Of a stretch of 64,000 nt of DNA, positions 1 to 64,000 are shown piece after piece. The notes beneath the pieces are model-generated. The model was not told where the DNA came from and made no database searches. It saw only the letters and a program-made list of their open reading frames with translations. How positions within the stretch are numbered: the stretch's first letter is position 1; each line of letters starts with the position of its first letter. The stretch comes from an uncultured Syntrophaceae bacterium (GTDB lineage: Bacteria > Desulfobacterota > Syntrophia > Syntrophales > UBA5619), in NCBI GenBank assembly GCA_964433455.1, contig CAYSSF010000001.1, positions 610 to 64,609 of the forward strand. Direction: 5' to 3'. The position numbers were made by a program, and so were the translations under genes.

Positions 1-56
1 ATGATGCCCCCCATTGCGGCGGCGAATTTCTGAAATCGGTCCGGAAAGGAGAAACC

Positions 57-692
57 ATGTCAACATTTGCCGAGGAATTTCTGCTTCTGGCGCTCAGCGA
101 TCCCAAAGGGGAGTTTGTCCGCGAGCCGCCCGATCGGTATGAAAACGCGCTGGCCGGCGCCATTCTGATGGACCTCGCCCTTCTCAACCGGATCGACACC
201 GACCTCGACCACCTGATCCTTGTCGATCCAACGCCAACGGGCGACCCCTTGCTGGACAGGGCCCTCACACTAATCCGCGAATATCCCGATTCCAAGAGCA
301 CCGCCTACTGGATTGAAGAGATCCGATACCGGATCGACGAATTCCGCGATGCGCTGATCAACCGGCTGATCGACCGCGGGATGCTCAAACGCGAGGAAAA
401 GAAGCTCCTGGGGCTCATCCCGCAGACGCGGTACGCCGTTTTGCTGGGTCCCGAGGAACGGGAGCTCCGGGAACGCCTCCGCACGACGATCCTCAGCGAC
501 GACATCCCCGATCCACGGGACATCCTGCTGATTTCGCTCCTGGTCTCCTGCAACCTCCTCGACCGTCTTTTCAGTCGTGCGGAAATCCAGGCGACCCGGG
601 AGCGGATCGACCAGATCGCACAGATGGATCTCATCGGCCAGGCGGTCTGCAAGACGATCCTCCGGGAGATCATCATCCCGATCAGCTATTAA
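57..692 (+). CDS. GPP34/GOLPH3-family protein
   Basis: 211-aa ORF. The N-terminal 'FAEEFLLLALSDPKG' and the helical pattern resemble bacterial GPP34 (GOLPH3/VPS74-like) proteins. Recognised by eye only. Confidence 0.55.
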   Translation: MSTFAEEFLLLALSDPKGEFVREPPDRYENALAGAILMDLALLNRIDTDLDHLILVDPTPTGDPLLDRALTLIREYPDSKSTAYWIEEIRYRIDEFRDALINRLIDRGMLKREEKKLLGLIPQTRYAVLLGPEERELRERLRTTILSDDIPDPRDILLISLLVSCNLLDRLFSRAEIQATRERIDQIAQMDLIGQAVCKTILREIIIPISY

Positions 693-735
693 GCGTTTAT
701 CCACGAAATGGTTCATCGCCGGAAGGAGGAAAGAG

Positions 736-1587
736 ATGGCACATAGCACAAAGGTTACGATCCCCTACCTGAGAGAAAAAAAGGCCCAGGGAAAGCCCAT
801 CACGATGCTGACCGCGTATGACTTCCCCTTCGCCGATATCGAGGAGGAGATCGGCATCGATATGATCCTGTGCGGCGATTCTCTCGGGATGACCGTTTAC
901 GGTTTTACCGGCACCACCGCGGTTACGATGGAGATGATGATCCCGCACGCGGCCGCGGTCAAACGCGCGGCGCCGTCCAGCTTCGTGGTCGGCGACATGC
1001 CGTTCATGTCCTACCAGGTTTCCAACGAAACGGCTGTTCTGAATGCCGGCCGCTTCCTCCAGGAAAGCGGCGTCGACGGCGTCAAGCTGGAAGGCGGCGA
1101 GGAGATGGCGGAGCGGGTCCGCGCGATCAGCCGCGCCGGGATCTCCGTCATGGGTCATATCGGCTTGACGCCCCAATCCGTATCCGCGCTGGGCGGCTTC
1201 AAGGCGAGGGGAAGAGACACGGCCGGCGCCCTCAAACTGATCAGCGACGCCGGAATCCTGGAAGAGTCCGGCGCGTTCAGCCTCCTTCTGGAGGCCATCC
1301 CGTCCGAGATCGGCCGGATCATCACCGAACGCGCCGGCATCCCCACAATCGGCATCGGAGCCGGACCCCACACGGACGGTCAAGTCCTGGTCGTCCATGA
1401 CGCGCTGGGCTTCTTTAAGGGCCATAAGGCAAAATTCGTGAAGCAGTACAGCCATTTGAGCGACATCATTCGAAATGCGCTGCTGGAATACAAGAAGGAT
1501 GTCGAAAACGGAAGCTATCCGGCAACGGAACATGGTTACGGAATCGACCCCGACGTGCTTGAAGAAATCAAAAACCAACTGAAATAA
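736..1587 (+). CDS. panB: 3-methyl-2-oxobutanoate hydroxymethyltransferase
   Basis: In-frame ATG 736 (MAHSTKVTIPYLREKK) within ORF 577..1587, preceded by GGAAGGAGG. Motifs LTAYD, CGDSLGMT, VKLEGG and GHIGLTPQ. Confidence 0.93.
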   Translation: MAHSTKVTIPYLREKKAQGKPITMLTAYDFPFADIEEEIGIDMILCGDSLGMTVYGFTGTTAVTMEMMIPHAAAVKRAAPSSFVVGDMPFMSYQVSNETAVLNAGRFLQESGVDGVKLEGGEEMAERVRAISRAGISVMGHIGLTPQSVSALGGFKARGRDTAGALKLISDAGILEESGAFSLLLEAIPSEIGRIITERAGIPTIGIGAGPHTDGQVLVVHDALGFFKGHKAKFVKQYSHLSDIIRNALLEYKKDVENGSYPATEHGYGIDPDVLEEIKNQLK

Positions 1588-1630
1588 GTCTCTTCCAGGC
1601 CAACGGCAAGGGATTGAAATGGGAGTGTCC

Positions 1631-2617
1631 ATGAAGAGAGTTCTCATGTTCGGATTCGCGGTTCTGACGGCATGCGCCTGGCCGGGAACGGCGCCGGCGG
1701 AATACCAGGCCACGCTGAAGCTCGCATGCACCCAGAACATGGATCATCCCTACATGGTCGGGGCGAAAAAGTTTGCCGACCTGATCCGGGAAAGAACCCG
1801 GGGACGCATCGCGGTCAAGCTGTATCCGAGCAACCAGTTGGGCAAGGGCGAACGTGAAATGACCGAGGGGATCCAGCAGGGCGCCATCGATTTGCTGGTC
1901 ACCTCCACCGGCCCCCTGGGCGGTTTCAGCCCGTCCATCAACATCCTTGATTTCCCTTTTCTTTTCAGAGATTTCCACCATGTCGACCTGGTTCTGGACG
2001 GGGGGGTCGGTCAAAAACTGCTCGGCGACTTTGAAAAGGCCAACATCAAGGCGCTCGCCTTCTGGGAAAACGGATTTCGCAACCTCACCAACTCCCGAGG
2101 GCCGGTCAGGAATGTGGCGGATGGCAAGGGACTCAAAATCCGGACCATGGAAAACAAGGTCCATCTAACAGCCTGGAAGGCCGCCGGTTTCAACCCCACG
2201 CCCATGTCGTGGGGGGAGGTGTTCACGGCGCTGCAACAGGGGGTCATCGACGGCCAGGAAAACCCGATTGCGGTCTTTTACAGCAACAAGCTGTGGGAGG
2301 CCGGCCAGAAGTATTTCTCGCTCACCAACCATGTCTATTCTCCTGCACCGTTCCTGATGAGCAAGAAGACCTTCGACGCGATGCCCGACGTGGACCGCCA
2401 ACTCTTCGTGAAGACCGGCCAGGAAGTGGCCAGGTTCCAGCGCAAGATCAACCGGGATGCCGAGGAGGCGAAGCTCGGGGAAATAGCCGGCAGCGGGGTC
2501 ACGGTGACGCGCGACGTGGACCGCGAAAGCTTCAGGAAGGCCATGGCGCCGGTCTACAGCGCGTTCAGCGCCCAGTTCAGCAAGGCCGAGATCGAAACCA
2601 TCATGAATGCGAAGTAA
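1631..2617 (+). CDS. dctP: TRAP transporter substrate-binding protein (DctP family)
   Basis: Signal peptide MKRVLMFGFAVLTACAWPGTAPA. Motifs FWENGFRNLTN and ENPIAVFYSNKLWE. ATG 1619 is an alternative start. Confidence 0.9.
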   Translation: MKRVLMFGFAVLTACAWPGTAPAEYQATLKLACTQNMDHPYMVGAKKFADLIRERTRGRIAVKLYPSNQLGKGEREMTEGIQQGAIDLLVTSTGPLGGFSPSINILDFPFLFRDFHHVDLVLDGGVGQKLLGDFEKANIKALAFWENGFRNLTNSRGPVRNVADGKGLKIRTMENKVHLTAWKAAGFNPTPMSWGEVFTALQQGVIDGQENPIAVFYSNKLWEAGQKYFSLTNHVYSPAPFLMSKKTFDAMPDVDRQLFVKTGQEVARFQRKINRDAEEAKLGEIAGSGVTVTRDVDRESFRKAMAPVYSAFSAQFSKAEIETIMNAK

Positions 2618-2688
2618 TCACGCATAGGGCGCCCTTTATGCATGTTATTCAAAAGGGCGCCCTTTCTCATCGTCCGGGGCGCGGCATC

Positions 2689-3180
2689 ATGCGCATACTG
2701 CAACGGTTCAACGAATTTCTGGTCGCGGCGGGAAGCTGGGGGACGATCCTGTTCATGGCCGTCATCGCCGTCGTGATCCCCTATGAGGTGATCGGACGCT
2801 ACCTGTTCCAGAAGATGACCATCTGGTCCGGCGAAGTTTCGACCTATTCCCTCGTCTGGGCCTCGATGCTGGGCGGCGCGGCGGGGTTGAAAAAGGGGTA
2901 CATGATCCGCTTGACTTCGGTGGTGGAATCGGTTCCGCCGGCCGTGGCCGGGGCGCTGAAGCTCACGAGCTACCTCTGCGCGCTCTTTTTCTTCGGCGCG
3001 ATGTTCGGTTACGGTCTCTTCCAGACCCTCTATAACGTGAAACAGACCTCGCCGGCTATCGGCCTGGTGATGAGTTTCCCCTACGCGGCGCTTCCGACCG
3101 GTTTCTTCATCATGTTCTTTCTGACGCTGGAAGAGCTCCTGGTTTTCCTCGGCATGGGTCGCAAAGGAGAGGGCCGATGA
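2689..3180 (+). CDS. dctQ: TRAP transporter small permease (DctQ family)
   Basis: In-frame ATG 2689 within ORF 2209..3180. 163 aa with about 4 hydrophobic helices. Lies between dctP and dctM, and its stop overlaps the dctM start. Confidence 0.85.
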   Translation: MRILQRFNEFLVAAGSWGTILFMAVIAVVIPYEVIGRYLFQKMTIWSGEVSTYSLVWASMLGGAAGLKKGYMIRLTSVVESVPPAVAGALKLTSYLCALFFFGAMFGYGLFQTLYNVKQTSPAIGLVMSFPYAALPTGFFIMFFLTLEELLVFLGMGRKGEGR

Positions 3181-4454
3181 TCGTCTTCGCGACCACCTTT
3201 GTCGGACTGCTGTGCCTCTCCGCCCCTATTATTGTGGCTCTCGGCGGCTGCTCTCTCGCCTATGCCCTCTTCAGCGGAAACATGCCGGTCACCACGCTGA
3301 TTCAAACCATCTTCGGCGGTCTGGCCACCTTTCCGCTGCTCGCCATCCCATTGTTCATGCTGGCCGGAAATCTGATGAACGAGGGGGGGATCACAGAGGA
3401 GCTGATCCGCTTCGCCCGTCTGCTGCTGGGCCACATCCGGGGAGGACTGGGCCACGCGACGATTCTTGCCTGCGCGATCTTTGCGGCGATCACCGGGGCG
3501 GCGGTGGCAACCGCCGTGGCCATCGGCATGGTGATGATCCCGGCGATGAAGAAGGCCGGATATGACGAGGAAGTGGCCGGCGCGCTGACCTGCACGGCCG
3601 CCTGCATGGGGCCCGTCATCCCGCCCAGCATCCCGTTCATCATCTATGGCGTCACGGCCAACGTGTCGATCGGCGCGTTGTTTCTGGGCGGCGTCCTCCC
3701 CGGCCTCCTGTTGGGCGCCGCGCTGATGATCTATATTTACTTTCTTGCGGCCCGACGCAAATATCCCCGCGACGCGAAGGCGCCCATCAGGGAACTCCTC
3801 ATCGCCGCATCGAAGGCGGTTCCGGCGCTGTTCATGCCGGTGCTGATCCTGGGCGGCATCCTGGGCGGCATCTTCACCCCCACCGAAGCGGCAGGCGTCG
3901 CGGTGGTCTACGCGTTGATCGTGGGGATGATCATCAACCGGAAGCTGGGTTTCAACGACCTTCCGAAGGTCTTTCTAAGGGCCGGGCTGGAATCGGGGAT
4001 GGTGATGATGCTGATCGCGATGTCGGAGCCGTTTGCGTGGATCATCGCGGTGGACCAGATCCCCCAGCTTCTGATCGACTGGATCTCCTCACTGACGGCA
4101 TCGCCCTGGCTGATCCTGCTGTTCATCAACCTCTTCCTGCTCCTCCTCGGGATCCCGCTGGAGACCGCCCCCGCGTTGGTCATCGTGACGCCCGTGCTGG
4201 CGCCCATTGCCGTCCATCTGGGGATCGACCCGGTGCACATGGGGATCGTCATCTGCCTGAATCTGGTTCTGGGATTGATCACGCCGCCGGTGGGCGCGGT
4301 GCTCTTTGCGGTCTGCGGCGTCACCGGAATGTCCCTCGACCGCCTCAGCCGGGCGATCTGGCCCCCCTTTCTGGTCTCACTGGCGGTCCTGGCCGTGGTC
4401 ACCTATATCCCCTGGCTGAGCACCTGTCTGCCCAGGCTTTTCCTGGGCCGCTAA
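3177..4454 (+). CDS. dctM: TRAP transporter large permease (DctM family)
   Basis: 425-aa polytopic membrane protein with 'LAIPLFMLAGNLMNEGGIT' and 'TPPVGAVLF'. Confidence 0.93.
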   Translation: MIVFATTFVGLLCLSAPIIVALGGCSLAYALFSGNMPVTTLIQTIFGGLATFPLLAIPLFMLAGNLMNEGGITEELIRFARLLLGHIRGGLGHATILACAIFAAITGAAVATAVAIGMVMIPAMKKAGYDEEVAGALTCTAACMGPVIPPSIPFIIYGVTANVSIGALFLGGVLPGLLLGAALMIYIYFLAARRKYPRDAKAPIRELLIAASKAVPALFMPVLILGGILGGIFTPTEAAGVAVVYALIVGMIINRKLGFNDLPKVFLRAGLESGMVMMLIAMSEPFAWIIAVDQIPQLLIDWISSLTASPWLILLFINLFLLLLGIPLETAPALVIVTPVLAPIAVHLGIDPVHMGIVICLNLVLGLITPPVGAVLFAVCGVTGMSLDRLSRAIWPPFLVSLAVLAVVTYIPWLSTCLPRLFLGR

Positions 4455-4483
4455 GGAAGAGCCTGACCGGAAGACTTCGCGTC

Positions 4484-5257
4484 CTATCTGGCGTGGAATG
4501 TCTTGTTGTGACGGCGCAACCGTTCCACTATTTTTTCCACGGAGGAAACGGTGAGAAGCCTTTTCTCCACGAAGTACCTGCCAATGCGGGGCTGCATCAG
4601 GCGCTGCCACCCCAGAATCAAACGGAGCTCATCCGGCGTCAGATAGCCGCCGCGCAATGCAACCTCTCCGAACTTTTCCCCCCACCGGCGCTGCTTCAGG
4701 ATTTCCCGGAGATCGGCTTCATACAGCCATCCCCATCGCAGGGCGATATTGCCGACCAGCGGACGCCGGACCTTCTGCCAAAGAATGGCATCGATCAATT
4801 GCCGATATGAAATATAACCGGAATAATGCACGAATTGCCCAAACAGAAGCACCCGTTTGGGCAGCGTCCCCATGAAAAAATCGCGCCGGACATCTTCCGG
4901 CGACGCACCGGTCCGTTTTGTCTGCGTTCCGGCCCAGGTGCGCATCCGCTCTGAAGGTGGATACGGTCTTTTCCGGAAAGAATCGTCGATCAACCTGAAC
5001 CGCCAGGGGTTCTCAAGATAATCCTGTAACTCCCGATAGGCGGCATTGACCTCCTTGAACCGCTCTTCCAGATCGGCGGGCAGACGGGCAAGGGCAACCG
5101 CCCGGTCCGGGTGGGTCTCGAGGGCCCTTTCCCGATACGCCGCCTTGAGCCCCGGCATCCGGAGATAGCGGAGAAAATCGGCCGAAACGTCGATTCCCGA
5201 TCCGAAGAGGACGTGACAGGCATGATACAGTTGCGAAGAGTTGATTTCCGTTTCCAT
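4484..5257 (-). CDS. J-domain protein with four C-terminal MshEN/T2SSE_N-like 24-residue repeats
   Basis: J-domain 'LKAAYRERALETHPDR...FKEVNAAYRELQDYL' with HPD motif. The C-terminus carries repeats of the type xxGxxxxxxGxxxxxxLxxxLxxQ. ATG 5257 has an AGGA upstream; TTG 5293 is an alternative start. Confidence 0.75.
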   Translation of the reverse strand: METEINSSQLYHACHVLFGSGIDVSADFLRYLRMPGLKAAYRERALETHPDRAVALARLPADLEERFKEVNAAYRELQDYLENPWRFRLIDDSFRKRPYPPSERMRTWAGTQTKRTGASPEDVRRDFFMGTLPKRVLLFGQFVHYSGYISYRQLIDAILWQKVRRPLVGNIALRWGWLYEADLREILKQRRWGEKFGEVALRGGYLTPDELRLILGWQRLMQPRIGRYFVEKRLLTVSSVEKIVERLRRHNKTFHAR

Positions 5258-5371
5258 CCGTCCTGCTTTCAAGACTGTTCCGACTTTTGGCAAGTCCCGC
5301 CTGGTTGATGCAAATTATATGCGACACAGGCAAAAAAAGCGATAACAGAAAACGGAACCCCCCCTTTCGGT

Positions 5372-7096
5372 CTAACCCTCCAGAACCTCCCGCACTTTCT
5401 GTGAGAGGTCGGCGATTTTGAAGGGTTTCTGGATGAAGCCGTTGCAGCCTTTCTCCATGATCCTCCGCGCTTCGCCGTCAACACTGTACCCACTGGAAAG
5501 GATCACCTTGAGGTCGGGATCGATGTCCCGCAGGGCTTCGAAGGTTTTTCCCCCTCCCATCCCCGGCATGATCAGGTCCAGGATGACCAAGTCGATCTCG
5601 CGGCCCTTCTCCATGTAGAGCGCGATCGCCTCCTGCCCGCATCCCGCAATCATGACCCGATAACCCAGACTTTCCAGAATTTCCTTGGTCACGGCGATGT
5701 TGTTCTTCTCATCATCCACGAGCAGGATCGTCTCCCGGCCCGACAGGATCTTCTGCTCTCCTGTCGCCTCCCGGAACGCCATCGTTTTGCTCGACGCAGG
5801 AAGATAGATGTCGAACCTCGCCCCCATCCCCGGCTCGCTTTCCACCGTGATGAAACCGCCATGGTTTTCTATGATGCCGTAAACGGAGGCCAAACCCATG
5901 CCTGTCCCATGTCCGGTTTTTTTCGTCGTGAAAAAGGGTTCGAAGATGCGTTCCTTCGTTCTCGCGTCCATTCCTATCCCCGTATCCGTCACGGAAATCT
6001 TCACATATCCCCCCGGTTGCAGCCCACGGGGTTTGACCGCCGGTTCGTCAAGCGCCACATTCCGTGTCGCCAGGGACAAATCTCCGCCCTCGGGCATCGC
6101 CTGCCAGGCGTTGATATAGAGATTCAAAAGGACCTGCTCGATCTGTCCCTGATCCGCCTCAACCAACCACAGTCCGTTCTCGAATTCATGATAAACCGAG
6201 AGTTCCTTGTGTGTGCAGATGAATATGTCGAAACTCTTTTCGATGACATGGTTGAGGTTTGTCGGTTTGACCTCGTATTTTCCCCCCCGTCCGAATCCCA
6301 GCAGTTGTCTGGTCAGGCGGGCCCCGCTGCCGACCTGTTCCTCGATCTTCTGAAGCCGGACATGATGGGGATGATCCGGCGGCAGATCCATCTGCATCAG
6401 GGAAGTGTACCCCTGGATGCCAGCAAGAATATTGTTGAAATCATGGGCAATCCCCCCGGCAAGCGTACCGATCGCCTCCATTTTCTGGCTCTGCAGGAGT
6501 TGGTCCTGGATCAGTTTCCGTTCGCACTCCAGATGTCTGCGCTCCGCCAAATTCCGCTCCATCTGATTGTAGAGCAGCGCGTTGTCAAGGGCGATCGATG
6601 CGAGTTCCGCCAGCCGTTCGAGCATGGCCAACTCGTCTTTTTCAAACGGCCGCCCGAACCGATAATGGGCCAGGCCGAGAATTCCTGCCACGCGGTTTCC
6701 GGATTTCAGCGGGACGGCCGCCGTGGAATGGCGCATGGCGTAATGATCGATGTTCGCCCGCCCGGACCAGTTGCTGTAGTCCTCGATATAAACCGTGCCG
6801 CCCGTGCGCCAAACCTCTCCGGAGATTCCTCGGGAGGTCTCGAAACGCGATCCGACCATATCGGCGATCCGGCCGATCGCCGCCTTGAATTCCATATCGT
6901 CCGTCAGGGGGTCATAAACGTTGACCCACCCTTCATCGGCGCCGAACAGGTGGGTCGCCCGTACGACAATGGCTTGAAACAGCTCCCCCAGGTCCATGCG
7001 CCGCATCAGGTCCAGGGTGGTTTCATGGAACGCTTCGAGGTACGAATTCTGACGCCGCAAGGCTTCCTCGGTTTTTCTGCGCTCGTTATCCTGCAA
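5372..7096 (-). CDS. Hybrid sensor histidine kinase (GAF-HisKA-HATPase-REC)
   Basis: 574 aa. N-terminal GAF-like region, H-box 'GIAHDFNNIL', 'TDTGIGM' and 'GTGMGLA' ATP-lid motifs, and a C-terminal receiver 'ILLVDDE...LDLIMPGMGG'. Confidence 0.9.
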   Translation of the reverse strand: MQDNERRKTEEALRRQNSYLEAFHETTLDLMRRMDLGELFQAIVVRATHLFGADEGWVNVYDPLTDDMEFKAAIGRIADMVGSRFETSRGISGEVWRTGGTVYIEDYSNWSGRANIDHYAMRHSTAAVPLKSGNRVAGILGLAHYRFGRPFEKDELAMLERLAELASIALDNALLYNQMERNLAERRHLECERKLIQDQLLQSQKMEAIGTLAGGIAHDFNNILAGIQGYTSLMQMDLPPDHPHHVRLQKIEEQVGSGARLTRQLLGFGRGGKYEVKPTNLNHVIEKSFDIFICTHKELSVYHEFENGLWLVEADQGQIEQVLLNLYINAWQAMPEGGDLSLATRNVALDEPAVKPRGLQPGGYVKISVTDTGIGMDARTKERIFEPFFTTKKTGHGTGMGLASVYGIIENHGGFITVESEPGMGARFDIYLPASSKTMAFREATGEQKILSGRETILLVDDEKNNIAVTKEILESLGYRVMIAGCGQEAIALYMEKGREIDLVILDLIMPGMGGGKTFEALRDIDPDLKVILSSGYSVDGEARRIMEKGCNGFIQKPFKIADLSQKVREVLEG

Positions 7097-7120
7097 AGAC
7101 TTCTCGCCTCCATAATACGC

Positions 7121-7486
7121 TCAATGATAATGACTGCTCACATACATCGCGATCCGTTCCCTGTCTTTCTCGGTGATTTCCATGAATTGGTTGCCGACTT
7201 CGTATTGGTAACCTGCTCCCGGTTTCGCCTTCTGTATCCAGGCAACCTCGGAAACGGCTTTAATCGGTTCCGGTGCGGCTGGTATATCCAGTTCCAGGAT
7301 CAGACGGCATGCGGTTGAGAAAAACTCGTTCGCCATAAAGCGCAAACCGCCCGTGCTTACATCACACGTGACAGAACCGGCGTCCACCGTCTCGGCCCCG
7401 TCTTGAAGTGCCTTGTACCGGATTGAAAAACTGGGTTTCACCCTTGGAGATTGTCTTTTTTCTGCATGGATCTTGGCTTCATTCAT
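7121..7486 (-). CDS. PilZ domain protein
   Basis: Canonical c-di-GMP motifs RQSPR (RxxxR) and DVSTGG (DxSxxG). ATG 7486 has AGGGGA 8 nt upstream. The longer start at 7645 has no RBS but cannot be excluded. Confidence 0.72.
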   Translation of the reverse strand: MNEAKIHAEKRQSPRVKPSFSIRYKALQDGAETVDAGSVTCDVSTGGLRFMANEFFSTACRLILELDIPAAPEPIKAVSEVAWIQKAKPGAGYQYEVGNQFMEITEKDRERIAMYVSSHYH

Positions 7487-7963
7487 CGTCTTGTCCCCTT
7501 TTTTTAAATGTGGTGAGAATAACCCGGTGAATGATGTTAGGGTTATCTCTTTCTTGAATCTTGCCGCAATTGCCCTATCCACGATTTGCGCTATCCGGAT
7601 CGGTTCTTGTTTAAGAAGTGAGACCAACTCCTTTTCAGTTCGCATCGGCAGGATCTGCGACGCCGAAAATCACGCCAACGCCTTCTCATTACTTTGGCAG
7701 GCAATATTGCAATAACAGAGCCAATGGGTCAGTTTTTTATAATATCGAGTTGTTTCAGATTGATATCTTGTTTTAATTTGGACGCTACGACGGAGAGAAT
7801 ATGACGGAATCATCATTTTCCGGGGAAATCATAAAAATGATGGTTTTTCCATAAAACGGAGAAGGGCGGGGATGGATTGGTCCGGATTTGGAATGTCGTT
7901 TGTCCGGAGAAAACTTGCGCCAGTCGTGCCGGTGAAGGAGCGATTATTCCCAAAGGTGGCTTT

Positions 7964-7979
7964 TGGCATATTTTTTGAT
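7964..7979 (+). promoter_or_regulatory. Sigma-54-like promoter, variant -12 (TGGCAT-N5-TTGAT)
   Basis: The GG-N10 spacing is correct, but the -12 element reads GA instead of GC. Lies 137 nt upstream of the CheX-like gene. Confidence 0.3.
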
Positions 7980-8115
7980 GTGACAGGTCCGTCCGGCTGG
8001 GATGATAGCGGGCTTTCGTGGCAGAGGAGCGGTCGTGGCGGGTGGCGACGAAAAGCAACCGCACCCGGCAGATCCCTTGGTGGAAGGAAAATGGAGCGAT
8101 GTTTCAGCAGATTCC

Positions 8116-8967
8116 ATGGATGTAAAATTCATTAATCCCTTTTTGCATGGTACGATCGAAGTCCTGAAAAAGATGGCTTTTGTCGAGCCTCGCCCCGGCA
8201 AGGTGTATCTCAAGAATACCTCTCTTGCCCATGGTGATGTCTCCGGCATCATAGGAATTACCGGCGACATGACGGGTTCCCTCGCCATCAGTTTCGGCGA
8301 GCGCTGCATTTGTCACCTTGTCGGTTCCATGCTCGGAGAGACTTATGTCAAGGCCAACCAGGATGTATTTGACGCGGTCGGTGAGATTACCAATATGATT
8401 TCCGGTGTGGCGCGGACCTATATGGAAAAGGAAGGCATGCAGGTCTATGCCGCGATCCCGTCCGTTGTCTATGGGGAAAACCACACGATCAACCATATCC
8501 TCAAGAGTCCGAGCATCGTGATTCCCTTTGTCACCGATCAGGGCTCTTTTGTGGTCGATGTCTGCATCAAGAGAAGCGGGGAAGAATCGAAATCGTTGAG
8601 GGAATATGGGGTCGTCAATCGCAAGACCCCGGTTCTTCCGGCAACACCCGGAAATCAAAACCCACTGCCGGAGAAGATTCCGGCGGCCACATGGGGGGGC
8701 AAGAAAGAGGTCCTGAAAAAGAAATTGCGAGAAATCACAGCCATCCGGGATGACATGATCAAGCAACTCAGCGAAAAACCCTTTATGGAGATGACTCAAA
8801 GAAAGTTGTTGAAAAAGCGTATCCCCATAGCGGAGGCGCAGATCAAGCGTTTGAGGCTGGACCTCTCGACCGCCGAGATGCTCTCCAATATTTCCACGGG
8901 CGATCTGGAGCATCCCAAGCTGGTCCGGCATTACCAGCACTATGGAGCGGAGAAACCAAAAACTTGA
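8116..8967 (+). CDS. CheX-like phosphatase domain with ~125-aa basic/coiled-coil C-terminal extension
   Basis: The N-terminus MDVKFINPFLHGTIEVLKKM aligns residue-for-residue with the cheX at 18023 (MNVQFINPFLEGTMDVLKTM). 'GEITNMISGVAR' is conserved. The start was chosen from that alignment. Confidence 0.8.
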   Translation: MDVKFINPFLHGTIEVLKKMAFVEPRPGKVYLKNTSLAHGDVSGIIGITGDMTGSLAISFGERCICHLVGSMLGETYVKANQDVFDAVGEITNMISGVARTYMEKEGMQVYAAIPSVVYGENHTINHILKSPSIVIPFVTDQGSFVVDVCIKRSGEESKSLREYGVVNRKTPVLPATPGNQNPLPEKIPAATWGGKKEVLKKKLREITAIRDDMIKQLSEKPFMEMTQRKLLKKRIPIAEAQIKRLRLDLSTAEMLSNISTGDLEHPKLVRHYQHYGAEKPKT

Positions 8968-9054
8968 AAATGGGTTCATTGCCCATCCATGCATCATTGT
9001 CATAAGCGTCAAAGTTTTACACAGAGAGTGCCATTTTATTGGCGAAGGCGAGGA

Positions 9055-9459
9055 ATGGAGGTTCCTTTGGATAGAAAACTGTTGATTGTGGACGATGAGC
9101 GGTCCATCCGCGATCTTTTTGAGTCGGCTTTCAGCGATCCCGGTTATCAGATCCATCTGGCCGAGGATGGTGAACAGGCGCTTGATATTCTGAAACGGCA
9201 CGATATCAAACTGATTTTTCTGGATCTGAAACTGTTCGGAATGAACGGCATTGAACTGTGCAGAAGGATCAGGAAAGATAAGCCGATTTCCATTATTTAT
9301 GCGATTACCGGCTGGGCGGGTCTTTTTGAAGTCGAAGAGTGCCGGGAAGCGGGCTTCGATGATTTTTTTACCAAACCGGTCCAACTGGAGATCATCTTCA
9401 AGGCTGTTGAAAATGCCTTTGAAAAACTTGAACGCTGGGCCAGGAGATATCCCGTCTGA
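9055..9459 (+). CDS. Single-domain response regulator
   Basis: MEVPLDRKLLIVDDE...FLDLKLFGMNG...FFTKP receiver motifs. In-frame ATG 9055 within ORF 8989..9459. Confidence 0.85.
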   Translation: MEVPLDRKLLIVDDERSIRDLFESAFSDPGYQIHLAEDGEQALDILKRHDIKLIFLDLKLFGMNGIELCRRIRKDKPISIIYAITGWAGLFEVEECREAGFDDFFTKPVQLEIIFKAVENAFEKLERWARRYPV

Positions 9460-9517
9460 TCACGGACGGCTTCCGGGAAGGACCAACGGAAGCAACCGAT
9501 ACGTCCCATGCCGGACC

Positions 9518-10957
9518 TTACTCCTCGCTTGTCTCCAAGCTATCGTCCATAATCTTGAAACGTTTCAGTTTTTCAACAAGCGTCGTCCGGTTCAGGTTGA
9601 GCAGTTTGGCCGCCCTGTTTTTGACACCGCTGGCCTTGCTGAGTGCCTGGAGCAGAAGATCTTTTTCAAATTGGCTCACCATATCGTTGAAATTGAGGCC
9701 GTCCACCGGTAAATCAATGTGCCGGGAAGAAGAAGCGGAAGTGGAAGTGGAAGTGGAAGTGGAAGTGGTCGGCACATTTCCCTGATTGTGAAGTTTTGGC
9801 GGGAGATCGCCGACCTCGATCTCACCATCGTCTTTCATGACGACAAACATTTCGATCAGGTTTTCCAGTTCCCTCACATTGCCGGGCCACGGATAGCGCA
9901 TGAAATAATGGAGGACATCCGGAGAAAAGCGGGCGAGGTGTTTCTTTTTCAACTTGTTAAATTTTGACAGGAAGTGATTGGCCAGAATGGCGATATCCGG
10001 TCCCCGGTCGCGCAGCGGCGGGAGATGAATCGGGATCACATTGATCCGATAAAAGAGATCTTCACGAAATTTCTTTTCAATCACCGCCTGTTCAAGATCT
10101 TGATTGGACGCCGCGATGATCCGAACATCCGCACGGATGGTTTTAATGCCGCCGATGCGTTCGAATTCCTTTTCCTGAATGACCCGCAGCATCTTGACCT
10201 GCAATGCCGGGCTCATGTCGCCGATTTCATCAAGGAAGATCGTTCCCCCCTGGGCCAACTCAAAACGTCCGATGCGGCAGCGAATGGCGCCGGTGAAGGC
10301 CCCTTTTTCATGACCGAAGAGTTCGCTTTCGAGAAGTTCCTCAGGGATCGCGCCGCAATTGACGGGAACGAGAGGCTGGTTTTTCCGGTCGCTGTTGTAA
10401 TGAATGGCCCTTGCCACCAGTTCCTTTCCGGTTCCGCTTTCACCGCCGATCAGGATGGTACTGTCCGAGGCCGAAACTTTTTCAATCGTTTCAAAGACGC
10501 TTTTCATGCAGTCGCTGTAACCGATCATCTTGCCAAAATCATACTTCTCTCGGAGATGCCCCTTTAAGGTCAAGTTTTCTTCTTTGAGCTGGACGAAGGA
10601 GAGGGCCCGGGAGACGGTCAACTTGACAAGATCATCCTTCAGCGGTTTCACAATGTAATCAAAGGCCCCCAACTTCATGGCGTCTACGGCGGTGTTCACC
10701 GTTCCGTATCCGGTAATCACGACGACCACCTGGTCCGGATTCATCTCCTTGCTGAATTTGAGCAGTTCCAGGCCATCGGCCAGGGGCATTCTTAAATCGG
10801 TGATGAGCAGGTCATATTTTTCCTCCACCAGGGCATCCATGGCCTTCCTGCCATTTTCGACCGCCATGACGTCGTAATCGCTCATGGTTAATAATTCTGA
10901 AAGGTTCGCGCGGCTCAGGTCATTGTCCTCGGCAATCAAGATTCTGGGGTTCTTCAT
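9518..10957 (-). CDS. Sigma-54-dependent response regulator (NtrC/FlgR/FleR family)
   Basis: REC domain, AAA+ domain (GESGTGKE Walker A, GAFTGA loop 'EKGAFTGA') and a C-terminal Fis-type HTH. ATG 10957 ([12 protein letters not shown]); GTG 10969 is an alternative start. Confidence 0.92.
9737..9768. repeat. Hexanucleotide microsatellite (GGAAGT)x5 plus partial unit
   Basis: Read directly from the sequence. It encodes (Thr-Ser)n, '[12 protein letters not shown]', in the AAA+/HTH linker of the sigma-54 activator. Confidence 0.95.
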
Positions 10958-11147
10958 ATTGTCTCTCACCGAGGTTCCAATGATGATGGGTCAGCCGGGA
11001 AATGTTTTTTCAATTAACATATAGGATAAACCGGATTAGAAAACAATAGGCAACCACGCGGTTGCGCCAAAATATTTGCACGGCGGAGATGACGGCCTAT
11101 TCCATGCGTTATGAATTTTACACGAAAGAAACAGATTATCCTTCATA

Positions 11148-11163
11148 TGGCATAAATATTGAA
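11148..11163 (+). promoter_or_regulatory. Sigma-54-like promoter, variant -12 (TGGCAT-N5-TTGAA)
   Basis: Correct GG-N10 spacing with GA at -12. Lies ~97 nt upstream of the cheR ATG. Confidence 0.3.
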
Positions 11164-11259
11164 GTGCACCGGTGAAGAATAAAGCTGTCCCTGTCGAGGG
11201 AAGGGATGCTGTCCAGGATGGCAGCCATAAACTGAACCGGATCGCCTTTGATTTTTGCC

Positions 11260-12093
11260 ATGAACGCTTCCGACCTGAAGGATATGGATTATGAGCGAAT
11301 CAGCCGCCTCGTTTACGAGCAGTGCGGCATCAATCTCCATGAAGGCAAGAAAGAGCTGGTGAAGGCCAGACTCGGCAAGCGGCTCAGAGAGGGGAACTTC
11401 AAATCCTTCGGAGAGTACTACCGTTATGTGACGACCGATGACGGGACGGCGGAATTGATTGCGATGATCGACTCCCTTTCGACAAACCTGACCTACTTTT
11501 TCAGAGAAGAGAGCCATTTTCAAAAATTACGCACCCTGATTGCTTCAAAGGCCAAAATGCCCAACAAGGAGGGACTGCCGGAAAAGTTGCGGATCTGGAG
11601 CGCCGGTTGTTCGACGGGGGAAGAACCCTACTCTCTTGCGATGACGGTCGTTGAAAGTTTAAACGGGTCATCCGGAGACGTCAAAATTATGGCGACGGAC
11701 ATTTCCACCAGGGTATTGCAGACGGCCGATAAAGGGATTTTCCCCAAGGATAGGCTGAACAATGTGCCTTCTGCGATCCTGAAGAGATATTTTCAAATGG
11801 GTTTCGGGAGCTATGAGGGCCAGTTCCTTATTAAAAAAAACATCCGGGGCATGATCCGATTCTCGCGATTCAACCTGATGGAAACGCCGCCCCCCAATTA
11901 CCGATTTGACGTCATTTTCTGCAGAAACGTGATGATCTATTTTGACAAGGCAACCCAGGAGTCGCTGGTTCGCCGGTTTCAGCAGTGCCTGAACAAGGGG
12001 GGGCATCTGTTTATCGGCCATTCTGAGAGCCTGACCGGATTGTCTCATGAATTGAAATATGTTGAACCCAGTGTCTACCGGAAGCAAGGTTAA
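11260..12093 (+). CDS. cheR: Chemotaxis protein methyltransferase
   Basis: 'WSAGCSTGEEPYSLAM' SAM-binding motif and 'IFCRNVMIYF'. ATG 11260; TTG 11248 is an alternative start. Confidence 0.92.
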   Translation: MNASDLKDMDYERISRLVYEQCGINLHEGKKELVKARLGKRLREGNFKSFGEYYRYVTTDDGTAELIAMIDSLSTNLTYFFREESHFQKLRTLIASKAKMPNKEGLPEKLRIWSAGCSTGEEPYSLAMTVVESLNGSSGDVKIMATDISTRVLQTADKGIFPKDRLNNVPSAILKRYFQMGFGSYEGQFLIKKNIRGMIRFSRFNLMETPPPNYRFDVIFCRNVMIYFDKATQESLVRRFQQCLNKGGHLFIGHSESLTGLSHELKYVEPSVYRKQG

Positions 12094-12099
12094 GGGCGT

Positions 12100-12582
12100 A
12101 TGAGCGATATTATCGTGGGAATTTCCGATCTGAAGGTGAGCAACCATCCGGGAGATGCGCTGATCACCTATGCCCTGGGCTCCTGTATCGGTATCGCCGT
12201 TTTCGATCCGAAGGTGAAGGTCGGGGGGCTGCTGCACTTCATGCTTCCGGACTCTTCGCTGGACGAGAACAAGGCGAGGACAACGCCGTGCATGTTTGCC
12301 GATACGGGCATTATCGCTCTCTTCAAGGCTTGCTACGCCCACGGGGCGGAAAAAAGGAGAATGGTGGTCAAGGTCGCCGGCGGTGCGAATATTCTGGACG
12401 ATACAAACTATTTTCGCATCGGTCAGAAGAACATCATGGCGATGAGAAAGATTTTTTGGCGCAACAATGTCTTGATCGACAGCGAAGAGACAGGGGAAAG
12501 TTTCAACCGAACCGTGAGACTCGAGCTATCGAGTGGACGGTGCATCCTGAAAAGCTCAAACGGCACGGTGAAAGACCTATGA
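12100..12582 (+). CDS. cheD: Chemoreceptor glutamine deamidase
   Basis: 160 aa with 'ALGSCIGIAVFDP' and 'GLLHFMLP', typical of CheD. Confidence 0.9.
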   Translation: MSDIIVGISDLKVSNHPGDALITYALGSCIGIAVFDPKVKVGGLLHFMLPDSSLDENKARTTPCMFADTGIIALFKACYAHGAEKRRMVVKVAGGANILDDTNYFRIGQKNIMAMRKIFWRNNVLIDSEETGESFNRTVRLELSSGRCILKSSNGTVKDL

Positions 12583-13427
12583 TCATCACCAGCATACTCA
12601 AATCCGTGGACATGATTCCCGCCTTTCCGGCAGCGATCCAGAAGGTCTCTGAACTGCTCAGAGATGAGGATTACGCTGTTGCCGATGTGGTCAATGTGAT
12701 CAAGCATGATCAGGCGATTGCAGCCAACATTCTCAAGATAAGCAATTCCGCCTACTTCAGCGCAAGGCAAAAAATCAAGACCATTCACGACGCGGTTGTC
12801 TATCTCGGCCAGAAACAACTGGTCCGTGCCGTGCAGACGGCCGGCATATCAAAAATATACCAAAAAGGCGGCAAGGGGTACGCTTCGCAAGCAAGCGATT
12901 TTTGGGAACATTCCGTGGCTGTCGCGCTGATGTCTCAAATTCTCTGCAGAAAGATTCAAGGGCGGGAAGATCCGATCCTCTATACGGCGGCGCTGCTGCA
13001 TGACGTCGGCAAGGTGATCATGGGAGAATACGTCCACGAATATTTTCAAAAGATCATCGATTGCGTCACGGAGACGAAATGTTCCTTTCTCGAGGCCGAA
13101 GAAGAGTTTATCGGGATCAACCACGCCAATCTTGGAGGCCGGATTGCCGAACACTGGAACTTCCCCTCTGAAATCAGGGACGCCATCGCATATCATCACC
13201 GGCCCGACCTGCTGGAGGAAGAGGGCAGCACCCACGCCTCTTTGGTTTACTTATCCGATCAGGCCTGCCTGATGATGGGATTGACGGGCGGTTTCGACGC
13301 CCTGGCGTATACGGGTCTTGAGGATGTCATGCGGCATTTCGACCTCAGAACGGCGGATCTGGAGCAGAGCTTGATCGAACTGCTGAACGAATTGGAAAGA
13401 GCACGGGATTTAATGAATATCGGATAA
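12579..13427 (+). CDS. HDOD domain protein
   Basis: ATG 12579 overlaps the cheD stop (ATGA). 'IPAFPAAIQKVSELL', 'DQAIAANILKISNSAYF' and 'AALLHDVGKV' match the HDOD pattern. Confidence 0.85.
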   Translation: MIITSILKSVDMIPAFPAAIQKVSELLRDEDYAVADVVNVIKHDQAIAANILKISNSAYFSARQKIKTIHDAVVYLGQKQLVRAVQTAGISKIYQKGGKGYASQASDFWEHSVAVALMSQILCRKIQGREDPILYTAALLHDVGKVIMGEYVHEYFQKIIDCVTETKCSFLEAEEEFIGINHANLGGRIAEHWNFPSEIRDAIAYHHRPDLLEEEGSTHASLVYLSDQACLMMGLTGGFDALAYTGLEDVMRHFDLRTADLEQSLIELLNELERARDLMNIG

Positions 13428-13445
13428 GTTCGTCATGAGGGGACT

Positions 13446-13877
13446 ATGTCATTCAATGTTATGATCGTCGACGATTCAGGCGCCATGCGGTCCGTCATCA
13501 AGAAGGTCATCACCATCTCGGGTTTCAAGATGAGCCTCTGCCTGGAGGCCGGCAATGGCCGGGAAGCGCTGGAGCGATTGCAGGGAAACTGGGTGGATGT
13601 CATCATCTCGGACATCAACATGCCGGAGATGGGAGGGTTGGAGCTGCTGCAGGCGTTGAGCCAGGACACGCTTTATCGAAATATTCCCGCGATCATTGTG
13701 TCCACGGAGGGAAGCAGCGAGCGGATGAAGGAGGCCCTGGATCGAGGGGCAAAGGGATTTATTAAAAAACCCTTTCTGCCGGAAGATATCCGGAGCGTCC
13801 TCTATGACGTGATAGGAGTGGGAACCGATGGCGAATATCAAGACGATTCAAGAAATGCTGACGAGGGCGATTTTTGA
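13446..13877 (+). CDS. CheY-like response regulator
   Basis: 'VMIVDDSGAMR', 'ISDINMPEMGG' and 'GFIKKPF'. 143 aa with an acidic tail. Confidence 0.88.
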   Translation: MSFNVMIVDDSGAMRSVIKKVITISGFKMSLCLEAGNGREALERLQGNWVDVIISDINMPEMGGLELLQALSQDTLYRNIPAIIVSTEGSSERMKEALDRGAKGFIKKPFLPEDIRSVLYDVIGVGTDGEYQDDSRNADEGDF

Positions 13878-14289
13878 AGTATTTGAAAAGATGTATTACG
13901 TCTTTTCCGAACCCCTGAGGGGCAACGGCGGGAATTACCGAATGAAATCGACCATAACCTTCAGCGGTTCCGCCAACGGACGGATCCAGATTCTTCTCTC
14001 CAGGGGGATCGCCGTGGCGATGGTGAAAAATATGTTGAATCTCGAGCAGAATGAGATCGATCTCCCGATCATGGCGGATTGCGTCAAGGAGTCGCTCAAC
14101 ATGATCTGCGGGAATTTTTTACGGAAGCTCGATCCGGAGCGGGTGTTTGATCTTTCGTTCCCGACGTTCGAAATGATTTCGGATGATGGCGATGAAGGTC
14201 CGGAGGCAACGGATCATCGGATGGATTTAACCTTTGTTGCGGATGACGGCCATATCAAGGTGATCCTGACCGCGCCGGATATGCTTTAG
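13828..14289 (+). CDS. CheX/CheC-like phosphatase-domain protein
   Basis: 153 aa. 'RAIFEVFEKMYY' and 'VKESLNMICGNFL' resemble the CheX-like domain. Overlaps the preceding gene by 50 nt, so the start is uncertain. Confidence 0.65.
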   Translation: MANIKTIQEMLTRAIFEVFEKMYYVFSEPLRGNGGNYRMKSTITFSGSANGRIQILLSRGIAVAMVKNMLNLEQNEIDLPIMADCVKESLNMICGNFLRKLDPERVFDLSFPTFEMISDDGDEGPEATDHRMDLTFVADDGHIKVILTAPDML

Positions 14290-14367
14290 CCGGCTCATCC
14301 CCGCGTGCATTGTTACCGTTGGCCATCCGCCGGACGGGCGGGATCAAGCGTTTGCCGCTGACCATGA

Positions 14368-15405
<1,038 letters not shown>

Positions 15406-15408
15406 TCC

Positions 15409-17601
15409 ATGAATTACAGTACATTGACCAAGTCGATCGATGATCTCGCCTCGGATCTGGTTTTTCTCGACAGCAGAGAGGTTGACATCCCTTCATCGGG
15501 TAAATTTATGAACCGCCTGGAGGAGATTATCAAGGCCGCCGAACCCCTCTCCATGTCCACAGTGACGCGTGTGGCCACGGGACTGAATCATCTTCTGGAA
15601 AAGATGGTCTTCGATGCATTGGAAGACAAGGAGGAGGGGTTCAACGCTTTTGAAAAAGGCATCGCGTTGATGCAGGAAATCACCCAGCATGGCGGGCAGG
15701 ACAACGACGGCCGCGTCGACGTTCAGCCGTTTATGGAAACCGTTGCATCGCTTACCGGCGTTCCCGCCCTTCGGGATATGAATTCCGCCGGCGTCGTCGA
15801 GGAACGGAAGGCCCCCGCGCCGGAAGAAAAGAGTGAGGTCTCCGATCCCTCGCTGGCCTCTGATTTTGTTGCGGAGGGGCTGGAATATATCGATGAAATC
15901 GAGGTCAATATCCTCAACCTGGAGCAGAACCCGGAAGACACGGACTGCATCAACGCGATCTTCAGACCCTTTCACTCGATCAAAGGGGTAGCCGGATTTC
16001 TCAACCTGGAAAAAATTAGAGATCTCGCCCACAATCTGGAAAACCTCCTGGACAAGGCGAGAAACCACGAACTGCAGGTCGCCCCCCCGTTGATCGATCT
16101 CATTCTGGACGGCACGGATGCGCTGAAGGCGCTGATCCTGCGGTTGAAGGATGAACTTGAAGGCCAGCCGCCCACCCCCTTTCAGATCGATCTTGCGGCC
16201 CTTCTGCAAAAAATCCGGGCCGTGGAAAAGGGGGAAGAGGAAGCGCCCGCAAAGAGGAAACTGGGGGAAATCCTCGTCAGCGAAGGGGTGGTGGCGCAGG
16301 ATGACGTCGATCAGGCGCTCATGGCTCCCCAAGCGCTGCCATCCAAGAAGATTGGAGAACTCCTGATCGAAGAAGGCAAAGCGACGACAAGACAGGTCTC
16401 GCAGGCCCTGAGAAAACAGACGGAACAGTCATCGGACTCGTCTACACTGCGGGTCGACACCCGCAAACTGGACGATTTGATCGACATGGTCGGCGAGTTG
16501 GTGATCACACAGTCCATGATCCATCAGGATCTCAGCCGGCAGGTGAACGCCGACAAAAGCCTGATGCGGGATATCACCCAGTTTTTCCGAATCACCTCCA
16601 GCCTGCAGAGAACGTCGATGAGTCTCCGGATGATCCCCATTCGTCAGACCTTCCAGCGCATGTCGCGATTGATCAGGGATCTGGCCAAAAAATCGGGAAA
16701 GATCGTAAACGTCGAAATGGACGGGGAAGAGACGGAGATCGACCGAAACATGGTGGATGAAATCTATAATCCGCTGGTCCACATGGTCCGCAATGCCGTC
16801 GATCACGGGCTGGAAACGCCGGAGGATCGGGTGAAGGCGGGCAAGTCGGAGAAGGGGGCGATCAGCCTGCGGGCCTATCATCGCGGAGGAAATATCGTCA
16901 TCGAGATCTCCGACAACGGCCGGGGATTGAACAGACAGAAGATCCTGAACAAAGCCCTGGAGAAAGGGCTGATCACCGATGCGGGGGATTTTGCCGAGCA
17001 GGATATCTACAAGATGATTCTCCTGCCCGGTTTTTCGACCGCGGATAAGGTCACCGATGTCTCCGGCCGCGGCGTGGGAATGGATGTGGTGAAGCAATCC
17101 GTGGAGAAGCTGCGCGGCAAGATGGATATCGAAAGCAGACCCGGCAACGGAACGACTTTCACCACAAGATTTCCGTTGACGCTTGCCATTATTGACGGGA
17201 TGATGGTAAAGGTGGGCCAGGAGGTCTATATCATACCGACGATGGCCATCCGCCAGACCCTGCGGCCGTCCCGGGAACAATATAATGTCGTCGTCAACAA
17301 GGGAGAGACCATCAATGTGATGGGTCGATTGCTCTCGTTGGTCAGGTTGTCCGATGTCTTGGGGGGAAAATCTGTACGAGAGGATCCATGGGAGGCGATC
17401 GTCGTGGTCGTCGAAGGGGAAAATCGCACAAAATGTCTCCTCGTTGACGAGGTCATCGGCAAAGCCGAAGTGGTGATCAAGAGTCTCGGATCGGGTTTGA
17501 AACACATCAAGGGGGTTTCGGGTGGCGCCATTTTGGGAGACGGACGAGTCGGGCTGATTCTGGATCCGGAAGGGCTGTTCGAGCTAAGCGAGGAGAAGTG
17601 A
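15409..17601 (+). CDS. cheA: Chemotaxis histidine kinase CheA (atypical N-terminus and P2 region)
   Basis: Hpt 'FRPFHSIKGVAGF', HATPase 'ISDNGRGLN' and 'GRGVGMDVV', and a C-terminal CheW-like P5 domain. 730 aa. Confidence 0.95.
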   Translation: MNYSTLTKSIDDLASDLVFLDSREVDIPSSGKFMNRLEEIIKAAEPLSMSTVTRVATGLNHLLEKMVFDALEDKEEGFNAFEKGIALMQEITQHGGQDNDGRVDVQPFMETVASLTGVPALRDMNSAGVVEERKAPAPEEKSEVSDPSLASDFVAEGLEYIDEIEVNILNLEQNPEDTDCINAIFRPFHSIKGVAGFLNLEKIRDLAHNLENLLDKARNHELQVAPPLIDLILDGTDALKALILRLKDELEGQPPTPFQIDLAALLQKIRAVEKGEEEAPAKRKLGEILVSEGVVAQDDVDQALMAPQALPSKKIGELLIEEGKATTRQVSQALRKQTEQSSDSSTLRVDTRKLDDLIDMVGELVITQSMIHQDLSRQVNADKSLMRDITQFFRITSSLQRTSMSLRMIPIRQTFQRMSRLIRDLAKKSGKIVNVEMDGEETEIDRNMVDEIYNPLVHMVRNAVDHGLETPEDRVKAGKSEKGAISLRAYHRGGNIVIEISDNGRGLNRQKILNKALEKGLITDAGDFAEQDIYKMILLPGFSTADKVTDVSGRGVGMDVVKQSVEKLRGKMDIESRPGNGTTFTTRFPLTLAIIDGMMVKVGQEVYIIPTMAIRQTLRPSREQYNVVVNKGETINVMGRLLSLVRLSDVLGGKSVREDPWEAIVVVVEGENRTKCLLVDEVIGKAEVVIKSLGSGLKHIKGVSGGAILGDGRVGLILDPEGLFELSEEK

Positions 17602-17616
17602 TGCGAGGAGGGTACG

Positions 17617-17997
17617 ATGGATAAGCATATCAAAATCATGGTGGTTGACGATTTTGCGACCATGCGGAAAGTGATCCGAAATCTTTTGAAGCAGGTCGGA
17701 TATGAAAACATCGTCGAGGCGGAAGACGGCGTCATCGCCTTGAAGACGTTGAAATCACAAAAGATCGATCTGGTCGTTTCGGATTGGAATATGCCGAACA
17801 TGACTGGATTGGAACTGCTCAAGGCGGTTCGGGCCGATGAGGATCTGAAGGCGACGCCGTTTCTGATGGTGACCGCCGAGGCGCTGCAGGATAACGTGAT
17901 TGCCGCCGTCAAGGCAGGCGTCAGCAATTACATCGTCAAGCCGTTTACCGCGGAAGTCCTGAACGACAAAATTACGAAGATCCTGGAAAAGATCTGA
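17617..17997 (+). CDS. cheY: Chemotaxis response regulator CheY
   Basis: 126 aa with 'IMVVDDFATMR', 'VSDWNMPNMTG' and 'NYIVKPFT'. Confidence 0.94.
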   Translation: MDKHIKIMVVDDFATMRKVIRNLLKQVGYENIVEAEDGVIALKTLKSQKIDLVVSDWNMPNMTGLELLKAVRADEDLKATPFLMVTAEALQDNVIAAVKAGVSNYIVKPFTAEVLNDKITKILEKI

Positions 17998-18022
17998 AAG
18001 ATATTCACGGGAAGGAGCGATC

Positions 18023-18499
18023 ATGAATGTACAGTTTATCAACCCTTTTTTAGAGGGGACCATGGATGTCCTGAAAACAATGGCCATGCTGGAACCGACC
18101 GTCGGCAAACCTTACCTTAAAAAGGGCAATCAGGCCAAGGGGGATGTTTCCGGAATCATCGGGATGACGGGCTCCGCTCGCGGTTCCCTTGCCTTGAGCT
18201 TCAGCGAAAAAAGCATTCTGATGATCGTTTCCAATATGCTCGGTGAAACATACACGGAGATCAACGATGAGGTGAGGGATGCGGTGGGAGAGATCACGAA
18301 CATGATTTCCGGAGTGGCCAGGAAAAAACTGGAGTCTCAGGGCTATAATATCCTGGCGGCCATTCCCACGGTTGTCTCCGGGAAGGATCATGCGATTCTT
18401 CATGTCCTCGGAGGACCGAGCATCATCATCCCCTTTGATCTGGAGAACGGCGCCTTTTTCGTCGATGTCTGCCTGGACGACACGAGAAAGGATAAGTGA
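18023..18499 (+). CDS. cheX: CheY-P phosphatase CheX
   Basis: 158 aa with 'FINPFLEGT' and 'GEITNMISGVARK'. A good RBS, GGAAGGAG, lies upstream. Confidence 0.88.
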   Translation: MNVQFINPFLEGTMDVLKTMAMLEPTVGKPYLKKGNQAKGDVSGIIGMTGSARGSLALSFSEKSILMIVSNMLGETYTEINDEVRDAVGEITNMISGVARKKLESQGYNILAAIPTVVSGKDHAILHVLGGPSIIIPFDLENGAFFVDVCLDDTRKDK

Positions 18500-18545
18500 C
18501 CGTACGGAAGGCGGGCGGCAGATCAGGGAAACGCAATGGTCCTGA

Positions 18546-19088
18546 TCAATCATCCCCTTTTCTTTGTCTGATCAACGTCCTTTCGGTCTCGAAAACAAAT
18601 CGGATGATCATGTCCCGGATCTTATGATCCATCTCGGTAAAACGGACATTGATAAAATAACCGCCTCTCTGACTTCCAACACGGACAGCTTCCCCGTAAG
18701 CGTAAATTGCCGTAGATTTCTGAAGGCTCAGGATCATCTTGCATTCCAGGATATCTCCAAGCGAATAGGCCTGCTGGGACGAAAACTTCATCCCGCCCCC
18801 GCTGAGGGAGACAAATTTAAACGGCAAAGAATGAAATCCTTCACACTGGAGCCCGACCTCTTTGATGATCAAATCCAGTTTTTGGTTCAATCGCCTTAGA
18901 GATTCGATCTGGGGATGACTTGCCAGGGGGGGCATCAGTTTGAAGTCCGCCAGCATCACATCCGCGGAAATCCTCGCTTTCACCAGTCCATGCTCTTCCT
19001 TGTCCAGAAGGCGGAATCCAACCGGAATATAGACGTCGACACGTGAGCATTCTCTTCGATTGCCTGTCATTGTGGTCGAATCAATCAT
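18546..19088 (-). CDS. PilZ domain protein with long insertion between binding motifs
   Basis: RECSR (RxxxR) and 'SLSGGG' ((D/N)xSxxG-like) are separated by 77 residues. ATG 19088 is preceded by GAAAGAAGGG; TTG 19112 is an alternative start. Confidence 0.72.
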   Translation of the reverse strand: MIDSTTMTGNRRECSRVDVYIPVGFRLLDKEEHGLVKARISADVMLADFKLMPPLASHPQIESLRRLNQKLDLIIKEVGLQCEGFHSLPFKFVSLSGGGMKFSSQQAYSLGDILECKMILSLQKSTAIYAYGEAVRVGSQRGGYFINVRFTEMDHKIRDMIIRFVFETERTLIRQRKGDD

Positions 19089-19297
19089 GGAGCCCTTCTT
19101 TCTCTGCTTCAATACAATCGCGCCCGCCTTTGTTCAGACGCAATCCCGGGCGGGAGATGCTTATCGGTCTCTTCTCCGGAGAAGAGCCGATCGCCGGAGA
19201 GCTGACGCGGCCGCTCGGAAGAACAAATACGCAAAAGAAATGCCATCGCAACGGCAATCCAATCATTATTCGCTCCGGGGTGTCGGGATGGAGAGGG

Positions 19298-19313
19298 TGG
19301 TATGTTAGTTGCA
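19298..19313 (+). promoter_or_regulatory. Sigma-54 promoter (TGGTAT-N5-TTGCA) upstream of fliH
   Basis: The GG-N10-GC spacing is exact. Lies 38 nt upstream of the fliH start. Confidence 0.55.
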
Positions 19314-19350
19314 AAGATGTCGATAGACCAATAAGGGGGATAAGAAGGAA

Positions 19351-19995
19351 GTGAATGGCCCAGGAATGAAAGAATCCGGTCAAAAAGTGATCAAGTCGGA
19401 GGACGTAAAATATTTCACGGCCCCGGGAGGACATGCCCCGTCGTCGGATGGGTTCGATTCGAAGAGGGTCCAGGATGCCTTTGCAAAAAAGATCCGGATC
19501 ACCGAAGAGGAGTCTCATCAAAGGGGGCTCTCGGACGGCATCCGCAAGGGAAGGGAACTTGAAAAAAAAGAGACCTTGAAAACCCTCCAGGCGATGTCCG
19601 CTATCGTCAAAGAAATGGCGGCGATGAAGAAAAGCACCCTTGCGAACATGGAAGAGGAGATCGTTCAATTGTCCCTGGCCATCGCTCGAAAGGTGATCCA
19701 TCTTGAAGCAACGACGAACCGGGAGGTGATCCGGAGCCTTCTCAAGGAGGCGATAAAGGGTATCAGTGACCGGGAGAATATGAAGATCCGGGTCCACCCG
19801 CAGGATTTTCACTTTATGATCGGGATCAAGAGCGACTTTCTGCAGAGCTTTGACGGGATCCGAAATGTGACCTTCGAAGAGGACGAATCGATTCAGCGCG
19901 GCGGGGCAATCATTGAAACCGTATGCGGAGAGGTCGATGCGCGACTGGAACAGCAGTACAATGAAATTAAAGCGGCCATGACCGCAGCGAAATGA
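19351..19995 (+). CDS. fliH: Flagellar export ATPase regulator FliH
   Basis: 'EEEIVQLSLAIARKVI' and 'GGAIIETVCGEVDARLEQQ' are typical of the FliH C-terminus. Directly precedes fliI. GTG start; ATG 19366 is an alternative. Confidence 0.85.
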   Translation: MNGPGMKESGQKVIKSEDVKYFTAPGGHAPSSDGFDSKRVQDAFAKKIRITEEESHQRGLSDGIRKGRELEKKETLKTLQAMSAIVKEMAAMKKSTLANMEEEIVQLSLAIARKVIHLEATTNREVIRSLLKEAIKGISDRENMKIRVHPQDFHFMIGIKSDFLQSFDGIRNVTFEEDESIQRGGAIIETVCGEVDARLEQQYNEIKAAMTAAK

Positions 19996-20031
19996 TATGC
20001 GACCCTTCTTCGATGAATCGATACTGCCCGC

Positions 20032-21345
20032 ATGATTGACTTTGCCAAATACCATCATCTCCTGGGACAGACGAATCCCATCCGGATTCATGGCAAGGTC
20101 ACTGAAATCATCGGACTGGTGGTGGAGGGAAACGGTCCTGCCGCCTCCATCGGTGAGCTTTGCGGAATCTTTCCGGCCGGATCGGACAAACCTGTCACCG
20201 CCGAAGTGGTTGGGTTCAAGAAGGGGAAGGTCCTCTTGATGCCGCTGCAAACCATTCAAGGGTTGAGCCCGGGATGCAAGATCGTCTCACTCGGCCGGAA
20301 AGCCGGCGTGAATGTGGGGAAAAACCTGCTGGGAAGGGTCATCGACGGCCTGGGGAACCCGATTGACAATAAAGGTCCAATTGAATGTGAAAACGACTAC
20401 CCCATCTACGCCGATCCGATCAATCCGCTCGAGAGGGGGCGCATCGCCGAACCGGTGGACCTCGGCATTCGGGCATTGAATGGCGTTCTCAGTTGCGGGA
20501 AAGGACAGCGAATGGGAATCTTTGCCGGATCAGGGGTCGGCAAAAGCATCCTGCTGGGCATGATGGCCAGGAATACCAATGCGGATGTGAATGTCATCGG
20601 TCTGATCGGCGAAAGGGGGAGAGAGGTTCGGGAGTTTCTCGAAAAAAGTCTCGGCAAGAAGGGGCTGGCAAGATCCGTCGTGGTGGTCGCGGGATCGGAT
20701 ATGCACCCGCTGATACGGATGCGGGCCGCATACGTGGCAACATCGATATCCGAGTATTTCCGTGATCTCGGGAAAAATGTGCTGCTGATGGTGGACTCCC
20801 TGACGAGATTTGCGATGGCGCAGCGGGAAATCGGCCTTTCGGTAGGAGAACCGCCGGCGGCCAAAGGCTATACCCCTTCCGTATTCAGCCTTCTTCCCAA
20901 ATTGCTGGAGCGTTCCGGCATCATGGAGAATCGCGGCAGCATCACCGGTCTTTATACGATTCTTGTGGAAGGGGACGATTTCAATGAACCGATCGCGGAC
21001 GCGGCAAGATCGATCCTCGATGGCCATGTCGTTTTGAGCCGGGAGCTCGCCAGCAAGAACCATTATCCGGCCATCGATGTGCTTCAAAGCATCAGCCGCG
21101 TCATGCTGGACATCGTCGATGACGAACATAAACAAATGGCCCGGAAAATCATGCAGATCCTGGCCACGCACAAAAAAGCGGAGGATCTCATCAACATCGG
21201 CGCGTATGTGCAGGGGAGTAACCCCGAGATCGATTATGCCGTCACGATGATCGATCGCGTCAACGGATTTTTGAAACAGGACATCGACGAGAAGATCGAT
21301 TTTCAACAGACCATCAAGCAGATGCGGGCGCTATTTGCGAAGTAG
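20032..21345 (+). CDS. fliI: Flagellum-specific ATP synthase
   Basis: Walker A 'GSGVGKSILLG' and 'LLMVDSLTRFAMAQREI'. 437 aa. Confidence 0.96.
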   Translation: MIDFAKYHHLLGQTNPIRIHGKVTEIIGLVVEGNGPAASIGELCGIFPAGSDKPVTAEVVGFKKGKVLLMPLQTIQGLSPGCKIVSLGRKAGVNVGKNLLGRVIDGLGNPIDNKGPIECENDYPIYADPINPLERGRIAEPVDLGIRALNGVLSCGKGQRMGIFAGSGVGKSILLGMMARNTNADVNVIGLIGERGREVREFLEKSLGKKGLARSVVVVAGSDMHPLIRMRAAYVATSISEYFRDLGKNVLLMVDSLTRFAMAQREIGLSVGEPPAAKGYTPSVFSLLPKLLERSGIMENRGSITGLYTILVEGDDFNEPIADAARSILDGHVVLSRELASKNHYPAIDVLQSISRVMLDIVDDEHKQMARKIMQILATHKKAEDLINIGAYVQGSNPEIDYAVTMIDRVNGFLKQDIDEKIDFQQTIKQMRALFAK

Positions 21346-21387
21346 GCAAACGGGCGTTGAACTGCTGCGGCTGCAGGTGTAAAGTAA

Positions 21388-21999
21388 ATGGCAAAAAAAG
21401 CGAAACTGGATATCCTGGAGATCGCCGCTGAGGGACCTGTCGCAGAGACGCGGCAAGATGAGGCGATCGTGGAAAATGGGGGAAGCGAAGGATCCTCCGG
21501 GGAACAAGCCGGTGGCGATTTTTCATCGAAGGTCATCGCATGGCTGCGTAAGCCCCTCTTCTGGATCATCTCGATCTCGGTCGCATTTCTCGGTTTGACG
21601 GCCGGCATCCTGGTCGGTTTTTATCAAAGCAGGGATGGGGGCACACCTGCCGTGCAGGGAAGGCAGGCTGTTACCGGGACCCTTTCCCCGGAGACAAAAC
21701 AGAGCACCCTCTTTGAGGGTATGGTCGTTGACCAGAAGGATGAAAAGGGCAACATCCGAATCGTTTTCTGCGATGTCGCCCTTGAACTGGAGAATCACAA
21801 GACTGCAGGCGCCATCACCGGTGATCGCGCCGATGTGAGAATGGTCATTTACGATGTGCTGAAAAGAGAGCCGGCGCAAGAAGGGCTTTCGCCGGCGGGG
21901 CGGGGTCGTTTGAAGGAAAAGCTGAAGCGGGAGATGAACGTATTGTTCGGTGAAAATCTGGTGAAAGAGGTCTATTTTACGCGCTATGAAATGGATTGA
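21388..21999 (+). CDS. FliL-family flagellar basal-body-associated protein (second copy)
   Basis: Single TM helix (LFWIISISVAFLGLTAGILVGF). The C-terminus 'LKEKLKREMNVLFGENLVKEVYFTRYEMD' parallels the FliL end 'GKVTKVYFTDFVIQ' at 58007. Confidence 0.7.
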   Translation: MAKKAKLDILEIAAEGPVAETRQDEAIVENGGSEGSSGEQAGGDFSSKVIAWLRKPLFWIISISVAFLGLTAGILVGFYQSRDGGTPAVQGRQAVTGTLSPETKQSTLFEGMVVDQKDEKGNIRIVFCDVALELENHKTAGAITGDRADVRMVIYDVLKREPAQEGLSPAGRGRLKEKLKREMNVLFGENLVKEVYFTRYEMD

Positions 22000-22081
22000 C
22001 CTGGCGCCGGGGCGGGTATGTCCAGGGACGACAGGGGCACGAATGATTTATCCATTGGAAGTCCATTATGGGGGATAAAAC

Positions 22082-22855
22082 ATGAATGAAACGGATCTTT
22101 ACTTATTTCTGGAGAAGAAATTTCTTGCCACTTTTCTGGACGAGCTCATGCCGGGGATTTTTCACAATTTTGCCAATCCGCTGAACGGCATTATGGGCCG
22201 CTCGAAATTGATGCAGCGGCGTCTGGAGGAGTTTGTCCGAAAAATCGAGAACCTTTACCCGGCAATCGAACAGGAGATCGGCGCGGATTACAAAAAATTG
22301 ATATCCGACATCGCGTCCATCAACAATGCATCCGACGAGTTTTTCGATATGTTCCGCATGGCGACGGGGAAATTTTATGCGCTCGGCTCCCGGGATGCCG
22401 AAAAGGTGAATCTCTCCGTTCTCATCGAAGCGGAACTGGGATTTGCGGATTTCTACCTGGACTATAAGCATAACGTCAAAAAAAAGATTCGTCTGGACAT
22501 GGACGTGCCGTGCATCTCCGGAATAACCGCCCATTATTCGATTGCCCTCTGGATGTTGATCCGTGAGGCAGCAAAAAATGCGCAAAAGCGGGATGGAGAG
22601 ACGCTGCGCATCGCCACGACCAGTGACGATCAATGGGTGATCGTGACCGTCAGCCATGTCGGCGGCAGTCTCATCCACGGGTGGAGGGAGATCTTGTTCC
22701 GTGCAAGCGCCGACGCGGATCCTCTGACCTGCGCCGCGGAGGGGGAGAAAGACCTGATCCAGGCGTTGATGCTGCTCCGACGGGCCGGCGACGTTGAGAT
22801 GACCCATGACGGGGATGCCGATCTCTTTACCATCCGGGTCCGACATCAACCATAG
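22082..22855 (+). CDS. Sensor-less histidine-kinase-like protein (degenerate ATP lid)
   Basis: H-box 'FHNFANPLNGIMG' and N-box-like 'LIREAAKNA'. The G1/G2 boxes are not recognisable ('SHVGGS'). No TM segment or sensor domain. Confidence 0.6.
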   Translation: MNETDLYLFLEKKFLATFLDELMPGIFHNFANPLNGIMGRSKLMQRRLEEFVRKIENLYPAIEQEIGADYKKLISDIASINNASDEFFDMFRMATGKFYALGSRDAEKVNLSVLIEAELGFADFYLDYKHNVKKKIRLDMDVPCISGITAHYSIALWMLIREAAKNAQKRDGETLRIATTSDDQWVIVTVSHVGGSLIHGWREILFRASADADPLTCAAEGEKDLIQALMLLRRAGDVEMTHDGDADLFTIRVRHQP

Positions 22856-22876
22856 AAAGAAGGGACAGGTCGAAAT

Positions 22877-23347
22877 TTGCCATCACTGCTCCATTTTCAG
22901 ATCATCATCGATATCACCTTTTTTGTTGTGATCATGCTTCTCTTGCTCCAGTTGAACAAGCGTGTGTCAAGAAATCAGCCGGGAGGCGATATCGCGACTG
23001 TCGGGGAACTGAAGCGTCTGATGAAGGACTCTCAGGGTTCTGCCGACCTCTTCCTCAGGACGCTTAAGGAAAGTGAGGAGAGGCTAAGCAAACTGGCCCG
23101 TCAACTCGATAGTCGAGAAAAACGGATCGTGATCCTCCTCGAAAAGGCGGAATCATCGATTCAAAAAATGGCCTCCCAGCAGGCCAGGACGGAATCCATC
23201 GGCTCGGATGGGGAAAAGTACGGGCAGATCCTCCGAATGGTTCAAGAGGGTCTCAGTCGGGAAGAGATCGCCAAGCGGCTGGGAGTCGCCATGGGTGAAA
23301 TCGATCTGGTTGTGGAGTTGGAACAGGCCAGGATCGGCCATTCATAA
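22877..23347 (+). CDS. Membrane-anchored coiled-coil protein, DUF2802-like C-terminus
   Basis: N-terminal TM helix, then coiled coil. The C-terminal 'YGQILRMVQEGLSREEIAKRLGVAMGEIDLVVEL' resembles the DUF2802 HTH-like motif seen in flagellar loci. TTG start. Confidence 0.5.
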   Translation: MPSLLHFQIIIDITFFVVIMLLLLQLNKRVSRNQPGGDIATVGELKRLMKDSQGSADLFLRTLKESEERLSKLARQLDSREKRIVILLEKAESSIQKMASQQARTESIGSDGEKYGQILRMVQEGLSREEIAKRLGVAMGEIDLVVELEQARIGHS

Positions 23348-23462
23348 CCGGACCTATCCGATTGCAAACGGTCTCCTGCTTGGGGAAACCAGAGGACGTG
23401 ATTCTGCAACAATCGGTTACTCTTATTGAATATATAATTTATCGCTGATCATCATTTTTTTC

Positions 23463-23490
23463 TCAAGTTTTGGCCAGCAACTGCCGATAT
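23463..23490 (+). promoter_or_regulatory. Sigma-28 (FliA) promoter TCAAGTTT-N12-GCCGATAT
   Basis: The -35 and spacer length are identical to the flaG and fliD promoters in this window. Lies 40 nt upstream of the small ORF. Confidence 0.72.
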
Positions 23491-23530
23491 ACCAATCAAA
23501 GAGTTTTATCTATAGAGGATGGTGTCAGAA

Positions 23531-23746
23531 ATGACGATATCGGCATACCAGGCGGACAATGTCATCAAGGCATACAACAAGCAGAGCAAGGCCAAGTTTC
23601 GCCTTGCCGACCAACAGAATTCGTCGCCGGAAAGATACGCCGATGTCGTGACGCTATCGGGCAGCGATTCCCTGAAGGCCGATGCGAACAAGAAAATTTC
23701 CTACAGCCTGTTGGATGTTCTGCTGAACAAGAAGATGGCGCCATAG
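23531..23746 (+). CDS. Sigma-28-dependent small protein (71 aa), unknown function
   Basis: MTISAYQADNVIKAYNKQ...YADVVTLSGSDSLKADANKK. It sits right after a strong FliA promoter. GAGGA lies 11 nt upstream of ATG 23531; ATG 23519 is an alternative start. Confidence 0.45.
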   Translation: MTISAYQADNVIKAYNKQSKAKFRLADQQNSSPERYADVVTLSGSDSLKADANKKISYSLLDVLLNKKMAP

Positions 23747-23869
23747 CGCTTTTGCCGCTCACGGGTGGCCGGATGCGGATGGGCTCACAAGAGACCGATG
23801 CGTTACGGTGCTCCAAGGACGAACGGTAGAGCGGTGGCATCATCCCGCCCTCCTTATTGGTGAGAAACC

Positions 23870-25354
23870 ATGCTGCAATGTTTAAATATCGAGGAGATGG
23901 TTCTGCTGAAGAAGAGAATCCTGATTGTGGATGACTATCCACCGATACGACATTTGATCCGTGACGCCTTGAGCCAGGCCGGCGATTATGAGATCAGCGA
24001 GGCCGGAAACGGCGCAGAAGCCGTCGAACAATGCCGCTGGAGCACCTTCGATCTGGTGATCAGTGATGTCATGATGCCCGGGATGGGGGGGATGGAGCTT
24101 CTCAACCGGATCAGAGAGATGAGCCCCGACACGTCGGTGATCATGATTACCGCCCATCCTGCGGTCGATTTAACGGTTTCGGCCATGAAAAAGGGGGCCG
24201 TCGACTTTCTAAAAAAACCCTTCAATATCGACAGTCTGTTATACAAGGTCAAGACCTGCCTCGATGAAAAGAAGTTGTCGGAAGAGGCTGGACCGAAGCC
24301 CGGCAGCGCCGAGACAAAAATCACGGATAAAACGAAAGATTTATCCGTACAGGGATTTATCTATGACTCCTTCGAAAACATCGACGGGGATAATGAATAC
24401 ATCTTCCGGAAAATTGTCGATCTCTCGATGAACATCGTCGACGGGGAAGAGTGCGCCCTGCTGTTGTTCGACGAAGAAGCGGGCACCTTTGACCCGAAGA
24501 TCCTGAAAAGCCCGGACCGCGATACCTATGAAAGGGTAGCCCTCCCGGCCCTTCAGACGGTTTTCCGCCAAGTCGCGAACGAGAAACGGGCACTGGTGAT
24601 CCATTCGACCGAGCGTCCCGAGATCGCGCCGTCCCTGATCTGCGCGCCACTGATGATTCGCGACAATATTTTCGGCATTCTATGCATCCGCAGAAAGGAC
24701 CACCTCGAACCGTTTACCGCAAAAGACCTGCACTATGTGGTCAGCCTGACCAAGCGCGCTTCCCTCAATCTGGAAAACCAGGTATTGTATGAAAGCGTCT
24801 ATAATAATGTGCTGGATACGTTCAAATCCCTTCTCACCTCCATCCAGGTTCGCGATCATTATACCGAAGAACATTGTTCCCGGGTTGCCGTTCTGTCCGT
24901 AAGAATAGCCCAGGCTATGCATTGCACCACCAGGGAGATTGAATCGCTTAAAATCGCCGCAATGCTTCATGATGTGGGGAAAATTGCGATACCGGACAAG
25001 ATCCTTCTGAAACCGGACCGATTGACCTTCGAAGAGTTTACATTCATTAAAGCGCACACCGAGGTTGGTTACCGGATCCTGCAACCGATCTTTCTGCTGG
25101 ACCAGGAACGAAACATTCTGCTGCACCACCATGAGCGTTGGGACGGAAAAGGCTACCCCGAGGGGTTGGTGGGGGCGGATATCCCCTTCCTTTCCCGGAT
25201 ATTGTCCGTTGCGGATTCCTTTGACGCAATGACCAACAACCGGCCGTACCGGTCCGCCATGGATGTTTCCACCGCCGTTGAAGAGGTAAAAAGGAACAGC
25301 GGCGTTCAGTTTGACACGGGCGTCGTCGAGTGTTTCCTGCAACTGTCTCTCTGA
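23870..25354 (+). CDS. Response regulator-GAF-HD-GYP c-di-GMP phosphodiesterase
   Basis: REC ('ILIVDDYPPIR', 'ISDVMMPGMGG'), a central GAF-like region, and HD-GYP motifs 'HTEEHCSRV', 'AAMLHDVGKIAIP' and 'HHERWDGKGYPEGL'. Confidence 0.9.
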   Translation: MLQCLNIEEMVLLKKRILIVDDYPPIRHLIRDALSQAGDYEISEAGNGAEAVEQCRWSTFDLVISDVMMPGMGGMELLNRIREMSPDTSVIMITAHPAVDLTVSAMKKGAVDFLKKPFNIDSLLYKVKTCLDEKKLSEEAGPKPGSAETKITDKTKDLSVQGFIYDSFENIDGDNEYIFRKIVDLSMNIVDGEECALLLFDEEAGTFDPKILKSPDRDTYERVALPALQTVFRQVANEKRALVIHSTERPEIAPSLICAPLMIRDNIFGILCIRRKDHLEPFTAKDLHYVVSLTKRASLNLENQVLYESVYNNVLDTFKSLLTSIQVRDHYTEEHCSRVAVLSVRIAQAMHCTTREIESLKIAAMLHDVGKIAIPDKILLKPDRLTFEEFTFIKAHTEVGYRILQPIFLLDQERNILLHHHERWDGKGYPEGLVGADIPFLSRILSVADSFDAMTNNRPYRSAMDVSTAVEEVKRNSGVQFDTGVVECFLQLSL

Positions 25355-25405
25355 TGCTCCCCGGTTGGTTCGCCGGGATCGGATTACGTCGATCCGAACG
25401 TCGCG

Positions 25406-26143
25406 TCACACCTTCAGTGCAGCATAGTGGCGTGTCACCTGCTCCACGTACCGCCTTGTTTCCACCGGCATCCGCCCCGGTCTGGTCTCAAGGTTGCCCA
25501 TCCCCCAGTTGTAGGCGGCAAGCGCAAGGGAGACATCACCGTCATACCGATCCAGCAACATCTTGAGATAACGCGTTCCCGCCTGGACATTTTCAACCGG
25601 ATCATACCCGTTTTGCACGCCCAGTTCCCGGGCCGTCTCCGGCATGAGCTGCATCAGTCCCATCGCCCCCTTCGGCGAGGTGCTGTTCGGATTGAAATTG
25701 CTTTCCGCCTTGATCACGCTGCGGACCAGGGCCGGATCGACGCCGTGGGTTTGGGCTGCCGCACGGATCGCGACATCGATCTGATTGTCGCGCGGCTCGG
25801 ATACGTCAATATTTTGGCCTATGGGCTGCTTATTTGACGAATCCACGGGGGGAATCGTCAAACGGTCCATGAAGACCGGAGAACTCGTCTCAACATCTAT
25901 CGGCCCCCCCGATGCAAGGGCCTGCATCAGAAGGGCATCCATCTGCCTCCTGGTATGGTTGACGATATCCATCATCTGCGCTTTTGAAACCGGTGGTGCG
26001 ACGGGTATAAAGCCCTCGGTCTCGTTACAAAGGGTTTTCTCCAGCAGCGCCTGGAAAACCTGGGGATCCGTTCGAACAGGGGGAGACACGGTCCCGGGTC
26101 TCCGGCATTTGTCGTCAACGGGCAGCAGGTGGTTCAGTGACAT
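25406..26143 (-). CDS. Lytic transglycosylase (SLT domain)
   Basis: 'AESNFNPNSTSPKGAMGLMQLMPETA' and 'AAYNWGMGN' are SLT catalytic-domain motifs. Confidence 0.88.
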   Translation of the reverse strand: MSLNHLLPVDDKCRRPGTVSPPVRTDPQVFQALLEKTLCNETEGFIPVAPPVSKAQMMDIVNHTRRQMDALLMQALASGGPIDVETSSPVFMDRLTIPPVDSSNKQPIGQNIDVSEPRDNQIDVAIRAAAQTHGVDPALVRSVIKAESNFNPNSTSPKGAMGLMQLMPETARELGVQNGYDPVENVQAGTRYLKMLLDRYDGDVSLALAAYNWGMGNLETRPGRMPVETRRYVEQVTRHYAALKV

Positions 26144-26182
26144 GGTCCTCGAATTCCTCTCAAGTTGATCCTACCGGCATCA

Positions 26183-26198
26183 ATCAACTTCCGTGCCA
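26183..26198 (-). promoter_or_regulatory. Sigma-54-like promoter, variant -12 (TGGCAC-N5-TTGAT)
   Basis: Perfect -24 element and spacing, with GA at -12. Lies ~40 nt upstream of the SLT gene start. Confidence 0.35.
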
Positions 26199-26280
26199 AA
26201 TCTCAAGCTTTGGCAGAGTGGCATGATTATCGCTTACTTCTCTGGCCGGATGGACTCATTTGGTTTTCAGGAGCATTGCC

Positions 26281-27006
26281 ATGGCGGGAGAGATCAAAAG
26301 AGAGGATGCAGGCTGGATCACCAAAAAAATTCTGGAATGCCGGCTCCATCTCAAGAAGGAAAATATCTATTCGTGTCTGGCGACATTCAAGGATGCTCTC
26401 GAAAAGATGCATACGACGAGAATGCTCCCGGTCGACGAAAAAAAACTGCACCAGGAGATCAATGCGTTTCAAGCCGATCTGGCTTCCTCCCATGCATTCA
26501 GGCATCTCTACGGGCCGGTTACGTTCAAGGACGACGATACAGAAACCGCTCTCGATTTCATGAAGCAACTTATCCAGATCAAGGAAGAAGAGATCGCAGA
26601 GGCGATGGAGACCCAGAAAAACGGGGCAGCATCGGGCGACAAGCCGGATGACTTCCAGCGGCGGGTTCAGGAGATCATGCTCTGTGTCGAGAAGGGGGAC
26701 TTTGACGTTGCCAGAAGCCTGGCGGAAAAGGATGAGGAGGCAGCCGATGTCCTGATCGAGGGTTACAATACATCCGGAATTCAATTCAGAATGGCCGGAG
26801 ATTTCGATAAGGCCGTCGTGACTTTCAAGAAGGCCCTTTTTGTCCGTCCCGGCGATGAGGGGCTCTATTACAACATGGCCAGGTGCCATATCGAGTCGGG
26901 TGACTGGAAGGCGGCCGACATCGTCATACAAGACGCTATCGATAAAAATCCCGACTTTCAAGAGGGTCTCCGGCTTCAGGCCTTCATCAGAAAGAATCTG
27001 ACCTGA
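26281..27006 (+). CDS. TPR repeat protein
   Basis: ATG 26281 is preceded by CAGGAG at 8 nt. The C-terminal TPRs read 'GDFDKAVVTFKKALFVRPGDEGLYYNMARCHIESGDWKAA'. Confidence 0.7.
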   Translation: MAGEIKREDAGWITKKILECRLHLKKENIYSCLATFKDALEKMHTTRMLPVDEKKLHQEINAFQADLASSHAFRHLYGPVTFKDDDTETALDFMKQLIQIKEEEIAEAMETQKNGAASGDKPDDFQRRVQEIMLCVEKGDFDVARSLAEKDEEAADVLIEGYNTSGIQFRMAGDFDKAVVTFKKALFVRPGDEGLYYNMARCHIESGDWKAADIVIQDAIDKNPDFQEGLRLQAFIRKNLT

Positions 27007-27013
27007 GGAAACG

Positions 27014-29377
27014 ATGTCGAAACAACTTACCACGGAAATGGCGGTGAATTCACACTTATGCCTTGGCTGTGGAATGTGCGTTGCAATTTGCCCAATGACA
27101 GCAATCGCCCTGATCGAGACGCCGGACGGCAGACTGACTCCCCAGATCAATCAAGATGTCTGTAATCATTGTGGTCATTGTCTGTCTCTTTGCCCTGGTG
27201 CATCGATTCACGGCATTGAGACGTTGATTGCCCGACAGGGATCTTTTGATGGCCCTTGCCTTGAAGCTTTTGTCGCACATGCCTCTGATCACGTGTTCAG
27301 GTCTCAAGGGCAAAGCGGTGGTGTCGTTACAGCAATTGCCGCAGGGCTTCTTGAATCGCAGCAAGTAGACGGCGTCGTCGTATCCAAGCTGGAGTGGAAT
27401 TCCAACAAACCAAGAGGCCGCACCTTTATTGCCAGAAGCAAGGATGAATTGCTGGCCTCTCAAGGATCCAAGTACTGTCCCATGCCCCTTTTTGAAAGGC
27501 TTAACGCCGAAATGGGGTCTTCGGAAAGATTGGCTGTTGTCGGTCTTCCCTGCCACATACACGCAATCCATAACTTAAAGACTCTGCATCCCGAAATTGC
27601 AAAACAAATTAAAATAACCGTCGGTCTTTTTTGTGACCGGACATTGACATACGCTGCCATTGACTATCTCATCGGTAGAGCAAATCTTCATGTTTCCGAT
27701 ATTTCGTCATTTATGTTTAGGGACAAATTGAGGACGGGTTATCCGGGCGATGTATGCATGTTGGAAAGAAATGGAAGGATAAAAGTTCTTCCAAACACGG
27801 AAAGGATGAGGATAAAGGATCAATTTACACCCCTTCGATGTCGATTCTGTTTCGATAAGCTGAACTTGCTTAGCGATATCACGATCGGCGATCCACATGG
27901 CATCAAGGAGGCAGATCGTTTAAAAGGTGAGTCCGTTGTGCTGGTTCGAACGCAAGTGGGTAAAGATATGATCAAACTCTGTCTTGATCACAGGATACTG
28001 GAGACAAAGGTTATTAATTACAGAGATGTCCATACGGGACAGGCAATGGATGACAAGTTAAAGGGATGGCATGCCTATGTGACCGCATGGCAAAGATTGG
28101 ACGGTCAACTTCCGACCTTTGCGGATCAACTGTCCAAGTTGATTGCCTCACCGCCTTCCGAAAATCCCCAATATACCTTGATGCTGATCCATACGCTACA
28201 ACAAGAGCTCTGCCTGAAGAGAGACGCGCTTTTACAATCCGCCTCCGTGAGATTAGGCGAATACGAACCTTATTTCGGAAGCATTTCCGATCGCCATTTT
28301 ATTGTTGAAATTATGGGTGCCGGCTTTGTAAACAAAGGCGCCATGTTGATGATGATGGCGGTTATGGAACAAATTAGGGAATATCGTCCAGACGCCAGGA
28401 TCGCCGTCGCCCCGATGCCGCAGATGAAACGTTTTCTCGACTATGAAATCTTGCCTATCATCCCCGGGCTGATCGAATATCCGGATCTAAATTTACTCCT
28501 TGACGCATCAGGGTTTGTCTACTCCGATCAGTGGGGAGCTGATTTTTCAAGAGCAGCGGCGTTTAAGTTTGAAAAGCTCAAGTCATATGGCGCCAAATTG
28601 ATTCTCTTACCCCAAGCATTCGGCCCCTTTCAAAATCCGGAGGTAAGGGATTTGTTCAGAAGAATCGTAGCCGCGGTCGATCTCATTTTTGTGCGCGACC
28701 ACAGTTCACTTGAACATGTCCGCTCCGTGGCTGGCGATGATCAGAAGATACATCTTGCTCCTGACTTCACGATCCTTCTTGAAGCCAAGAAACCGCTTGA
28801 GCCAAGCTTATATACAGACAAGGTGTGCATTGTGCCAAATTTACGGATGCTCGATAAAGCCGGAAACGGTGATAGCGCCCACTACATTGATTTCCTGAAA
28901 AAAACAGTCATCGCAAGCCGGACGCTGGGAAAGGGTGCATTTTTTCTTATCCACGAGGGTTATGGCGACTTTGAAATAGCACAAAGAGTAAACCACCTTC
29001 TTGATCAGAATTGCGAGATAACCATCGAAAGCGATCCGTTGGTATTGAAGGGAATTCTGGGCACATCTGCGGCGGTGGGGTCATCACGTTACCATGCGTT
29101 AATCGGCTCATTGTCCCAGGCGATCCCCTCCATTTGCGTCGGCTGGTCTCACAAATATCACGAGCTATTTAACGACTACAACTTTCCCGAGGGTATTATT
29201 GAAACGGATGCCACTCAGGACCAATTGCAGGGGGTGCTTGCAACCTTCTTCAATCATTCAACCAGGGATGGAATCATTGGGCGCCTCGCATCATCCGCTA
29301 ACATCCAGAAAGAAATAGCAAAGAGGATGTGGAAAATGGTTTTCGATTACGTAGGCCTGCCGCCAACGCACATTTGA
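27014..29377 (+). CDS. Fusion protein: 2x[4Fe-4S] ferredoxin + FrhB/FdhB-like (F420 hydrogenase beta-like) domain + polysaccharide pyruvyl transferase domain
   Basis: 'CLGCGMCVAICP' and 'CNHCGHCLSLCP' clusters, with 'GQSGGVVT' and 'VVGLPCHIHA' (FrhB-like). The C-terminal half, 'FVRDHSSLEHV...APDFT...SSRYHALIGSLSQAIPSICVGWSHKY', matches the pyruvyl transferase pattern. Confidence 0.8.
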   Translation: MSKQLTTEMAVNSHLCLGCGMCVAICPMTAIALIETPDGRLTPQINQDVCNHCGHCLSLCPGASIHGIETLIARQGSFDGPCLEAFVAHASDHVFRSQGQSGGVVTAIAAGLLESQQVDGVVVSKLEWNSNKPRGRTFIARSKDELLASQGSKYCPMPLFERLNAEMGSSERLAVVGLPCHIHAIHNLKTLHPEIAKQIKITVGLFCDRTLTYAAIDYLIGRANLHVSDISSFMFRDKLRTGYPGDVCMLERNGRIKVLPNTERMRIKDQFTPLRCRFCFDKLNLLSDITIGDPHGIKEADRLKGESVVLVRTQVGKDMIKLCLDHRILETKVINYRDVHTGQAMDDKLKGWHAYVTAWQRLDGQLPTFADQLSKLIASPPSENPQYTLMLIHTLQQELCLKRDALLQSASVRLGEYEPYFGSISDRHFIVEIMGAGFVNKGAMLMMMAVMEQIREYRPDARIAVAPMPQMKRFLDYEILPIIPGLIEYPDLNLLLDASGFVYSDQWGADFSRAAAFKFEKLKSYGAKLILLPQAFGPFQNPEVRDLFRRIVAAVDLIFVRDHSSLEHVRSVAGDDQKIHLAPDFTILLEAKKPLEPSLYTDKVCIVPNLRMLDKAGNGDSAHYIDFLKKTVIASRTLGKGAFFLIHEGYGDFEIAQRVNHLLDQNCEITIESDPLVLKGILGTSAAVGSSRYHALIGSLSQAIPSICVGWSHKYHELFNDYNFPEGIIETDATQDQLQGVLATFFNHSTRDGIIGRLASSANIQKEIAKRMWKMVFDYVGLPPTHI

Positions 29378-29441
29378 CCCAATTTTTTTGTCAATCGCTC
29401 GGCAGATTACTTTAATCCCATAAATCTAAGGGTAACAATAG

Positions 29442-31070
29442 ATGAAACCATTGAAAGCAAGGAAGAGAATAACGATATCCTTATGTATGATCGTAAGGAA
29501 TGAAGAGGCATGCCTCGACCGCTGCCTGAAAAGTGTGCGTGAATATGTTGACGAGATCATTATCGTGGATACAGGATCAACGGATAAGACGATCGAAATC
29601 GCAGCAGGGTACGGCGCCAGAATCTACCACCACCCCTGGGAAAATGATTTCAGCAAACACCGGAACCAGTCCCTGGCCTATGCAACAGGAGACTGGATAG
29701 TGCAGATGGACGCAGATGAGGAGCTGTTTGCGGAAGACGGGGCCATGTTGAGGTCTGCCATTCGGGAAGGGAAAGCCGATCATTTCCATTGCCGTTTTTA
29801 CGACATGAAAAAGGACGGCGCTGTCCACGGCGTCTTCTACCTGATCCGGCTGTTCCGCAATCGCATGGGGATGAGCTATGTGCGGAAAGTCCACAATCAG
29901 TTGCGCGCTTGCGGGGTGGGAGCCTACAGCGGGATTCGCATTCGGCACTACGGCTATGATCTGTCGGTGGAGCAGATGGAGGCGAAGCATGTCCGGACGA
30001 CAACGCTTTTGCAGGAAATGCTGACGAGCGACCCTGAGGATGTCTATAGTGTCTATCAATTGTCCGCCTCTTATTCCATGCACCGTGAGTTTGACAAGGC
30101 CGCCGAGTACGGAGAAAGGGCGCTGGCAATCATGCGCCGCAAAGGGTTGAGGAACGATTTTTTCCTGATTGTTTTCTATTCAGTCGCGCAGGGATACAAC
30201 GCCCTGGGTAGATTTGACGATGCGGAACGCGTCTGCATAGAAGCCCTTGATCTATTCCCCATGCATATGGATATGTGTCATCTCCTGGCCACCATTTATT
30301 TCCGCCAAAAAAATGCTGATTTATGCCAAGCCATCTCGGAGCGCTATCTTGCAATCTATGACGCCTTTGAAAAGAATCCATTGGTCTTGGGGAGTAGTTA
30401 TTGTCACAGTTTTGCCAAGAGAAATGAAATCTACTTCGGCCTGGCCTGCATCCACTTCATGAAAAAGGATTTTGCAGGGGCCGATGATTTATTTCGAAAG
30501 TCTTTTGAAGATTCAGGGAAAAAATTGGAAGAGGCAGAAAATGTCTGCCGTTTCTATTTCGGACAACAAATGGATGACAAGGCCTTGTCATGGCTGAAGA
30601 TTGCCTATCAAGCCGGTCTGGTCGCCGATAAAACCCCGGCGATTATGGAGGAACATCTGGAGCTTTATATGAAGGTGGGCAAAAATTGCCTGCAGCAGGA
30701 CGAACTGCAGGCCGCCGCCGATTGCCTGGAAAAAGCCGCAGATGAGGAACTCACTGTGGAGGAACAACTCGAAAAGCGGTTGTTACAGGTCGGGCTGTTC
30801 TGGCGGGTGGAAGCTACGGATGAACTGCTCGGATCCCTGGAATCGCTCATGGGGATGCTGGACATGCAGACCCGACGCACCCTCCAGTCTGTTCATGACC
30901 TGGGGCAGATTGTCTATGATATTGCCGAGGCATTTTGCCTGCGTCGCCAGTGGCCTTTGGCCGAAACAGCCCTTCAACTGGCTCTTCAGATCGCCCCGGC
31001 CCTTTTCGATCACCGCAAGTTCGAGCGGATGCTTCCGGGCGAAGCGCAGGCCGGCAATCACCCCGCGTAA
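29442..31070 (+). CDS. Family-2 glycosyltransferase with C-terminal TPR domain
   Basis: 'ISLCMIVRNEEACLDRCLKSV...IIIVDTGSTDKT...DADEEL' gives the GT-A/DxD pattern, followed by ~350 aa of TPR-like helices. Confidence 0.85.
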   Translation: MKPLKARKRITISLCMIVRNEEACLDRCLKSVREYVDEIIIVDTGSTDKTIEIAAGYGARIYHHPWENDFSKHRNQSLAYATGDWIVQMDADEELFAEDGAMLRSAIREGKADHFHCRFYDMKKDGAVHGVFYLIRLFRNRMGMSYVRKVHNQLRACGVGAYSGIRIRHYGYDLSVEQMEAKHVRTTTLLQEMLTSDPEDVYSVYQLSASYSMHREFDKAAEYGERALAIMRRKGLRNDFFLIVFYSVAQGYNALGRFDDAERVCIEALDLFPMHMDMCHLLATIYFRQKNADLCQAISERYLAIYDAFEKNPLVLGSSYCHSFAKRNEIYFGLACIHFMKKDFAGADDLFRKSFEDSGKKLEEAENVCRFYFGQQMDDKALSWLKIAYQAGLVADKTPAIMEEHLELYMKVGKNCLQQDELQAAADCLEKAADEELTVEEQLEKRLLQVGLFWRVEATDELLGSLESLMGMLDMQTRRTLQSVHDLGQIVYDIAEAFCLRRQWPLAETALQLALQIAPALFDHRKFERMLPGEAQAGNHPA

Positions 31071-31182
31071 CAACAAACAATTACAGAAACTCACCCCTCG
31101 GATCCTGTTCCCTCGGTTATGCCCACCGCGGCAGAAAAGTATCCGCCGCGCCTTCCTGAAAAAACGAAAATGCATTTTGTAT

Positions 31183-31210
31183 TAAAGTTACGAGCCCCCC
31201 GCGTCGATAA
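31183..31210 (+). promoter_or_regulatory. Sigma-28 promoter TAAAGTTA-N12-GTCGATAA (fliC)
   Basis: Close match to the TAAAGTTT-N11/12-GCCGATAA consensus. Leaves a ~155-nt leader before fliC. Confidence 0.8.
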
Positions 31211-31327
31211 GAGTATCGAACAGAGCGGAACGAAGCGGAGGGAGGTGAGAAAAAGGGGTAGCGGCAAGGGCGCCGGAATAGGGAACGACCGATTCCGGTT
31301 CAACGGCAACTCTCTGAAAAATTACAT

Positions 31328-31365
31328 TGGCAAGGAAGCCAGAAAAAACCAAATCAAGGAGGATT
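31328..31365 (+). promoter_or_regulatory. Putative CsrA binding sites in fliC leader
   Basis: Hairpin TGGC-AAGGAA-GCCA presents GGA in its loop (31328..31341). A second GGA lies in the SD AAGGAGG (31356..31362). The two GGA motifs are ~24 nt apart. Confidence 0.5.
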
Positions 31366-31371
31366 AAGACC

Positions 31372-32490
31372 ATGGGATTCAGAATTCAAAACAACATCGC
31401 GGCAATGAATGCACAGAGCAACCTGGGTGTTTCCGATGCGCAGATGAGCAAATCGCTGCAGAGACTCTCTTCGGGTTTCCGGATCAACTCCGCCAAGGAT
31501 GATGCGGCAGGTCTCGCCATTTCGCAGGGCTTCAGGGCCGACATCGCATCCGTCAAGGTTGCCCAGAGAAACATCACGGAAGCGAACTCCCTCTTGCAGG
31601 TCGCTGAAGGCGCGATGAACAGCGTCGGCGACATACTGACCCGTATGAAGGAATTGGCCACGCAGGCCGCCTCCGCAAACGCGGGATCGGACATCGGAAA
31701 GGTCGGGGCCGAGTATGATACGCTGGTGGCTGAAATCGACCGTATCGCGAACTCCACCAAGTATGCGGGCACCGAGCTGACAAACGGCAATTTCACGGCA
31801 GGCAACACCCTGAAGGCAGCCAGTTCGACATGGGATTCGGCGGTCGCCAACGTTTATGATATCAACATCACGAACGCGGCAGCGGGCACCTACGTGGTCA
31901 CCGCCTCGGCGTTGGGGGACTCGATGACCATCACCAAGGGCGGCGTCTCCGAGACCAAGACCGTCAACGACGGCGCGCAGACGATCAACTTCTCGACCTT
32001 CGGCATCAGCCTCAAGACGACGGCCGCCGCGGTTGGCGATGCGGTCGGTACGGCCATGGCCGGCACACAGGTCATCTCTGCAGGTGAAAACTCCAAGAAT
32101 TTCCAGATCGGTTATGAGAAGAGTGCCGATTCGCAGCTCGGCGTGAGCATCGATTCCATCACCTCCACCGCGCTGCTGCTTGGCACGGGCGACCTGGCCG
32201 ATGCGGCAACCGCTTACGACACTCTCGACAAGATCGATGCCGCGGTCAGCGCTCTGGCCACATCCCGTGCAGAAGTCGGCGCCTACCAGAACCGGTTGAG
32301 CTATGCCAGCACCAACCTCGGCACCACATTGGAAAACTTCACCGCCGCCGAATCGGCGATCCGCGACGTGGATATGGCGGCTGAAATGACGTCCTTCACC
32401 AAGAACCAGATCCTCGTCCAGGCCGGTACGGCGATGTTGGCCCAGGCCAACTCGGCGCCGCAGCAGATCCTCTCTCTGCTCAAAGGATAA
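31372..32490 (+). CDS. fliC: Flagellin
   Basis: MGFRIQNNIAAMNAQSNL, 'LQRLSSGFRINSAKDDAAGLAIS' and C-terminal 'QAGTAMLAQANSAPQQILSLLKG'. ATG 31372 follows AAGGAGG. Confidence 0.96.
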   Translation: MGFRIQNNIAAMNAQSNLGVSDAQMSKSLQRLSSGFRINSAKDDAAGLAISQGFRADIASVKVAQRNITEANSLLQVAEGAMNSVGDILTRMKELATQAASANAGSDIGKVGAEYDTLVAEIDRIANSTKYAGTELTNGNFTAGNTLKAASSTWDSAVANVYDINITNAAAGTYVVTASALGDSMTITKGGVSETKTVNDGAQTINFSTFGISLKTTAAAVGDAVGTAMAGTQVISAGENSKNFQIGYEKSADSQLGVSIDSITSTALLLGTGDLADAATAYDTLDKIDAAVSALATSRAEVGAYQNRLSYASTNLGTTLENFTAAESAIRDVDMAAEMTSFTKNQILVQAGTAMLAQANSAPQQILSLLKG

Positions 32491-32513
32491 CCCCCTTTAT
32501 AACCCCTTTCAAA

Positions 32514-32543
32514 CCCCGCACCTTACGGTGCGGGGTTTTTTTT
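32514..32543 (+). terminator. Rho-independent terminator after fliC
   Basis: 9-bp stem CCCCGCACC / GGTGCGGGG, loop TTAC, followed by T8. Confidence 0.88.
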
Positions 32544-32696
32544 GGCCGATTCTTTGCTATATCAATGCACGGGATGTGACGGGATCGGGATGCCTCCACA
32601 GCATGTAATTCCGGACAGGACATAAAACAAAGTGATATCAGAATATTATATTTTCATGATCCGTGACGACGTAAAATGACGGTGATTCGATTATGC

Positions 32697-32724
32697 TCAA
32701 GTTTCCGGCAATATTTTCCGATAA
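32697..32724 (+). promoter_or_regulatory. Sigma-28 promoter TCAAGTTT-N12-TCCGATAA (fliD)
   Basis: Read directly from the sequence, 25 nt upstream of the fliD ATG. Confidence 0.75.
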
Positions 32725-32748
32725 GTACCATAGAGAGGGAAAACATCC

Positions 32749-35700
32749 ATGGCCACAAACCTCATAAGCGGGCTTTCCAGCGGCATCGACTGGAAAACGA
32801 TGGTCGATCAGTTGATCGCCATAGACCACAGACGTGTCGATCTCGTTTCGAACAAGAAGACAACGGAGACGCAGAAGCTCTCGGAGTGGCAGTCGTTCAA
32901 TACCAAACTTCTCGCCTTGAAAACCGCCGCCGGCAACCTGAAGGACGCCGATGCGTTCAGTCTCTACACAGCCACGCTGACCACGGACAGTGCGACAGTC
33001 AAGGCGTCCGACCTGCTGACTGTCACGGCCTCAGCGAACGCTTCGATCGGCTCCTACGCATTGACGATCAACAGCCTGGCCCAGGCGCAGAAGATCTCCT
33101 CCGGATCATTCGCGAGTTTGTCCGACACCATCGGAGCCGGTCATGCAGGTGATTTCTTGATCAATGGAACGGTGATCCGTGTTGCGGCAACGGACACGCT
33201 GACCACGTTGAAGGACAAGATCAACGATGCCAATTCGGGCGCCAATCCGACAGGGGTCACAGCCGGCATTATCAGCTATGCGGCCGGTGATCACCGGCTG
33301 GTTCTGACCAGCGACAGCACGGGGGCCTCCGGCATCGGCCTTTTAAACGCGGGAGCGACCGACATCCTCAATCAGTTCGGCTTTACCGATACCAGCCGGG
33401 TCGCGAAAAACCACATCGCCGGAGGCGACAGAACGGACGCCTTCAGCAGCACCGCCGTCTCCATCCAATCATTGCTTGGGCTCTCAACCACCCAAACCTC
33501 CGGAGCAGGCGAGATCGTGATCAATGGTCAGGCCATTGCCGCCATTGATCTCAGTACGGATACGCTCGGCAGCCTGCAGACCAAACTTGCGGCTGCGGGA
33601 CTCACCGTCTCCATCACCAGTGAAACAGAGAGCAACCGGACCTCTTACCGGCTGATGGTCGCGGGGGCGGCCAATACCTATACGGACAGGAACAATATTC
33701 TTGAAACACTGGGATTGATCAAAGGCGGCGTTTCGGACGTGGCCGGCGTGGCCGGTGATGTTCCCAATACGACCGGCGGCGCCGTCATGACCGCGGACAC
33801 CCTGATCAAGGATATCGATGGCTACACAGGCTACCTGGATACGGACTACATCCATCTGGAAGGTACGGACACCAACGGGATCGCGGTATCGGACGATACG
33901 TTCGCGCTTTCCGAAACGACAACGGTCGGAGACCTGCTCGCGAAGATCCAGAGCCTGTTCGGCGATGTGACCGCATCGGTTATGGGCGACGGCAAGGTGA
34001 TGGTTGTGGACAACACCCCCGGTGCGACTCCCCTGGCGGTAACGATCGGCGTAAAGGATTCCGGGGGCGCGGCCGACGACACCCTCAAGTTGGACGCGGA
34101 CGGTCTCTTGGCCGGCATCACCCGGAAGCGGCAGATCGTGGCCGGATCGGATGCGTCCATCACGGTAGACGGCGTCACCGTCACCCGGTCGGACAATACG
34201 ATCGACGATATCATGGCCGGCGTCACGCTCAATTTGCTCAAGGCGGATGTCGGCACGACGGTGACGTTCAACATCGGCCGGGATATCGACGCGATTATGG
34301 CGAAGATGAACAGTTTTGTCTCCAGCTACAACGGCATTTCATCCTATATCCATACCCAGACCTCCTATGACGAAACGAAAAAAAAGGCGGGGGGACGGCT
34401 CTTCGGAGACGCGACGCTCGCCTCGGTTAAATCCGATCTGACCTCGCTCCTGGTCCAGCGGATCTGGGGCGTTTCTTCCGATTACGCCACCTTGGGTCTG
34501 GTGGGGATCAATGTGGACAAAGCAGGACAACTCTCCATCGACAACGGCAAGCTGCGCGGCTACCTGACCACGAACTTCAACGATGTTCAGAAGCTCTTCG
34601 CCGCCAGCGGGACAACCAGCGTGGGAACGCTTGAATATATCTCCCATGGGATCAAGGCCCAGCAGGGCGATTACACGGTTCATATCACGACAGCGGCCAC
34701 AAGAAGCACATCGGCGCCATCGGACAATACCAGCCTGAGCGGCGACGAAACGCTGACGATTGCCAGTGGGAGCAGTGCCGCAGTCATCGGCATGACCAGC
34801 GGAATGTCCATGGCCCAGATCGTAAATGCGGTCAACAGCGAACTGTCGACGAGCTACACGCAGATTCTGACCTCGGCCCAGCCGCTTTTCGCCGATGGCG
34901 GGCAGGCGGCGGCCATTACCGGATCAACGAAATGGAACAGCGTCTATGACGGCGCCGGCAGTTCGGCCAATCTGGCCGACGGCGACGTCATCTCCTTCAC
35001 GGGAACCTCCCGCAACGGCGCCATCCTCAACGGGTCCTACACGATTTCCGAAGTCGCCACGGACTCGGTCCAGGGGCTGCTTTCCGCGATCGAAACGACC
35101 TTCGGCAATGAAGTCACCGCAGCGGTCAACGCCTCCGGCCAGATTGTGCTGACCGACAAAACCCAGGGAAGCAGCAGTGTCGGGTTGACGCTGGTCACCA
35201 CGCAGGCCCATGACCTCGATTTCGGAACGGTCCTGACGACCAACACAGGCGCACAGCAGGGGCGCTACGCGATGGGGATCACCGCATCCGCCGATTCGGG
35301 CAACCACCTGATCCTGACCCACAACAGCTACGGCGCGGGGAACAGTTTCACGATCCGGCAGCAGAACAACCTCCTCTGGACCGGCGGCGACCAGACCGTC
35401 GACGATGGGGTGGACGTGGCCGGAACGATCAATGGGGAGGCGGCGACGGGTTCGGGGCAGGTGCTCAAGGGCAACAGCGGCGAGGCCAACGTGGATGACC
35501 TGTCGATCAAATATACCGGTTCTGCCGGCGGGGTTGACGCCGGAACGGTGAAACTCACGTTCGGCGTGGCGGAACTCTTTAACCGATCGCTGTTCAACAT
35601 CACCGATTCCCTGGAAGGCTACGTCTCTTACAAGCAGCAGTCTCTTCAGGGGAATATCAGCAGGTATGAGACCCAGATCGATGAAATGGAGGCCCGCCTG

Positions 35701-35835
35701 GACCTCAAGCGAGAGTTGCTGATCAACCGTTTTGTACAGATGGAGATGGCCATGCAGCAGGTCCAGAATCAGAGCAACTGGCTGGCGTCGCAAATCACCG
35801 TGGCGGCCAACGGTTGGGTAAAAAATACCAAATGA
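32749..35835 (+). CDS. fliD: Flagellar filament cap protein FliD (unusually long, 1028 aa)
   Basis: N-terminus 'ISGLSSGIDWKTMVDQLIAIDHRRVD' and C-terminus 'QIDEMEARLDLKRELLINRFVQMEMAMQQ', with a large central insertion. Confidence 0.9.
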   Translation: MATNLISGLSSGIDWKTMVDQLIAIDHRRVDLVSNKKTTETQKLSEWQSFNTKLLALKTAAGNLKDADAFSLYTATLTTDSATVKASDLLTVTASANASIGSYALTINSLAQAQKISSGSFASLSDTIGAGHAGDFLINGTVIRVAATDTLTTLKDKINDANSGANPTGVTAGIISYAAGDHRLVLTSDSTGASGIGLLNAGATDILNQFGFTDTSRVAKNHIAGGDRTDAFSSTAVSIQSLLGLSTTQTSGAGEIVINGQAIAAIDLSTDTLGSLQTKLAAAGLTVSITSETESNRTSYRLMVAGAANTYTDRNNILETLGLIKGGVSDVAGVAGDVPNTTGGAVMTADTLIKDIDGYTGYLDTDYIHLEGTDTNGIAVSDDTFALSETTTVGDLLAKIQSLFGDVTASVMGDGKVMVVDNTPGATPLAVTIGVKDSGGAADDTLKLDADGLLAGITRKRQIVAGSDASITVDGVTVTRSDNTIDDIMAGVTLNLLKADVGTTVTFNIGRDIDAIMAKMNSFVSSYNGISSYIHTQTSYDETKKKAGGRLFGDATLASVKSDLTSLLVQRIWGVSSDYATLGLVGINVDKAGQLSIDNGKLRGYLTTNFNDVQKLFAASGTTSVGTLEYISHGIKAQQGDYTVHITTAATRSTSAPSDNTSLSGDETLTIASGSSAAVIGMTSGMSMAQIVNAVNSELSTSYTQILTSAQPLFADGGQAAAITGSTKWNSVYDGAGSSANLADGDVISFTGTSRNGAILNGSYTISEVATDSVQGLLSAIETTFGNEVTAAVNASGQIVLTDKTQGSSSVGLTLVTTQAHDLDFGTVLTTNTGAQQGRYAMGITASADSGNHLILTHNSYGAGNSFTIRQQNNLLWTGGDQTVDDGVDVAGTINGEAATGSGQVLKGNSGEANVDDLSIKYTGSAGGVDAGTVKLTFGVAELFNRSLFNITDSLEGYVSYKQQSLQGNISRYETQIDEMEARLDLKRELLINRFVQMEMAMQQVQNQSNWLASQITVAANGWVKNTK

Positions 35836-35869
35836 CAAATGTAACCATTACCGAAAGCGAGGGACAATC

Positions 35870-36334
35870 ATGTATCAGAGTGTCGTCAATTCCTACCAGC
35901 AAACGCAATTCTTCACGACGAATCCGTCAAAACTGATTTTGATGTGTTATGAAGGGGCGATCAGCAGTTTGAAACTGGCGAGGGACAACTATCTGGCCGG
36001 AAGATTTGAAGCCAAAGCCGGGGCCCTGCAAAAATGTCTGGATATCCTTCATGAATTGAACGCCATCCTGGATCTTGAAAGGGGGGGGGAGTGCGCGGTA
36101 AACCTGCGGAGCCTGTATGTCTACATGACGCAGGCATTGACGGAAGCGGATCTGAAGAGGGACATCGAAACGATGAATCAGGTCATCACCCTGTTGGAAG
36201 AACTTGAATCCGCATGGAAGGTTGTTGCTGCGCACGCCGCCGGCGCCGAGGAGAGGCGGCCCGTGCCGGGAGTTGGACCGGGAATCCATAGGAGCGTCCA
36301 GCCGGCCGCAATCGCGCGGACATGGAGCGTATGA
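35870..36334 (+). CDS. fliS: Flagellin-specific chaperone FliS
   Basis: 'NPSKLILMCYEGAISSLKLA' and 'CLDILHELNAILDLERGGE...NLRSLYVYM'. Confidence 0.9.
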   Translation: MYQSVVNSYQQTQFFTTNPSKLILMCYEGAISSLKLARDNYLAGRFEAKAGALQKCLDILHELNAILDLERGGECAVNLRSLYVYMTQALTEADLKRDIETMNQVITLLEELESAWKVVAAHAAGAEERRPVPGVGPGIHRSVQPAAIARTWSV

Positions 36335-36370
36335 TGCGACCCGTTTTGTGCAGATCAGGGGGTGAAGACC

Positions 36371-36808
36371 ATGCAAAACCATTCGAATGAAATCGGGCAG
36401 ATCCTGGAGAAGAAGCGCGACGCCTATGCCGAATTTCTCTCTGCAACCCTGCTGCTGAAAAAGGCGCTGGACGCCGAAGAGATGGCCACGGTGAGCGGTC
36501 TAATCGAACGCCGTTCAACGTTGATGGGGGTCATTGACGGTTTGGATCGGGAGATGGTCCGTTATCAGAAAACCGGTCATTACGAACCAATCGGTGAAAC
36601 CGGCCCGAGAACGGCGGCCCTCTCCGCAAATCTGAGCGAAAAGCTCCGGAAGATCTTCTCCGAGAATCAGGATTGCCATGCCATTGCGGCTGACCGGCTT
36701 TCACGATTGCGCAAAGAACTGCTTACCCTTCATGAAAGAGCAGGCGGCGTCCACGGATACAACCATCCAGTCGGACAGGTCCCGAAGTTTCTGAACGTCC
36801 GGACATAA
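36371..36808 (+). CDS. Hypothetical helical protein (FliT/FlgN-like position)
   Basis: 145 aa, helical, located between fliS and flaG. No motif I can name. GTG 36362 is an alternative start. Confidence 0.5.
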   Translation: MQNHSNEIGQILEKKRDAYAEFLSATLLLKKALDAEEMATVSGLIERRSTLMGVIDGLDREMVRYQKTGHYEPIGETGPRTAALSANLSEKLRKIFSENQDCHAIAADRLSRLRKELLTLHERAGGVHGYNHPVGQVPKFLNVRT

Positions 36809-37002
36809 TTCAAAACCACCGAAGAGAACCCTTATTGGGCGAATGCCTCGGATTGCAGGATCGAAGAGAGCAGCACGTCGTCAACGCTGCCGTCATAAAA
36901 ACGCTGACAATCGATCATCGGGAGATAGGAGGGAAGAAACGGTCTGATATCCCTGGCCTCCTCCCCGTTCAGCATCAGCTTGGCGAGCCGGCTGAATCAC
37001 AT

Positions 37003-37030
37003 TCAAGTTTATTTTACGGAATGCCGATAA
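37003..37030 (+). promoter_or_regulatory. Sigma-28 promoter TCAAGTTT-N12-GCCGATAA (flaG)
   Basis: Perfect -10 element. Lies 40 nt upstream of the flaG ATG. Confidence 0.78.
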
Positions 37031-37069
37031 GAGGATTGAAGAGGATAAAAAAGAGAGGAGGTGAAAAAG

Positions 37070-37414
37070 ATGAACATCGCTCAGATGGAGTCGAATAACC
37101 CCGTGCAGGCCATTTCGGTCGCCGTGCCCGCTCCGCATCGCGACGTCAACGTTCAGTCCGATGCCGCCGCCGGTGTAGCCGCGGTAAGCGGTAAACACAT
37201 CACGCAGATGATCGAGGAGATTCAAAACCAGCTTCAACGGATGCATGTCAGCCTGGAGTTCTCCCATTATGGGGGGCATGGGGAAAGAATTGCGGTCGTC
37301 GTTGCCGACAAGACAACGGGGGAGGTGATCCGCGAAATCCCGTCCAAGGAGATTCAGAATCTTTACAACAAAATCAATGACCTGGTCGGAATCATTTTCG
37401 ACAGGCAGGCGTGA
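37070..37414 (+). CDS. flaG: FlaG family protein
   Basis: 'LEFSHYGGHGERIAVVVADKTTGEVIREIPSKEIQNLYNKI' matches the FlaG core. ATG 37070 lies 8 nt after AGGAGG. Confidence 0.85.
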   Translation: MNIAQMESNNPVQAISVAVPAPHRDVNVQSDAAAGVAAVSGKHITQMIEEIQNQLQRMHVSLEFSHYGGHGERIAVVVADKTTGEVIREIPSKEIQNLYNKINDLVGIIFDRQA

Positions 37415-37456
37415 ACGGCAAAATGGTCGGGACATTGGCCTCCCGGCTTCTTCAGA

Positions 37457-37972
37457 TCATACTACGGCAGCCGAAGAGGGGCTGAATCCGTCCGGTCGAT
37501 TCTGTCCCGTCCGGCCTTCCGCAGACAGGCCTCTTTTAAAATCGACCTTGTTGCCGAGAATGTCATGCTGAATCGGGTAATCGGGATCATCGAGAATAAC
37601 CTGTTTCGCCCATCTCTTTGAGGCATTGATCAGAATCGGGGCTCGAAGATTGACCGTTGCCCGGACCGGAGCGGAGCGAACCGTGACAATCGACAACAGT
37701 GCGATTTCTTCGGTCCTCTGAATATCCAAAGATCCCAGATCCTCTGCTGAGAAGGCCGGGACATAGTCCGGTTTGACGATCCGGGGATTGATGACCACAA
37801 AGGCAATGGCGCGATCATCGGCCGACTGCAGCCACAAGAAGGGCGGATTCTCATCGTTCGTCAGCAAGACAAATCGCTTAAGCTGCTCAAAGCCGAGGAT
37901 GCGTCCTCTCATCCCGATCAATTCCGACTCTTTTATCCGGATCTTGCCGAAGCGTGTCGTATCGATTTCCAC
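37457..37972 (-). CDS. fliW: Flagellar assembly factor FliW
   Basis: 'IDTTRFGKIRIKESELI', 'FLWLQS' and 'NLRAPILIN'. GTG 37972 lies 8 nt after AAGGAGG. The longer ORF-track start (38077) would overlap csrA. Confidence 0.88.
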   Translation of the reverse strand: MEIDTTRFGKIRIKESELIGMRGRILGFEQLKRFVLLTNDENPPFLWLQSADDRAIAFVVINPRIVKPDYVPAFSAEDLGSLDIQRTEEIALLSIVTVRSAPVRATVNLRAPILINASKRWAKQVILDDPDYPIQHDILGNKVDFKRGLSAEGRTGQNRPDGFSPSSAAVV

Positions 37973-38052
37973 GGCGGCTGCCTCCTTTTCTTGAATTCCG
38001 ATTATTTTTCGACGTCGAACGTCTGCGGCCATATCCGATTGGAGAAGACTGT

Positions 38053-38280
38053 TTAGCCCTGGGTCAACTGCTCCCACAGATCCGAAATCCCGATATCGGA
38101 TGCCGACGCCTGAACATTTTGCTCCTGAATCGCCTGATAGATCTCGGCGCGATGCACGGAAACATTTCGCGGCGCCTCTATCCCGATGCGCAACTGCTTT
38201 CCCGTCATCCCCAGAAAAGTGATCTTGATCTCATCGCCGATCACAATGGACTCTCCCAACTTCCGTGTCAGGATCAACAT
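38053..38280 (-). CDS. csrA: Carbon storage regulator / flagellin translation repressor CsrA
   Basis: [24 protein letters not shown]...[17 protein letters not shown]. Confidence 0.96.
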
Positions 38281-38295
38281 CTTTTCCCCTCCGCG

Positions 38296-39522
38296 CTATT
38301 TCAAGAAATTGAGAATCGTCATACTGCTGATTTTGGCAGCCAATGAGTAAGAGGCCTGAAGAGCGAGCTCTTTCATCGAAAGCTGGGTTGCATAATCGGT
38401 AAGATCGGCATCCTGCGCGTCCGAGAGAAGCGATGTCAATTTTTCGTCAAGGTTGTCCAGGTTGTTTTTCGCCATTTCAATGTGATTCGCATTTGTCCCG
38501 CATAGGGACTGGTTCAGCATGATCTGGTCTTGCGCGTTCTTCAAATTTTCCAGTTGGGCGGAAATCCCTTGAGAGTCATTGCCGTTCAAGGCATTCTTCA
38601 GGTCGTTGAGCGTCTTGAAAACATTGACGCCGCTCCCCCCTGAAGCGGTGAACGCCTTCGCGCCGGTGATGTTGTAGGTAACGCTCATCCCCTGGTTGAT
38701 GGTCACGGAGAGCCCGTCGTTGTTGCCCCGATAGTAGCCATCGGCGGTCGCGTCAACAACGAAGACGTCGTTCTCGCCAAAGGCCTTTGCGCCTGCGGCA
38801 TCATCCAATGTGAGGACAACGCCATCCCCAAGGTTGATGACCCCTCCGGCGATGTTCCCGGCCACCGACAGGTCGGTTCCGTCTTCGGTCTGGTGGCTCC
38901 AGGTTTTGCCGCCGTCTGTCGAAATCTGAGCGGTCGCCGCGACCAGGGAACCCTCACCGGTGATCTTGATCACGTAGGTCTTGTTGGTCGTTCCCGAATA
39001 GGTTCCCGAAGAGAGAACGGAGCCTTTGAAAACGTTGTCTCCGGCTTTTTCTGCGGCCAAAATGGTTGTCCCCGCGGGGGTGGTTGAAAAAGGTGCGGCG
39101 CCATTTTTGGAGCCTGAAAAAAGGTAGCGATCTCCAATTTTTGCGTTGGCGAGGCTCGCCATCTCGTCGATCAGAGACTGAACGTTTTGTGCGGCGATTT
39201 TTCTGCTGGTGACATTTGCGGATCCCGTGGCCTGGCCCAAGGCGATTTCCCTGGCGTTGACGAGCAGATCGTAGGCGCCGGAAAGTTTCGATTCCGTCAT
39301 CGAGATCCAGGCGTCGCTATCCTGAATATTTTTTCGGTATTGCTCGTTGGCGGCAAGCCTCTGCCGGATGTCGATGATCTTCGTGGCGGCGATGGGGTCG
39401 TCGGACGCCCGGTTGACCCTTTTCTGACTCACCATTTTTTCCAGCACGCTGTTGTATTGAGTCTGGGCATTAAAGAGATTGTTCACGGTCGTGTTGAATC
39501 TCATGTTGTCGGTGATTCGCAT
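38296..39522 (-). CDS. flgL: Hook-filament junction protein FlgL
   Basis: MRITDNMRFNTTVNNL...RVNRASDDPIAA, with a C-terminal flagellin-like helix. Confidence 0.9.
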   Translation of the reverse strand: MRITDNMRFNTTVNNLFNAQTQYNSVLEKMVSQKRVNRASDDPIAATKIIDIRQRLAANEQYRKNIQDSDAWISMTESKLSGAYDLLVNAREIALGQATGSANVTSRKIAAQNVQSLIDEMASLANAKIGDRYLFSGSKNGAAPFSTTPAGTTILAAEKAGDNVFKGSVLSSGTYSGTTNKTYVIKITGEGSLVAATAQISTDGGKTWSHQTEDGTDLSVAGNIAGGVINLGDGVVLTLDDAAGAKAFGENDVFVVDATADGYYRGNNDGLSVTINQGMSVTYNITGAKAFTASGGSGVNVFKTLNDLKNALNGNDSQGISAQLENLKNAQDQIMLNQSLCGTNANHIEMAKNNLDNLDEKLTSLLSDAQDADLTDYATQLSMKELALQASYSLAAKISSMTILNFLK

Positions 39523-39532
39523 GGTGATCTCC

Positions 39533-40918
39533 TTACTTCACAAGGCCCATCAACGTGTCCAGCATTTCATCCACCACAGAGGCAAGTTTTCCTGCCGCGT
39601 TGTACCCCATCTGATATTTGATCAATCGGATCATCTCTTCATCGATGGAAACACCGGAAACCGATTCCCGCTGGTTGTCGAGGTGGTTGGCGATAACGGC
39701 TTGTCGATCGCTGTTCGTTTTGGCCGTGGAAACCTGCTGACCGATCTGCCCGACGGTGGTGGCCAGAAAGCTGGAGAGCGTTGACGTGCCGCTATTCATC
39801 AGCAGTTCGTTCTGCACGGAAGCGATCACGCTTGCGTTGTCACCGTTGCCGTTCACCGATGTGGAGACGGCGATCCGGTTGACGTCGGCGGCAATCGCGC
39901 TGTTGACCCTGATGGTCCCGGCGCCGTTTGACCCATCCGGTATTTCGAAGAAATCGATACCGGTATTGTTATAGGCGTCAAAACCATCCCGGTGAAGCTC
40001 GTTGACCCGATCCGCAAGTGATTGGGTAAATGTTTCGATATCATTTTGATATTCCGGAATGATGCTGCGTTGCAATTCAATAAGCGCCCCCAGTTTGCCT
40101 CTGCTCACCGCGCGGTTGACCGTCTCTCCGGTGAGACTGGAGGCATAGATATCGCTCCCGCCATCGGCATTTGTCCGGACGCTGAGCGTCTGTTGCTTGG
40201 TCCCCTGCAGAAGAGGTTCACCGTTGGAAAGATAGACGTTTACCGTGCCGTTGGCGTTTTCGAATTGCGTGATGTTGATCAAAGCCGCAAGCTCTTTTAA
40301 GGCCTGCGTCCGTTTGTCCAAGAGATCGTTCTTATCCCCTTTGTCTCCCGCCGTCTCAATGATTCTTGTGTTCAAATCTTTTAGTTCATTCACTTTTCCA
40401 TTAATTTGGGTTACGGTGTCCTCGATGCTTCGGCTCATGTCCGTCCTGATGGTGTCGAGGTTCCGTTTGTAGGAAGCCAGAGATGCGGTCAGATTTTCGG
40501 CCGTGGAGACCAGGGCGCTCCGCTCCACGATTCCCCCGGGATTCTTGGAAAGGTCTTCCCAGGAGGACCAGAACTTGCTCAATTGTTCGCTGATCCCGCC
40601 GCCCTGGGTGTCGTCGATCATCACTTCGATGTTCTGGAGACCTTGCAGCAGGGTGTCGCTGTAGCCGGTATTTTGCTGTTGATCGATGATCTGGGATTCG
40701 ATGAAGCGGTCGTAGATCCGCTCGATCCGACTGACCGCGACGCCGATCTGGGCGCTTGTGCCGCTGACGTTGACGCCGCCGACGGCTTTCAAATCCGTCC
40801 GCTGCCTGCTGTAGCCCGGCGTGTTGACATTGGCGATGTTGCCGCCCGTGATGTCGATGGCCATTTGACTGCTGGTCAGGGCATCTCTCGCGGTAAACAG
40901 AAGGCTGCTGATCGACAT
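39533..40918 (-). CDS. flgK: Hook-filament junction protein FlgK
   Basis: 'ITGGNIANVNTPGYSRQ' and C-terminal 'EEMIRLIKYQMGYNAAGKL'. Confidence 0.94.
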   Translation of the reverse strand: MSISSLLFTARDALTSSQMAIDITGGNIANVNTPGYSRQRTDLKAVGGVNVSGTSAQIGVAVSRIERIYDRFIESQIIDQQQNTGYSDTLLQGLQNIEVMIDDTQGGGISEQLSKFWSSWEDLSKNPGGIVERSALVSTAENLTASLASYKRNLDTIRTDMSRSIEDTVTQINGKVNELKDLNTRIIETAGDKGDKNDLLDKRTQALKELAALINITQFENANGTVNVYLSNGEPLLQGTKQQTLSVRTNADGGSDIYASSLTGETVNRAVSRGKLGALIELQRSIIPEYQNDIETFTQSLADRVNELHRDGFDAYNNTGIDFFEIPDGSNGAGTIRVNSAIAADVNRIAVSTSVNGNGDNASVIASVQNELLMNSGTSTLSSFLATTVGQIGQQVSTAKTNSDRQAVIANHLDNQRESVSGVSIDEEMIRLIKYQMGYNAAGKLASVVDEMLDTLMGLVK

Positions 40919-40950
40919 GTTAGTTAATATCCTTTCCGCGGGCTCTTGGA

Positions 40951-41460
40951 TTAACCCGCTTCCGATATTAACCTGCTTTGCAAATTTCCGGCCCTGATCT
41001 GGCCATGCCGGTCATAATTTGGGTTTATACATGTCAACATATCGATATAATTCAGTGTATTATTTATATGAGAAAGGGAGGCAACGATCAGTTCATGGTT
41101 ATGGTTGTTCGCTTTTTGGATTTTGAGAATCAGGTCGGCAAATTTTTCCTTACAATCAATCAGATTTTGCCGGGTCTTGTCGTGGGCATAGGCGATCAGT
41201 TGCGCCATCGTCACGGGTTCATCGAGATGGAGGTTGGCGGTGATTTTTTTAATGGCGTTCATTCGGATTTCCGAGGCCATCCTGATCGACAGGAGCAAAC
41301 GTTCATTTCTTGAATTGAAATCGTTGATATCCGTTGAAGTGCAGGATATCAGGGTACTTGCCTCTTCTTCGACGGCAGCGAGCAGTTCCTGGTAGCGCTC
41401 ATACTCCTGCTCCATCGATAAGCACAGAGACTTGTAAAGAAAATCAGTATCTTTGTTCAT
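40951..41460 (-). CDS. flgN: FlgN-like export chaperone
   Basis: Helical ~169-aa protein between flgM and flgK, with 'EYERYQELLAAVEEEASTL'. ATG 41460; GTG 41481 is an alternative start. Confidence 0.7.
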   Translation of the reverse strand: MNKDTDFLYKSLCLSMEQEYERYQELLAAVEEEASTLISCTSTDINDFNSRNERLLLSIRMASEIRMNAIKKITANLHLDEPVTMAQLIAYAHDKTRQNLIDCKEKFADLILKIQKANNHNHELIVASLSHINNTLNYIDMLTCINPNYDRHGQIRAGNLQSRLISEAG

Positions 41461-41548
41461 GGCGTCTTTCCGGCGGTTCACAATTTCGACAGGACGGACA
41501 GGGCCATCGGTTGACGGTCGGGCCTCTTTAAGGTTTCCGTTCCCCCGT

Positions 41549-41854
41549 TCAAGCGATCGTGTCGATCAGAGATTCACTCAGCATCTTTGCCGCAACTTTT
41601 CCCGCATCGACCGCATAGTTTCCGCTTTCGATCCGATCCTTCAGCTCCCGGACCTTGTCCTCACGGACATCGGGAGTACGATCCAGAATCTGCCTGATCC
41701 GCTGGAACTCTTTGGCTTTAGCGGAGAGATCGACCCTTTCCGTGGCAACCGTTGCCCCACCGCCGACGGATTTGTCGCCTTCATTTCTGACCGGGTCGCT
41801 CTTCTGGTACTGCTGGATCCCCTGCGCCGTGGCATCTTTAATCTTCGTAATCAT
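41549..41854 (-). CDS. flgM: Anti-sigma-28 factor FlgM
   Basis: 'RVDLSAKAKEFQRIRQILD...VREDKVRELKDRIESGNYAVDAGKVAAKML'. Confidence 0.87.
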   Translation of the reverse strand: MITKIKDATAQGIQQYQKSDPVRNEGDKSVGGGATVATERVDLSAKAKEFQRIRQILDRTPDVREDKVRELKDRIESGNYAVDAGKVAAKMLSESLIDTIA

Positions 41855-41885
41855 ACATCACCTTCCTCTATTCCATTTGACAGAG

Positions 41886-41913
41886 GTATCGTCATTTTCT
41901 GCTGAAGACTTTA
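41886..41913 (-). promoter_or_regulatory. Sigma-28-like promoter TAAAGTCT-N12-GACGATAC (flgM)
   Basis: Good -35, with 6/8 matches in the -10. Overlaps the stop codon of the upstream rod-binding gene. Confidence 0.5.
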
Positions 41914-42255
41914 ATCTTTTTTTGGACTGCCGTGCACCATCTGGTTGTACAGCATCTTTTGCAGCCCCAGACCTCCCCCTCTGTTGGCCAGCTCTTCCGC
42001 GATCTTTTGATCAAGCATCATCTCATAAGTCGCCTGCCCCTGGGAAGGTTTGAGAAATCCATTTTTTGGGACCGATTGCCTCATGGTCTTGAGAAGTTGA
42101 AAAACCAACATCGCTTCAAAATCAGCACAGGCCTTTTTGAGTTTTTTATCTTGAGCCGCATCGGTCGTTTGAGCAGCGGCGGGCTTTTCCACCACAACCC
42201 GGTTTGGCATCATAGAAGGTATTGCGTCCATGGTCAACCCGAGACTCCCGTACAA
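41911..42255 (-). CDS. flgJ: Rod-binding protein (FlgJ N-terminal domain only)
   Basis: 'KKACADFEAMLVFQLLKTMRQS...MMLDQKIAEELANRGGGLGLQKMLYNQM' is the Rod_binding pattern. No muramidase domain. Confidence 0.82.
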   Translation of the reverse strand: MYGSLGLTMDAIPSMMPNRVVVEKPAAAQTTDAAQDKKLKKACADFEAMLVFQLLKTMRQSVPKNGFLKPSQGQATYEMMLDQKIAEELANRGGGLGLQKMLYNQMVHGSPKKD

Positions 42256-42276
42256 AAGCGGGCAAAACCGCCGCCA

Positions 42277-43440
42277 TTAAATAATCTTCAGATCCGCCTG
42301 CAACGCACCGGCCGCTTTGATGGTCTGAATGATGGTAATCAAGTCGCGCGGCGTGACGCCGATGGCGTTCAGCGCCATCACCACATCCTGAATCGTGACG
42401 CCCTGGGGGACCACCATCAACTGCCTCTTTTCTTCCTGAACCGTGAGGGCCGTCTCCTTTGTCACCACCGTCTGTCCGCCGGGCGCGACCACCGTGCCGT
42501 TTTTGGGGTCCGTTACCGGCTTTGCGCCGTCGGAAGGACGCGGCGCGAAAGGGAGCGGCTGGGATACATGGACGCTTTCCTTGATTTGAATGCTCAGGTT
42601 GCCATGAGCGACGGCCAGCGTGGAGATCCGGACATTCTCGCCCATCACCACCGTGCCGGTTTTTTCATTCATGACAACGATCGCGACCGAGTCCACCGGG
42701 ACATCCACATTTTCCACCGCCGCGATCATTTCGGAGAGGTTGCCTTCAAAGGAAGCGCCCAACTTCACGACGATGGTTCCGGAATCGACGGCCTGCGCGT
42801 CCACGCCCTTGATGACGCCGGCCAGCGTCGAGGCGAGTTTCGTTGCGGTGGTAAAGTCCGGCTGAAACAGGTTGATCGTGAATTTTCTGTTCCCGTTGAA
42901 ATCGTATTTGACCTCCTTCTCCACCAACGCGCCGTTGGCAATGATCCCGACGTTGGTCTGGTTCTTGGTCATCGTCGCGTTTGCGCCACCGGCGGAAAAA
43001 CCGCCCAGCACAAGGGACCCCTGACCCAGGGCATAGATCTCGCCATCCACCGAACGCAGCGGGGTGATCAGAAGTTGTCCTCCGGAGAGGCTGGTCGCAT
43101 CACCGATGGAAGAGACGGTCACATCGATCCTGGAGCCTGCTTTGGCAAAAGGGGGAAGGGTGGCCGTCACCATCACGGAGGCAATGTTCTTTGCCTTCAA
43201 GTTTTTGTCTCTCATCGAGAGGCCCTGCCGGCTCAGGATGTTGGCGATGGTTGCCATGGTGAAACCATTCTTCAGGTCATCTCCGGTACCCTGCAAGCCG
43301 ACCACAAGGCCGTAACCGACCAGCGGGTTTCCCCGTACGCCGCCGATCGCGGAGATGTCTTTGATCCTCGCGGCCCAAAGGGGAACGGTCAAGAACAGCA
43401 GAAACAAAACGGCGAAAAGAGTCATCAGATTTTTTTTCAT
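42277..43440 (-). CDS. flgI: Flagellar P-ring protein
   Basis: Signal peptide MKKNLMTLFAVLFLLFLTVPLWA, 'RIKDISAIGGVRGNPLVGYGLVVGL' and C-terminal 'IIQTIKAAGALQADLKII'. The start shares one nt with the flgH stop. Confidence 0.95.
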   Translation of the reverse strand: MKKNLMTLFAVLFLLFLTVPLWAARIKDISAIGGVRGNPLVGYGLVVGLQGTGDDLKNGFTMATIANILSRQGLSMRDKNLKAKNIASVMVTATLPPFAKAGSRIDVTVSSIGDATSLSGGQLLITPLRSVDGEIYALGQGSLVLGGFSAGGANATMTKNQTNVGIIANGALVEKEVKYDFNGNRKFTINLFQPDFTTATKLASTLAGVIKGVDAQAVDSGTIVVKLGASFEGNLSEMIAAVENVDVPVDSVAIVVMNEKTGTVVMGENVRISTLAVAHGNLSIQIKESVHVSQPLPFAPRPSDGAKPVTDPKNGTVVAPGGQTVVTKETALTVQEEKRQLMVVPQGVTIQDVVMALNAIGVTPRDLITIIQTIKAAGALQADLKII

Positions 43441-44138
43441 CAGAAGGGCCACCCCCAGTCCAGGCCGCGGGTCAGCCAGCCGGGATGCTGCTTGTCGGCC
43501 AGCACGCCGCTGCCCGTGTAAAGGATCCTGGCGTCGGCGATGTTGGACGACAGTACCCAGTTGTCCGCCGCGATATCTTCGGGTCTGATCACGCCGGTGA
43601 TGACGATGAACTGGTCTTCCGCATTGAGCGTCAGTTGGCGCCTGCCTTCAATCAGGAGGTTGCCGTTGTTGAGCACCCCAACCACCCGTGCGGTCAGACG
43701 CGCCTGCAGCGTTCCTCCCCGGGAGGTGTCCCCGCTCCCTTTGAGCGTGCTGGCGGATTCACCGCCTACGGCAAGCTTTCCCCCGAGATTGGCGTTGGCG
43801 TTGATCACCGAGGTATCCAGCCCGAGCAGGGCGTTGATTCCGGCGCTGGTCGCGCTGTTTTTGCTGGTATTGGTACTGGCCTTGTTTTGACCGCTCGAGG
43901 ATTCCTCAATGATGATGGTCACGATGTCATTGACGTAACGCGCCTTGTTGTCCGTAAAGAGCATGTTCCGGCTGCTCTCCCCGGGCCAGAGCGAACCGGG
44001 GGTGTACTCGGGCTTGACCGCCGGTGTCGGCAGTACCGTCGCCCGCGGCTCTATCTCCCGCGGGTGGGTGCCGTAGGTGGCCGACGAGCACCCGAACAAC
44101 AGGCCCACCATGGCCAGGCCCAGCAGTTTTCTTTTCAT
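43440..44138 (-). CDS. flgH: Flagellar L-ring lipoprotein
   Basis: Lipobox 'LLFGCSS', 'SLWPGES', 'VNDIVTIII' and 'GNLLIEGRRQLTLN'. Confidence 0.94.
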   Translation of the reverse strand: MKRKLLGLAMVGLLFGCSSATYGTHPREIEPRATVLPTPAVKPEYTPGSLWPGESSRNMLFTDNKARYVNDIVTIIIEESSSGQNKASTNTSKNSATSAGINALLGLDTSVINANANLGGKLAVGGESASTLKGSGDTSRGGTLQARLTARVVGVLNNGNLLIEGRRQLTLNAEDQFIVITGVIRPEDIAADNWVLSSNIADARILYTGSGVLADKQHPGWLTRGLDWGWPF

Positions 44139-44146
44139 GGCGCCTC

Positions 44147-44854
44147 CTAAAACCCGATTCGCACCAGGGAATCGCCCAGCACCCTGGCGTAGACGATCTT
44201 GTTCGAGGTGATATTCTTTACACGGACGATGTTGCCGGCGACGCCGTCCTCCTCCGACAGACCGACCGTAACGATCTGCATCGCGCCGTTGTCGAAAACC
44301 ATTTTCACCATCTTCCCCTTTCTGACCAACGGGTTCTCTTTCAACATGATATCGAGGATCTCCGTTCCGGCTGCCACCTGCATCGTGAGGCGTTTTCCAA
44401 AGGCATCCTCCGGCGAGGTCAGCGCGTTCGGATGAATGCGACGGACCCAGCGGCGCACGGCCCGGACGTCGTCGTCCGTCAGGACGTTCCCGGCCGAGAG
44501 CCCCCTTGCTGCGATCGCAACATCGCGCTGGACCTCGATCCTCGTTCGGACCGATACCGTTTTCACGAGGTTTCCGCCCTTGAAGGATTTGACGAGAAAA
44601 ACCCTATCGCCGATAAATTCCCGGTTTCCGGCGGCTTCAACGCGCAGGACCACATCCCGGTCCTGCGAAACCGCATCCGGCTCTTTCGACAGGAAGTCGA
44701 CACGCACGCTCCCCGGCGGCAAGGGCATGTTCGCCTCAATGTATTCCCGGACAGCCGAGTGGAGGGGCTCCGCAAGGGCAGGACCGGGTGCAAGAACGCA
44801 AAAAACCAGCGACAGAAGCACAGGGATCTGAGCAGCAAACCCAAACCGTTTCAA
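44147..44854 (-). CDS. flgA: P-ring assembly chaperone FlgA
   Basis: Signal peptide, a SAF-like 'AARGLSAGNVLTDDDV' and C-terminal 'GNIVRVKNITSNKIVYARV'. Confidence 0.85.
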   Translation of the reverse strand: MKRFGFAAQIPVLLSLVFCVLAPGPALAEPLHSAVREYIEANMPLPPGSVRVDFLSKEPDAVSQDRDVVLRVEAAGNREFIGDRVFLVKSFKGGNLVKTVSVRTRIEVQRDVAIAARGLSAGNVLTDDDVRAVRRWVRRIHPNALTSPEDAFGKRLTMQVAAGTEILDIMLKENPLVRKGKMVKMVFDNGAMQIVTVGLSEEDGVAGNIVRVKNITSNKIVYARVLGDSLVRIGF

Positions 44855-44858
44855 TTTC

Positions 44859-45644
44859 TTACCTCTTCAGGTTGTTGACGATGCCGAGCATGGTATCGGC
44901 CGTCTGAATCGACTTCGAGTTGATTTCGTAAGCCCGTTGCCCCGTGATCATCTTGACCATCTCGTCAATCACGTTGACGTTGGACATTTCCAGGAAATAT
45001 TGGGAGATGGTCCCCTTGCCGTCGACGCCGGGGTTGCCGATGCTGGCATCGCCGGAGGCATCCGTTTTGGCGTAAAGGTTCCGGCCGAGACTGCTCAGGC
45101 CGGCCGGATTGACAAAGGTCGCAATCTGCAACTGGCCGACCTGGGTCATCGTCCCCTTGCTGTCCGAGGCAGTCACCTGGCCGGACTTGTCCACCGTGAC
45201 CACCACCGTACCCTGGGGAATGCTGAGCGCCGGGGTCAGCAGCAGCCCCTCCGAATTGCAGACGTTTCCGTCTTTGTTGATCTTGAAGCTCCCGGCGCGC
45301 GTGTAGGAGGTTCCGCCGTCGCCATCGTCAATCTGGAAGAAACCGTCTCCCTCGATCGCCCAGTCAAAGGGATTGCCCGTCTGCTGGTAGTCCCCCTGGC
45401 TGAAGATCTTCTGGGTGGAAATGGGTTTGACGCCCATGCCGACCTCGCTCCCGCTGGGGAGCTGGATCCCCGTCGCAGAGGTTGCCCCGGCCTTGGAGTA
45501 GACCTGATACATGAGATCCTGGAAGTTGGCCCGCGACTTCTTGAACCCGACGGTGTTCACGTTGGAGAGGTTGTTGGCGATGACATCCTGTTCGAATTGC
45601 TGCGCCGACATCCCTGTCGCTGCGGTAAAGAGTGATCTGATCAT
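44859..45644 (-). CDS. flgG: Distal rod protein FlgG
   Basis: MIRSLFTAATGMSAQQ...ANNLSNVNTVGFKKSR and C-terminal 'MITGQRAYEINSKSIQTADTML'. Confidence 0.95.
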   Translation of the reverse strand: MIRSLFTAATGMSAQQFEQDVIANNLSNVNTVGFKKSRANFQDLMYQVYSKAGATSATGIQLPSGSEVGMGVKPISTQKIFSQGDYQQTGNPFDWAIEGDGFFQIDDGDGGTSYTRAGSFKINKDGNVCNSEGLLLTPALSIPQGTVVVTVDKSGQVTASDSKGTMTQVGQLQIATFVNPAGLSSLGRNLYAKTDASGDASIGNPGVDGKGTISQYFLEMSNVNVIDEMVKMITGQRAYEINSKSIQTADTMLGIVNNLKR

Positions 45645-45664
45645 AAGCGCCTCCCCTGGCTCAA

Positions 45665-46375
45665 TTATACCCGACCGACCCGGCTGACCGAAAGTTTGTC
45701 CTGGTCGGTGAGTGTCTGGATGATCTTTTGATAGGTTTCAAAGGAACGGTGAATATCAATCATCGCGGCCATTTCGTTGATGACGTTGACGTTGGACAAT
45801 TCGATTGAACCGGAAGAGATGTCGGGTCGGTCCACTTTACGGATGCCGGCGCTCCCGTCGTCGATATAGAGGCCTCCGCCGGCCTTTCGCAGGTTCTGAC
45901 GGTTGGCGAAGTCGACGATTCTCAGCTTGTCGATCTGGCTCTCGTCCGCAAAAACGGCGCCGTCGCCGGCAACATGGATTTTACCGCTTTTCAATGCAAT
46001 GAGGCCCCCTTCACCGACCACGGGGTCGCCGGCCTGGGTCACCAGTTGGTTTTGGCTGTTGACGGTAAAATCCCCTTTTCTGGTATAGGCCGGCCCCTCC
46101 TGGGTTTGCACGACGAAAAAACCGTCCCCCTGCAGGTTGAGATCCAGCGGATTGTCCGTTCTCTGGGAGATCCCCCGCGAAAAATCCACGACAAGGGCAT
46201 TAAGAGGGGCGGGATTGTCCCAAGGCTTGCTCTCCTCCTGGAGGGCCTTCAACACCAGAAGATGCTCCGCTTTGAATCCGGCCGTGGAGGCGTTGGCCAA
46301 ATTGTTGCTGATATGCTCCAACTGCACCATCTTTTGATCCATGGCCGCGGCCACCGCGGAAATGTCGTATGCCAT
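45665..46375 (-). CDS. flgF: Proximal rod protein FlgF
   Basis: 'SNNLANASTAGFKAE' and C-terminal 'HRSFETYQKIIQTLTDQD'. 236 aa. Confidence 0.88.
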   Translation of the reverse strand: MAYDISAVAAAMDQKMVQLEHISNNLANASTAGFKAEHLLVLKALQEESKPWDNPAPLNALVVDFSRGISQRTDNPLDLNLQGDGFFVVQTQEGPAYTRKGDFTVNSQNQLVTQAGDPVVGEGGLIALKSGKIHVAGDGAVFADESQIDKLRIVDFANRQNLRKAGGGLYIDDGSAGIRKVDRPDISSGSIELSNVNVINEMAAMIDIHRSFETYQKIIQTLTDQDKLSVSRVGRV

Positions 46376-46404
46376 CTGTCTCTCTCCTGATTTTTACAAG
46401 GTAA

Positions 46405-46421
46405 ATGCAATTCATGTGCCA
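46405..46421 (-). promoter_or_regulatory. Sigma-54 promoter TGGCAC-N5-TTGCA (flgF operon)
   Basis: Perfect consensus with exact GG-N10-GC spacing. Lies ~30 nt upstream of the flgF ATG. Confidence 0.78.
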
Positions 46422-46520
46422 TTACAGTTTATTGCAAATGTTCCCATGTGGTTGCCAAAAAATAACCATCCGGGGGAAACCAATCGCGGCAGAAGGTGCC
46501 GGAATCTTTTTCCGATAAAC

Positions 46521-46808
46521 TCATTTCTGGACGGCTGCATCCCGATACCGGTTGTTGGCCGAATAGACAAAGGCAAGGATTTCGGAAACCGCTCTATACA
46601 GTTCTACCGGGATCTGTTCGTCGATATCCAGTTTGCTTAATATCTGGACAAGGGCGGGATCGCTCCGGAGCGGGATGCCATTTTTTCCCGCCAGTTCAAT
46701 GATCTTTTCCGCTATTGCGCCCCGGCCTTTCGCGACGACTTTCGGAGCGGCATCCTTCCGGCTGTCATATTTCAGCGCGGCAGCGATGATCGTTTCGGGG
46801 GTTTTCAT
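46521..46808 (-). CDS. Stand-alone FlhB C-terminal (CC) subdomain homologue (FlhX/YlqH-like)
   Basis: 'AAALKYDSRKDAAPKVVAKGRGAIAEKIIELAGKNGIPL...VELYRAVSEILAFVY' parallels FlhB after its NPTH site. There are no TM segments and no NPTH motif. Confidence 0.85.
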   Translation of the reverse strand: MKTPETIIAAALKYDSRKDAAPKVVAKGRGAIAEKIIELAGKNGIPLRSDPALVQILSKLDIDEQIPVELYRAVSEILAFVYSANNRYRDAAVQK

Positions 46809-47959
46809 ATGCTCACGTCGATGGAGTTACGAGTAAAAATGCTATGCTCATTCAGAAACTCCTGTTTCCATGACCCGATGTCCCGGTCCAGCACACATTG
46901 GAGAAGGCCGATGGCGTAATCGATTTCCGAGAGGGCATGACCCAGCGCCGGCAGGAGCGGCTGCATGAAATCGACCACCTCCTGATCCGGACATTTCAAC
47001 GTGCAGTGAACAATCCCTTCTCTGACCCCCATGTCCGCCGTTAGTTCGCCGAGAGCGTCCATGTCGAGAAAGAGGACGATACGGCACCCTCTTTCCGTAC
47101 CCTGTTCGTCATTTCCGCGGTCGGCCTCGATGAAGATCTCCTGCATTCTGATCCCACCGGGAAATTGAACCGGGATCTGCAGTGTAAACAAACCGTCCTG
47201 CTCTTGCGCCAACACATTGACGATCTGTAACGATTCGATGACTGTCGCGGCGCGATCGGCCAGATCGGCAAATCGCTTGAGCGGTGAGCCCTCCAGGTTA
47301 TCATCGCCAGAGGGGGTTGGGGCGGCTCTCCCTTCGGCAGAAATTTTCAGCAGAAGTTCCTTCAGAGAGGCGCCGCTCCTCTTCTCTTCGAGGAGAGAGG
47401 GATCCGACAAGGCCCGGAGCAGTCTCCGCTCGCCCGTCAGACCGAGGGCAATCACGTAATCCTTGAAGAACAGCGGGTCGGCGATATTGTCGTCGGTCAT
47501 GATCAGTTGGTTCAGTATCCTGTAAAGGCTCTGCCCCTCCGGCTTCGACAGGAAATGCAGCGGTGGATTTGGCGTTCCCTCATGGAACAGCGCCTTCAGT
47601 GAGGCGATCATCTCCTTCAGCGCGCCGGGATTGGATCGATAAAACTTCAAGAATTCATTGGTTCTGGATATCTCGATGTTTTCAGCGAAGACCGTCCGCA
47701 GCACAAGGGTCGGATGGAACTGCTCCACCTGGACCGTCAATGTTTCGCCGCTTTTCAGAGGCAGGAGGCTCTTCGCCAGCAGGGTGGAATTTTTGATCTG
47801 CAAGAGGGTCTGACCCTGATGGCTGTCACCCAGAACCCGGGCGTTCAGCCGCTCACCCAGAACGAGAGGCGGCAGCGGCGTCAGTTTCAAAACCTCCGCC
47901 ACTTTTTGCAGGGCTGTGGTTGTCCCTTGGGAGACGGAGGGTGCGATTGCGGTGGCCAT
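46805..47959 (-). CDS. FliK-like protein (Flg_hook-type C-terminal domain)
   Basis: The C-terminus 'RIVLFLDMDALGELTADMGVREGIVHCTLKC...LLPALGHAL' follows the FliK C-terminal pattern seen in the fliK fragment at 63418. Overlaps the next gene by ATGA. Confidence 0.6.
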   Translation of the reverse strand: MATAIAPSVSQGTTTALQKVAEVLKLTPLPPLVLGERLNARVLGDSHQGQTLLQIKNSTLLAKSLLPLKSGETLTVQVEQFHPTLVLRTVFAENIEISRTNEFLKFYRSNPGALKEMIASLKALFHEGTPNPPLHFLSKPEGQSLYRILNQLIMTDDNIADPLFFKDYVIALGLTGERRLLRALSDPSLLEEKRSGASLKELLLKISAEGRAAPTPSGDDNLEGSPLKRFADLADRAATVIESLQIVNVLAQEQDGLFTLQIPVQFPGGIRMQEIFIEADRGNDEQGTERGCRIVLFLDMDALGELTADMGVREGIVHCTLKCPDQEVVDFMQPLLPALGHALSEIDYAIGLLQCVLDRDIGSWKQEFLNEHSIFTRNSIDVSI

Positions 47960-47964
47960 CGGGC

Positions 47965-48267
47965 TTAAACCTGAATATCGATGTGATCGTTCTGTTTCAC
48001 TTGGCAGGAACTGTTCCCTTCCACGGCCTGCTCCGCCGACTCCTGATCCCGCGGATGTTCTTTCTGCTGCTTGTTCCCTTCATCATCGTCAACCGTTGCA
48101 TGGCGAATGGAATCGGATTCATTTACCTTTTTTCCCAATTTGCGCCGTTCCTGAGCGAGCTGACTCTCGAAATAGTGCTGCTGCATTTCGGGATGCCGCT
48201 GCTGGAGCTGCTGAATCCGGTCAATGACCTGCGATTGAAGCATCTGTCTCTCAATGGCGCTGACCAT
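47965..48267 (-). CDS. Sigma-28-dependent hypothetical protein (100 aa, Gln-rich helix plus acidic tail)
   Basis: ORF starts 37 nt after a strong FliA promoter. An AAGGGA RBS lies upstream. No recognisable family. Confidence 0.5.
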   Translation of the reverse strand: MVSAIERQMLQSQVIDRIQQLQQRHPEMQQHYFESQLAQERRKLGKKVNESDSIRHATVDDDEGNKQQKEHPRDQESAEQAVEGNSSCQVKQNDHIDIQV

Positions 48268-48303
48268 TTTGATCCCTTTCCGAAAACTTCAGTTGATATC
48301 AGT

Positions 48304-48331
48304 ATATCGGCACAGGAAGGGAGTCACTTTA
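48304..48331 (-). promoter_or_regulatory. Sigma-28 promoter TAAAGTGA-N12-GCCGATAT
   Basis: Read on the minus strand, between the fliA stop and orf100. Confidence 0.75.
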
Positions 48332-48372
48332 GTTCGAGCGGAGAAAGGGTCCTGCTTTCCCCTCTGACGTCA

Positions 48373-49077
48373 TCACTCTTTCAGCCTGCCGCGAAGATGC
48401 AGGATAGCCTGGGTATGCAACTGGCAAACCCGGGATTCGGTAAGATTGAGGATCAGGCCGATTTCTTTCATGGTCATCTCATCGTAATAATAAAGGGAAA
48501 TAACCAGTTTTTCCTTTTGGGGGAGCGCCTCGATCACCTCCTTGAGCCGGTGCTGGAGCTCTTTGCCGACAAACATCTCCAGCGGATTGCCCTTGTCAAC
48601 CGTTTCGAGCACCTCCGAAACACTGTGGGTCTCGATATAATCGGGAGTCAGATCTTCCTGACTGATCAGCGGGATCCCCTTGGTCGCATCCAGCAATTGG
48701 AAATACTGCTCCAGCGTGATCCCCAGATAATCGGCCACCTCCTCTTCATCGGGCGGACGTCCCAGTTTGTTTTGCAGGGCATGGAATGCCTTCTCCAGTT
48801 TACCGTCCTTGTGGCGGACGGATCGCGGCACCCAGTCCCGCAACCTCAATTCATCCAGCACGGCGCCCCGAATCCGGAAGCGCGCAAAGGTCTCGAACTG
48901 CACCTTCCTGGCGCTGTCAAATTTCTCAAGCGCCTCCATGAGCCCGATGATGCCGACGTTGACCAACCCTTCCCGATCCGCGGCATCGATCGGCAGCTTG
49001 AATGTCAATCGACCGACGACATTCTTCACGAGGGGGGCATATTTCAGGATCAGCGCATCACGCTCTTTTTTATCCAT
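48373..49077 (-). CDS. fliA: Flagellar sigma factor sigma-28
   Basis: Regions 2 to 4 are present, with the 4.2 HTH 'MTMKEIGLILNLTESRVCQLHTQAILHLR'. Confidence 0.95.
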   Translation of the reverse strand: MDKKERDALILKYAPLVKNVVGRLTFKLPIDAADREGLVNVGIIGLMEALEKFDSARKVQFETFARFRIRGAVLDELRLRDWVPRSVRHKDGKLEKAFHALQNKLGRPPDEEEVADYLGITLEQYFQLLDATKGIPLISQEDLTPDYIETHSVSEVLETVDKGNPLEMFVGKELQHRLKEVIEALPQKEKLVISLYYYDEMTMKEIGLILNLTESRVCQLHTQAILHLRGRLKE

Positions 49078-49081
49078 GGTC

Positions 49082-49951
49082 TTAATTAAAAAAACGGATC
49101 CCGCCGTTGCTTTCTCGCTCCGGTCTCGGCATGCAGAGTCTTTCCGCCACGGCCCTGAGGCACTTTACAGAAGGTGAATCGGGATACAGTTCGGCCAGAA
49201 GCCTCTGTTGCTTGACCCCCCGCTGAAGATTTTCGTCATAGGAGATATAACCGAGTTCTTCAATCGCCAGATTGAGGAAATGGTTGGTCGCCTGGGCCAA
49301 CCTCAGGAAGACCTCCTTGGCTTCGTTCGGCGACTTCACCATATTCACCAGCAGGCTGAACCGCTTTTTGGCGTGCCGCTGATAGAGGATCTTGATCAGC
49401 GCATAGGCGTCGGTCAGGGAGGTCGGTTCCGGCGTCACGACCACAATGGTCTCGCCGGCGACCATATTGAAATAGAGGACGTTGTCGTTGATGCCCGCGC
49501 TGGTGTCGATCAGAAGGAAATCCGGTCGCGTCTGCAAGGCGTTGAGTTCGTCCTGGAGGGTCAATTTCTGCGCCATCGACAAACTGGACATCTCCTGGAT
49601 CCCCGATGACGAGGCGAGAATCTTGATTCCACCGGGTCCGGTAACGATCGCTTCCCTGAGTGTTCTTTCACCCTTGAGAACATGGTAGAGGTTGTATTTG
49701 GGCGTCAACCCGAGGATCAGATCGATATTGGCCAGGCCGCAATCGGCGTCAAGGATCATTGTTTTTTTCTTCATCCCCGCAAGCAGATAGGCAAGATTGG
49801 CCGTGATATTGGTTTTCCCGACTCCCCCTTTGCCGCTCGTTATCGAAATGACGCATATCTCATTTTGATGCGCACCCCTTTTTCCCGGTGCTTCATCGGG
49901 CGCCGTCATCTTCTGTCCGGTGATTTGTCTAAGCATGGCCGCCTGGTCCAC
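49082..49951 (-). CDS. flhG: MinD-type ATPase FlhG (FleN/YlxH)
   Basis: Deviant Walker A 'SGKGGVGKT'. Positioned between flhF and fliA. Confidence 0.92.
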   Translation of the reverse strand: MDQAAMLRQITGQKMTAPDEAPGKRGAHQNEICVISITSGKGGVGKTNITANLAYLLAGMKKKTMILDADCGLANIDLILGLTPKYNLYHVLKGERTLREAIVTGPGGIKILASSSGIQEMSSLSMAQKLTLQDELNALQTRPDFLLIDTSAGINDNVLYFNMVAGETIVVVTPEPTSLTDAYALIKILYQRHAKKRFSLLVNMVKSPNEAKEVFLRLAQATNHFLNLAIEELGYISYDENLQRGVKQQRLLAELYPDSPSVKCLRAVAERLCMPRPERESNGGIRFFN

Positions 49952-49970
49952 ATTAACCTCTCCATTGAAT

Positions 49971-51092
49971 TTAATTCAACCTGCTTTGAAGAATCAGCTT
50001 TGCAAGTCTCTCGGGACTTGCCCTTTCAATATCCCGCGGAACGTTCTGGCCGGTGGTCACGTGCGAGACCGGTTTCCCGATCTCATCGAGAACCTCGTAC
50101 AGGGGTCCGAAATGGTTGCACTCGTCCACCTTCGTGAGGATGAGACGATCAAAATTGAATATTCCGAAACGGTTTGCCGTATCCAGCAGATTTTCCCGGC
50201 TGGCAACGGGACTCAGGAGTAAAACCGTTTCCACGTCTGCATGGAGAATCGCCTTGAGATCGTTGAGCCCCCGATCGTCATTGTGGTTCCTGCCCGGCGT
50301 ATCCACGAGAATCATGTCTTTTTCGGAAAAGCCCGCCACGGAGCGCAGGAACGCCTCCTTTTCCGGGGCGACCTGGATGGGAAGCCCCATGATCTTTGCA
50401 TAAACCTTCAACTGCTCGACGGCCGCGATTCTGTAGGTGTCGGTCGTGATCATGCCGACCTTCATCTTTTTCTCAAGGCTGTAATGGGCGGCAAGTTTGG
50501 CCAGCGTCGTTGTCTTACCGACGCCTGTTGGCCCGATAAATGCTTTGATCCGCTGCTCTTTTCGCCCATTTTTCGCAAGGGAGCGGGCAATCAGATTTTC
50601 CGCGATGGCGGCGCTTTTTTCATAGGTGTCCCTCTCCTTTTGCACGTAATCCTTCTTCATCTTCTCCAGCAGTGCGGCCGCCTTGAAACGGGAAACACCG
50701 CCGGCGACCATTTTCGTGTAGAGACTCCTCATGTGAGCGGAATAGCGGATGGAGACCATATCCAGCAGGAGGTTCATCGTCTCTTTAAGCTCTAAAAGCT
50801 CGCGCCGACGGGGAAATTCCTGTTTCAGCCCCTCGATTCCCGATTTGAGTTCGTGAATCTCCATTTCAAGACAGGAGAGCGGCTCAGACAGCCGCACCTC
50901 TTTACGGTGAGACGGTGCCTCCGGAAACACGGAAGGTTCCGTTTTTTCATCCCTGGCGGCGAGCACCTCAATCCGGGGAGGGTTGTCCGATATCCTGCCG
51001 GTTGACAAAATGATCGCATCCGGACCGAGCTCCTTCTTGATTCTGACCGTCGCCTCATGCAGATTGGCCGCTTCATAGCGTTTGATTTGCAT
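49971..51092 (-). CDS. flhF: SRP-type GTPase FlhF
   Basis: MQIKRYEAANLHEATVRIKKELGPDAIIL, 'GPTGVGKTTT' and 'DTPGR'. ATG 51092 abuts the flhA stop. Confidence 0.92.
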   Translation of the reverse strand: MQIKRYEAANLHEATVRIKKELGPDAIILSTGRISDNPPRIEVLAARDEKTEPSVFPEAPSHRKEVRLSEPLSCLEMEIHELKSGIEGLKQEFPRRRELLELKETMNLLLDMVSIRYSAHMRSLYTKMVAGGVSRFKAAALLEKMKKDYVQKERDTYEKSAAIAENLIARSLAKNGRKEQRIKAFIGPTGVGKTTTLAKLAAHYSLEKKMKVGMITTDTYRIAAVEQLKVYAKIMGLPIQVAPEKEAFLRSVAGFSEKDMILVDTPGRNHNDDRGLNDLKAILHADVETVLLLSPVASRENLLDTANRFGIFNFDRLILTKVDECNHFGPLYEVLDEIGKPVSHVTTGQNVPRDIERASPERLAKLILQSRLN

Positions 51093-51093
51093 A

Positions 51094-53172
51094 TCAGCCT
51101 TCCACCATTCCGAGTGATGTAATGTTTGTATCCGAAGTGATTTCATTATGGGCAAGAACAACGATATTCGGGAAGAAACGTTCCATGATTTTTCTCAAGT
51201 GAATTCGTGTATTGGCAGAGGTCAGCACGATAGGCGGGAGCCCTTTGGATGTGAAACTTCCCACGATTTTTTGGGTGCTTTCGATGAACGTTCTGACCAT
51301 GCCCGGGTCAGGAGAGACGAAGGACTCATACTCCGTATGCTGAATGGAACGGTTGATCACATCCTCGACCGTTGGAGAAACCATCATCACATGGATGGTG
51401 TTATCTCGATCACGGTATTGCCGGGTAATGGTACGGCTTAGGGATTGCCTAACATATCCTGTCAGGATGTCTACATTTTTTGTCATAGGAACATAATCGG
51501 CCAGTGTTTCGATGATCGTCAACATGTCGCGGACTGAGACCCTTTCCCTCAAAAGCCGCTGCAACACCTTTTGAAGCGTTCCCAGCGGGACCGCCTTGGG
51601 AACGAGATCCTCGATCACTTTCGGGTGGTTGGCGGCAAGGCTGTCGATGATGGCCTGCACCTCCTGCCGGCCAAGCAGTTCGTCAAAATGGGACTTGACG
51701 ATTTCGGTAATATGGGTGGTGATCACGGTTGCCGTATCGACGACAACGATCCCCCGGCCCTGAACGGTTTCGGCTTCTCTTTCCGGGATCCATACGGCAG
51801 GAAGGCCAAAGGCCGGCTCCCTGGTTGAAATACCGGCAATTTTCAAACCGCCCTCCTCCGGGAGGATCGCAAGCCGATGATCGAGAAGCAACTCCCCTCG
51901 AGCAAGTTCCGCCCCTTTCATCAGGAAAGAATATTCATTCGGCTTGAGTTGGAGGTTGTCCCGAATATGGACGGCCGGCATAATGAACCCCATTTCGGAC
52001 GCCAGTTGTTTCCTCAATGCCTTGATTCTGTGGAGAAGTTCTCCCCCCTGGGAGGTATCCACCAGAGGGATCAGTCCATAACCGACCTCGAGACAGAGGG
52101 GATCCAGAGGAATCAGCAGGTCCACCGGGGCCTCCGCGGCCGGGACCGGGGCGGCTTCCTCTTCCGTCTCTGCCGATTCCTTCCCCGATTGAAAAAGGTT
52201 GTAGGCGAGAAACGCCATCAGGGAGGCAACGATGATGAATGCCACCTTGGGCATGCCCGGAATCAACGCAAAGGTGAAGAGTACGATTGCAGAAAGCGCA
52301 ATCGCCTTGGGATGGGTAAAGAGCTGTTTTTTCATCTCTTCGCCCAGTTCTCCCGATGCGGTGGTTCTGGTCACCAGCATGCCGGCAGCCGTGGAAACGA
52401 TCAGCGCCGGCACCTGCGACACCAGGCCGTCTCCGACCGACAGGAGCGTGTAGGTCCGGGCGGCGTCCGCCAGGGCCATGCCCTGTTGCATCACCCCGAC
52501 GATCAGGCCGCCGATGATATTGACCAGAACAATGATGATGCCGGCGACCGCATCGCCGCGAACAAATTTACTGGCGCCGTCCATTGCGCCGTAGAAATTG
52601 GCCTCGGTTTCGATCTCGCGGCGGCGGCGGCGGGCATCGGCGTCGGAAATCAATCCCGTATTCAAATCGGCGTCGATGCTCATCTGTTTGCCGGGCATCG
52701 CGTCGAGGGTAAATCGCGCCGCCACTTCGGCGATCCTCGTCGCCCCCTTGGTGATCACGACAAAGTTGATGAGGACCAACACGCAGAAAACAATCATCCC
52801 GACGATGTAATTGCCTCCGACCACAAAGCTTCCGAACGCTTTAATGACCTGCCCGGCAGCCCCTGTTCCCTCGCTTCCATGAAGCAGGATCAACCGCGTC
52901 GAAGCCACGTTCAGGGAGAGCCGAAGCAGGGTCACTGTCAGCAATACTGAAGGAAATGCAGAAAAATCAAGTGGTTTCATCACATACATCGACATGAGCA
53001 AGATGATGATCGAAACGGTGATGCTGAAGGAAAGCAGGATGTCCAAAATGGATGTCGGCAGGGGAACCAACATGACCAGCAGGATTCCGATGACGCCCAT
53101 CGCCAGCATCGCGCTGCTTCCTGCCGTGATGGATGAAAGGACGCTTCTTTTAACAGCGATCGCTTGGGCCAT
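51094..53172 (-). CDS. flhA: Flagellar export gate protein FlhA
   Basis: 692 aa with 'FVRGDAVAGIIIVLVNIIGG', 8 TM segments and a cytoplasmic domain. Confidence 0.97.
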   Translation of the reverse strand: MAQAIAVKRSVLSSITAGSSAMLAMGVIGILLVMLVPLPTSILDILLSFSITVSIIILLMSMYVMKPLDFSAFPSVLLTVTLLRLSLNVASTRLILLHGSEGTGAAGQVIKAFGSFVVGGNYIVGMIVFCVLVLINFVVITKGATRIAEVAARFTLDAMPGKQMSIDADLNTGLISDADARRRRREIETEANFYGAMDGASKFVRGDAVAGIIIVLVNIIGGLIVGVMQQGMALADAARTYTLLSVGDGLVSQVPALIVSTAAGMLVTRTTASGELGEEMKKQLFTHPKAIALSAIVLFTFALIPGMPKVAFIIVASLMAFLAYNLFQSGKESAETEEEAAPVPAAEAPVDLLIPLDPLCLEVGYGLIPLVDTSQGGELLHRIKALRKQLASEMGFIMPAVHIRDNLQLKPNEYSFLMKGAELARGELLLDHRLAILPEEGGLKIAGISTREPAFGLPAVWIPEREAETVQGRGIVVVDTATVITTHITEIVKSHFDELLGRQEVQAIIDSLAANHPKVIEDLVPKAVPLGTLQKVLQRLLRERVSVRDMLTIIETLADYVPMTKNVDILTGYVRQSLSRTITRQYRDRDNTIHVMMVSPTVEDVINRSIQHTEYESFVSPDPGMVRTFIESTQKIVGSFTSKGLPPIVLTSANTRIHLRKIMERFFPNIVVLAHNEITSDTNITSLGMVEG

Positions 53173-54245
53173 TACACCTTCATCCCCTTCCGTTTTGATG
53201 AATAAACATGGGCCAGGATCTCTGCAATCGCCTTGTAAAGGTTTTCAGGGACCGCATGATCCACGGCTGTCATCTTATACAATACTTGTGCCACCAACTT
53301 GTTTTCGATGACGGGCACACCGCTCTCCCTTGCAATCTCCTTGATTCTTTGGGCCAGGAAATCGGCCCCCTTTGCGATGACGCACGGCGCGTTCATGGTG
53401 TCCGGTTCGTAACGGATGGCAACCGCAAGGTGGGTCGGGTTCGTAATCACCACATCCGCTTTGGGAACAGCCGCCATCATCCTTTTTTTGGCCATTTCCC
53501 GCTGAAGCCTTCGGATCCGCCCTTTGATCAGCGGATCCCCGTCGGTTTGTTTGTTCTCTTCCTTGATTTCCTTGATGGACATCTTGAGGCTTTTTTCATG
53601 CTCCCATTTCTGATAACCGTAATCGAGGACGGCCAGGATAACCATAATCCAGCAGGTGCTGTAAAGGATCTTGAAAGCAACCTTCACCATGTAGCTCAGA
53701 ATATCCATCACGCCGAGATCCACCATCAGGAAAAGTTTGGAGGATTCTCCCTTGATGGTCAGATAGGCGACAGCTCCGATGATGGCCATTTTCAGGATAC
53801 TCTTGACCAGTTCGACCAGAGATCGCAGTGCAAAGAGTCTCTTGAATCCTTTGATCGGGTCAATTTTTGAATACTTGGGGGTAATGGCCTCTGATGAGAA
53901 AAGGAAGCCCACCTGCATAAGGTTGATCATCAAACCGGCAATCATCGCCACCAACAGGAAAGGGGCCAACAGCACAAAGGTTTTAAAGGAGAGATTCATC
54001 AGCAGAGGCTGGATATTGTCGATATTGACGGTCATTTGGCCCGATTGACTAAAAGTGCTTCTCATCAACTCCATCAACCGGGTTCCCATGGAGGAAGCGC
54101 CAAAATAGAAATAGACCAGGCACGCCCCAAGAACGGCAACCGAAGCCAGTTCCCTGCTCTTGGCAACCTGTCCTTTTTCGCGCGCATCATCCCGTCTCTT
54201 GGATGTCGCCTGTTCGGTTTTTTCCTGATTGCTCTCTTCTGCCAT
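53172..54245 (-). CDS. flhB: Flagellar export switch protein FlhB
   Basis: 'EKTEQATSKRRDDAREKGQV' and the autocleavage site 'VVITNPTHLAVAIRY'. Confidence 0.96.
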   Translation of the reverse strand: MAEESNQEKTEQATSKRRDDAREKGQVAKSRELASVAVLGACLVYFYFGASSMGTRLMELMRSTFSQSGQMTVNIDNIQPLLMNLSFKTFVLLAPFLLVAMIAGLMINLMQVGFLFSSEAITPKYSKIDPIKGFKRLFALRSLVELVKSILKMAIIGAVAYLTIKGESSKLFLMVDLGVMDILSYMVKVAFKILYSTCWIMVILAVLDYGYQKWEHEKSLKMSIKEIKEENKQTDGDPLIKGRIRRLQREMAKKRMMAAVPKADVVITNPTHLAVAIRYEPDTMNAPCVIAKGADFLAQRIKEIARESGVPVIENKLVAQVLYKMTAVDHAVPENLYKAIAEILAHVYSSKRKGMKV

Positions 54246-54295
54246 GCACCCGTCCGTCTATTTTATGACGCAGACGTTGAAAATTGACGCTGCCT

Positions 54296-55087
54296 TTACA
54301 TCAACTGCAACAACACATTCACCACGGTCTGCGTCCCGGTGAGCATTCCCTGAATCACGCTGGCAAAAAATGGCGACATGAAACCCAAAATGGTCAACCC
54401 TACAGCGATCTGTAACGGGAAGCCCACAATGAAGATATTGATTTGCGGGACCGTTCTGGCCACGACCCCGAGCGCAACGTTCGTGAAAAACAGAACCGCC
54501 ATGACAGGGGCGCTGATTTTGATCGCCGTGACGAACAACTCCTTCGACAAAATGAGAATCTGTTGCATGAGCGACCCGGAAAAGTGATACGCAAAGGGCG
54601 CCACAACCCGGTAACTGTCGGCAATAGCAATGATAAATATGTGGTGTGCATCAACCGCCAGATAAATCAACATGGCGACCAGGTACTGAAATTGGGAGAT
54701 GACCGAAACCTGCGCGGCGGACATCGGATCAATGACGTTGACGATCGAAAAGCCGATCTGAATGCCGATCATCTGTCCGGCAAACTGTATGCCGGAGAAG
54801 ATGATTTTGGCCGCAAATCCGATCACGATACCAATAAACGCCTCACTGCACATTGCAACCGCAAGGACAAAGATCTCCGCTTCCGAGGCCGAAGGGAGAG
54901 CAGGAAGCTTTATCTGGACGGTGGGCAAAAGCAACAGCGAGAGCAGTATCGCGAGGCAACCTTTCACCCGGAGCGGGACGTTCCGTTCGCCAATCACGGG
55001 GATCATGATGAGCATGGCGCCGATCCGGAGGAAAAGAAAGGTGAACAGGATCAATTGTTCTGTATCGATCATCGGCGTCCCCATCAT
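54296..55087 (-). CDS. fliR: Flagellar export apparatus protein FliR
   Basis: 263-aa polytopic membrane protein between fliQ and flhB. Confidence 0.92.
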   Translation of the reverse strand: MMGTPMIDTEQLILFTFLFLRIGAMLIMIPVIGERNVPLRVKGCLAILLSLLLLPTVQIKLPALPSASEAEIFVLAVAMCSEAFIGIVIGFAAKIIFSGIQFAGQMIGIQIGFSIVNVIDPMSAAQVSVISQFQYLVAMLIYLAVDAHHIFIIAIADSYRVVAPFAYHFSGSLMQQILILSKELFVTAIKISAPVMAVLFFTNVALGVVARTVPQINIFIVGFPLQIAVGLTILGFMSPFFASVIQGMLTGTQTVVNVLLQLM

Positions 55088-55092
55088 GGCCG

Positions 55093-55362
55093 CTATCGGA
55101 TGTAATTGGGGATGTTGGTGAACAACTGATAGGTAAAGGAGATGAGAAGATTCATCATCCAGGGGAGCGCCGCCACCAGAACGATGAGGCAGGCGACGAT
55201 CTTGGGGACGAAGACCAGCGTCATTTCCTGTACCTGGGTAACGGCCTGAAATAGACTGATGACAACGCCGACCACGAGTCCCACGAGAAGGACCGGCGCG
55301 GCGACCATCAAGGCGACCCGGATGGTTTCGGCCATGATTCCTACAACAAAATCAACCGTCAT
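55093..55362 (-). CDS. fliQ: Flagellar export apparatus protein FliQ
   Basis: 89 aa, two TM segments, with 'SLFQAVTQVQEMTL'. Confidence 0.95.
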   Translation of the reverse strand: MTVDFVVGIMAETIRVALMVAAPVLLVGLVVGVVISLFQAVTQVQEMTLVFVPKIVACLIVLVAALPWMMNLLISFTYQLFTNIPNYIR

Positions 55363-55380
55363 AACCGATTTCCTCCTTTT

Positions 55381-56136
55381 TTACTTAAAACTCCGAACCA
55401 GGGACTCAATGATCAGATACCAGCCGTCGACCAGCACAAAAAGCAGCAGCTTGAAGGGCAAGCTGATCATGATCGGCGGGAGCATCATCATCCCCATGGA
55501 GAGAAGGATGCTCGCCACAACGATATCCACGATGAAGAAGGGGAGGAAGATCAGAAATCCGATCTGGAAAGCCGTTTTCAATTCACTGATCACGAAGGCG
55601 GGGATGAGAACAGGAAGCGAGACATCCGCCGGTTTCTCCGGCCTCTTCTCTTTTGACAACTTCACAAACAGGGCCAGATCCTTTTCCCGGGTCTGCTTCA
55701 TCATGAAATCCTTCACCGGGGTTGCGGCGAGAGCAAAAGCCTCTTCGCCGGTGATCCGGTCTTCGTAATAGGGTTTCAAGGCCTCCTCATTGACCTGCTG
55801 CCAGACGGGCGCCATAATGAAAAATGAGAGGAACAGGGCCAGCCCGATGACGATCTGGTTGGAGGGCATCTGTTGGGTGCCGAGGGCACTCCTGACCAGG
55901 GAAAGAACAATGACAATCCGTGTGAACGACGTGACCATCATTAAAATGGCGGGCGCCAGCGAGAGCACCGTCAACATCAAGAGCAACTGAACGACCGTGG
56001 CCGCCTTCCCCTGATCCGCATTGCCGCCGATGCTCAGGCTGATATTGGGAAGCGCCGTGGGTTGAGCCGCTGCCGCGACAGCCATGAGCAGGATCACCAA
56101 GAGGAGGAGCGCCGCGATAAGATGTTTCTGCTGCAT
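55381..56136 (-). CDS. fliP: Flagellar export apparatus protein FliP
   Basis: 'LLMLTVLSLAPAILMMVTSFTRIVIVLS' and 'FVISELKTAFQIGF'. Confidence 0.96.
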   Translation of the reverse strand: MQQKHLIAALLLLVILLMAVAAAAQPTALPNISLSIGGNADQGKAATVVQLLLMLTVLSLAPAILMMVTSFTRIVIVLSLVRSALGTQQMPSNQIVIGLALFLSFFIMAPVWQQVNEEALKPYYEDRITGEEAFALAATPVKDFMMKQTREKDLALFVKLSKEKRPEKPADVSLPVLIPAFVISELKTAFQIGFLIFLPFFIVDIVVASILLSMGMMMLPPIMISLPFKLLLFVLVDGWYLIIESLVRSFK

Positions 56137-56139
56137 CGT

Positions 56140-56529
56140 TTATTTGCCCTTCTTCACTTGGCCGATATTCCGGAGGAGAGACCTGTAACGGAGTAAGCTC
56201 TCGGAAACGGGCAGAGGTTTGGGGTGAAGGCGGATATTTCTGAGGTTTTCCAATGCCTTCAGGTCAGTGATCGTTCCAAGCGCCGAGATCTGGCTGGCAG
56301 AAACGCCCAACAACATGACCTGACCAAGGACATCGACCAGCAGAACGCTGTTCTTCGGACCAAGATAGCGGGCGGAGACAATGTCGATCATGGGGTTCCC
56401 ATGGATCGTCTCGGGAGATCGATAAAAATATTTCTTCAACACATAGGCGGTCCCGATCATCATCGCGATCACGATGGCGAGGGCGGCGATCATTTTGAAG
56501 AATGACCAGACAAAACTTACCGATTCCAA
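56140..56529 (-). CDS. fliO: Flagellar protein FliO/FliZ
   Basis: Single-TM 129-aa protein between fliN and fliP. Confidence 0.75.
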   Translation of the reverse strand: MESVSFVWSFFKMIAALAIVIAMMIGTAYVLKKYFYRSPETIHGNPMIDIVSARYLGPKNSVLLVDVLGQVMLLGVSASQISALGTITDLKALENLRNIRLHPKPLPVSESLLRYRSLLRNIGQVKKGK

Positions 56530-56540
56530 TGCTCTTTCTC

Positions 56541-56999
56541 CTATTTCAGTTTGTTGATCCGCTCCGCAGGGGAAACGATGTCCGTAAGCCGGACCCCGAA
56601 TTTTTCGTTGACGACCACCACTTCGCCGCGTGCAATAAGCCTCTGATTGACATACACATCCATCGGTTCTCCGGCCAGCTTCGTCAGCTCGACGACCGAC
56701 CCCTGCCCCAACTGGAGAAGTTCACTGATCAGCATCCTGTTGCGTCCCAACTCAACGGTGAGAAAAAGGGGGATGTCCAGGATAAAATCCAGGTCCAGTA
56801 GTTGCTTTGGCGTCTCCCCTTTTTCGACCTCTTCGAAAGAGGCGGCTTTGACTTCCACGGAGGGTTTGCCGAATTGTGACTGCTCCATTTCATTCTGAAC
56901 ATCATCCCATTGGAGATCATCGTCGCTCTTTCCCGGGGGGGCGGATGTTTCAACCAAGGGGCCATTGTTCAACAGGGCATCAATCTCATTCTGTTCCAT
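56541..56999 (-). CDS. fliN: Flagellar switch protein FliN
   Basis: 'LTVELGRNRMLISELLQLGQGSVVELTKLAGEPMDVYVNQRLIARGEVVVVNEKFGVRLTDI'. Confidence 0.94.
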   Translation of the reverse strand: MEQNEIDALLNNGPLVETSAPPGKSDDDLQWDDVQNEMEQSQFGKPSVEVKAASFEEVEKGETPKQLLDLDFILDIPLFLTVELGRNRMLISELLQLGQGSVVELTKLAGEPMDVYVNQRLIARGEVVVVNEKFGVRLTDIVSPAERINKLK

Positions 57000-57987
57000 A
57001 GTCGATTACCTCATCCTTTGAAATGACCTGCGATACCTGTATCGCCTGATTTCCTTTATAGATAACGGGGCGACCTCTGAATTTCTTCACCCCTTCCACG
57101 TAGAGATCGATCGGATCCGTCACACACTGCATGAGCGGGATGACATCCCCCATTTTAAGGTTGATCACCTCGCTGGCATTGATTTCGGTACTTCCCAGGC
57201 GGACGGCCAGATCGACTTTCGAGGCGAACAAGCCTCCCTTGAACCGGTTGATCCAGGTTTTGTCGACTTCAAGCTGCTCGCTTTGATAGCCGGCCTGCAA
57301 GCGGTCGCGGAGCGGTTCAAGCGTCGCGTAAGGAATGCACAGAGAAATCGTTCCCGAAGAATATTCCACCTCGATTTCAAACGTTGAGACAATCACGACA
57401 TCGGTCGGCGGCACCAGTTGGACAAATTGAGGATTGATTTCGGAGCGCTGATAAGCGATTTTCAAATCCACAAGAGATTGCCAGGCCTTCTCGATATCTC
57501 CAAGGGCGCTTAAGATCACCTTCTTGATGATGTTGCTTTCAATGGCGGTAAACTCCCTTCCTTCAATTTTAAAGGCATTTCTTCCCGAGCCGCCGAATAT
57601 GATATCGACCAGCATGAAAATTATTTTGGATTCAACGATGATCAACGCGCTGCCGCGCAGTGGATCGAGCTTGAACACATGCATGCTGGTCGGGACCGGA
57701 ATCGATTTAAGAAATTCACCGAATTTTACCATATCGGTCGATACGGCGCTCACACTGCAGACCTTGCGCAGCAGCGAGGAAAGGGTGGCGCGGAACATCC
57801 TGGCGAACTTCTCATTGGTCATTTCCAATGTGGGCATTCGGCCCCGGATGATCCTGTCCTGGCTGGTCAGGTCATAGGTCATCACCTCGGACGACCCTTG
57901 AAAATCGAGCGCCTCCGTCTCGATCTCACCACCCGATATCCCCCGCAACAGGGCGTCTACTTCTTCCTGAGATAGAATATTGGCCAC
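56986..57987 (-). CDS. fliM: Flagellar switch protein FliM
   Basis: N-terminal CheY-P binding peptide 'LSQEEVDALL'. 333 aa. Confidence 0.95.
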   Translation of the reverse strand: MANILSQEEVDALLRGISGGEIETEALDFQGSSEVMTYDLTSQDRIIRGRMPTLEMTNEKFARMFRATLSSLLRKVCSVSAVSTDMVKFGEFLKSIPVPTSMHVFKLDPLRGSALIIVESKIIFMLVDIIFGGSGRNAFKIEGREFTAIESNIIKKVILSALGDIEKAWQSLVDLKIAYQRSEINPQFVQLVPPTDVVIVSTFEIEVEYSSGTISLCIPYATLEPLRDRLQAGYQSEQLEVDKTWINRFKGGLFASKVDLAVRLGSTEINASEVINLKMGDVIPLMQCVTDPIDLYVEGVKKFRGRPVIYKGNQAIQVSQVISKDEVIDYGTE

Positions 57988-58006
57988 GATGAGGCTCCCT
58001 TTGATG

Positions 58007-58498
58007 CTACTGGATCACGAAATCGGTAAAGTAGACCTTTGTCACTTTGCCCCGTTGAAGAATATTGTTGATCCGCCCTGCAACATCCTCACGGAGTCGT
58101 TGTTTGCCGGCCAGATCCGTGAGATCTTTTAATGTTTTTGGCGTCAGCAGGTCCAGGATGCTGTCGCGGATCCGCGGTTTGATCTGTTCGAGTTCAGACC
58201 CGACCGCCGGATCGGAAACCTCCAGTTGGATCACGATCTTAAGATACCTCTCCCCGTTGGTTTCGGCGATATTGACGACAAACGCGTCCATCGGCAAGAT
58301 GGACAATACCGCCGGGGTCACCGGCAAAGGTTTCTTGGGGTCCGCTTTGGTCATCAGGTAAAATCCGGCGACCGTTCCGGACAGAACGACTGCCAAAGCA
58401 ATCGAAACGATCAGGATCAACTTGATGTTGGATTTTTTCTTCGGCTCCGGAGTCTCCTCGTCTTTCACTTCCTCTTTATCTCTATTTTCTCTTGCCAT
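58007..58498 (-). CDS. fliL: Flagellar basal-body-associated protein FliL
   Basis: Single TM and a C-terminal 'KVTKVYFTDFVIQ'. Confidence 0.9.
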   Translation of the reverse strand: MARENRDKEEVKDEETPEPKKKSNIKLILIVSIALAVVLSGTVAGFYLMTKADPKKPLPVTPAVLSILPMDAFVVNIAETNGERYLKIVIQLEVSDPAVGSELEQIKPRIRDSILDLLTPKTLKDLTDLAGKQRLREDVAGRINNILQRGKVTKVYFTDFVIQ

Positions 58499-58505
58499 AG
58501 CTTCC

Positions 58506-59111
58506 TCACTTTAATGATACGATCAGGTTCACACGTCTGTTTTGCGCCCGGCCGTCCGAAGAGTCATTGGATGCAACGGGCCGCGAATCGGCATATCCCG
58601 CCGCTGACAGATCCTTGGGATCGATTCCGCATTCATCGACAAGGAATTTCAATACATTGACAGCCCTTTGGGCGGACAGTTCCCAGTTTGACGGGAAAGA
58701 GCCGTTGGCGACGGGAACGGAATCGGTATGTCCTTCGACCAGGATCGCTCCGGCCGCCGCTTTGAGTTTTTGGCCCACGCCCCTCAATAGATCATTGTGG
58801 AGGATCTCCGCCGATCCGGAGGGGTAGACCAGCGATTCGGGAAGGACGATGGAAACGCCCCCCGCTACCGGACGTGCTTCGATGCCATCTGCACGGCTCA
58901 GGGCCCGGATGAAAAGGGTCCGTCGATCTTCACTTTTCACGGAACCAAAGACTTCCGCGACGGCCGCCGATACATCCTGGACTTTGTCAACAGGGATGTC
59001 AGAGACGGAAACCAGCACGATAAAAAAGATCAACAGGACGGTCAGCAGATCGTTGAAGCTCATCTGCCAGGTTCTAACTTCGATTCCTGTTGTATGATTC
59101 GGTCTTCTCAT
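58506..59111 (-). CDS. motB: Stator protein MotB (canonical, with conserved Asp)
   Basis: 'WQMSFNDLLTVLLIFF' carries the channel Asp. OmpA-like C-terminus 'VEGHTDSVP...NWELSAQRA...NRRVNL'. Confidence 0.88.
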   Translation of the reverse strand: MRRPNHTTGIEVRTWQMSFNDLLTVLLIFFIVLVSVSDIPVDKVQDVSAAVAEVFGSVKSEDRRTLFIRALSRADGIEARPVAGGVSIVLPESLVYPSGSAEILHNDLLRGVGQKLKAAAGAILVEGHTDSVPVANGSFPSNWELSAQRAVNVLKFLVDECGIDPKDLSAAGYADSRPVASNDSSDGRAQNRRVNLIVSLK

Positions 59112-59743
59112 CGGGCTGCCCTGAAAAGAATTTCAATCCGCCTGTTCGTTTGTCGCCCTTCCGGCGTATCATTGTCTGCCGCCGGCCGATATTCGGCAAA
59201 GCCGATGGCCGCCAACCTTCCCGGAGGAATGCCGTTCTGTTGTAAATACCGCAGGATATTGACGGCCCGCATCGTGGAGAGCTCCCAGTTCGAAGGAAAT
59301 TTTGCCGTATGGATCGGGAGATTGTCCGTATGGCCCTCTACCTGGATCGATAAATCGTTCCGTTTCGCAATATTTATAATGCCGTCGAGCATGGGGTACA
59401 CCCCCTCGCCGAGAGAAGCGTCCCCGGAGGCGAAGAGAAGCGGGTTGGGAACAACCGCCTTGAAACCGTTTTGTGTTCGGACGACCGAAAATTCGTTGTT
59501 CAGTCCCCCATGGACACTCAATTTCGTCAGGGATTGCATTGCCTGGTTCATGTCCGGCGACGGTTGTGAAACCTCGGGCGTCAGGCTCACCACATTTTTA
59601 ATCTGCAGGAACCGTTCCTTGTCGATCACGGAGTAGGCGACCAGCATCACAAAGAGAACAAGGAGCAACAGCATCAGGGAACAGTAGATCGTTTGCCATT
59701 GCGGGATCGGTTGGGCTGCCGGTAACAGAGGTGGTCTATTCAT
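59108..59743 (-). CDS. MotB-like OmpA-domain protein lacking the channel Asp
   Basis: The TM region 'WQTIYCSLMLLLLVLF' has Ser where Asp is expected. The OmpA-like C-terminus is intact ('VEGHTDNLP...NWELSTMRA...NRRIEI'). Overlaps both neighbouring genes. Confidence 0.8.
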   Translation of the reverse strand: MNRPPLLPAAQPIPQWQTIYCSLMLLLLVLFVMLVAYSVIDKERFLQIKNVVSLTPEVSQPSPDMNQAMQSLTKLSVHGGLNNEFSVVRTQNGFKAVVPNPLLFASGDASLGEGVYPMLDGIINIAKRNDLSIQVEGHTDNLPIHTAKFPSNWELSTMRAVNILRYLQQNGIPPGRLAAIGFAEYRPAADNDTPEGRQTNRRIEILFRAAR

Positions 59744-60506
59744 GGTAGAATTGCGACCTTCTTTCCCGCGGGGGGATATAGGACTGGAGCTTTTGCTCCA
59801 CGACCCGCGGATTGTCCCCGGATTGAATGGAAAGGATGCCGTTGATGATCAGTTGCTTCAGCAACAGCTCCCTTGAACTTCTGGTCTTCAGCTTTCCGGC
59901 AATCGGAAGAAAAACGAGATTGGCCAGGATAACCCCGTAAAAAGTGGTAATCAGCGCAACCGCCATGGCCGGACCGATCGTCCCGGGATGGTCCATCTGC
60001 TTGAGCATCTGGACAAGACCGATCAATGTCCCGATCAGCCCCATAGCCGGAGCGAAGTTGCCCATGGTTGTAAATATTTCAGCGCCCAACCGGTGTCGTT
60101 CGCCGATGAAATCCAGTTCCGTTTCCATAATATCCGATACTTGAGCGGGTTCTACCCCATCAACCACCAGGTTGACCGCCTTGATCAGAAAGGGATCCTT
60201 GTTTTCTTTGATCATTTTCTGAAGAGACATGATTCCTTCCCGGCGGGACATCTTCGACATTTCAACAAGCTGACGGATCACAACGTCCGCCCTTTGTCCC
60301 TTGCTCCGGAAGGCGTTTTTTGCCACTTTGATCACGCCCAACAGGTCGGACAGCGGATAGTTGATCAAAACGGCGCCAAAGGTGCCTCCCAATACAATCA
60401 TCGCGGAGGGAGCGTCGACGAACCAGGCAAGCCCGCCACCGGACAGCATGGCAATGATGACAAGGCCGAATCCGCCGATAATCCCGATAATCGTTGCAAA
60501 ATCCAC
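59736..60506 (-). CDS. motA: Stator protein MotA/PomA
   Basis: 256 aa with 'PAMGLIGTLIGLVQML' and 'MAVALITTFYGVILANLVFLPIAGKL'. GTG start. Confidence 0.94.
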   Translation of the reverse strand: MDFATIIGIIGGFGLVIIAMLSGGGLAWFVDAPSAMIVLGGTFGAVLINYPLSDLLGVIKVAKNAFRSKGQRADVVIRQLVEMSKMSRREGIMSLQKMIKENKDPFLIKAVNLVVDGVEPAQVSDIMETELDFIGERHRLGAEIFTTMGNFAPAMGLIGTLIGLVQMLKQMDHPGTIGPAMAVALITTFYGVILANLVFLPIAGKLKTRSSRELLLKQLIINGILSIQSGDNPRVVEQKLQSYIPPRERRSQFYHE

Positions 60507-60563
60507 AAAATCCCCAATATGAAAGAAGTCGTGATCGAGACCTCGTCTCGCTGTCCATGGAAG

Positions 60564-60579
60564 AGCAAGGAATATGCCA
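60564..60579 (-). promoter_or_regulatory. Sigma-54 promoter TGGCAT-N5-TTGCT (motA operon)
   Basis: Exact GG-N10-GC spacing. Lies ~58 nt upstream of the motA GTG. Confidence 0.65.
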
Positions 60580-60674
60580 AGAAGCGATAATGATTTTAGA
60601 CCGGATAATCCGTGAGGTGCTGAAGATGAAAAGCGGAAACAGACGGGGTCAATGTCAAAGTATTGACGTGAACG

Positions 60675-60923
60675 TCAAATCCATATGTCGATCCATCTCC
60701 CCTTGGTCTGAACGGACCCATCGGTGCGGATCGGATATGGGGTTTGTCGACGGAGCGTGGGTTGATCGCTGTCGGCGTGAATTTCTACATAATCGATGAT
60801 CTCCCCGGAGGCCCCGGGCGTGGGGACATGAAAGGAGCGCCGAGACGGCGTAACGGAGAGAGGAGCGTCCCCCGCCGTGATGACGGCAGGATAGAAGCTG
60901 TAATCGGAGTGTCGGATCTCCAT
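60675..60923 (-). CDS. Hypothetical 82-aa protein at the position usually occupied by flbD
   Basis: The only ORF in the 560-nt flgE-motA gap. It shows a weak FlbD-like pattern ('F.V...GEIIDYVE...D...TL...Y.IR') and GC-rich third codon positions. The composition is Pro/Arg-rich, so the call is low confidence. Confidence 0.33.
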   Translation of the reverse strand: MEIRHSDYSFYPAVITAGDAPLSVTPSRRSFHVPTPGASGEIIDYVEIHADSDQPTLRRQTPYPIRTDGSVQTKGRWIDIWI

Positions 60924-60971
60924 ATTTCCTCAGGCGATGCAGACGGTTTATCGTATCGTCGAATCGTCATC

Positions 60972-61001
60972 CTTATACGACTGAAATGAGACGCATGTCA
61001 A
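60972..61001 (-). promoter_or_regulatory. Sigma-70-like promoter TTGACA-N18-TATAAG
   Basis: Perfect -35, 5/6 matches in the -10, and an 18-nt spacer. Lies ~45 nt upstream of the orf82 ATG. Confidence 0.35.
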
Positions 61002-61018
61002 GCAATTCATGGATGTCA

Positions 61019-61055
61019 GGCGGGGAGCGGGGAAATGGAATTCCCGCTCCCCGCC
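61019..61055 (-). other. GC-rich 13-bp hairpin just downstream of flgE
   Basis: GGCGGGGAGCGGG / CCCGCTCCCCGCC with an 11-nt loop. There is no T-tract on the minus strand, so it is not a canonical intrinsic terminator. Confidence 0.6.
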
Positions 61056-61065
61056 TGCGTAACGG

Positions 61066-62694
61066 CTATCGCTTGATGTTCATAAGCTCCGTGAGCATCT
61101 GATCCGCGGTCGTGATGATGCGCGAACTGGCCTGATAGGCCCGCTGGGCCGTGATCATGTTGATGAACTCCTTGGCCACGTCCGTATTGGAGATTTCGAG
61201 CGAATGGTTCATGATTTCGCCCAGTCCGCTGGAACCGGCCTTGTTCGTGATCGCCTCTCCGGAGGCGCTGGTCGACCCGAAATAGTTTCCGATCTTTTTC
61301 AGACCGGAGGGGTCCCGAAAACTGGCCAGGATGAGTTGCCCCAACTTGGAGGTCTGGCCGTTCGTGAAGAAACCGTTGATGATGCCGTCGTTTTCAACAT
61401 TGATGCTCTGCAAGACGCCAAAGGTGTAGCCGTTGTCCGAGAGGGACTTGAGGACGGATGAACTGGCGTAGCCCGTGATCGTCTTGGCGGTGTCGCCAAC
61501 CAGATCCCAGTTGATCTTGTTTTTTGTCGTGTCCCCGATGCCCGAGGTCACGCCGATCGTAGATACTTCGCCATTGGGATTGTTGCTCAAGGCGCCAAAG
61601 GTCAGCGTCACATCTTGAGGCGCAACGTCTGTTTTTTTGACGTCGAAGGAAACGGTATTTCCGGCCGTCCATTGATTGCCGGTTGTTGCGCCCAGATCAA
61701 AGGCAATATCCGATCCGCCCTTGCCGTCCAGGTCCACTTTCAGGTATTCCTTGCCGCCGATCTCTTCCTGCCATGCGATGGCATGTTCGTAACCCCCGTT
61801 GGCGGTGACCGTCCAGACACCCGTAGGGGCTTCCTTCACCATGGAGAGGCTCGATGTGGAGTCCTTGAACAACTGTCCAGGTTTCGTGACAGTCTGTTTG
61901 TCGATGGTTCCGATGGTGGCGCCCGTCCCGATCGCCGAAGTCGCCGGGGCGGGTATGCTGCCTTTGTACATGCCGAGAAGCGCGCCGTTCTTATCGAAGG
62001 TCAACCCGCACGCCTGCTGTTCACTGATATCACTGAAGTTCTCGTCGTCGAGCTTCACGTCGAAGCCCCAAGTGCCGTTTCCCTCCGTCTTCAGGAAGGT
62101 GACGGAAAGGGCATGGAGTTGGCCCCTTGAATCAAAGACGTTCTGGGAGACGTTGAATTTTTCTCCATAGGGCGTATTTTCATCAAGGTTGGCGCCGAGG
62201 CTGATCTCCGTGGTCGCCTTGGCATTGGACATGGCGTTGTCAAAAGAGATGTCCTGCGGTTTCTCGACGCCCGTGTCCGTGCTGACCGTCAACGCGGCCT
62301 TGGAAGCGCTGAACCCCTGGACCTTGTAATTATTGCCGTCGACGAGGAGGCCTTCCTTGCTGATGTGAAAGGCGCCGGCCCGGGTGTAATAAGAGGCTTC
62401 GTTGGCGTCTTTGACCACGAAAAAGCCGTCGCCGTCGATCGCCAGATCCGTGGCATTCCCGGTGGTTTCAAAGGAACCCTGCGAGAACTGGGTTGCCACC
62501 GCGGCCACGGCGACGCCATCGCCGACGGCCATGGAACCCGCACTGGATAAACTTTGGTTCAACATGCTGGCAAAGTAGGTATTCCCGGCTTTGAAACCCA
62601 GCGTGTTGGAATTGGCGAGGTTGTTGCCGATCACGTCCATCTGTTTCGAACTCGCTGTCAGACCCGTGGTCCCGATTGATATTGCGCTTCCCAT
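61066..62694 (-). CDS. flgE: Flagellar hook protein FlgE
   Basis: 'IGNNLANSNTLGFKAG' and C-terminal 'MITAQRAYQASSRIITTADQML'. 542 aa. Confidence 0.95.
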   Translation of the reverse strand: MGSAISIGTTGLTASSKQMDVIGNNLANSNTLGFKAGNTYFASMLNQSLSSAGSMAVGDGVAVAAVATQFSQGSFETTGNATDLAIDGDGFFVVKDANEASYYTRAGAFHISKEGLLVDGNNYKVQGFSASKAALTVSTDTGVEKPQDISFDNAMSNAKATTEISLGANLDENTPYGEKFNVSQNVFDSRGQLHALSVTFLKTEGNGTWGFDVKLDDENFSDISEQQACGLTFDKNGALLGMYKGSIPAPATSAIGTGATIGTIDKQTVTKPGQLFKDSTSSLSMVKEAPTGVWTVTANGGYEHAIAWQEEIGGKEYLKVDLDGKGGSDIAFDLGATTGNQWTAGNTVSFDVKKTDVAPQDVTLTFGALSNNPNGEVSTIGVTSGIGDTTKNKINWDLVGDTAKTITGYASSSVLKSLSDNGYTFGVLQSINVENDGIINGFFTNGQTSKLGQLILASFRDPSGLKKIGNYFGSTSASGEAITNKAGSSGLGEIMNHSLEISNTDVAKEFINMITAQRAYQASSRIITTADQMLTELMNIKR

Positions 62695-62719
62695 TGCTCA
62701 TTCCTCCTTGTATGGTTGT

Positions 62720-63397
62720 TTATATATTTTCCTGTGATTTGATTTGCGCGATGTCGCTGAGCGGCACCTCTCGTCCGTTGATGGTAACCAGGATCTGGTT
62801 GCTCCTGAAATGGACCGCCGTGACCACCCCGGTGGTCATCATGTCGGCCGTCACAGGGGCGCCAATGGAATCCTTGGCGGCGATCTGATAGCTGTAATTG
62901 CCTTTTTCGACGCCGGAGCTGTCCCAGGTCGCGCTGTTCATTCCCGCTCTCTTGGCCGATTCGTCCCAGGTTCTTACGAGCTTTCCATCCATGTCCCTGA
63001 TGCTGATCGTGACATTCTTTGCGTCCCCTGTCAGGCTGTAATTCAATCGAACCGTCTCTCCGTTTGCCATAATCGTGTTGCCCGAACGGGCAACGACCTC
63101 TTTTCCGATCATATTGACGGACTGGGCGTAGCCGAGCGTCATCTGATTCACGCTCTGGGTCTCAAGCGTGGTATTGAGATTCTTCAGTTGTTCGAGACTC
63201 GAAAATTGGGCCAGTTGCGCCGCGAAATCGGTCCCGTCCATCGGTTTGAGCGGGTCCTGATTTTTAAGCTGCGCCAGCAGCAGTTTCATGAACTCGTCCT
63301 TGCCGACGGAATTCATGCTGGATGACTGAGTCGAAGTGCCCGTGGCGGCGGTCTTGCTGACGATGTTTTCAATGCCGCTGGCGGTGTTGATAGCCAT
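62720..63397 (-). CDS. flgD: Hook assembly/cap protein FlgD
   Basis: 'GKDEFMKLLLAQLKNQDPLKPMDGTDFAAQLAQFSSLEQL'. Confidence 0.94.
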   Translation of the reverse strand: MAINTASGIENIVSKTAATGTSTQSSSMNSVGKDEFMKLLLAQLKNQDPLKPMDGTDFAAQLAQFSSLEQLKNLNTTLETQSVNQMTLGYAQSVNMIGKEVVARSGNTIMANGETVRLNYSLTGDAKNVTISIRDMDGKLVRTWDESAKRAGMNSATWDSSGVEKGNYSYQIAAKDSIGAPVTADMMTTGVVTAVHFRSNQILVTINGREVPLSDIAQIKSQENI

Positions 63398-63417
63398 TTT
63401 TTTACCTCCTTCACCTC

Positions 63418-64000
63418 TTAAGCGAAAATACTGATCCGTCCCGCTGCCGAATTTTCTCCTGTGACGGATGAAAAGAGCTGCAAAGCGGGCGCGCCCCCTA
63501 CACGGGCATTGAATCTTTCCCGGTGTTCCCGGTTTTGCCGATACATCTCGCCGCTGCCCGTCTGCTGCCGGCCCGTCCCATTGTCCTGCAGGAAAACCTG
63601 AAATCCTTCCATCTTCAGATCATGCCGATGCAGGGCCATGCGGACATCGTCCGAGCGGGACTGCAGCGCCTGTTGAACGGTCGCGTTTTCCGCGATCATC
63701 ACCACGTCGACCCTTTCCCTGCGGACGACGATATCCAAATCGACAGCGCCAAGATCCGGCGGGTTGAGCAGAATCCGGACCCGTCCGAAATCGTTGCCGA
63801 CGCCCTGCCGCGCTTCCAGGATATGGTCAATAACAGCCTGCATCTTGACTCCTTTAGAGCCAACCGTGGCAGGGCTGCGGGTTTCATGTGAGGAGACGAC
63901 ATGGGGCATCTCCATGCGGAAAGGGAACATCTCGCGTTCGGGAAGCCTCATCTGATGATTGGGCATCGAATTTCGGCTCTGCGCATGATCATGGGCCGGG
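63418..64000 (-). CDS. fliK: Hook-length control protein FliK (3' part; ORF open to window edge)
   Basis: 'RVRILLNPPDLGAVDLDIVVRRERVDVVMIAENATVQQALQS' is the Flg_hook domain. The frame has no stop between 63966 and 64000, so the gene probably starts beyond the window. Confidence 0.8.
   Translation of the reverse strand, partial: PAHDHAQSRNSMPNHQMRLPEREMFPFRMEMPHVVSSHETRSPATVGSKGVKMQAVIDHILEARQGVGNDFGRVRILLNPPDLGAVDLDIVVRRERVDVVMIAENATVQQALQSRSDDVRMALHRHDLKMEGFQVFLQDNGTGRQQTGSGEMYRQNREHRERFNARVGGAPALQLFSSVTGENSAAGRISIFA

Follow-up and report, generated by a model that had tools for sequence, protein, structure and literature searches.

J-domain proteins that end in a tandem MshEN_N module, (MshEN_N)2, form, as judged from sequence profiles, a large and widespread class-C family not described before. 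One member is encoded in the window, i.e., the whole analysed stretch of 64,000 nucleotides from an uncultured Syntrophaceae bacterium. The C-terminal tail of this protein is, according to its sequence and to structure prediction, a compact eight-helix domain and a tandem duplication of a 53-residue MshEN_N unit. The explanation which on the whole we slightly favour is that of an independent J gene with a tandem MshEN_N tail that senses c-di-GMP and gates the J domain. A description of a fusion of a J domain with (MshEN_N)2 was not found in the literature, in agreement with the initial annotation, which could not assign the combination to a described system.

The J gene lies on the minus strand together with genes for a hybrid kinase and a PilZ protein, with gaps of 24 nt (7097–7120) between the PilZ and kinase genes and of 114 nt (5258–5371) between the kinase and J genes, as annotated initially and as confirmed from the list of open reading frames:

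7121–7486, minus strand: gene for a single-domain PilZ protein (RQSPR ... DVSTGG; Pfam)
5372–7096, minus strand: gene for a hybrid histidine kinase, GAF-HisKA-HATPase_c-REC, 574 amino acids (open reading frame list and Pfam)
4484–5257, minus strand: gene for the J-domain protein, ATG at 5257, 257 amino acids; class C with C-terminal tandem (MshEN_N)2
5003–5245, minus strand: J domain, residues ~5–85 (Pfam DnaJ), with HPD at residues 49–51 (nt 5105–5113)
4886–4990, minus strand: linker, residues ~90–124, disordered, basic and poorly conserved
4775–4846, minus strand: MshEN-like motif 1, LFGQFVHYSGYISYRQLIDAILWQ, residues 138–161 (family alignment)
4688–4759, minus strand: MshEN-like motif 2, LVGNIALRWGWLYEADLREILKQR, residues 167–190, partly degenerate
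4604–4675, minus strand: MshEN-like motif 3, KFGEVALRGGYLTPDELRLILGWQ, residues 195–218, the most canonical of the four
4517–4588, minus strand: MshEN-like motif 4, RIGRYFVEKRLLTVSSVEKIVERL, residues 224–247, partly degenerate

The open reading frame of the J protein extends from 4484 to 5293, and the ATG at 5257 agrees with the N-termini of the homologues. That of the PilZ protein extends from 7121 to 7645; the internal ATG at 7486 is a plausible start because it is preceded by AAGGAG. The earlier domain assignments of the two upstream genes were confirmed: the PilZ protein is recognized by Pfam PilZ (PF07238) with 38.3 bits (cutoff 22.5), its translation showing RQSPR for RxxxR and DVSTGG for (D/N)xSxxG, and the kinase has the Pfam domains GAF, HisKA, HATPase_c and Response_reg.

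The J domain, too, had been recognized correctly by its HPD motif. Pfam DnaJ (PF00226) scores 31.4 bits (cutoff 27.8), with positions 17–55 of the 63 profile positions matched; H49, P50 and D51 are invariant in an alignment of 87 homologues, and the family profile matches solved J-domain structures with E-values down to 5e-7. In the AlphaFold model the J domain has a pLDDT of 80–90, matches 2ctw (Foldseek probability 0.82) and contains a short additional helix between helix I and helix II. The linker of ~40 residues that follows (pLDDT 30–32) differs among the aligned homologues in both length and sequence. The J domain is the only Pfam match in the protein, in which neither a G/F region nor a zinc finger nor a DnaJ C-terminal domain was found, and the NCBIfam DnaJ equivalogs score 11–25 bits, far under their cutoffs of 290–620. 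A canonical DnaJ or CbpA (class A/B) was therefore rejected, since other Pfam domains are lacking and the equivalog scores are below the cutoffs.

That the C-terminal ~120 amino acids are MshEN-like, as initially proposed, is supported by sequence profiles and by the predicted fold. NCBIfam NF053729 ("c-di-GMP_motif, MshE-related") matches the tail in 3 stretches with 44.6 bits (cutoff 38, E = 8.8e-12), and the tail profile matches PilF (E = 1e-6), PilF GSPII-B (E = 0.01–0.05) and MshE (E = 0.069). Comparison with the (MshEN_N)2 module of Glov_2742 using hhalign gave a probability of 96.8% and an E-value of 2.8e-10, all four motifs being covered. The AlphaFold model of the tail (pLDDT 94.1, pTM 0.78) was compared with 350,542 PDB chains, of which the best 8 neighbours are all c-di-GMP-bound MshE or PilF GSPII-B (rmsd 1.3–2.1 Å over 55–57 columns, 25–30% identity, probability 0.80–0.98). 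The predicted fold has, for example, an rmsd of 1.3 Å to 5htl_A over 57 columns (Foldseek probability 0.98). It should be noted that the Foldseek E-values for the tail exceed 1, owing to the small size of the matched unit (~57 residues). Of the profile searches proposed at the outset, those for DnaJ and for an MshE-related motif were thus positive, while Pfam T2SSE_N (PF05157) gave no match on the J protein at E ≤ 1; the latter model spans the complete MshEN domain, of which the J protein lacks the C-terminal part (the T2SSE_N1 subdomain). A failure of the repeats to score as T2SSE_N had been named at the outset as evidence against the proposal, and this outcome was in part obtained.

The four tandem repeats of 23–24 residues noticed by the initial annotation proved to be real. 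They span nt 4517–4846 and start 29, 28 and 29 residues apart; this is the MshEN_N layout of two motifs with a spacer of ~5 residues, so that four motifs make up two units. When the family profiles of motifs 1–2 and of motifs 3–4 were aligned with hhalign, 51 columns were in register (E = 2e-7, probability 93.7%), and profiles of single motifs matched each other with E-values of 1e-8 (motifs 2 and 3), 9e-6 (2 and 4), 1.6e-5 (3 and 4) and 4e-4 (1 and 3). The motif residues are kept across the 87 homologues (31–96% identity). Motif 1 has Leu at position 1, G3 in 92%, G10 in 92% and Q24 in 100% of the family; motif 3 has Lys at position 1 in 89%, G3 in 94%, G10 in 90% and L21 and Q24 in 100%, and agrees with the relaxed motif of Wang et al. 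(2016) at all positions. In motif 2, G3 is found in 99% and G10 in just 43%, and position 24 is Arg in 95% and never Gln, the window protein having a Gln at position 23. In motif 4, position 1 is Arg in 68%, G3 is present in 100% and Gly10 in 21%, and position 24 is Leu, Phe, Gln or Met. Gln24 in both motifs of a unit, which together with Gly10 characterizes MshEN_N, is thus not retained, motifs 2 and 4 being the ones that deviate. The hydrophobic positions 2, 6, 7, 11, 12, 17 and 21 are at least 76% conserved in the four motifs. Position 1 is L, L, K and R in motifs 1–4, which fits (R/K/L); an extended MshEN consensus, (R/K/L)LG..., admits Leu at this position (PMC11731258). Behind motif 4 the protein ends after a long last helix with an invariant H250-N251.

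Homologues of the same length and architecture as the window protein make up 120 clusters. There are 277 relatives among species-representative genomes, and at least 428 representatives at 50% identity reach E ≤ 1e-30 with the C-terminal profile. The organisms are mostly Syntrophales, Smithella and Desulfobacterales, and include Scalindua; beyond Desulfobacterota and Planctomycetota (Scalindua) the family reaches Calditrichia and Methylomirabilia. Of 10 distant representatives that were sampled, 9 have the module C-terminal to a J domain. The proteins are currently annotated as "hypothetical", as "DnaJ domain-containing" or even as "CbpA".

We give binding of c-di-GMP by the tail an even chance or slightly better; it is plausible, but the missing closing Gln of motifs 2 and 4 calls for caution. 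The positions that contact the ligand are among the best conserved (G3 92–100% in the four motifs, Q24 invariant in motifs 1 and 3), and isolated MshEN_N units can bind c-di-GMP without the C-terminal subdomain (PMC5013675). Wild-type GSPII-B of PilF, with K167 and L196, binds c-di-GMP at 6 nM and its K167L variant at 2 nM (PMC11731258), so that nanomolar binding tolerates either Leu or Lys at position 1. It is nevertheless conceivable, if rather unlikely, that the tail is a degenerate MshEN_N fold that binds no nucleotide and serves client binding, dimerization or localization, in which case the J protein would be a class-C co-chaperone of the ordinary kind whose targeting domain is unusual. 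Positions 24 and 10 of motifs 2 and 4 deviate throughout the family, and many MshEN domains are predicted or have been shown to be non-binders, e.g., XpsE. GSPII-A of PilF, which does not bind, has His and Arg in place of the two Gln residues, and to restore binding these had to be exchanged together with other residues; even a perfect motif is no guarantee, since the domain context can block binding (PMC12002112). Moreover, W160, E194, A200, R202, F229 and H250-N251 are family invariants outside the c-di-GMP consensus, which suggests another conserved surface. Against loss of binding speak the invariant Gln24 in motifs 1 and 3 and Gly3, near-invariant in all four motifs, both of which contact the ligand rather than belonging to the core, the score of the curated "c-di-GMP_motif" model above its cutoff, and the fact that the nearest structures are ligand-bound forms. 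A different cyclic dinucleotide such as 3'3'-cGAMP, with the altered second motifs reflecting a changed specificity, is very improbable as the ligand. MshEN is reported to bind cGAMP as well (PMC5013675), and the deviations in motifs 2 and 4 are systematic and conserved in the family, unlike random decay; the guanine-contacting positions (position 1, Gly3 and the hydrophobic triads) are, however, retained in all four motifs, and components of c-di-GMP signalling are found in the neighbourhood.

The PilZ protein, the kinase and the J protein were originally thought to form one co-oriented module, and as a co-transcribed unit they would bring together c-di-GMP sensing by PilZ and the MshEN-like tail, a phosphorelay and Hsp70 recruitment. 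The common strand and the short gaps are in line with this, as are the upstream kinase genes in four other contexts, and no terminator is predicted between the genes; the absence of one between the kinase and J genes means that co-transcription by read-through is possible in the window strain. The module was not borne out by comparison with 84 other contexts (80 genome loci and 4 close metagenome contigs), in which the trio is not kept, and we consider it very improbable. A PilZ gene adjoins the J gene in 0 of the 84, i.e., in the window alone, and a kinase gene lies directly upstream in 4 (L027, L030, L057 and L081; 3 of the 80 genome loci). Only for the kinase of L081, one of the 4 close relatives, has orthology been shown (76% identity); this kinase has an additional PAS region at its N-terminus. 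Directly upstream of the J gene the four closest relatives (74–79% identity) differ, having sCache and MCP genes, sCache, MCP and kinase genes, an OMP decarboxylase gene on the other strand, and CheB and REC genes, respectively. At 54–65% identity the J gene is flanked by genes on the opposite strand, and in L001, L004 and L005 its neighbours are divergent or convergent. Hybrid kinases of this kind are frequent in these genomes; L041 and L043, for example, have them on the opposite strand. In the window lineage the J gene lies at the margin of a chemotaxis/flagellar region, and the signalling genes in front of it are exchanged between strains, being a PilZ and a hybrid kinase gene in the window; the PilZ protein and the kinase are therefore neighbours rather than obligatory partners. 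The same genome region encodes, besides the PilZ protein, a REC-GAF-HD-GYP protein as c-di-GMP components. A conserved neighbour hinting at a client of the J protein was not seen.

The J gene is probably a unit of its own with its own promoter, for which there is a candidate in the 114-nt gap:

5314–5319, minus strand: putative TATAAT box, 56 nt upstream of the ATG

The box is part of a block that is conserved upstream of a homologue, P0020 (GTTTTCTGyTATCGCTTTTTTT...TATAATTT), and in 6 more distant loci a conserved TGnTAT(A/G)A(T/A) box precedes the J gene whatever its upstream neighbour. We call the box a putative promoter because a promoter consensus scan reported no site at its position.

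For the independent J protein the following mechanism is conceivable. The C-terminal module would sense c-di-GMP, and sensing would gate the J domain, either at the delivery of a client to DnaK or by exposing or hiding the J domain. The level of the second messenger would thus be tied to Hsp70-dependent remodelling; in the window lineage, parts of the chemosensory or flagellar machinery are conceivable as clients. Stimulation of DnaK by the J domain, ligand control of the co-chaperone function and the nature of the clients are what we infer. More tentative, and to be taken with some doubt, is the generalization to a widespread family of c-di-GMP-gated Hsp70 co-chaperones in which c-di-GMP toggles the hand-over of clients to DnaK.

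The usual outputs of c-di-GMP are transcription factors, PilZ proteins, secretion ATPases and glycosyltransferases. To our knowledge a direct link between c-di-GMP and Hsp70 has so far come only from the PilZ-DnaK proteins of Myxococcus, and the c-di-GMP effectors of syntrophic and sulfate-reducing Desulfobacterota and of the anammox organism Scalindua are, as far as we know, poorly charted. The J + (MshEN_N)2 family would add a second, phylogenetically separate route from c-di-GMP to Hsp70 and, if the proposal is true, a direct post-translational path from the second messenger to protein remodelling that is new for MshEN-type receptors. With 257 amino acids, solubility and two separable domains the J protein would also be a simple test system, which could show how variants of the second motif (Arg or Leu for Gln) affect binding by MshEN_N and whether tandem units take up one or two ligands.

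As in MshE from Vibrio cholerae and GSPII-B of PilF from Thermus thermophilus (5HTL, 8PDK; PMC5013675, PMC11731258), the tail has 24-residue motifs with a spacer of ~5 residues, in which helix-turn-helix pairs pack into a four-helix unit (predicted rmsd 1.3–2.1 Å); Gly3 and the hydrophobic residues are kept, as is Gln24 in motifs 1 and 3, and GSPII-B likewise has Leu or Lys at position 1. Unlike MshE and PilF, the J protein has neither the MshEN_C/T2SSE_N1 subdomain nor an ATPase, its unit is duplicated and joined to a J domain, and the second motifs are without the closing Gln. Tandem modules were listed by Wang et al. (2016): cce_1044 from Cyanothece, which stands alone, Glov_2742 from Geobacter lovleyi, which is (MshEN_N)2-CheX, and MXAN_7396 from Myxococcus xanthus, which is (MshEN_N)2-REC-cyclase. 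The ITC measurements of that study covered other proteins, so that it gives no binding constant for the tandem modules. The J protein resembles them in having four motifs without the C-terminal subdomain, in its deltaproteobacterial lineage and in its link to chemotaxis genes, and it resembles Glov_2742 in the last motif, which is without Gln. Its partner is, however, an N-terminal J domain rather than CheX, REC or a cyclase, an architecture absent from Supplementary Table 4 of Wang et al. (2016).

The fusion has its closest analogues in the PilZ-DnaK and PilZ-DnaJ proteins of Myxococcus. In the PilZ-DnaK proteins CsdK1 and CsdK2 and in the PilZ-DnaJ proteins of M. xanthus (PMC10313047, PMC8316039) a receptor domain for c-di-GMP is likewise fused to a part of the Hsp70 machine, which suggests control of chaperone action by the second messenger. 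The receptor there is PilZ, however, and the best-studied cases carry Hsp70 itself and not a J co-chaperone. These PilZ fusions are found only in Myxococcales, whereas the J + (MshEN_N)2 proteins are found in Syntrophales, Smithella, Desulfobacterales, Scalindua and others.

Besides AtcJ of Shewanella, DjlA and CbpA are further specialized short class-C J-domain proteins of bacteria. AtcJ shares with the J protein the combination of a J domain with a small non-canonical C-terminal domain, without G/F region, zinc finger and DnaJ_C, and in proteins of the AtcJ type it is the C-terminal domain that assigns DnaK a specialized task (PMC6715715). Unlike in these proteins, the C-terminal domain of the J + (MshEN_N)2 proteins is predicted to have the fold of a nucleotide receptor.

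The J protein is encoded by the last of three consecutive minus-strand genes, which are separated by gaps of 24 nt (PilZ/kinase) and 114 nt (kinase/J) and which the ORF list and the Pfam domains confirm as they had been described in the initial annotation:

7121-7645, minus strand: PilZ gene (open reading frame), with an internal ATG at 7486 that is preceded by AAGGAG
5372-7096, minus strand: hybrid kinase gene, 574 codons
4484-5257, minus strand: J-domain gene, with the ATG chosen to agree with the N-termini of homologues; the open reading frame opens at TTG 5293

The first product has a PilZ domain (38.3 bits, Pfam) and the second GAF, HisKA, HATPase_c and Response_reg domains (Pfam). The DnaJ model, proposed earlier as a check, matches the third at 31.4 bits, above the Pfam cutoff of 27.8, with the HPD motif at residues 49-51. 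Behind the J domain and a linker there are four repeats (residues 138-161, 167-190, 195-218, and 224-247) with start-to-start spacings of 29, 28, and 29 residues. These are no chance pattern, since the two halves of the tail align in register when family profile is compared with family profile (E 2e-7) and since the profiles of the single motifs are related pairwise down to 1e-8.

The repeats had been read as MshEN-like and had been expected to score as T2SSE_N/MshEN. For Pfam T2SSE_N the expectation was wrong: this model gives no match to the J protein at E<=1, the model covering the entire MshEN domain and the J protein being without the C-terminal subdomain. Membership in the MshEN_N family is therefore based on NCBIfam, profile, and fold evidence, and this evidence bears the reading itself out. 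NCBIfam NF053729 (“c-di-GMP_motif, MshE-related,” a 53-residue unit) matches three stretches with 44.6 bits, the curated cutoff being 38. When a profile was built from 28 C-terminal domains, it matched Thermus PilF with all three GSPII domains at E 1e-6, the isolated c-di-GMP-binding GSPII-B domain at 0.01-0.05, and MshE from V. cholerae at 0.069; its other weak matches are the pilus ATPase PilB (E 1.3) and otherwise unrelated proteins. AlphaFold2 predicts that the tail folds into eight helices packed as a compact domain (pLDDT 94.1 and pTM 0.78 when modelled alone; pLDDT 93-96 inside the full-length model). Foldseek with the full-length model yielded mostly noise (KorA and others, probability <0.2) besides MshE, PilF, and J-domain matches, and was redone with the C-terminal model only, which gave a clean list. 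The best eight matches among 350,542 PDB chains are then all MshE or PilF GSPII, with an rmsd of 1.3-2.1 Å over 55-57 columns, 25-30% identity, and a probability of 0.80-0.98, the E-values being above 1 because the shared unit is very short. Finally, the (MshEN_N)2 module of Glov_2742 can be aligned with the family profile through each of the four motifs (probability 96.8%, E 2.8e-10). Together, NF053729, the tail profile, the predicted fold, and the Glov_2742 alignment identify the tail as a predicted tandem (MshEN_N)2 module.

The full-length J protein retrieves 120 clusters at the 90% identity level (32-96% identity), nearly all of 240-285 aa and annotated at most as DnaJ; the labels are “hypothetical,” “DnaJ domain-containing,” and once “CbpA.” The last of these, a JGI label, would make the homologue a DNA-binding protein and was rejected because the CbpA C-terminal domain is absent. 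Scanning one genome per species gave 277 relatives, of which the best 80 are mostly from Syntrophales, Syntrophaceae, Smithella/Smithellaceae, Desulfobacterales, and Desulfatiglandales, next to Candidatus Scalindua and a small number of bins from other phyla. Used for an exhaustive HMMER search, the C-terminal profile matches 428 representatives of 50% identity clusters at E<=1e-30; at E<=1e-10 the number is 1099. The 150 best matches are proteins of 125-378 aa that all carry the module C-terminally, and in ten sampled representatives the N-terminal partner is a J domain nine times and a PHP domain once. Stand-alone or otherwise fused copies of the module were not found by the profile search, which gave only J-linked proteins, fragments, and the one PHP fusion. 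With its consistent size and architecture, its linkage to the J domain, and an HPD motif that is invariant across the family alignment, the combination of J domain, linker, and (MshEN_N)2 is, as judged from the sequences, cohesive and widespread, with both parts under purifying selection. In the PHP protein (P0275, 378 aa), PHP replaces J before the four-motif module, which matches the C-terminal profile at E 1.7e-37; this could be another architecture or two genes joined in the gene call.

Whether the tail binds c-di-GMP has to be judged from the motifs, which were counted by position in 87 homologues of 31-96% identity and whose conservation alternates along the tail:

Conservation of the four motifs of the tail
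Motif 1: position 1 Leu; Gly3 92%; Gly10 92%; position 24 Gln, invariant
Motif 2: position 1 Leu; Gly3 99%; Gly10 43%; position 24 Arg, 95%
Motif 3: position 1 Lys; Gly3 94%; Gly10 90%; position 24 Gln, invariant
Motif 4: position 1 Arg; Gly3 100%; Gly10 21%; position 24 Leu/Phe/Gln/Met

The missing Arg at position 1 is no obstacle, since PilF GSPII-B, with Lys and Leu at this position, binds c-di-GMP at 6 nM (2 nM for the K167L variant), and the MshEN_N consensus has accordingly been widened to (R/K/L)LG... (PMC11731258). MshEN_N units in isolation also bind c-di-GMP without the C-terminal subdomain (PMC5013675), and the invariant surface Gln and Gly, which are ligand contacts in MshE, argue for a kept pocket. 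On the other hand, in the non-binder GSPII-A the two Gln positions are His and Arg, and with the consensus fully restored this domain bound only after inter-subdomain contacts and the N-cap had been removed (PMC12002112). Moreover, the proteins that Wang et al. tabulate with ITC data (PMC5013675) include no tandem (MshEN_N)2 module. With these points weighed against each other, the chances that the tail binds c-di-GMP appear roughly balanced, with a slight lean in favor of binding.

The three genes had also been taken for a co-oriented module, and this claim is not supported. Neither the PilZ nor the kinase of the window has a counterpart beside J in the five genomes closest to it (54-65% identity), where the genes flanking J are often on the opposite strand. 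An adjacent PilZ was not found elsewhere by tblastn with the window PilZ or by the regular expression RxxxR...[DN]xSxxG, which gave a few candidates 2.5-5 kb off. When all ORFs within 6 kb of J were clustered all-against-all in 80 loci, no neighbor family was shared by more than 21 loci, and synteny was therefore discarded as a clue to function. The 21-locus family is a TPR protein, found only in Smithella in convergent orientation together with small HATPase-like and REC-TPR proteins; the remaining neighbors are mutually unrelated (a transhydrogenase in Scalindua, thiolase, MFS transporter, radical-SAM enzymes, and GT2). The Smithella trio (~273-aa TPR-like, ~230-aa HATPase-like, and ~547-aa REC-TPR) lies 40-3000 nt downstream of J at L009, L011, L014, L016, L019-L023, L030, L031, and other Smithella loci, and often, in 11 loci, a GT2 glycosyltransferase gene lies ~116 nt upstream of J on the same strand. 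A larger frame in which che genes adjoin J is shared with the window by four metagenome contigs, whose J proteins are 74-79% identical to that of the window: three of them have the sigma-54 activator/REC/CheX set, which is incomplete in one of these, the P0020 contig, and CheW, CheR, and CheB are found in the P0015 contig. Immediately before J, the gene content is different in all four, being sCache and MCP in one; sCache, MCP, and a kinase orthologous to that of the window (76% identity, PAS region in addition) in another; OMP decarboxylase on the other strand in a third; and CheW-CheR-CheB-REC in a fourth. The PilZ-kinase-J arrangement is not kept in the relatives. At locus L081, the kinase ortholog (3736-5820, 76% identical) has an N-terminal PAS region of ~120 residues that the window kinase (5372-7096) lacks, and sCache and MCP genes occupy the place held by PilZ in the window, which indicates that the cassette upstream of J was recently rearranged.

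A consensus promoter/terminator scan of 4300-8100 gave nothing in the 114-nt gap. When the upstream regions were read and aligned, a perfect TATAAT was found there, 56 nt before the J ATG, within a stretch also conserved in the P0020 contig; a TGnTAT(A/G)A(T/A) box is in the same place in six more distant loci irrespective of the upstream neighbor. With variable neighbors and a conserved box upstream, the J gene appears to stand on its own, in a slot of changing content that borders a chemotaxis/flagellar region. Since a terminator is not predicted, transcription may run through from the kinase into J in the window strain. CTTGAAA near the start codon was rejected as a sigma-32 −35 box because, 13 nt from the ATG, it falls in the ribosome-binding region. 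In four related loci (L001, L002, L003, and L071; 58-65% identity) a block TTCATTTTGGGGTGCA ... GTTTCATGGTAT(G/A)A lies ~60-110 nt before the J start (at about 5890-5945 in L001-L003 and 316-371 in L071), of which the GTTTCATGGTAT(G/A)A part resembles an extended −10 box and the TTCATTTTGGGGTGCA part could be a regulator site.

The region beside the J gene holds genes for CheR, CheD, HDOD, CheY, CheX, CheB, CheA, FliI, a REC-GAF-HD-GYP protein, flagellin, and FliD. It is large (8002-17601 and 20032-35835), has the J gene at its edge, and also contains CheX-like, REC, and sigma-54 activator genes; the CheX after CheY is thus a second one, CheA is a CheA-CheW, FliI is a FliI-type ATPase, and FliD is unusually long (1028 aa). 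Outside the clade of the window, che genes are near J in only 3 of the 80 loci. Individual features are:

8002-8967, plus strand: CheX-like protein, listed ORF of 321 aa
9518-10969, minus strand: sigma-54 activator (REC-AAA-HTH_8) with a Thr/Ser-rich repeat linker before the HTH, around nt 9750
23870-25354: REC-GAF-HD-GYP (HD_5) protein
27014-29377, plus strand: 4Fe-4S/FrhB-FdhB (F420 hydrogenase beta-like)-polysaccharide pyruvyl transferase fusion, 787 aa
29442-31070: GT2-TPR protein, after the pyruvyl transferase fusion

The last two genes, just upstream of flagellin, may form a locus for modifying flagellin or polysaccharide. The orthologs of the CheX-like protein in three related contigs have 282-283 aa, and its true start is therefore probably an internal Met (MDVKFINPF...); the ~145 residues after its CheX domain have no Pfam match.

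Class-C J-domain proteins recruit DnaK via the HPD loop, and their C-terminal domain normally gives specificity. In the window protein this domain has a nucleotide-receptor fold. The most economical model, which is plausible but goes beyond the MshEN_N-like fold and motifs and the intact J domain, is that of a co-chaperone responsive to c-di-GMP. The ligand, which stabilizes MshEN_N in MshE and PilF, would on binding make the tandem units more rigid or change their orientation, and this could change client binding, self-association, or J-domain accessibility across the flexible basic linker, so that Hsp70 recruitment would plausibly be regulated. A first guess at the clients would be chemosensory or motility proteins, because of the recurrent che context in the clade and because (MshEN_N)2-CheX and CheA-MshEN_N fusions are known (Wang et al., 2016; PMC5013675).

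The initial annotation could not assign the combination to a described system, and this still stands: a J-(MshEN_N)2 or DnaJ fusion is absent from the architecture table and supplement of Wang et al. (2016), and in the searchable papers nothing relevant was found on MshEN fused to DnaJ or a J domain. Glov_2742 from Geobacter lovleyi, given as (MshEN_N)2-CheX (Wang et al., 2016; PMC5013675), has the tandem module in common with the window protein, but its partner is CheX rather than a J domain. In Myxococcus, the PilZ-DnaK proteins CsdK1 and CsdK2 and PilZ proteins with a DnaJ domain (PMC10313047, PMC8316039) likewise join a c-di-GMP receptor to the Hsp70 system, the receptor there being PilZ. 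Both domains, tandem (MshEN_N)2 modules, and receptor-Hsp70 fusions are thus already known; what appears new is the combination J-(MshEN_N)2.

Follow-up and report, generated by a model that had tools for sequence, protein, structure and literature searches.

A candidate flagellin O-glycosylation island with a predicted lactyl-ether tailoring enzyme in an uncultured Syntrophaceae bacterium

Gene order and signals around the flagellin gene

The stretch of DNA analysed here (the window, 64 kb in full) contains a large flagellar and chemotaxis cluster in which three genes, designated geneA, geneB, and geneC, are encoded on the plus strand 5' of the flagellin gene fliC. The nearest named relatives of the organism are Syntrophus/Syntrophales MAGs. 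The genes and signals are as follows.

9518–10969, same cluster: sigma-54 activator gene
26219–26234, plus strand: candidate sigma-54 -24/-12 promoter, TGGCATGATTATCGCT, 47 nt 5' of geneA, tentative
26281–27006, plus strand: geneA, 241 aa, C-terminal TPR
27014–29377, plus strand: geneB, 787 aa, fusion of a ferredoxin with two [4Fe-4S] motifs, an FrhB-like domain, and a PS_pyruv_trans domain
29442–31070, plus strand: geneC, 542 aa, GT2 (GT-A) and TPR, predicted flagellin O-glycosyltransferase
31183–31210, plus strand: sigma-28-type fliC promoter, TAAAGTT-N13-GTCGATAA
31372–32490, plus strand: fliC, flagellin, 372 aa, Pfam Flagellin_N and Flagellin_C, presumed acceptor
32749–36334, plus strand: fliD (1028 aa) and fliS, assigned by Pfam, conserved partners 3' of the geneC-fliC unit
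48373–49077, minus strand: FliA gene

The earlier note had described three plus-strand genes that stop 113 nt before a sigma-28 promoter of fliC and encode a TPR protein, a 787-aa fusion of two 4Fe-4S motifs with FrhB/FdhB and pyruvyl transferase domains, and a GT-A enzyme with a TPR tail of ~350 aa, next to a flagellin with a Ser/Thr-rich central domain. This description holds throughout: geneC stops at 31070 and the promoter element begins at 31183, geneA matches Pfam TPR_19 (E 5e-11), and the geneB fusion is recovered by Pfam and by a motif scan. The AF2 model of geneC (pLDDT 88.9) places a GT-A domain at residues 12–170 and all-helical repeats at 176–528, and Ser and Thr make up 24% of flagellin residues 141–290, compared with 8–11% in the neighbouring enzymes. 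The element TAAAGTT-N13-GTCGATAA is the sole match to its pattern in 64 kb (0.05 expected), and sigma-28 probably drives fliC, which starts with the ATG at 31372 and is followed by a strong terminator at 32511–32538.

Because geneB starts 7 nt past the geneA stop codon, these two genes are probably co-transcribed. geneC starts 64 nt after the end of geneB, and the terminator-like hairpins around geneB are all intragenic and do not outnumber those of shuffled sequence. A sigma-54-type promoter at a weak site probably drives the geneA-geneB-geneC operon. The candidate has two mismatches to TGGCAC-N5-TTGCW and is kept at the same place in two related loci, L004 (TGGCACGATATTCGCT) and L001 (AGGCATGATTTACGCA); across the window, matches of this type are about as frequent as chance predicts (28 versus 26.7). 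A sigma-70 promoter scan of the region gave nothing above chance (2 found, 5.8 expected).

The TPR repeats of geneA are limited to residues ~160–235, with no other Pfam domain, and in the PDB it matches only generic TPR proteins. Its homologues form 169 clusters, and the 120 listed share at least 59% identity and a uniform length of ~241 aa. In the relatives examined, an SLT gene always adjoins geneA in divergent orientation within a fliH-fliI-fliL cluster, and geneA is present also in genomes in which neither geneB nor geneC follows it. Judging from these homologues, geneA is a widely conserved flagellar-cluster TPR gene that is not specific to glycosylation, and the functional trio proposed in the earlier note does not stand. 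A role for geneA as a glycosylation specificity factor similar to GlfM, the specificity factor for Maf-2, was rejected, since geneA is kept where geneC is not adjacent. A scan of ORFs across the 64-kb window found no Maf- or FlmG-type transferase domains.

The glycosyltransferase geneC and its neighbourhood in relatives

The N-terminal part of geneC matches Pfam Glycos_transf_2 (PF00535, residues 13–126, 84.5 bits) and is followed by TPR_12, TPR_2, and TPR_1 matches at residues 205–304. Residues 9–195 match the PDB entry 22ao, "GmaR", at E 2e-33, with SunS and ThuS next (1e-18), and the best Foldseek matches are ThuS and SunS (E 2e-15), then the TPR region of OGT. The match to TIGR04195 (E 2e-24) falls under the cut-off. 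Across 14 geneC orthologues, the DxD motif D90-A-D92-E93 (DADE) and 80 other columns are invariant, and the long helical C-terminal region is also conserved among orthologues. Public gene calls start geneC at Met16 (527 aa); the longer start, giving 542 aa and already used in the earlier note, is preferred because the GmaR and orthologue alignments begin at residue 9.

GmaR of Listeria monocytogenes is both a flagellin beta-O-GlcNAc transferase and the MogR antirepressor (PMC9638930). Similar to GmaR, geneC has an N-terminal GT2/GT-A domain, with ~50% identity over the first ~100 residues, followed by TPR, and is linked to flagellar genes. The GT domain of geneC is, by these alignments, truly homologous to the GmaR catalytic domain, so this part of the likeness to GmaR drawn at first reading stands, whereas the antirepressor region is undetectable. 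GmaR is 637 aa in length, compared with 542 aa for geneC, and geneC has neither the MogR context nor detectable similarity to the GmaR TPR, linker, and antirepressor regions: its residues 200–542 (343 aa) gave no match at E ≤ 10 to GmaR TPR, linker, and antirepressor chains, and no MogR-type gene is seen in the 64-kb window. On this basis, geneC was rejected as a full GmaR orthologue. GmaR also has no partner enzyme that further modifies the sugar, whereas geneC has geneB. SunS and ThuS (PDB 7msn and 7msk), the best whole-chain structural matches to geneC, combine a GT-A domain with helical repeats that grip the peptide; unlike geneC, they act on Cys of bacteriocin precursors and have no flagellar link.

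In every relative examined, an orthologue of geneC (87, 73, 64, and 61% identity) lies directly 5' of fliC-fliD-fliS, such that the order geneC-fliC-fliD-fliS is constant in loci L004, L167, L168, L169, and the window. The genes 5' of geneC differ. In the window and L004, this position is occupied by geneB; in L167, by a gene for a 1084-aa TPR/GT/methyltransferase protein; in L168, by radical-SAM, Asn-synthase-like, and carbamoyltransferase genes; and in L169, by sulfotransferase, DegT, epimerase, and methyltransferase genes. A glycosyltransferase gene is thus fixed beside the flagellin gene and accompanied by variable tailoring genes, as is typical of flagellin glycosylation islands, and geneB fills the slot that holds other glycan-tailoring genes in relatives. 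The earlier statement that the flagellin link is one of position only is superseded for geneC, which probably places a sugar on flagellin; the link of geneB is narrower. A metagenome scan with the geneC alignment (at least 600 stretches) sampled the wider family, the matches listed being relatives at 24–44% identity and a few short fragments at 58–74%. Among the matches listed, 28 of 80 metagenome loci place a GT2-TPR relative at 24–44% identity next to filament genes; of the 26 loci that extend 3 kb or more to each side, 18 do so.

The fused redox and transferase domains of geneB

geneB, a rare type of fusion, is composed of three predicted parts.

27035–27199, plus strand: geneB residues 8–62, ferredoxin-type with two [4Fe-4S], Pfam Fer4_7 and Fer4
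27263–28048, plus strand: geneB residues 84–345, FrhB/FdhB-like, predicted flavin and [4Fe-4S]
28301–29353, plus strand: geneB residues 430–780, PS_pyruv_trans, predicted PEP-dependent (enol)pyruvyl transferase, GT-B-like

The ferredoxin-type part carries two complete CxxCxxCxxxCP motifs, C16/19/22/26 and C50/53/56/60, of which C50, C53, C56, and C60 are nearly invariant in fused homologues. The Pfam matches of the remainder are FrhB_FdhB_N (86–163, 70.7 bits), FrhB_FdhB_C (171–334, 96.7 bits), and PS_pyruv_trans (PF04230, 440–713, 101 bits versus a cut-off of 25.3). NCBIfam matches to FrhB, FpoF, and CsaB are all below their equivalog cut-offs; the frhB model scores 77.7 versus a cut-off of 331.5, all F420 equivalog models are far under theirs, and TIGR03609 CsaB (E 5e-17) is likewise far under its own. 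The PDB sequence matches are 8rja_E and 8riu_B (E 1e-22). In Foldseek, the N-terminal half adopts the FrhB fold (FrhB, Fsr, HCAR; TMt 0.74–0.78 to FrhB-type chains) and the C-terminal half the GT-B fold. The AF2 model has a pLDDT of 87 and a pTM of 0.59, which leaves the inter-domain geometry uncertain, and inter-domain packing was therefore set aside as evidence for communicating active sites.

Within the FrhB-like part, S101, G102, G103, S152, Y154, C180, C207, P244, G245, C276, C279, and D281 are invariant in 16 fused homologues; C180, C207, C276, and C279 may be cluster ligands, and the SGG stretch a flavin motif. Conservation of the cysteine quartet, SGG, and the two ferredoxin motifs suggests an active redox domain. 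Invariant residues of the transferase part include N440-K441-G442, D497, P533–F539 (PQAFGPF), R561, D584, S691, R692, H694, and W711–Y715. 7-Hydroxymethyl chlorophyll a reductase is a non-F420 enzyme of the FrhB family that uses ferredoxin electrons to reduce an organic substrate. Its structure (PDB 5dqr), an FrhB fold carrying Fe-S and flavin, matches the N-terminal half of geneB; unlike geneB, this enzyme has another substrate and no transferase fusion.

A flavin reductase accompanies nearly all of the transferases closest to that of geneB. In 70 of 76 species-level loci (92%), a flavin reductase is either fused to the transferase or encoded adjacent to it. The partner within 3 kb is FrhB-like in 41 of the 76 loci, a count inflated by the selection of the best 80 loci with a query that included the FrhB half, and belongs to the Nitroreductase family in 29. 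The FrhB and transferase halves are fused in 11 loci and encoded by adjacent genes, in either order, in 28; one protein (P0067) has the two domains in reversed order. Among the 35 loci classed as "PT only", 29 have a nitroreductase gene, and the query could not bias these. Such coupling, to partners from two unrelated reductase families, is difficult to account for if the chemistry involves no reduction. Coupling of the transferase to a reductase points to a lactyl ether rather than a ketal as the product, and the "pyruvylation" suggested in the earlier note is probably the wrong chemistry.

Klebsiella capsules provide a parallel. A survey of 1515 capsule-locus genes from 78 loci covering 79 K types reports two occurrences of a nitroreductase gene and one of an F420-hydrogenase-like gene, confined to K22, K37, and K66 (PMC4616057). 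In K22 and K37, the pyruvyl transferase gene wclZ accompanies the "nitroreductase", and in K66, wcqF accompanies the "coenzyme F420 hydrogenase"; these three are among four types that have a pyruvyl transferase gene yet a capsule without pyruvate ketal (PMC4616057). By the title of a reference, the K22 capsule has 4-O-[(S)-1-carboxyethyl]-GlcA, a lactyl ether, and the wording of that title extends a lactyl ether to K37. Similar to geneB, these types combine a transferase of the PF04230 type with a flavin reductase, a likeness drawn from the survey annotation rather than from sequence. In Klebsiella, transferase and reductase are encoded by separate genes whose target is a Wzy-type capsule repeat unit, whereas geneB is fused and a protein-linked sugar is its predicted target. 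A DNA-level search of E. coli genomes with a gammaproteobacterial nitroreductase-transferase pair gave no match. Literature searches returned no paper on the enzymology of lactyl or carboxyethyl ether formation or on the pairing of FrhB or nitroreductase with pyruvyl transferase, and no enzymology paper on flagellin and pyruvyl transferase.

Proposed pathway and alternative readings

Glycosylation of flagellin influences how filaments assemble, motility, and phage and immune recognition, and the known systems mostly use long nonulosonic-acid pathways. The reading that we consider moderately probable is that the locus is a flagellin O-glycosylation island comprising the glycosyltransferase geneC and a lactyl-ether tailoring enzyme, geneB, together with the conserved geneA. 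The functions predicted for the three genes derive from homology, synteny, and coupling, from which we also infer the donor sugar, acceptor, lactyl chemistry, and regulation. The TPR superhelix of geneC would retain flagellin, still unfolded, in the cytoplasm until export, and its GT-A domain would draw its donor from the housekeeping nucleotide sugars, by analogy UDP-GlcNAc. Consistent with such a donor, the ORF scan of the 64-kb window gave no nucleotide-sugar or Pse/Leg genes. geneB, a tailoring enzyme that would have been acquired from a polysaccharide locus, would transfer a three-carbon unit from PEP to a hydroxyl of the flagellin-linked sugar by means of its GT-B-type domain. Two electrons would pass from the ferredoxin-like 2x[4Fe-4S] part through the FrhB [4Fe-4S] cluster to flavin, where the enolpyruvyl ether would be converted by reduction into a 1-carboxyethyl (lactyl) ether. 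Flagellin would then carry an acidic monosaccharide resembling muramic acid, with two genes taking the place of a long nonulosonic-acid pathway. geneA would be a flagellar TPR protein that heads the operon by chance.

The proposed reaction follows the logic of MurA and MurB, the UDP-GlcNAc enolpyruvyl transferase and UDP-enolpyruvyl-GlcNAc reductase that form a lactyl ether by flavin-dependent reduction. The folds are unrelated: Foldseek gives GT-B and FrhB for geneB (GT-B-like, and FrhB-like with Fe-S), and the MurA (EPSP-synthase-like) and MurB (PCMH-type FAD) folds are absent from it. The electron donor is likely ferredoxin for geneB, as opposed to NADPH in MurB, and the acceptor is likely a glycan rather than a nucleotide sugar. 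Lactyl-ether sugars are found in O antigens of Shigella, Proteus, and E. coli, in the last including O58, O124, O164, O69, and O150. It is a serious possibility, if somewhat short of probable, that reductase-coupled pyruvyl transferases are the long-missing makers of non-murein lactyl ethers in bacterial polysaccharides, and that one of them was recruited here to flagellin to coat the filament together with a GmaR-type enzyme.

If the proposal is correct, one GmaR-type transferase and one fused tailoring enzyme could suffice for an acidic flagellin glycan, a low-cost functional stand-in for decoration with pseudaminic or legionaminic acid that would be powered by ferredoxin in an anaerobe. The reductase-coupled clade offers a concrete, testable candidate for the making of lactyl-ether sugars. 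Many glycan-locus genes called "pyruvyl transferase" or "F420 hydrogenase beta" would then be misnamed, and serotype predictions that use such genes to call the presence or absence of a pyruvate ketal would have to be revised.

The same island could instead contain a geneB that forms a cyclic pyruvate ketal, with the Fe-S/flavin module serving for redox gating, as a scaffold, or on another substrate. To our knowledge, the characterised PS_pyruv_trans enzymes make ketals, and release of an enol ether has been shown for none. CsaB, WbbZ, and Pvg1p, the biochemically characterised PF04230 enzymes named in the literature examined, all form ketals, and motifs of the PEP-binding type are conserved in geneB. 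The enterobacterial flag-2 glycosylation region, by genomic observation only, contains a PF04230 gene, as here; it encodes a WcaK-type pyruvyl transferase with no reported reductase domain and another type of glycosyltransferase. Set against these precedents, the 92% coupling to flavin reductases of two unrelated families and the presence of reductase-linked pyruvyl transferases in Klebsiella types without ketal pyruvate make the ketal unlikely, and geneB probably yields a lactyl ether on the flagellin sugar.

A different target is also conceivable: geneB, and possibly geneC, may modify an envelope polysaccharide or another protein, the fliC position being a cassette landing site. Homologues of geneB at 25–41% identity all lie in O-antigen (Wzm/Wzt), LPS-core-like, EPS, or other GT-rich loci, which is the pattern that the earlier note had named as speaking against a flagellin system. 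Flagellar neighbours were found in only one (L007) of 79 species-level loci. Because no geneB homologue below ~57% identity is located in a flagellar locus, the link of geneB to flagellin rests on three related contigs and on the island logic, and the placement of distant homologues in polysaccharide loci suggests a recruited polysaccharide enzyme rather than a dedicated flagellar family. geneB has the lowest GC content in the window (0.476 versus 0.542 for the window), an IS element lies between geneB and geneC in L001, and L142 has the order SLT-geneA-geneC with no space for geneB. Together with the synteny of geneB in both relatives found, L004 (82% identity) and L001 (57%), the lowest GC and the L142 arrangement suggest that geneB is a cassette insertion. 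Among the GT2-TPR relatives listed, 52 of 80 have no flagellar gene nearby, most of them on short contigs. On the other side stand the tight same-strand spacing of the genes (7 and 64 nt) with no hairpins beyond the intragenic ones, the retention of the arrangement at 82% and 57% identity, the other tailoring genes that occupy the same slot in relatives, a glycosylation-island signature, and the broad and strong flagellar linkage of geneC. An envelope target is thus quite improbable.

That geneC mainly serves as a GmaR-like antirepressor of flagellar transcription rather than as an enzyme is very hard to credit: GmaR does both jobs (PMC9638930) and the long helical C-terminal region of geneC is conserved in orthologues, but those 343 residues match no GmaR chain, the window has no MogR-type gene, and the DxD motif and GT-A core are invariant.

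The three genes upstream of flagellin

The 64-kb window is a flagellar and chemotaxis cluster in which three plus-strand genes, designated geneA, geneB, and geneC, lie 5' of the flagellin gene, fliC. The coordinates, lengths, and domains of these genes match their description in the earlier note, which had proposed that they form a flagellin glycan, possibly pyruvylation, system, and the sigma-28-like element that it placed 5' of flagellin is also present. The central domain of FliC is Ser/Thr-rich (Ser+Thr, 24%).

Gene order in the window
5' of geneA: cheR, cheB, cheA, cheX, fliH, fliI, fliL, DUF2802 gene, RR-GAF-HD protein, SLT lytic transglycosylase gene
26281-27006 (+): geneA, TPR gene
27014-29377 (+): geneB, ferredoxin/FrhB/PS_pyruv_trans fusion
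29442-31070 (+): geneC, GT2-TPR gene
31183-31210: sigma-28-like element, sole such match within the window
31372 (start): fliC, strong terminator directly 3'
3' of geneC, first block: fliC, fliD, fliS, unnamed 148-aa ORF, flaG, fliW, csrA, flgL, flgK, flgN
3' of geneC, second block: flgI, flgH, flgA, flgG, flgF, fliA, flhG, flhF, flhA, flhB, fliR, fliM, flgE, flgD

The 241-aa product of geneA has TPRs confined to its last ~80 residues and matches generic TPR proteins only. Its family is tight (169 clusters; among the 120 listed, at least 59% identity and ~241 aa), and the gene is always found in the fliH-fliI-fliL-DUF2802 block, running divergently to the SLT gene. Elsewhere, geneA precedes a 401-aa TPR protein, a flagellin with FlbT/FlaF, or a 1414-aa methyltransferase/GT2 protein. 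It is conserved in these three kinds of genomes, where neither geneB nor geneC adjoins it, which speaks against the membership in a glycosylation trio that had been assigned to it; judged by synteny, geneA is a flagellar-cluster gene rather than a specific member of a glycosylation module. As geneB starts 7 nt after the end of geneA, the two genes are probably co-transcribed.

Reductase coupling of the geneB transferase

In the 787-aa product of geneB, two complete cysteine motifs of ferredoxin type are joined to both Pfam domains of FrhB/FdhB and to a PS_pyruv_trans domain of full length; this fused architecture is rare (~25 clusters found). The redox module looks intact in sequence: little or no variation is seen in both ferredoxin motifs, the cysteine quartet C180/C207/C276/C279, and an S-G-G flavin-type motif, and the fold of this half matches those of FrhB, Fsr, and HCAR, a chlorophyll reductase that depends on ferredoxin. 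A 784-aa homologue, P0067, has the reversed domain order, with the pyruvyl transferase N-terminal and Fer4-FrhB C-terminal, and arose by a separate fusion of these two activities.

Among 79 geneB-type loci, a top-80 selection from a scan of 185,579 species genomes, the two halves are fused in 11 and encoded by adjacent genes, in either order, in 28. At 35 apparent transferase-only loci, the immediate upstream gene usually encodes a Nitroreductase-family protein of 350-380 aa (seven of nine loci examined); one further locus has a divergent FrhB-like protein. A flavin reductase is found within 3 kb of 70 of the 76 transferases closest to that of geneB, 41 of them FrhB-like, a count inflated because the query contained the FrhB half, and 29 of nitroreductase type, a count (29/35) free of that bias. 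The joining of two unrelated reductase families to the same transferase clade argues for a two-electron reduction as a step of the reaction. That this clade is almost always reductase-coupled is a new recognition.

The nitroreductase-type partner carries PF00881 at its C terminus, and Pfam finds nothing in the ~180 residues at its N terminus. The PF00881 protein is encoded next to the pyruvyl transferase gene in L044, L047, L052, L059, L071, L075, L081, and other loci, ~1-2.4 kb 5' of the match at 10001; hosts of the pair include Pseudomonas/Phytopseudomonas, Mesorhizobium, Leptolyngbya, Algoriphagus, and Salinisphaera, among others. In L047, the nitroreductase-type gene lies beside a Wzx-type flippase.

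Corresponding pairs are annotated in Klebsiella. Of the 1515 genes in a survey of 79 capsule loci, two are listed as nitroreductase and one as 'coenzyme F420 hydrogenase' (PMC4616057). The nitroreductases are in K22 and K37, both with the pyruvyl transferase wclZ, and the 'coenzyme F420 hydrogenase' is in K66 with the pyruvyl transferase wcqF (PMC4616057 supplement). According to the authors, the K8, K22, K37, and K66 capsules are not pyruvylated despite their pyruvyl transferase genes (PMC4616057). A lactyl ether, 4-O-[(S)-1-carboxyethyl]-D-glucuronic acid, is present in the K22 capsule, which the title of the paper describing it calls 'another glycan' with this residue. By annotation of the Klebsiella enzymes, the transferase-reductase pairing is common to K22, K37, K66, and geneB. 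The first glycan with this acid was probably that of K37.

Most simply, PF04230 enzymes of the reductase-coupled kind would transfer enolpyruvyl from PEP, and the transferred group would then be reduced to a lactyl ether. The logic of enolpyruvyl transfer followed by reduction is common to MurA/MurB, although the folds differ; a literature search found no paper proposing that reductase-coupled PF04230 enzymes form lactyl ethers. In the proposed mechanism, geneB would put a three-carbon acid from PEP on the sugar and reduce it by electrons delivered via its three Fe-S clusters and flavin, giving lactyl-HexNAc as the end product. The reductase coupling and the Klebsiella correlation incline us slightly toward a lactyl product. 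An ordinary ketal, the product that the PS_pyruv_trans domain by itself would suggest, is unlikely beside this coupling.

The flagellin-adjacent island

Flagellar neighbors are found at none of the 79 geneB-type loci except that of the 57% relative. A distant fused homologue is in an ABC-transporter O-antigen-type locus (L005/L006), a ferredoxin-less homologue (39%, L002) adjoins a GT2 gene near pilus/secretion genes (MshE/T2SSF-type), and the Syntrophus buswellii homologue is surrounded by genes for GT2, GT4, GT9, and methyltransferase proteins. Close relatives of geneB (57-85%) are few, and both contigs read, L004 (82%) and L001 (57%), are syntenic with the window. A third relative, L142, has the SLT gene, geneA, and geneC, and the ~950 bp separating geneA and geneC indicates that geneB is absent there. 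The GC content of geneB is the lowest in the window (0.476 vs 0.542 overall and 0.595 for fliC). The limited synteny, the absence from L142, the low GC, and the nonflagellar homologues mark geneB as a putative polysaccharide-tailoring enzyme inserted into the flagellin island of one lineage. An envelope polysaccharide as its substrate, to which the nonflagellar homologues would point, is rather improbable; operon structure, the three syntenic contigs, and island logic make the flagellin glycan a reasonably probable one. A PF04230 gene was described earlier from the flag-2 glycosylation regions of enterobacteria; the Fe-S/flavin-pyruvyl transferase fusion sitting in a flagellin glycosylation island is new.

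In the 57% relative (L001/L007), an rve-family transposase (12947-13507) follows geneB, and beyond it the contig ends in a fragment of geneC. This 546-kb contig is labeled 'uncultured Chloroflexia bacterium' though its flagellar cluster is syntenic with the window; the nearest named relatives of the window are Syntrophales, and the bin label may be wrong. Upstream of the geneB homologue and GT2 gene of L002 are two paralogous-looking ~245-aa ORFs without a Pfam match (5481-6218 and 6464-7207), which may be glycosylation targets at that locus.

In four relatives (87, 73, 64, and 61% identity), geneC is directly 5' of fliC-fliD-fliS, and the genes 5' of geneC vary from one relative to the next.

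Genes 5' of geneC
L167: 1084-aa TPR/glycosyltransferase/methyltransferase protein
L168: two radical-SAM genes, Asn-synthase-like gene, carbamoyltransferase, TPR protein
L169: ten-gene set of sulfotransferase, methyltransferase, aminotransferase, isomerase, epimerase, radical-SAM
L004 and window: geneB

This pairing of a fixed transferase beside flagellin and a hypervariable tailoring cassette characterizes flagellin glycosylation islands, which, like GT2-TPR flagellin transferases (GmaR), are already known. Conservation beside flagellin is seen for geneC in the four relatives; for geneB, synteny with the window is seen in L004 and L001, the two contigs read, and geneA also occurs apart from both. 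In a metagenome sample of the wider GT2-TPR family (80 loci, mostly 24-44% identity), fliC, fliD, fliS, flgK, flgL, or fliW is nearby in 28 loci, and in 18 of the 26 with at least 3 kb on both sides; geneB is found in 0/80. The flagellin link of the GT2-TPR gene thus extends beyond the window lineage. In L169 (Syntrophus sp. MAG), the transferase beside flagellin (10001-12850) has 949 aa and is built from two geneC-like units in tandem, with 60% and 73% identity; ahead of it lies an extensive cassette of deoxy-amino-sugar, methyltransferase, and sulfotransferase genes.

The geneC protein (542 aa) consists of a GT2 domain and a long helical tail; its AF2 model (pLDDT 88.9, pTM 0.81) has a GT-A domain and, C-terminal to it, TPR-like helices over ~350 residues. 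The best match among all PDB sequences is the GmaR glycosyltransferase domain, whose structure is recent (22ao, E 2e-33, residues 9-195), followed by the SunS/ThuS peptide S-glycosyltransferases, and Foldseek ranks ThuS/SunS first and then the O-GlcNAc transferase TPR region. GmaR, SunS/ThuS, and O-GlcNAc transferase all glycosylate polypeptides. The family has 4368 matches, with full-length orthologues (45-87% identity) conserved as far as the C terminus. Public gene calls begin at Met16 (527 aa) and lose the first β-strand of the GT-A fold (window 29442-29489); alignment with GmaR and orthologues supports the upstream start. The likeness to GmaR drawn earlier extends to the catalytic module and architecture but not to the regulatory module: the C-terminal 343 residues have no similarity to the GmaR TPR/linker/antirepressor chain even at E<=10. 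A mainly regulatory role for geneC, as the GmaR likeness might suggest, is accordingly very improbable. On homology and conserved linkage, geneC likely O-glycosylates flagellin; it would do so in the cytoplasm, on the Ser/Thr-rich central domain. No sugar-biosynthesis genes are found in the 64-kb window, so the donor is probably a housekeeping sugar, such as UDP-GlcNAc.

Regulation and further features of the cluster

A -24/-12-like element occurs 47 nt upstream of geneA and is kept in L004 and L001, and a sigma-54-dependent response regulator (activator) is encoded in the cluster at 9518-10969 (-). Such matches are not enriched in the window overall, and a sigma-54-type promoter of geneA is assigned tentatively. 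A perfect sigma-54 consensus, TGGCACATGAATTGCA, occurs just upstream of flgF (46406-46421 (-)), with weaker matches upstream of fliD (32543-32558 (+)) and fliH (19298-19313 (+)). Together with the regulator, these sites suggest a flagellar hierarchy of sigma-54 then sigma-28; fliC is preceded by a sigma-28-type promoter of its own, and the window also encodes FliA. The ~160-nt fliC leader (31211-31371 (+)) has two GGA motifs, AAGGAAG at ~31331 and AAGGAGGA over the Shine-Dalgarno at ~31355, and FliW (37457-38077 (-)) and CsrA (38053-38280 (-)) are encoded nearby. This arrangement looks like the FliW-CsrA-flagellin translational checkpoint known in Bacillus. The RR-GAF-HD (HD-GYP-type, 23870-25354 (+)), PilZ (7121-7645 (-)), and HDOD (12288-13427 (+)) proteins inside the cluster suggest that motility is controlled by cyclic-di-GMP. 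The RR-GAF-HD gene keeps its position in L001, L004, and L171 and has moved in L170.

Three window ORFs have no meaningful family match.

ORFs without a family match
22082-22855 (+): 257 aa, after fliL; similar size/position ORFs in relatives; chance-level match only in NCBIfam
36362-36808 (+): 148 aa, after fliS; similar size/position ORFs in relatives
46805-47959 (-): 384 aa, between flgF and fliA

At the window edge, 57-692 (+) encodes a GPP34 (Golgi phosphoprotein 3) family protein (PF05719, E 7e-48), an unusual family for such a bacterium. The filament cap protein FliD (32749-35835 (+)) is unusually long at 1028 aa, with FliD_C matched in two stretches, and its length is kept in relatives (1026 aa in L004, 1032 in L169, 913 in L167). 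With a Ser+Thr content of 22%, FliD could be a second glycosylation target.

Follow-up and report, generated by a model that had tools for sequence, protein, structure and literature searches.

A fliK2–flhX operon preceded by a small gene, orf100, in a Syntrophales-like flagellar cluster and its possible relation to the export switch

Introduction

A sigma-28-type promoter lies directly 3′ of fliA and is followed by three tightly packed genes, orf100, fliK2 and flhX, in the flagellar cluster of the 64 kb stretch of DNA analysed here as a whole (the window). With modest confidence, we favour reading this module as a local version of the widespread late-class fliK2–flhX operon, extended at its 5′ end by orf100 in a Syntrophales-like lineage, whose products would, as soluble proteins made late, mimic the FliK-C/FlhB-CC switch pair. 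The core of the arrangement has been described before, and all functional claims made below are inferred. The fliK2–flhX arrangement is not new, being FliA-dependent in Pseudomonas putida, where the operon (PP_4328–PP_4329) was defined experimentally and where PfliK2 is assigned to Class III in a figure but to Class IV in the discussion (bioRxiv 10.1101/2021.08.29.457346). Comparative studies also count FlhX among the standard accessory components of flagellar type III secretion (PMC10746217). The original prediction, according to which Helicobacter FlhX was the only studied stand-alone FlhB-CC known, is thus out of date. Two features appear to be new, namely the unannotated protein family, conserved upstream of fliK2–flhX, of which Orf100 is a member, and, as judged from the sequences, a C-terminal tail common to Orf100, FliK2, FliK and FlgM.

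Organization and conservation of the operon

The gene layout described originally was recovered in full on the minus strand, with identical coordinates. After fliA (49077..48373; TIGR02479, E = 2e-73) and a spacer of 105 nt come orf100 (48267..47965; 100 aa; no family in Pfam and NCBIfam), the fliK2-like gene (47959..46805; 384 aa; Pfam Flg_hook match at aa 293–355) and flhX (46808..46521; 95 aa; Bac_export_2 and TIGR00789 matches). Only 5 nt separate the stop of orf100 from the start of the 384-aa ORF, and the latter overlaps the 95-aa ORF by the 4 nt of an ATGA (46808..46805), the flhX start overlapping the fliK2 stop, as had been predicted. The gene identities were likewise upheld: one product is a FlhX-like stand-alone FlhB-CC, another resembles FliK and has a T3S4 domain, and the third is small and belongs to no known family. 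As noted originally, the window also contains the canonical fliK (52 bits to Flg_hook) and a flhB of full length that includes NPTH (441 bits).

The order flhG–fliA–orf100–fliK2–flhX–flgF is retained in six related loci. In every related locus covering the region, fliK2 adjoins flhX in the same orientation, with orf100 upstream of fliK2 in L001–L005, L011 and L013; more distant genomes retain an orf100-like gene together with DUF2802, FliK2 and FlhX. The resemblance to P. putida comprises a Flg_hook-domain gene directly upstream of a stand-alone FlhB-CC gene (co-transcribed in P. putida), a FliA-consensus promoter upstream of the pair, whose activity was measured in P. putida and is predicted here, and the location of the pair beside the flhA…fliA gene block. 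The pair differs from that of P. putida in coming straight after fliA, on the same strand, with orf100 in front of it.

On the downstream side, the boundary of the module is marked by the predicted sigma-54-type promoter of flgF (46406..46421, minus strand; TGGCAC-N5-TTGCA, exact consensus), which is retained between flhX and flgF in L001–L004, L006 and L011. A weak terminator-like hairpin (46487..46501, minus strand), detected by a consensus scan 20 nt past the flhX stop, is no better than chance, the count of such sites in the region not exceeding the shuffled expectation.

The sigma-28-type promoter

The predicted sigma-28 (FliA)-type promoter (48331..48304, minus strand) reads TAAAGTGA-N12-GCCGATAT and is located in the fliA–orf100 spacer. 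The pattern TAAA-N14-17-GCCGATA has a single match in the 64 kb (0.07 expected), which is this promoter, and the looser T[AC]AAG-N16-CCGA[AT]A has 4 matches versus 0.10 expected, a number reached by none of 100 shuffles. Besides orf100, the genes preceded by the looser motif are fliD, flaG and a response-regulator gene; the sigma-28-type site upstream of fliC in the window carries one mismatch in the −10 element. The position and the 16-nt spacing are identical in five related genomes (L001–L005), while the bases of the spacer are not conserved. The FliA promoter originally placed directly after fliA thereby gains support, as a prediction, from a phylogenetic footprint and from sister sites in the window, and the FliA-type promoter predicted upstream of fliK2–flhX agrees with the definition of the P. 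putida operon.

The same region allows the three genes to be viewed as the 3′ end of a class-II flhA–flhF–flhG–fliA operon, in which the sigma-28 motif would be a minor internal booster or non-functional and the genes would not be specifically ‘late’. All genes in the run (fliA, orf100, fliK2 and flhX included) are co-directional with short gaps, long operons of P. putida hold several FliA-dependent internal promoters, and the consensus scan found no terminator-like site between the fliA stop and orf100, so that read-through from the flhA–fliA operon may also feed the three genes. As a full explanation, this view is nevertheless quite unlikely, given that the motif keeps its position and spacing across related loci whose surrounding sequence diverges, that distant genomes carry a similar motif directly upstream of the orf100 homologue despite other genes intervening before fliA, and that the fliK2 promoter of P. 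putida is strongly FliA-dependent.

FlhX, a stand-alone FlhB-CC

The 95-aa protein is considered an FlhX because it covers only the part of FlhB past the NPTH cleavage site. It matches Bac_export_2 at positions 259–335 of 335 only (E = 4e-21), and its best NCBIfam match is TIGR00789 flhB_rel (model positions 2–82 of 84, E = 8e-31), with a score of 106.1 bits versus a curated cut-off of 117.35. It aligns to residues 268–353 of the window FlhB and, starting at NPTH, to E. coli FlhB. In the alignment, ‘KTPETIIAAALKY’ lies opposite ‘TNPTHLAVAIRY’ and TPET faces NPTH; FlhX is thus devoid of NPTH and starts at the cleavage site. The transmembrane domain and the FlhB-CN half are also absent from the 95 residues, and the claim that the protein equals the post-cleavage FlhB-CC subdomain is borne out by both the HMM search and the alignment. 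FlhX keeps the residues aligned with the conserved A-P...A..L positions of FlhB, which we take to be those of the GRM pocket.

The small size of FlhX is the one property that would fit a decaying fragment of a duplicated flhB flanked by spurious ORFs. This idea is refuted by conservation data and has a negligible probability: there are 1441 homologues of similar length, identity across MAGs amounts to 72–86%, equal to that of the essential FlhB-CC (set against the 69–79% of FlhB-CC orthologues, FlhX has 72–82% in related MAGs), and the gene order is retained across phyla, including in Bacillus. The 120 FlhX matches listed are all close relatives, and named Pseudomonas or Helicobacter proteins are absent from among them. 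In a tblastn search of plasmids, the matches in Pseudomonas silesiensis and Cupriavidus were to FlhB of full length, and a true stand-alone copy was present in a Bacillus velezensis record only.

A studied protein of similar build is FlhX of Helicobacter pylori (HP1575), also a stand-alone post-cleavage FlhB-CC homologue without NPTH or membrane segments. According to a paper citing the original work, it partly replaces FlhB-CC; this ‘spare part’ role has experimental support for the Helicobacter protein.

FliK2, a divergent T3S4-domain protein

FliK2 is a divergent FliK-type T3S4-domain protein. Its own Flg_hook score (19.2 bits; Pfam PF02120) is under the gathering score of 29.8, but the domain is matched by all 20 aligned homologues at E ≤ 0.01 (best, 8e-8), and distant homologues score 29.8 and 37.5 bits. 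The T3S4-like domain was assigned to aa 253–372 (46844..47203, minus strand) from the Pfam match and from an AlphaFold model of the C-terminal 160 residues, computed with 64 sequences. The model has a pLDDT of 75.7, with >90 for the core blocks (model residues 81–140), and its top two PDB matches in Foldseek are two solved T3S4 domains, the PscP SS domain (5cuk; probability 1.00, TM 0.58, rmsd 2.0 Å) and FliK-C (2rrl; probability 0.98), with marginal E-values (0.04 and 0.09). On this model, FliK2 is predicted to carry the T3S4 alpha/beta fold. The Flg_hook pattern originally noticed in the 384-aa protein therefore stands through the homologues and the model match, but not through the score of the protein itself. 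Other comparisons were less informative: the full-length model reaches a pLDDT of 59.7 only and has no significant global Foldseek match, the sequence-profile search of the FliK2 alignment against the PDB gave no meaningful match, and the FliK2 profile aligned with that of the window FliK over the expected T3S4 core with an E-value of 0.038 only.

At the other end of the protein, AlphaFold predicts a small five-stranded beta domain (aa 37–90; 47690..47851, minus strand; pLDDT about 63–73), for which weak Foldseek hits suggest a possible OB/S1-like fold and which occurs in three copies in the 599-aa homologue of L013. The predicted chain consists of this beta domain, a helical middle and the T3S4 domain, disorder being limited to ∼24 N-terminal residues and short loops. 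An exhaustive profile search at E ≤ 1e-3 yielded 3954 cluster representatives; the close homologues number 87.

These features bear on the second ruler of the original prediction, taken here to mean that FliK2 is secreted and measures length, with FlhX as its dedicated switch domain, and that at a late stage of assembly the two would add a length-measured checkpoint of substrate specificity. The T3S4 domain and the FliK-like tail described below are in line with it, and the ∼24-residue N-terminal segment, poorly conserved and of low confidence, could be an export signal. In addition, the length of FliK2 can vary since a minority of homologues have 440–640 aa with tandem N-terminal beta domains. 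Against this, 140 of the 184 apparently complete homologues have 360–399 aa. FliK2 does not look like a length-measuring ruler because it is predicted to be folded and because homologue lengths are narrowly grouped about 384 aa; conservation is good over the full chain, which is no extended low-complexity tape, and its P+Q+S+T+A+G content is 37% versus 54% in E. coli FliK. The folded prediction, near-constant length and non-ruler composition are thus the reasons for not classing FliK2 as a canonical FliK ruler. Furthermore, no FxxxΦ gate recognition motif was found by eye in its N-terminal region, no second hook-like structure is encoded nearby and FlhX lacks the membrane anchor that a separate gate would require. 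The second-ruler proposal is accordingly improbable.

Orf100, a member of an unannotated family

Orf100 is conserved at both ends, in an N-terminal stretch of 45 residues (48133..48267, minus strand; alignment A2) and in a C-terminal H-I-D-I-(K/Q)-V, with a charged, variable part in between. The number of homologues found is 458, and in the 120 listed the names are all ‘hypothetical’ or evident mis-names, without any Pfam domain. An assignment as FlgM was rejected: no match to the FlgM domain (PF04316) was obtained at E ≤ 1, and the true FlgM lies elsewhere in the window (41549..41854; PF04316, 68 bits).

Residues M1, V2, Y32, Q36 and L37 are invariant in alignment A2, and the segments 2-VSAI-5 and 33-FESQL-37 are conserved across it. 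Early flagellar substrates carry a signal made of an N-terminal small-hydrophobic segment and a FxxxΦ gate recognition motif located about 26 or more residues downstream. The spacing in Orf100 fits this published rule, so far as so short a pattern allows, and by resemblance of pattern the N-terminus could be likened to the bipartite export signal of early substrates, the motif being more polar than its FlgD counterpart (FESQL versus FLTLL).

A shared C-terminal pentapeptide

Orf100, FliK2, the canonical FliK and the FlgM of this lineage all end in a FliK-like [IV]-[DNS]-[IVT]-x-[AVI]. Among the 486 stop-to-stop segments of at least 60 aa in the window, five end in this way (FliK, FliK2, Orf100, FlgM and orf82), all in the flagellar cluster. 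The tail is I-D-I-Q-V in Orf100 (47968..47982, minus strand) and I-D-V-S-I in FliK2 (46808..46822, minus strand). Conservation is complete in the 120 Orf100 homologues listed, all with a terminal [IVL][DNS][IVLT]x[AVILC], and extends to 82 of the 87 close homologues of FliK2 and 89 of 143 distant representatives; the ends in the FliK2 family include IDVCV, and VNIFA or VDLFA in distant members. E. coli FliK ends in GVDIFA and the window FliK in ISIFA. In FliK of the proteobacterial type the terminal VDIFA is essential, and the IDVSI of FliK2 conforms to this type. The tail is not a universal feature of FliK proteins, as the canonical FliK of B. velezensis ends in ...NEMEEE.

For Salmonella FliK, the last five residues were proposed to engage FlhB-CC (PMC13344023). 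The pentapeptide might be a common docking tag for FlhB-CC-type domains, carried by FliK, FliK2, Orf100, FlgM and perhaps orf82. Orf100 might then be a minimal tape-less FliK, made of an early-substrate-like signal, a gate-recognition-like motif, a ∼50-residue disordered spacer and a switch-flipping tail, and the operon a complete soluble replica of the switch. This reading as a whole is doubtful; if true, Orf100 would act as trigger, FliK2 as T3S4 partner and FlhX as target, and export gates would be reset or locked after hook completion. It may also be speculated, from a weak resemblance, that the tail of FliK2 or Orf100 mimics the beta-strand of FlhB-CN before NPTH (ADVVITN).

Possible function in the export switch

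The FliK2–FlhX pair can be compared with the FliK–FlhB switch of Salmonella and E. coli, in which a T3S4 fold is likewise paired with a FlhB-CC fold, and the FliK2 pentapeptide resembles the VDIFA of E. coli FliK, for which a role in flipping the switch through contact with FlhB-CC has been proposed (PMC13344023). The pair differs from this system in that FliK2 has near-constant length and no long disordered ruler, a soluble FlhX cannot belong to the gate itself, and expression is predicted after the switch rather than before it.

In the favoured reading, that of a soluble mimic of the switch pair, the release of FlgM would activate sigma-28, upon which a cytoplasmic FliK2–FlhX complex would be made as a copy of the FliK-C/FlhB-CC contact by which export is switched. 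FlhX could occupy the FlhB-CC site on cleaved FlhB, i.e. the ‘spare part’ role of Helicobacter FlhX, and FliK2, perhaps with Orf100, could hold, load or strip FlhX through the T3S4 domain and the tail. The operon would thus tune the early versus late mode of export gates in cells already expressing late genes. According to a 2026 proposal, FlhB-CC acts as a lock that holds the gate in its early mode until FliK, binding through its last five residues, ejects it (PMC13344023). Under this ‘inhibitory FlhB-CC’ model, more FlhB-CC after the switch seems counter-productive, unless FliK2 keeps FlhB-CC in check.

An alternative is that FlhX never docks on the gate and acts as a decoy or buffer, titrating cytoplasmic FliK, FliK2 and Orf100 through their tails and T3S4 domains and shielding nascent basal bodies from premature switching while sigma-28 is active, analogous to Salmonella Fluke. 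It would be in keeping with the retained A-P...A..L residues, with the same tail being present on several proteins of the cluster and with the requirement of the 2026 model (PMC13344023) for protection of FlhB-CC before hook completion. We regard it as unlikely, since the functional replacement of FlhB-CC by Helicobacter FlhX, as related in the citing paper, implies docking at the gate, and since FlhX, translationally coupled to FliK2, looks more like its fixed 1:1 partner than like a free sponge.

The inhibitory-lock model finds a natural test in an operon that would supply free FlhB-CC together with a T3S4 protein and another tail-bearing protein once the switch has occurred. Such a test might reveal whether occupancy by FlhB-CC is reversible and how new gates are protected in cells that build their flagella one after another; concrete, mutable handles are provided by the tail motif and by the Orf100 family.

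Occurrence in other bacteria

The relevance of the pair is broadened by its wide distribution, with the 3954 cluster representatives, FliA control in Pseudomonas and a probable counterpart in Bacillus. The latter is ylqG–ylqH, which looks like the same pair by sequence: ylqG overlaps a 93-aa FlhB-like gene by 4 nt, and YlqG ends in VDVKI and contains a region aligned by hhalign with the T3S4 domain of FliK2 (E = 3e-4). It differs in that YlqG has 567 aa, is without a Pfam Flg_hook match and is annotated as ‘glycosyl transferase’, and in that the genes lie outside the fla/che operon, adjoining rnhB and sucC.

Organization and conservation of the orf100–fliK2–flhX locus

On the minus strand, flhF (49971–51161), flhG (49082–49951) and fliA (48373–49077; TIGR02479, E 2e-73) are followed, after a 105-nt spacer, by orf100 (47965–48267), by the 384-aa ORF fliK2 (46805–47959), which starts 5 nt past the orf100 stop, and by the 95-aa ORF flhX (46521–46808), which shares an ATGA overlap with fliK2; flgF (45665–46375, also minus) lies 145 nt beyond flhX. 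The order flhG-fliA-orf100-fliK2-flhX-flgF-flgG is the same in all the related loci compared, which come from MAGs annotated as Deltaproteobacteria, Syntrophus or Syntrophales; the window itself matches a contig from a groundwater metagenome. The three genes and the identities given to them in the original prediction are borne out. A cassette of a small protein, a DUF2802 protein, FliK2 and FlhX is present in three more distant contexts, in two of them again between fliA and flgF. In the two contexts with DNA available, the gene for the small protein is homologous to orf100, its product begins with the conserved MVRxID, and a TTAAGT-N13/14-GACGAT motif precedes it. FlhX is absent from the neighbourhood of one FliK2-like gene. 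In two distant loci (L011, 2620–5004; L013, 1665–4001), fliA is separated from FliK2 by genes whose products are FliL-like, a 261-aa protein that matches HisKA weakly, and a membrane protein with DUF2802; the corresponding interval in the window is without these three genes. The P. putida gene flrD (PP_4331), near fliK2-flhX, may be the DUF2802 counterpart.

Promoters and the sigma-28 regulon

The FliA promoter first proposed from the sequence holds as a prediction. The putative element TAAAGTGA-N12-GCCGATAT (48331–48304) is the sole TAAA-N14-17-GCCGATA match in 64 kb (0.07 expected). Among five related genomes, the fliA-orf100 spacer varies in length and sequence, while TAAAG, 16 unconserved bases and CCGA(T/A)A stand just 5′ of the orf100 homologue in all five; a motif that stays constant in a varying spacer constitutes a phylogenetic footprint. 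The pattern T[AC]AAG-N16-CCGA[AT]A has four matches in the window versus 0.10 expected, a number reached by none of 100 shuffles; one is the orf100 site, and the other three precede fliD, a FlaG-family gene and a response-regulator/GAF/HD-GYP gene. Four further sigma-28-type promoters, all on the plus strand and all with 16-nt spacing, are predicted upstream of a response-regulator/GAF/HD-GYP gene (site 23463–23489, gene at 23870), flagellin (31183–31210, gene at 31327), fliD (32697–32723, gene at 32749) and a FlaG-family gene (37003–37029, gene at 37061). Their -35 element is TCAAGTTT in three cases out of four; the flagellin site, TAAAGTTA-N12-GTCGATAA, carries one mismatch in its -10 element (GTCGATAA). 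The four motif matches and the flagellin site together define a recognizable sigma-28 regulon in this organism, to which, on sequence grounds, the orf100-fliK2-flhX operon would belong.

An exact sigma-54 consensus, TGGCAC-N5-TTGCA (46421–46406), separates flhX from flgF, as it also does in related loci; this predicted promoter sets the downstream limit of the unit. No terminator was found between fliA and the sigma-28-type promoter, so that transcription of the upstream operon may read through into these genes. The whole window has 22 copies of the heptamer GCCGATA (6.5 expected; 22 reached by no shuffle); only three copies fall within promoter-like sites and most others lie inside long ORFs, the excess possibly arising from codon or dipeptide usage. 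The fliD gene (32749–35835, plus) is unusually long, its 1028-aa product combining FliD_N and FliD_C domains with a large insert.

FlhX, a stand-alone FlhB-CC

FlhX matches the Bac_export_2 model (E 4e-21) over its final 77 positions only, and aligns with residues 268–353 of the full-length FlhB of the window, with ‘TPET’ opposite ‘NPTH’; it thus corresponds to the post-cleavage C-terminal subdomain of FlhB (FlhB-CC) and nothing more. Among NCBIfam families it fits TIGR00789 best (‘FlhB-like flagellar biosynthesis protein’; E 8e-31, 11 bits under the curated cut-off). FlhX of the window is 72–82% identical to its counterparts in five related MAGs, and the essential FlhB-CC orthologues compared across those genomes are 69–79% identical; conservation on a par with FlhB-CC indicates strong constraint and rules out a remnant. 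A five-sequence alignment shows no variation at the positions opposite E. coli FlhB A286/P287 and L344. Evans et al. (2013) reportedly placed these FlhB residues in part of the early-substrate-binding pocket.

FliK2, a T3S4-domain protein

The window FliK2 scores 19.2 bits against Flg_hook, the Pfam model of the T3S4 switch domain of FliK-type proteins, which is sub-threshold. Support for a T3S4 domain comes at the family level: all 20 aligned homologues match Flg_hook (best 8e-8), distant homologues score at or above the gathering score, and the FliK2 profile aligns the expected core of the window's canonical FliK. An AlphaFold model of residues 225–384, built from 64 sequences, has a pLDDT of 75.7 (core blocks >90); among 350,542 PDB chains its top two matches are the PscP SS (T3S4) domain and Salmonella FliK-C, with marginal E-values. 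Upstream of this domain, AlphaFold gives a small beta domain (aa 37–90), then a helical middle. The description of FliK2 as a second ‘ruler’ is not supported: conservation spans the whole chain, length is tight (360–399 aa in 140 of 184 apparently complete homologues) and amino-acid composition is ordinary; the extra substrate-specificity checkpoint suggested along with it is speculative. Repeats of the N-terminal beta domain account for the greater length of a minority of homologues, as in a 599-aa protein with three tandem copies (L013, 4001–5800); this repeat is the sole length-variable element seen in the family. The family is large: at E≤1e-3 an exhaustive profile search found 3954 cluster representatives, and at E≤1e-30 it found 114.

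Relation to known systems

The core arrangement is already known, though unexplained, since a fliK2-flhX pair has been described in Pseudomonas. In P. putida, PP_4328 was named fliK2 for its FliK C-terminal domain and PP_4329 flhX; the genes are co-transcribed, with a conserved FliA-consensus promoter, and ectopic FliA stimulates such promoters, PfliK2 included, 4- to 33-fold, the function of the pair being termed uncharacterized by the authors (10.1101/2021.08.29.457346). According to citations in that article, the name FlhX comes from Pallen et al. 2005, and FlhX partly replaces FlhB-CC in H. pylori. FlhX is also counted among the standard components of flagellar type III secretion (PMC10746217). 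As in the window, a 93-aa FlhB-like gene of Bacillus velezensis (ylqH position) overlaps by 4 nt an upstream 567-aa gene, whose product ends in VDVKI and has a C-terminal region that hhalign aligns with the T3S4 part of FliK2 (E 3e-4). The pair is probably ancient. The YlqG-position gene of this Bacillus locus (2274–3977 of L016), labelled ‘glycosyl transferase’, looks FliK2-type, and the label is likely a mis-annotation. The source record, NZ_CP083716.1, is called a ‘plasmid’ and is probably chromosomal DNA, as it has ribosomal-protein genes and the fla/che operon.

Orf100 and a shared C-terminal pentapeptide

For Orf100, 458 homologues were detected, with no annotation among the matches listed. 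Residues 1–45 and the C-terminal end are conserved, and the middle is variable and charged. Residues 2-VSAI-5 and 33-FESQL-37 look, by pattern match only, like the two-part signal for export that early substrates carry, which in Salmonella FlgD consists of 2-SIAV-5 and 36-FLTLL-40 with about 26 or more residues required between them (PMC8983047).

Orf100 ends in HIDIQV and FliK2 in SIDVSI, both conforming to a tail motif, [IV]-[DNS]-[IVLT]-x-[AVI]-COOH, found in 120/120 Orf100 homologues among the matches listed, in 82/87 close FliK2 homologues and in 89/143 distant FliK2 representatives, many with VNIFA or VDLFA. Canonical FliK ends in RISIFA in the window and in GVDIFA in E. coli; the motif is not universal, since the canonical FliK of Bacillus ends in NEMEEE. 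Across six frames of the whole window it terminates only 5 of 486 stop-to-stop segments of at least 60 aa, and all five proteins (FliK, FliK2, Orf100, FlgM and an 82-aa ORF) are encoded within the flagellar cluster. In FlgM (41549–41854, minus) the tail sits past the Pfam FlgM domain, in a conserved extension; LIDTIA in the window and LIDI(I/V)(A/V) in four related MAGs (L001–L003 and L005, near 12.0–12.5 kb) match the FliK-type terminal pentapeptide. The 82-aa called gene (60675–60923, minus), between flgE and motA, ends in WIDIWI and matches no Pfam family. It occupies the FlbD position of B. velezensis, and a sigma-54-like site, TGGCAT-N5-TTGCT, lies at 60579 between it and motA. Both the tail motif and the family of Orf100 seem modestly new and offer testable leads.

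Possible mechanism

In Salmonella, work from 2026 indicates that cleaved FlhB-CC actively keeps the gate in early mode, that its loss at hook completion depends on FliK, and that the last five residues of FliK engage FlhB-CC while the T3S4 fold gives the pause (PMC13344023). Expression of the present operon is predicted to follow the release of sigma-28; its products are a free FlhB-CC, a T3S4 protein bearing a FliK-type tail and a second tail-bearing protein. The most economical reading would be a soluble FliK2–FlhX complex built on FliK/FlhB-CC contacts, in which FlhX could fill the FlhB-CC site, as in Helicobacter, and occupancy of that site would be controlled by FliK2 and possibly also by Orf100; every step that leads from shared domains through a complex to occupied gates is inferred. 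The effect might be to re-arm or stabilize early mode at newly built gates, to capture FlhB-CC and so lock late mode, or to buffer FliK.
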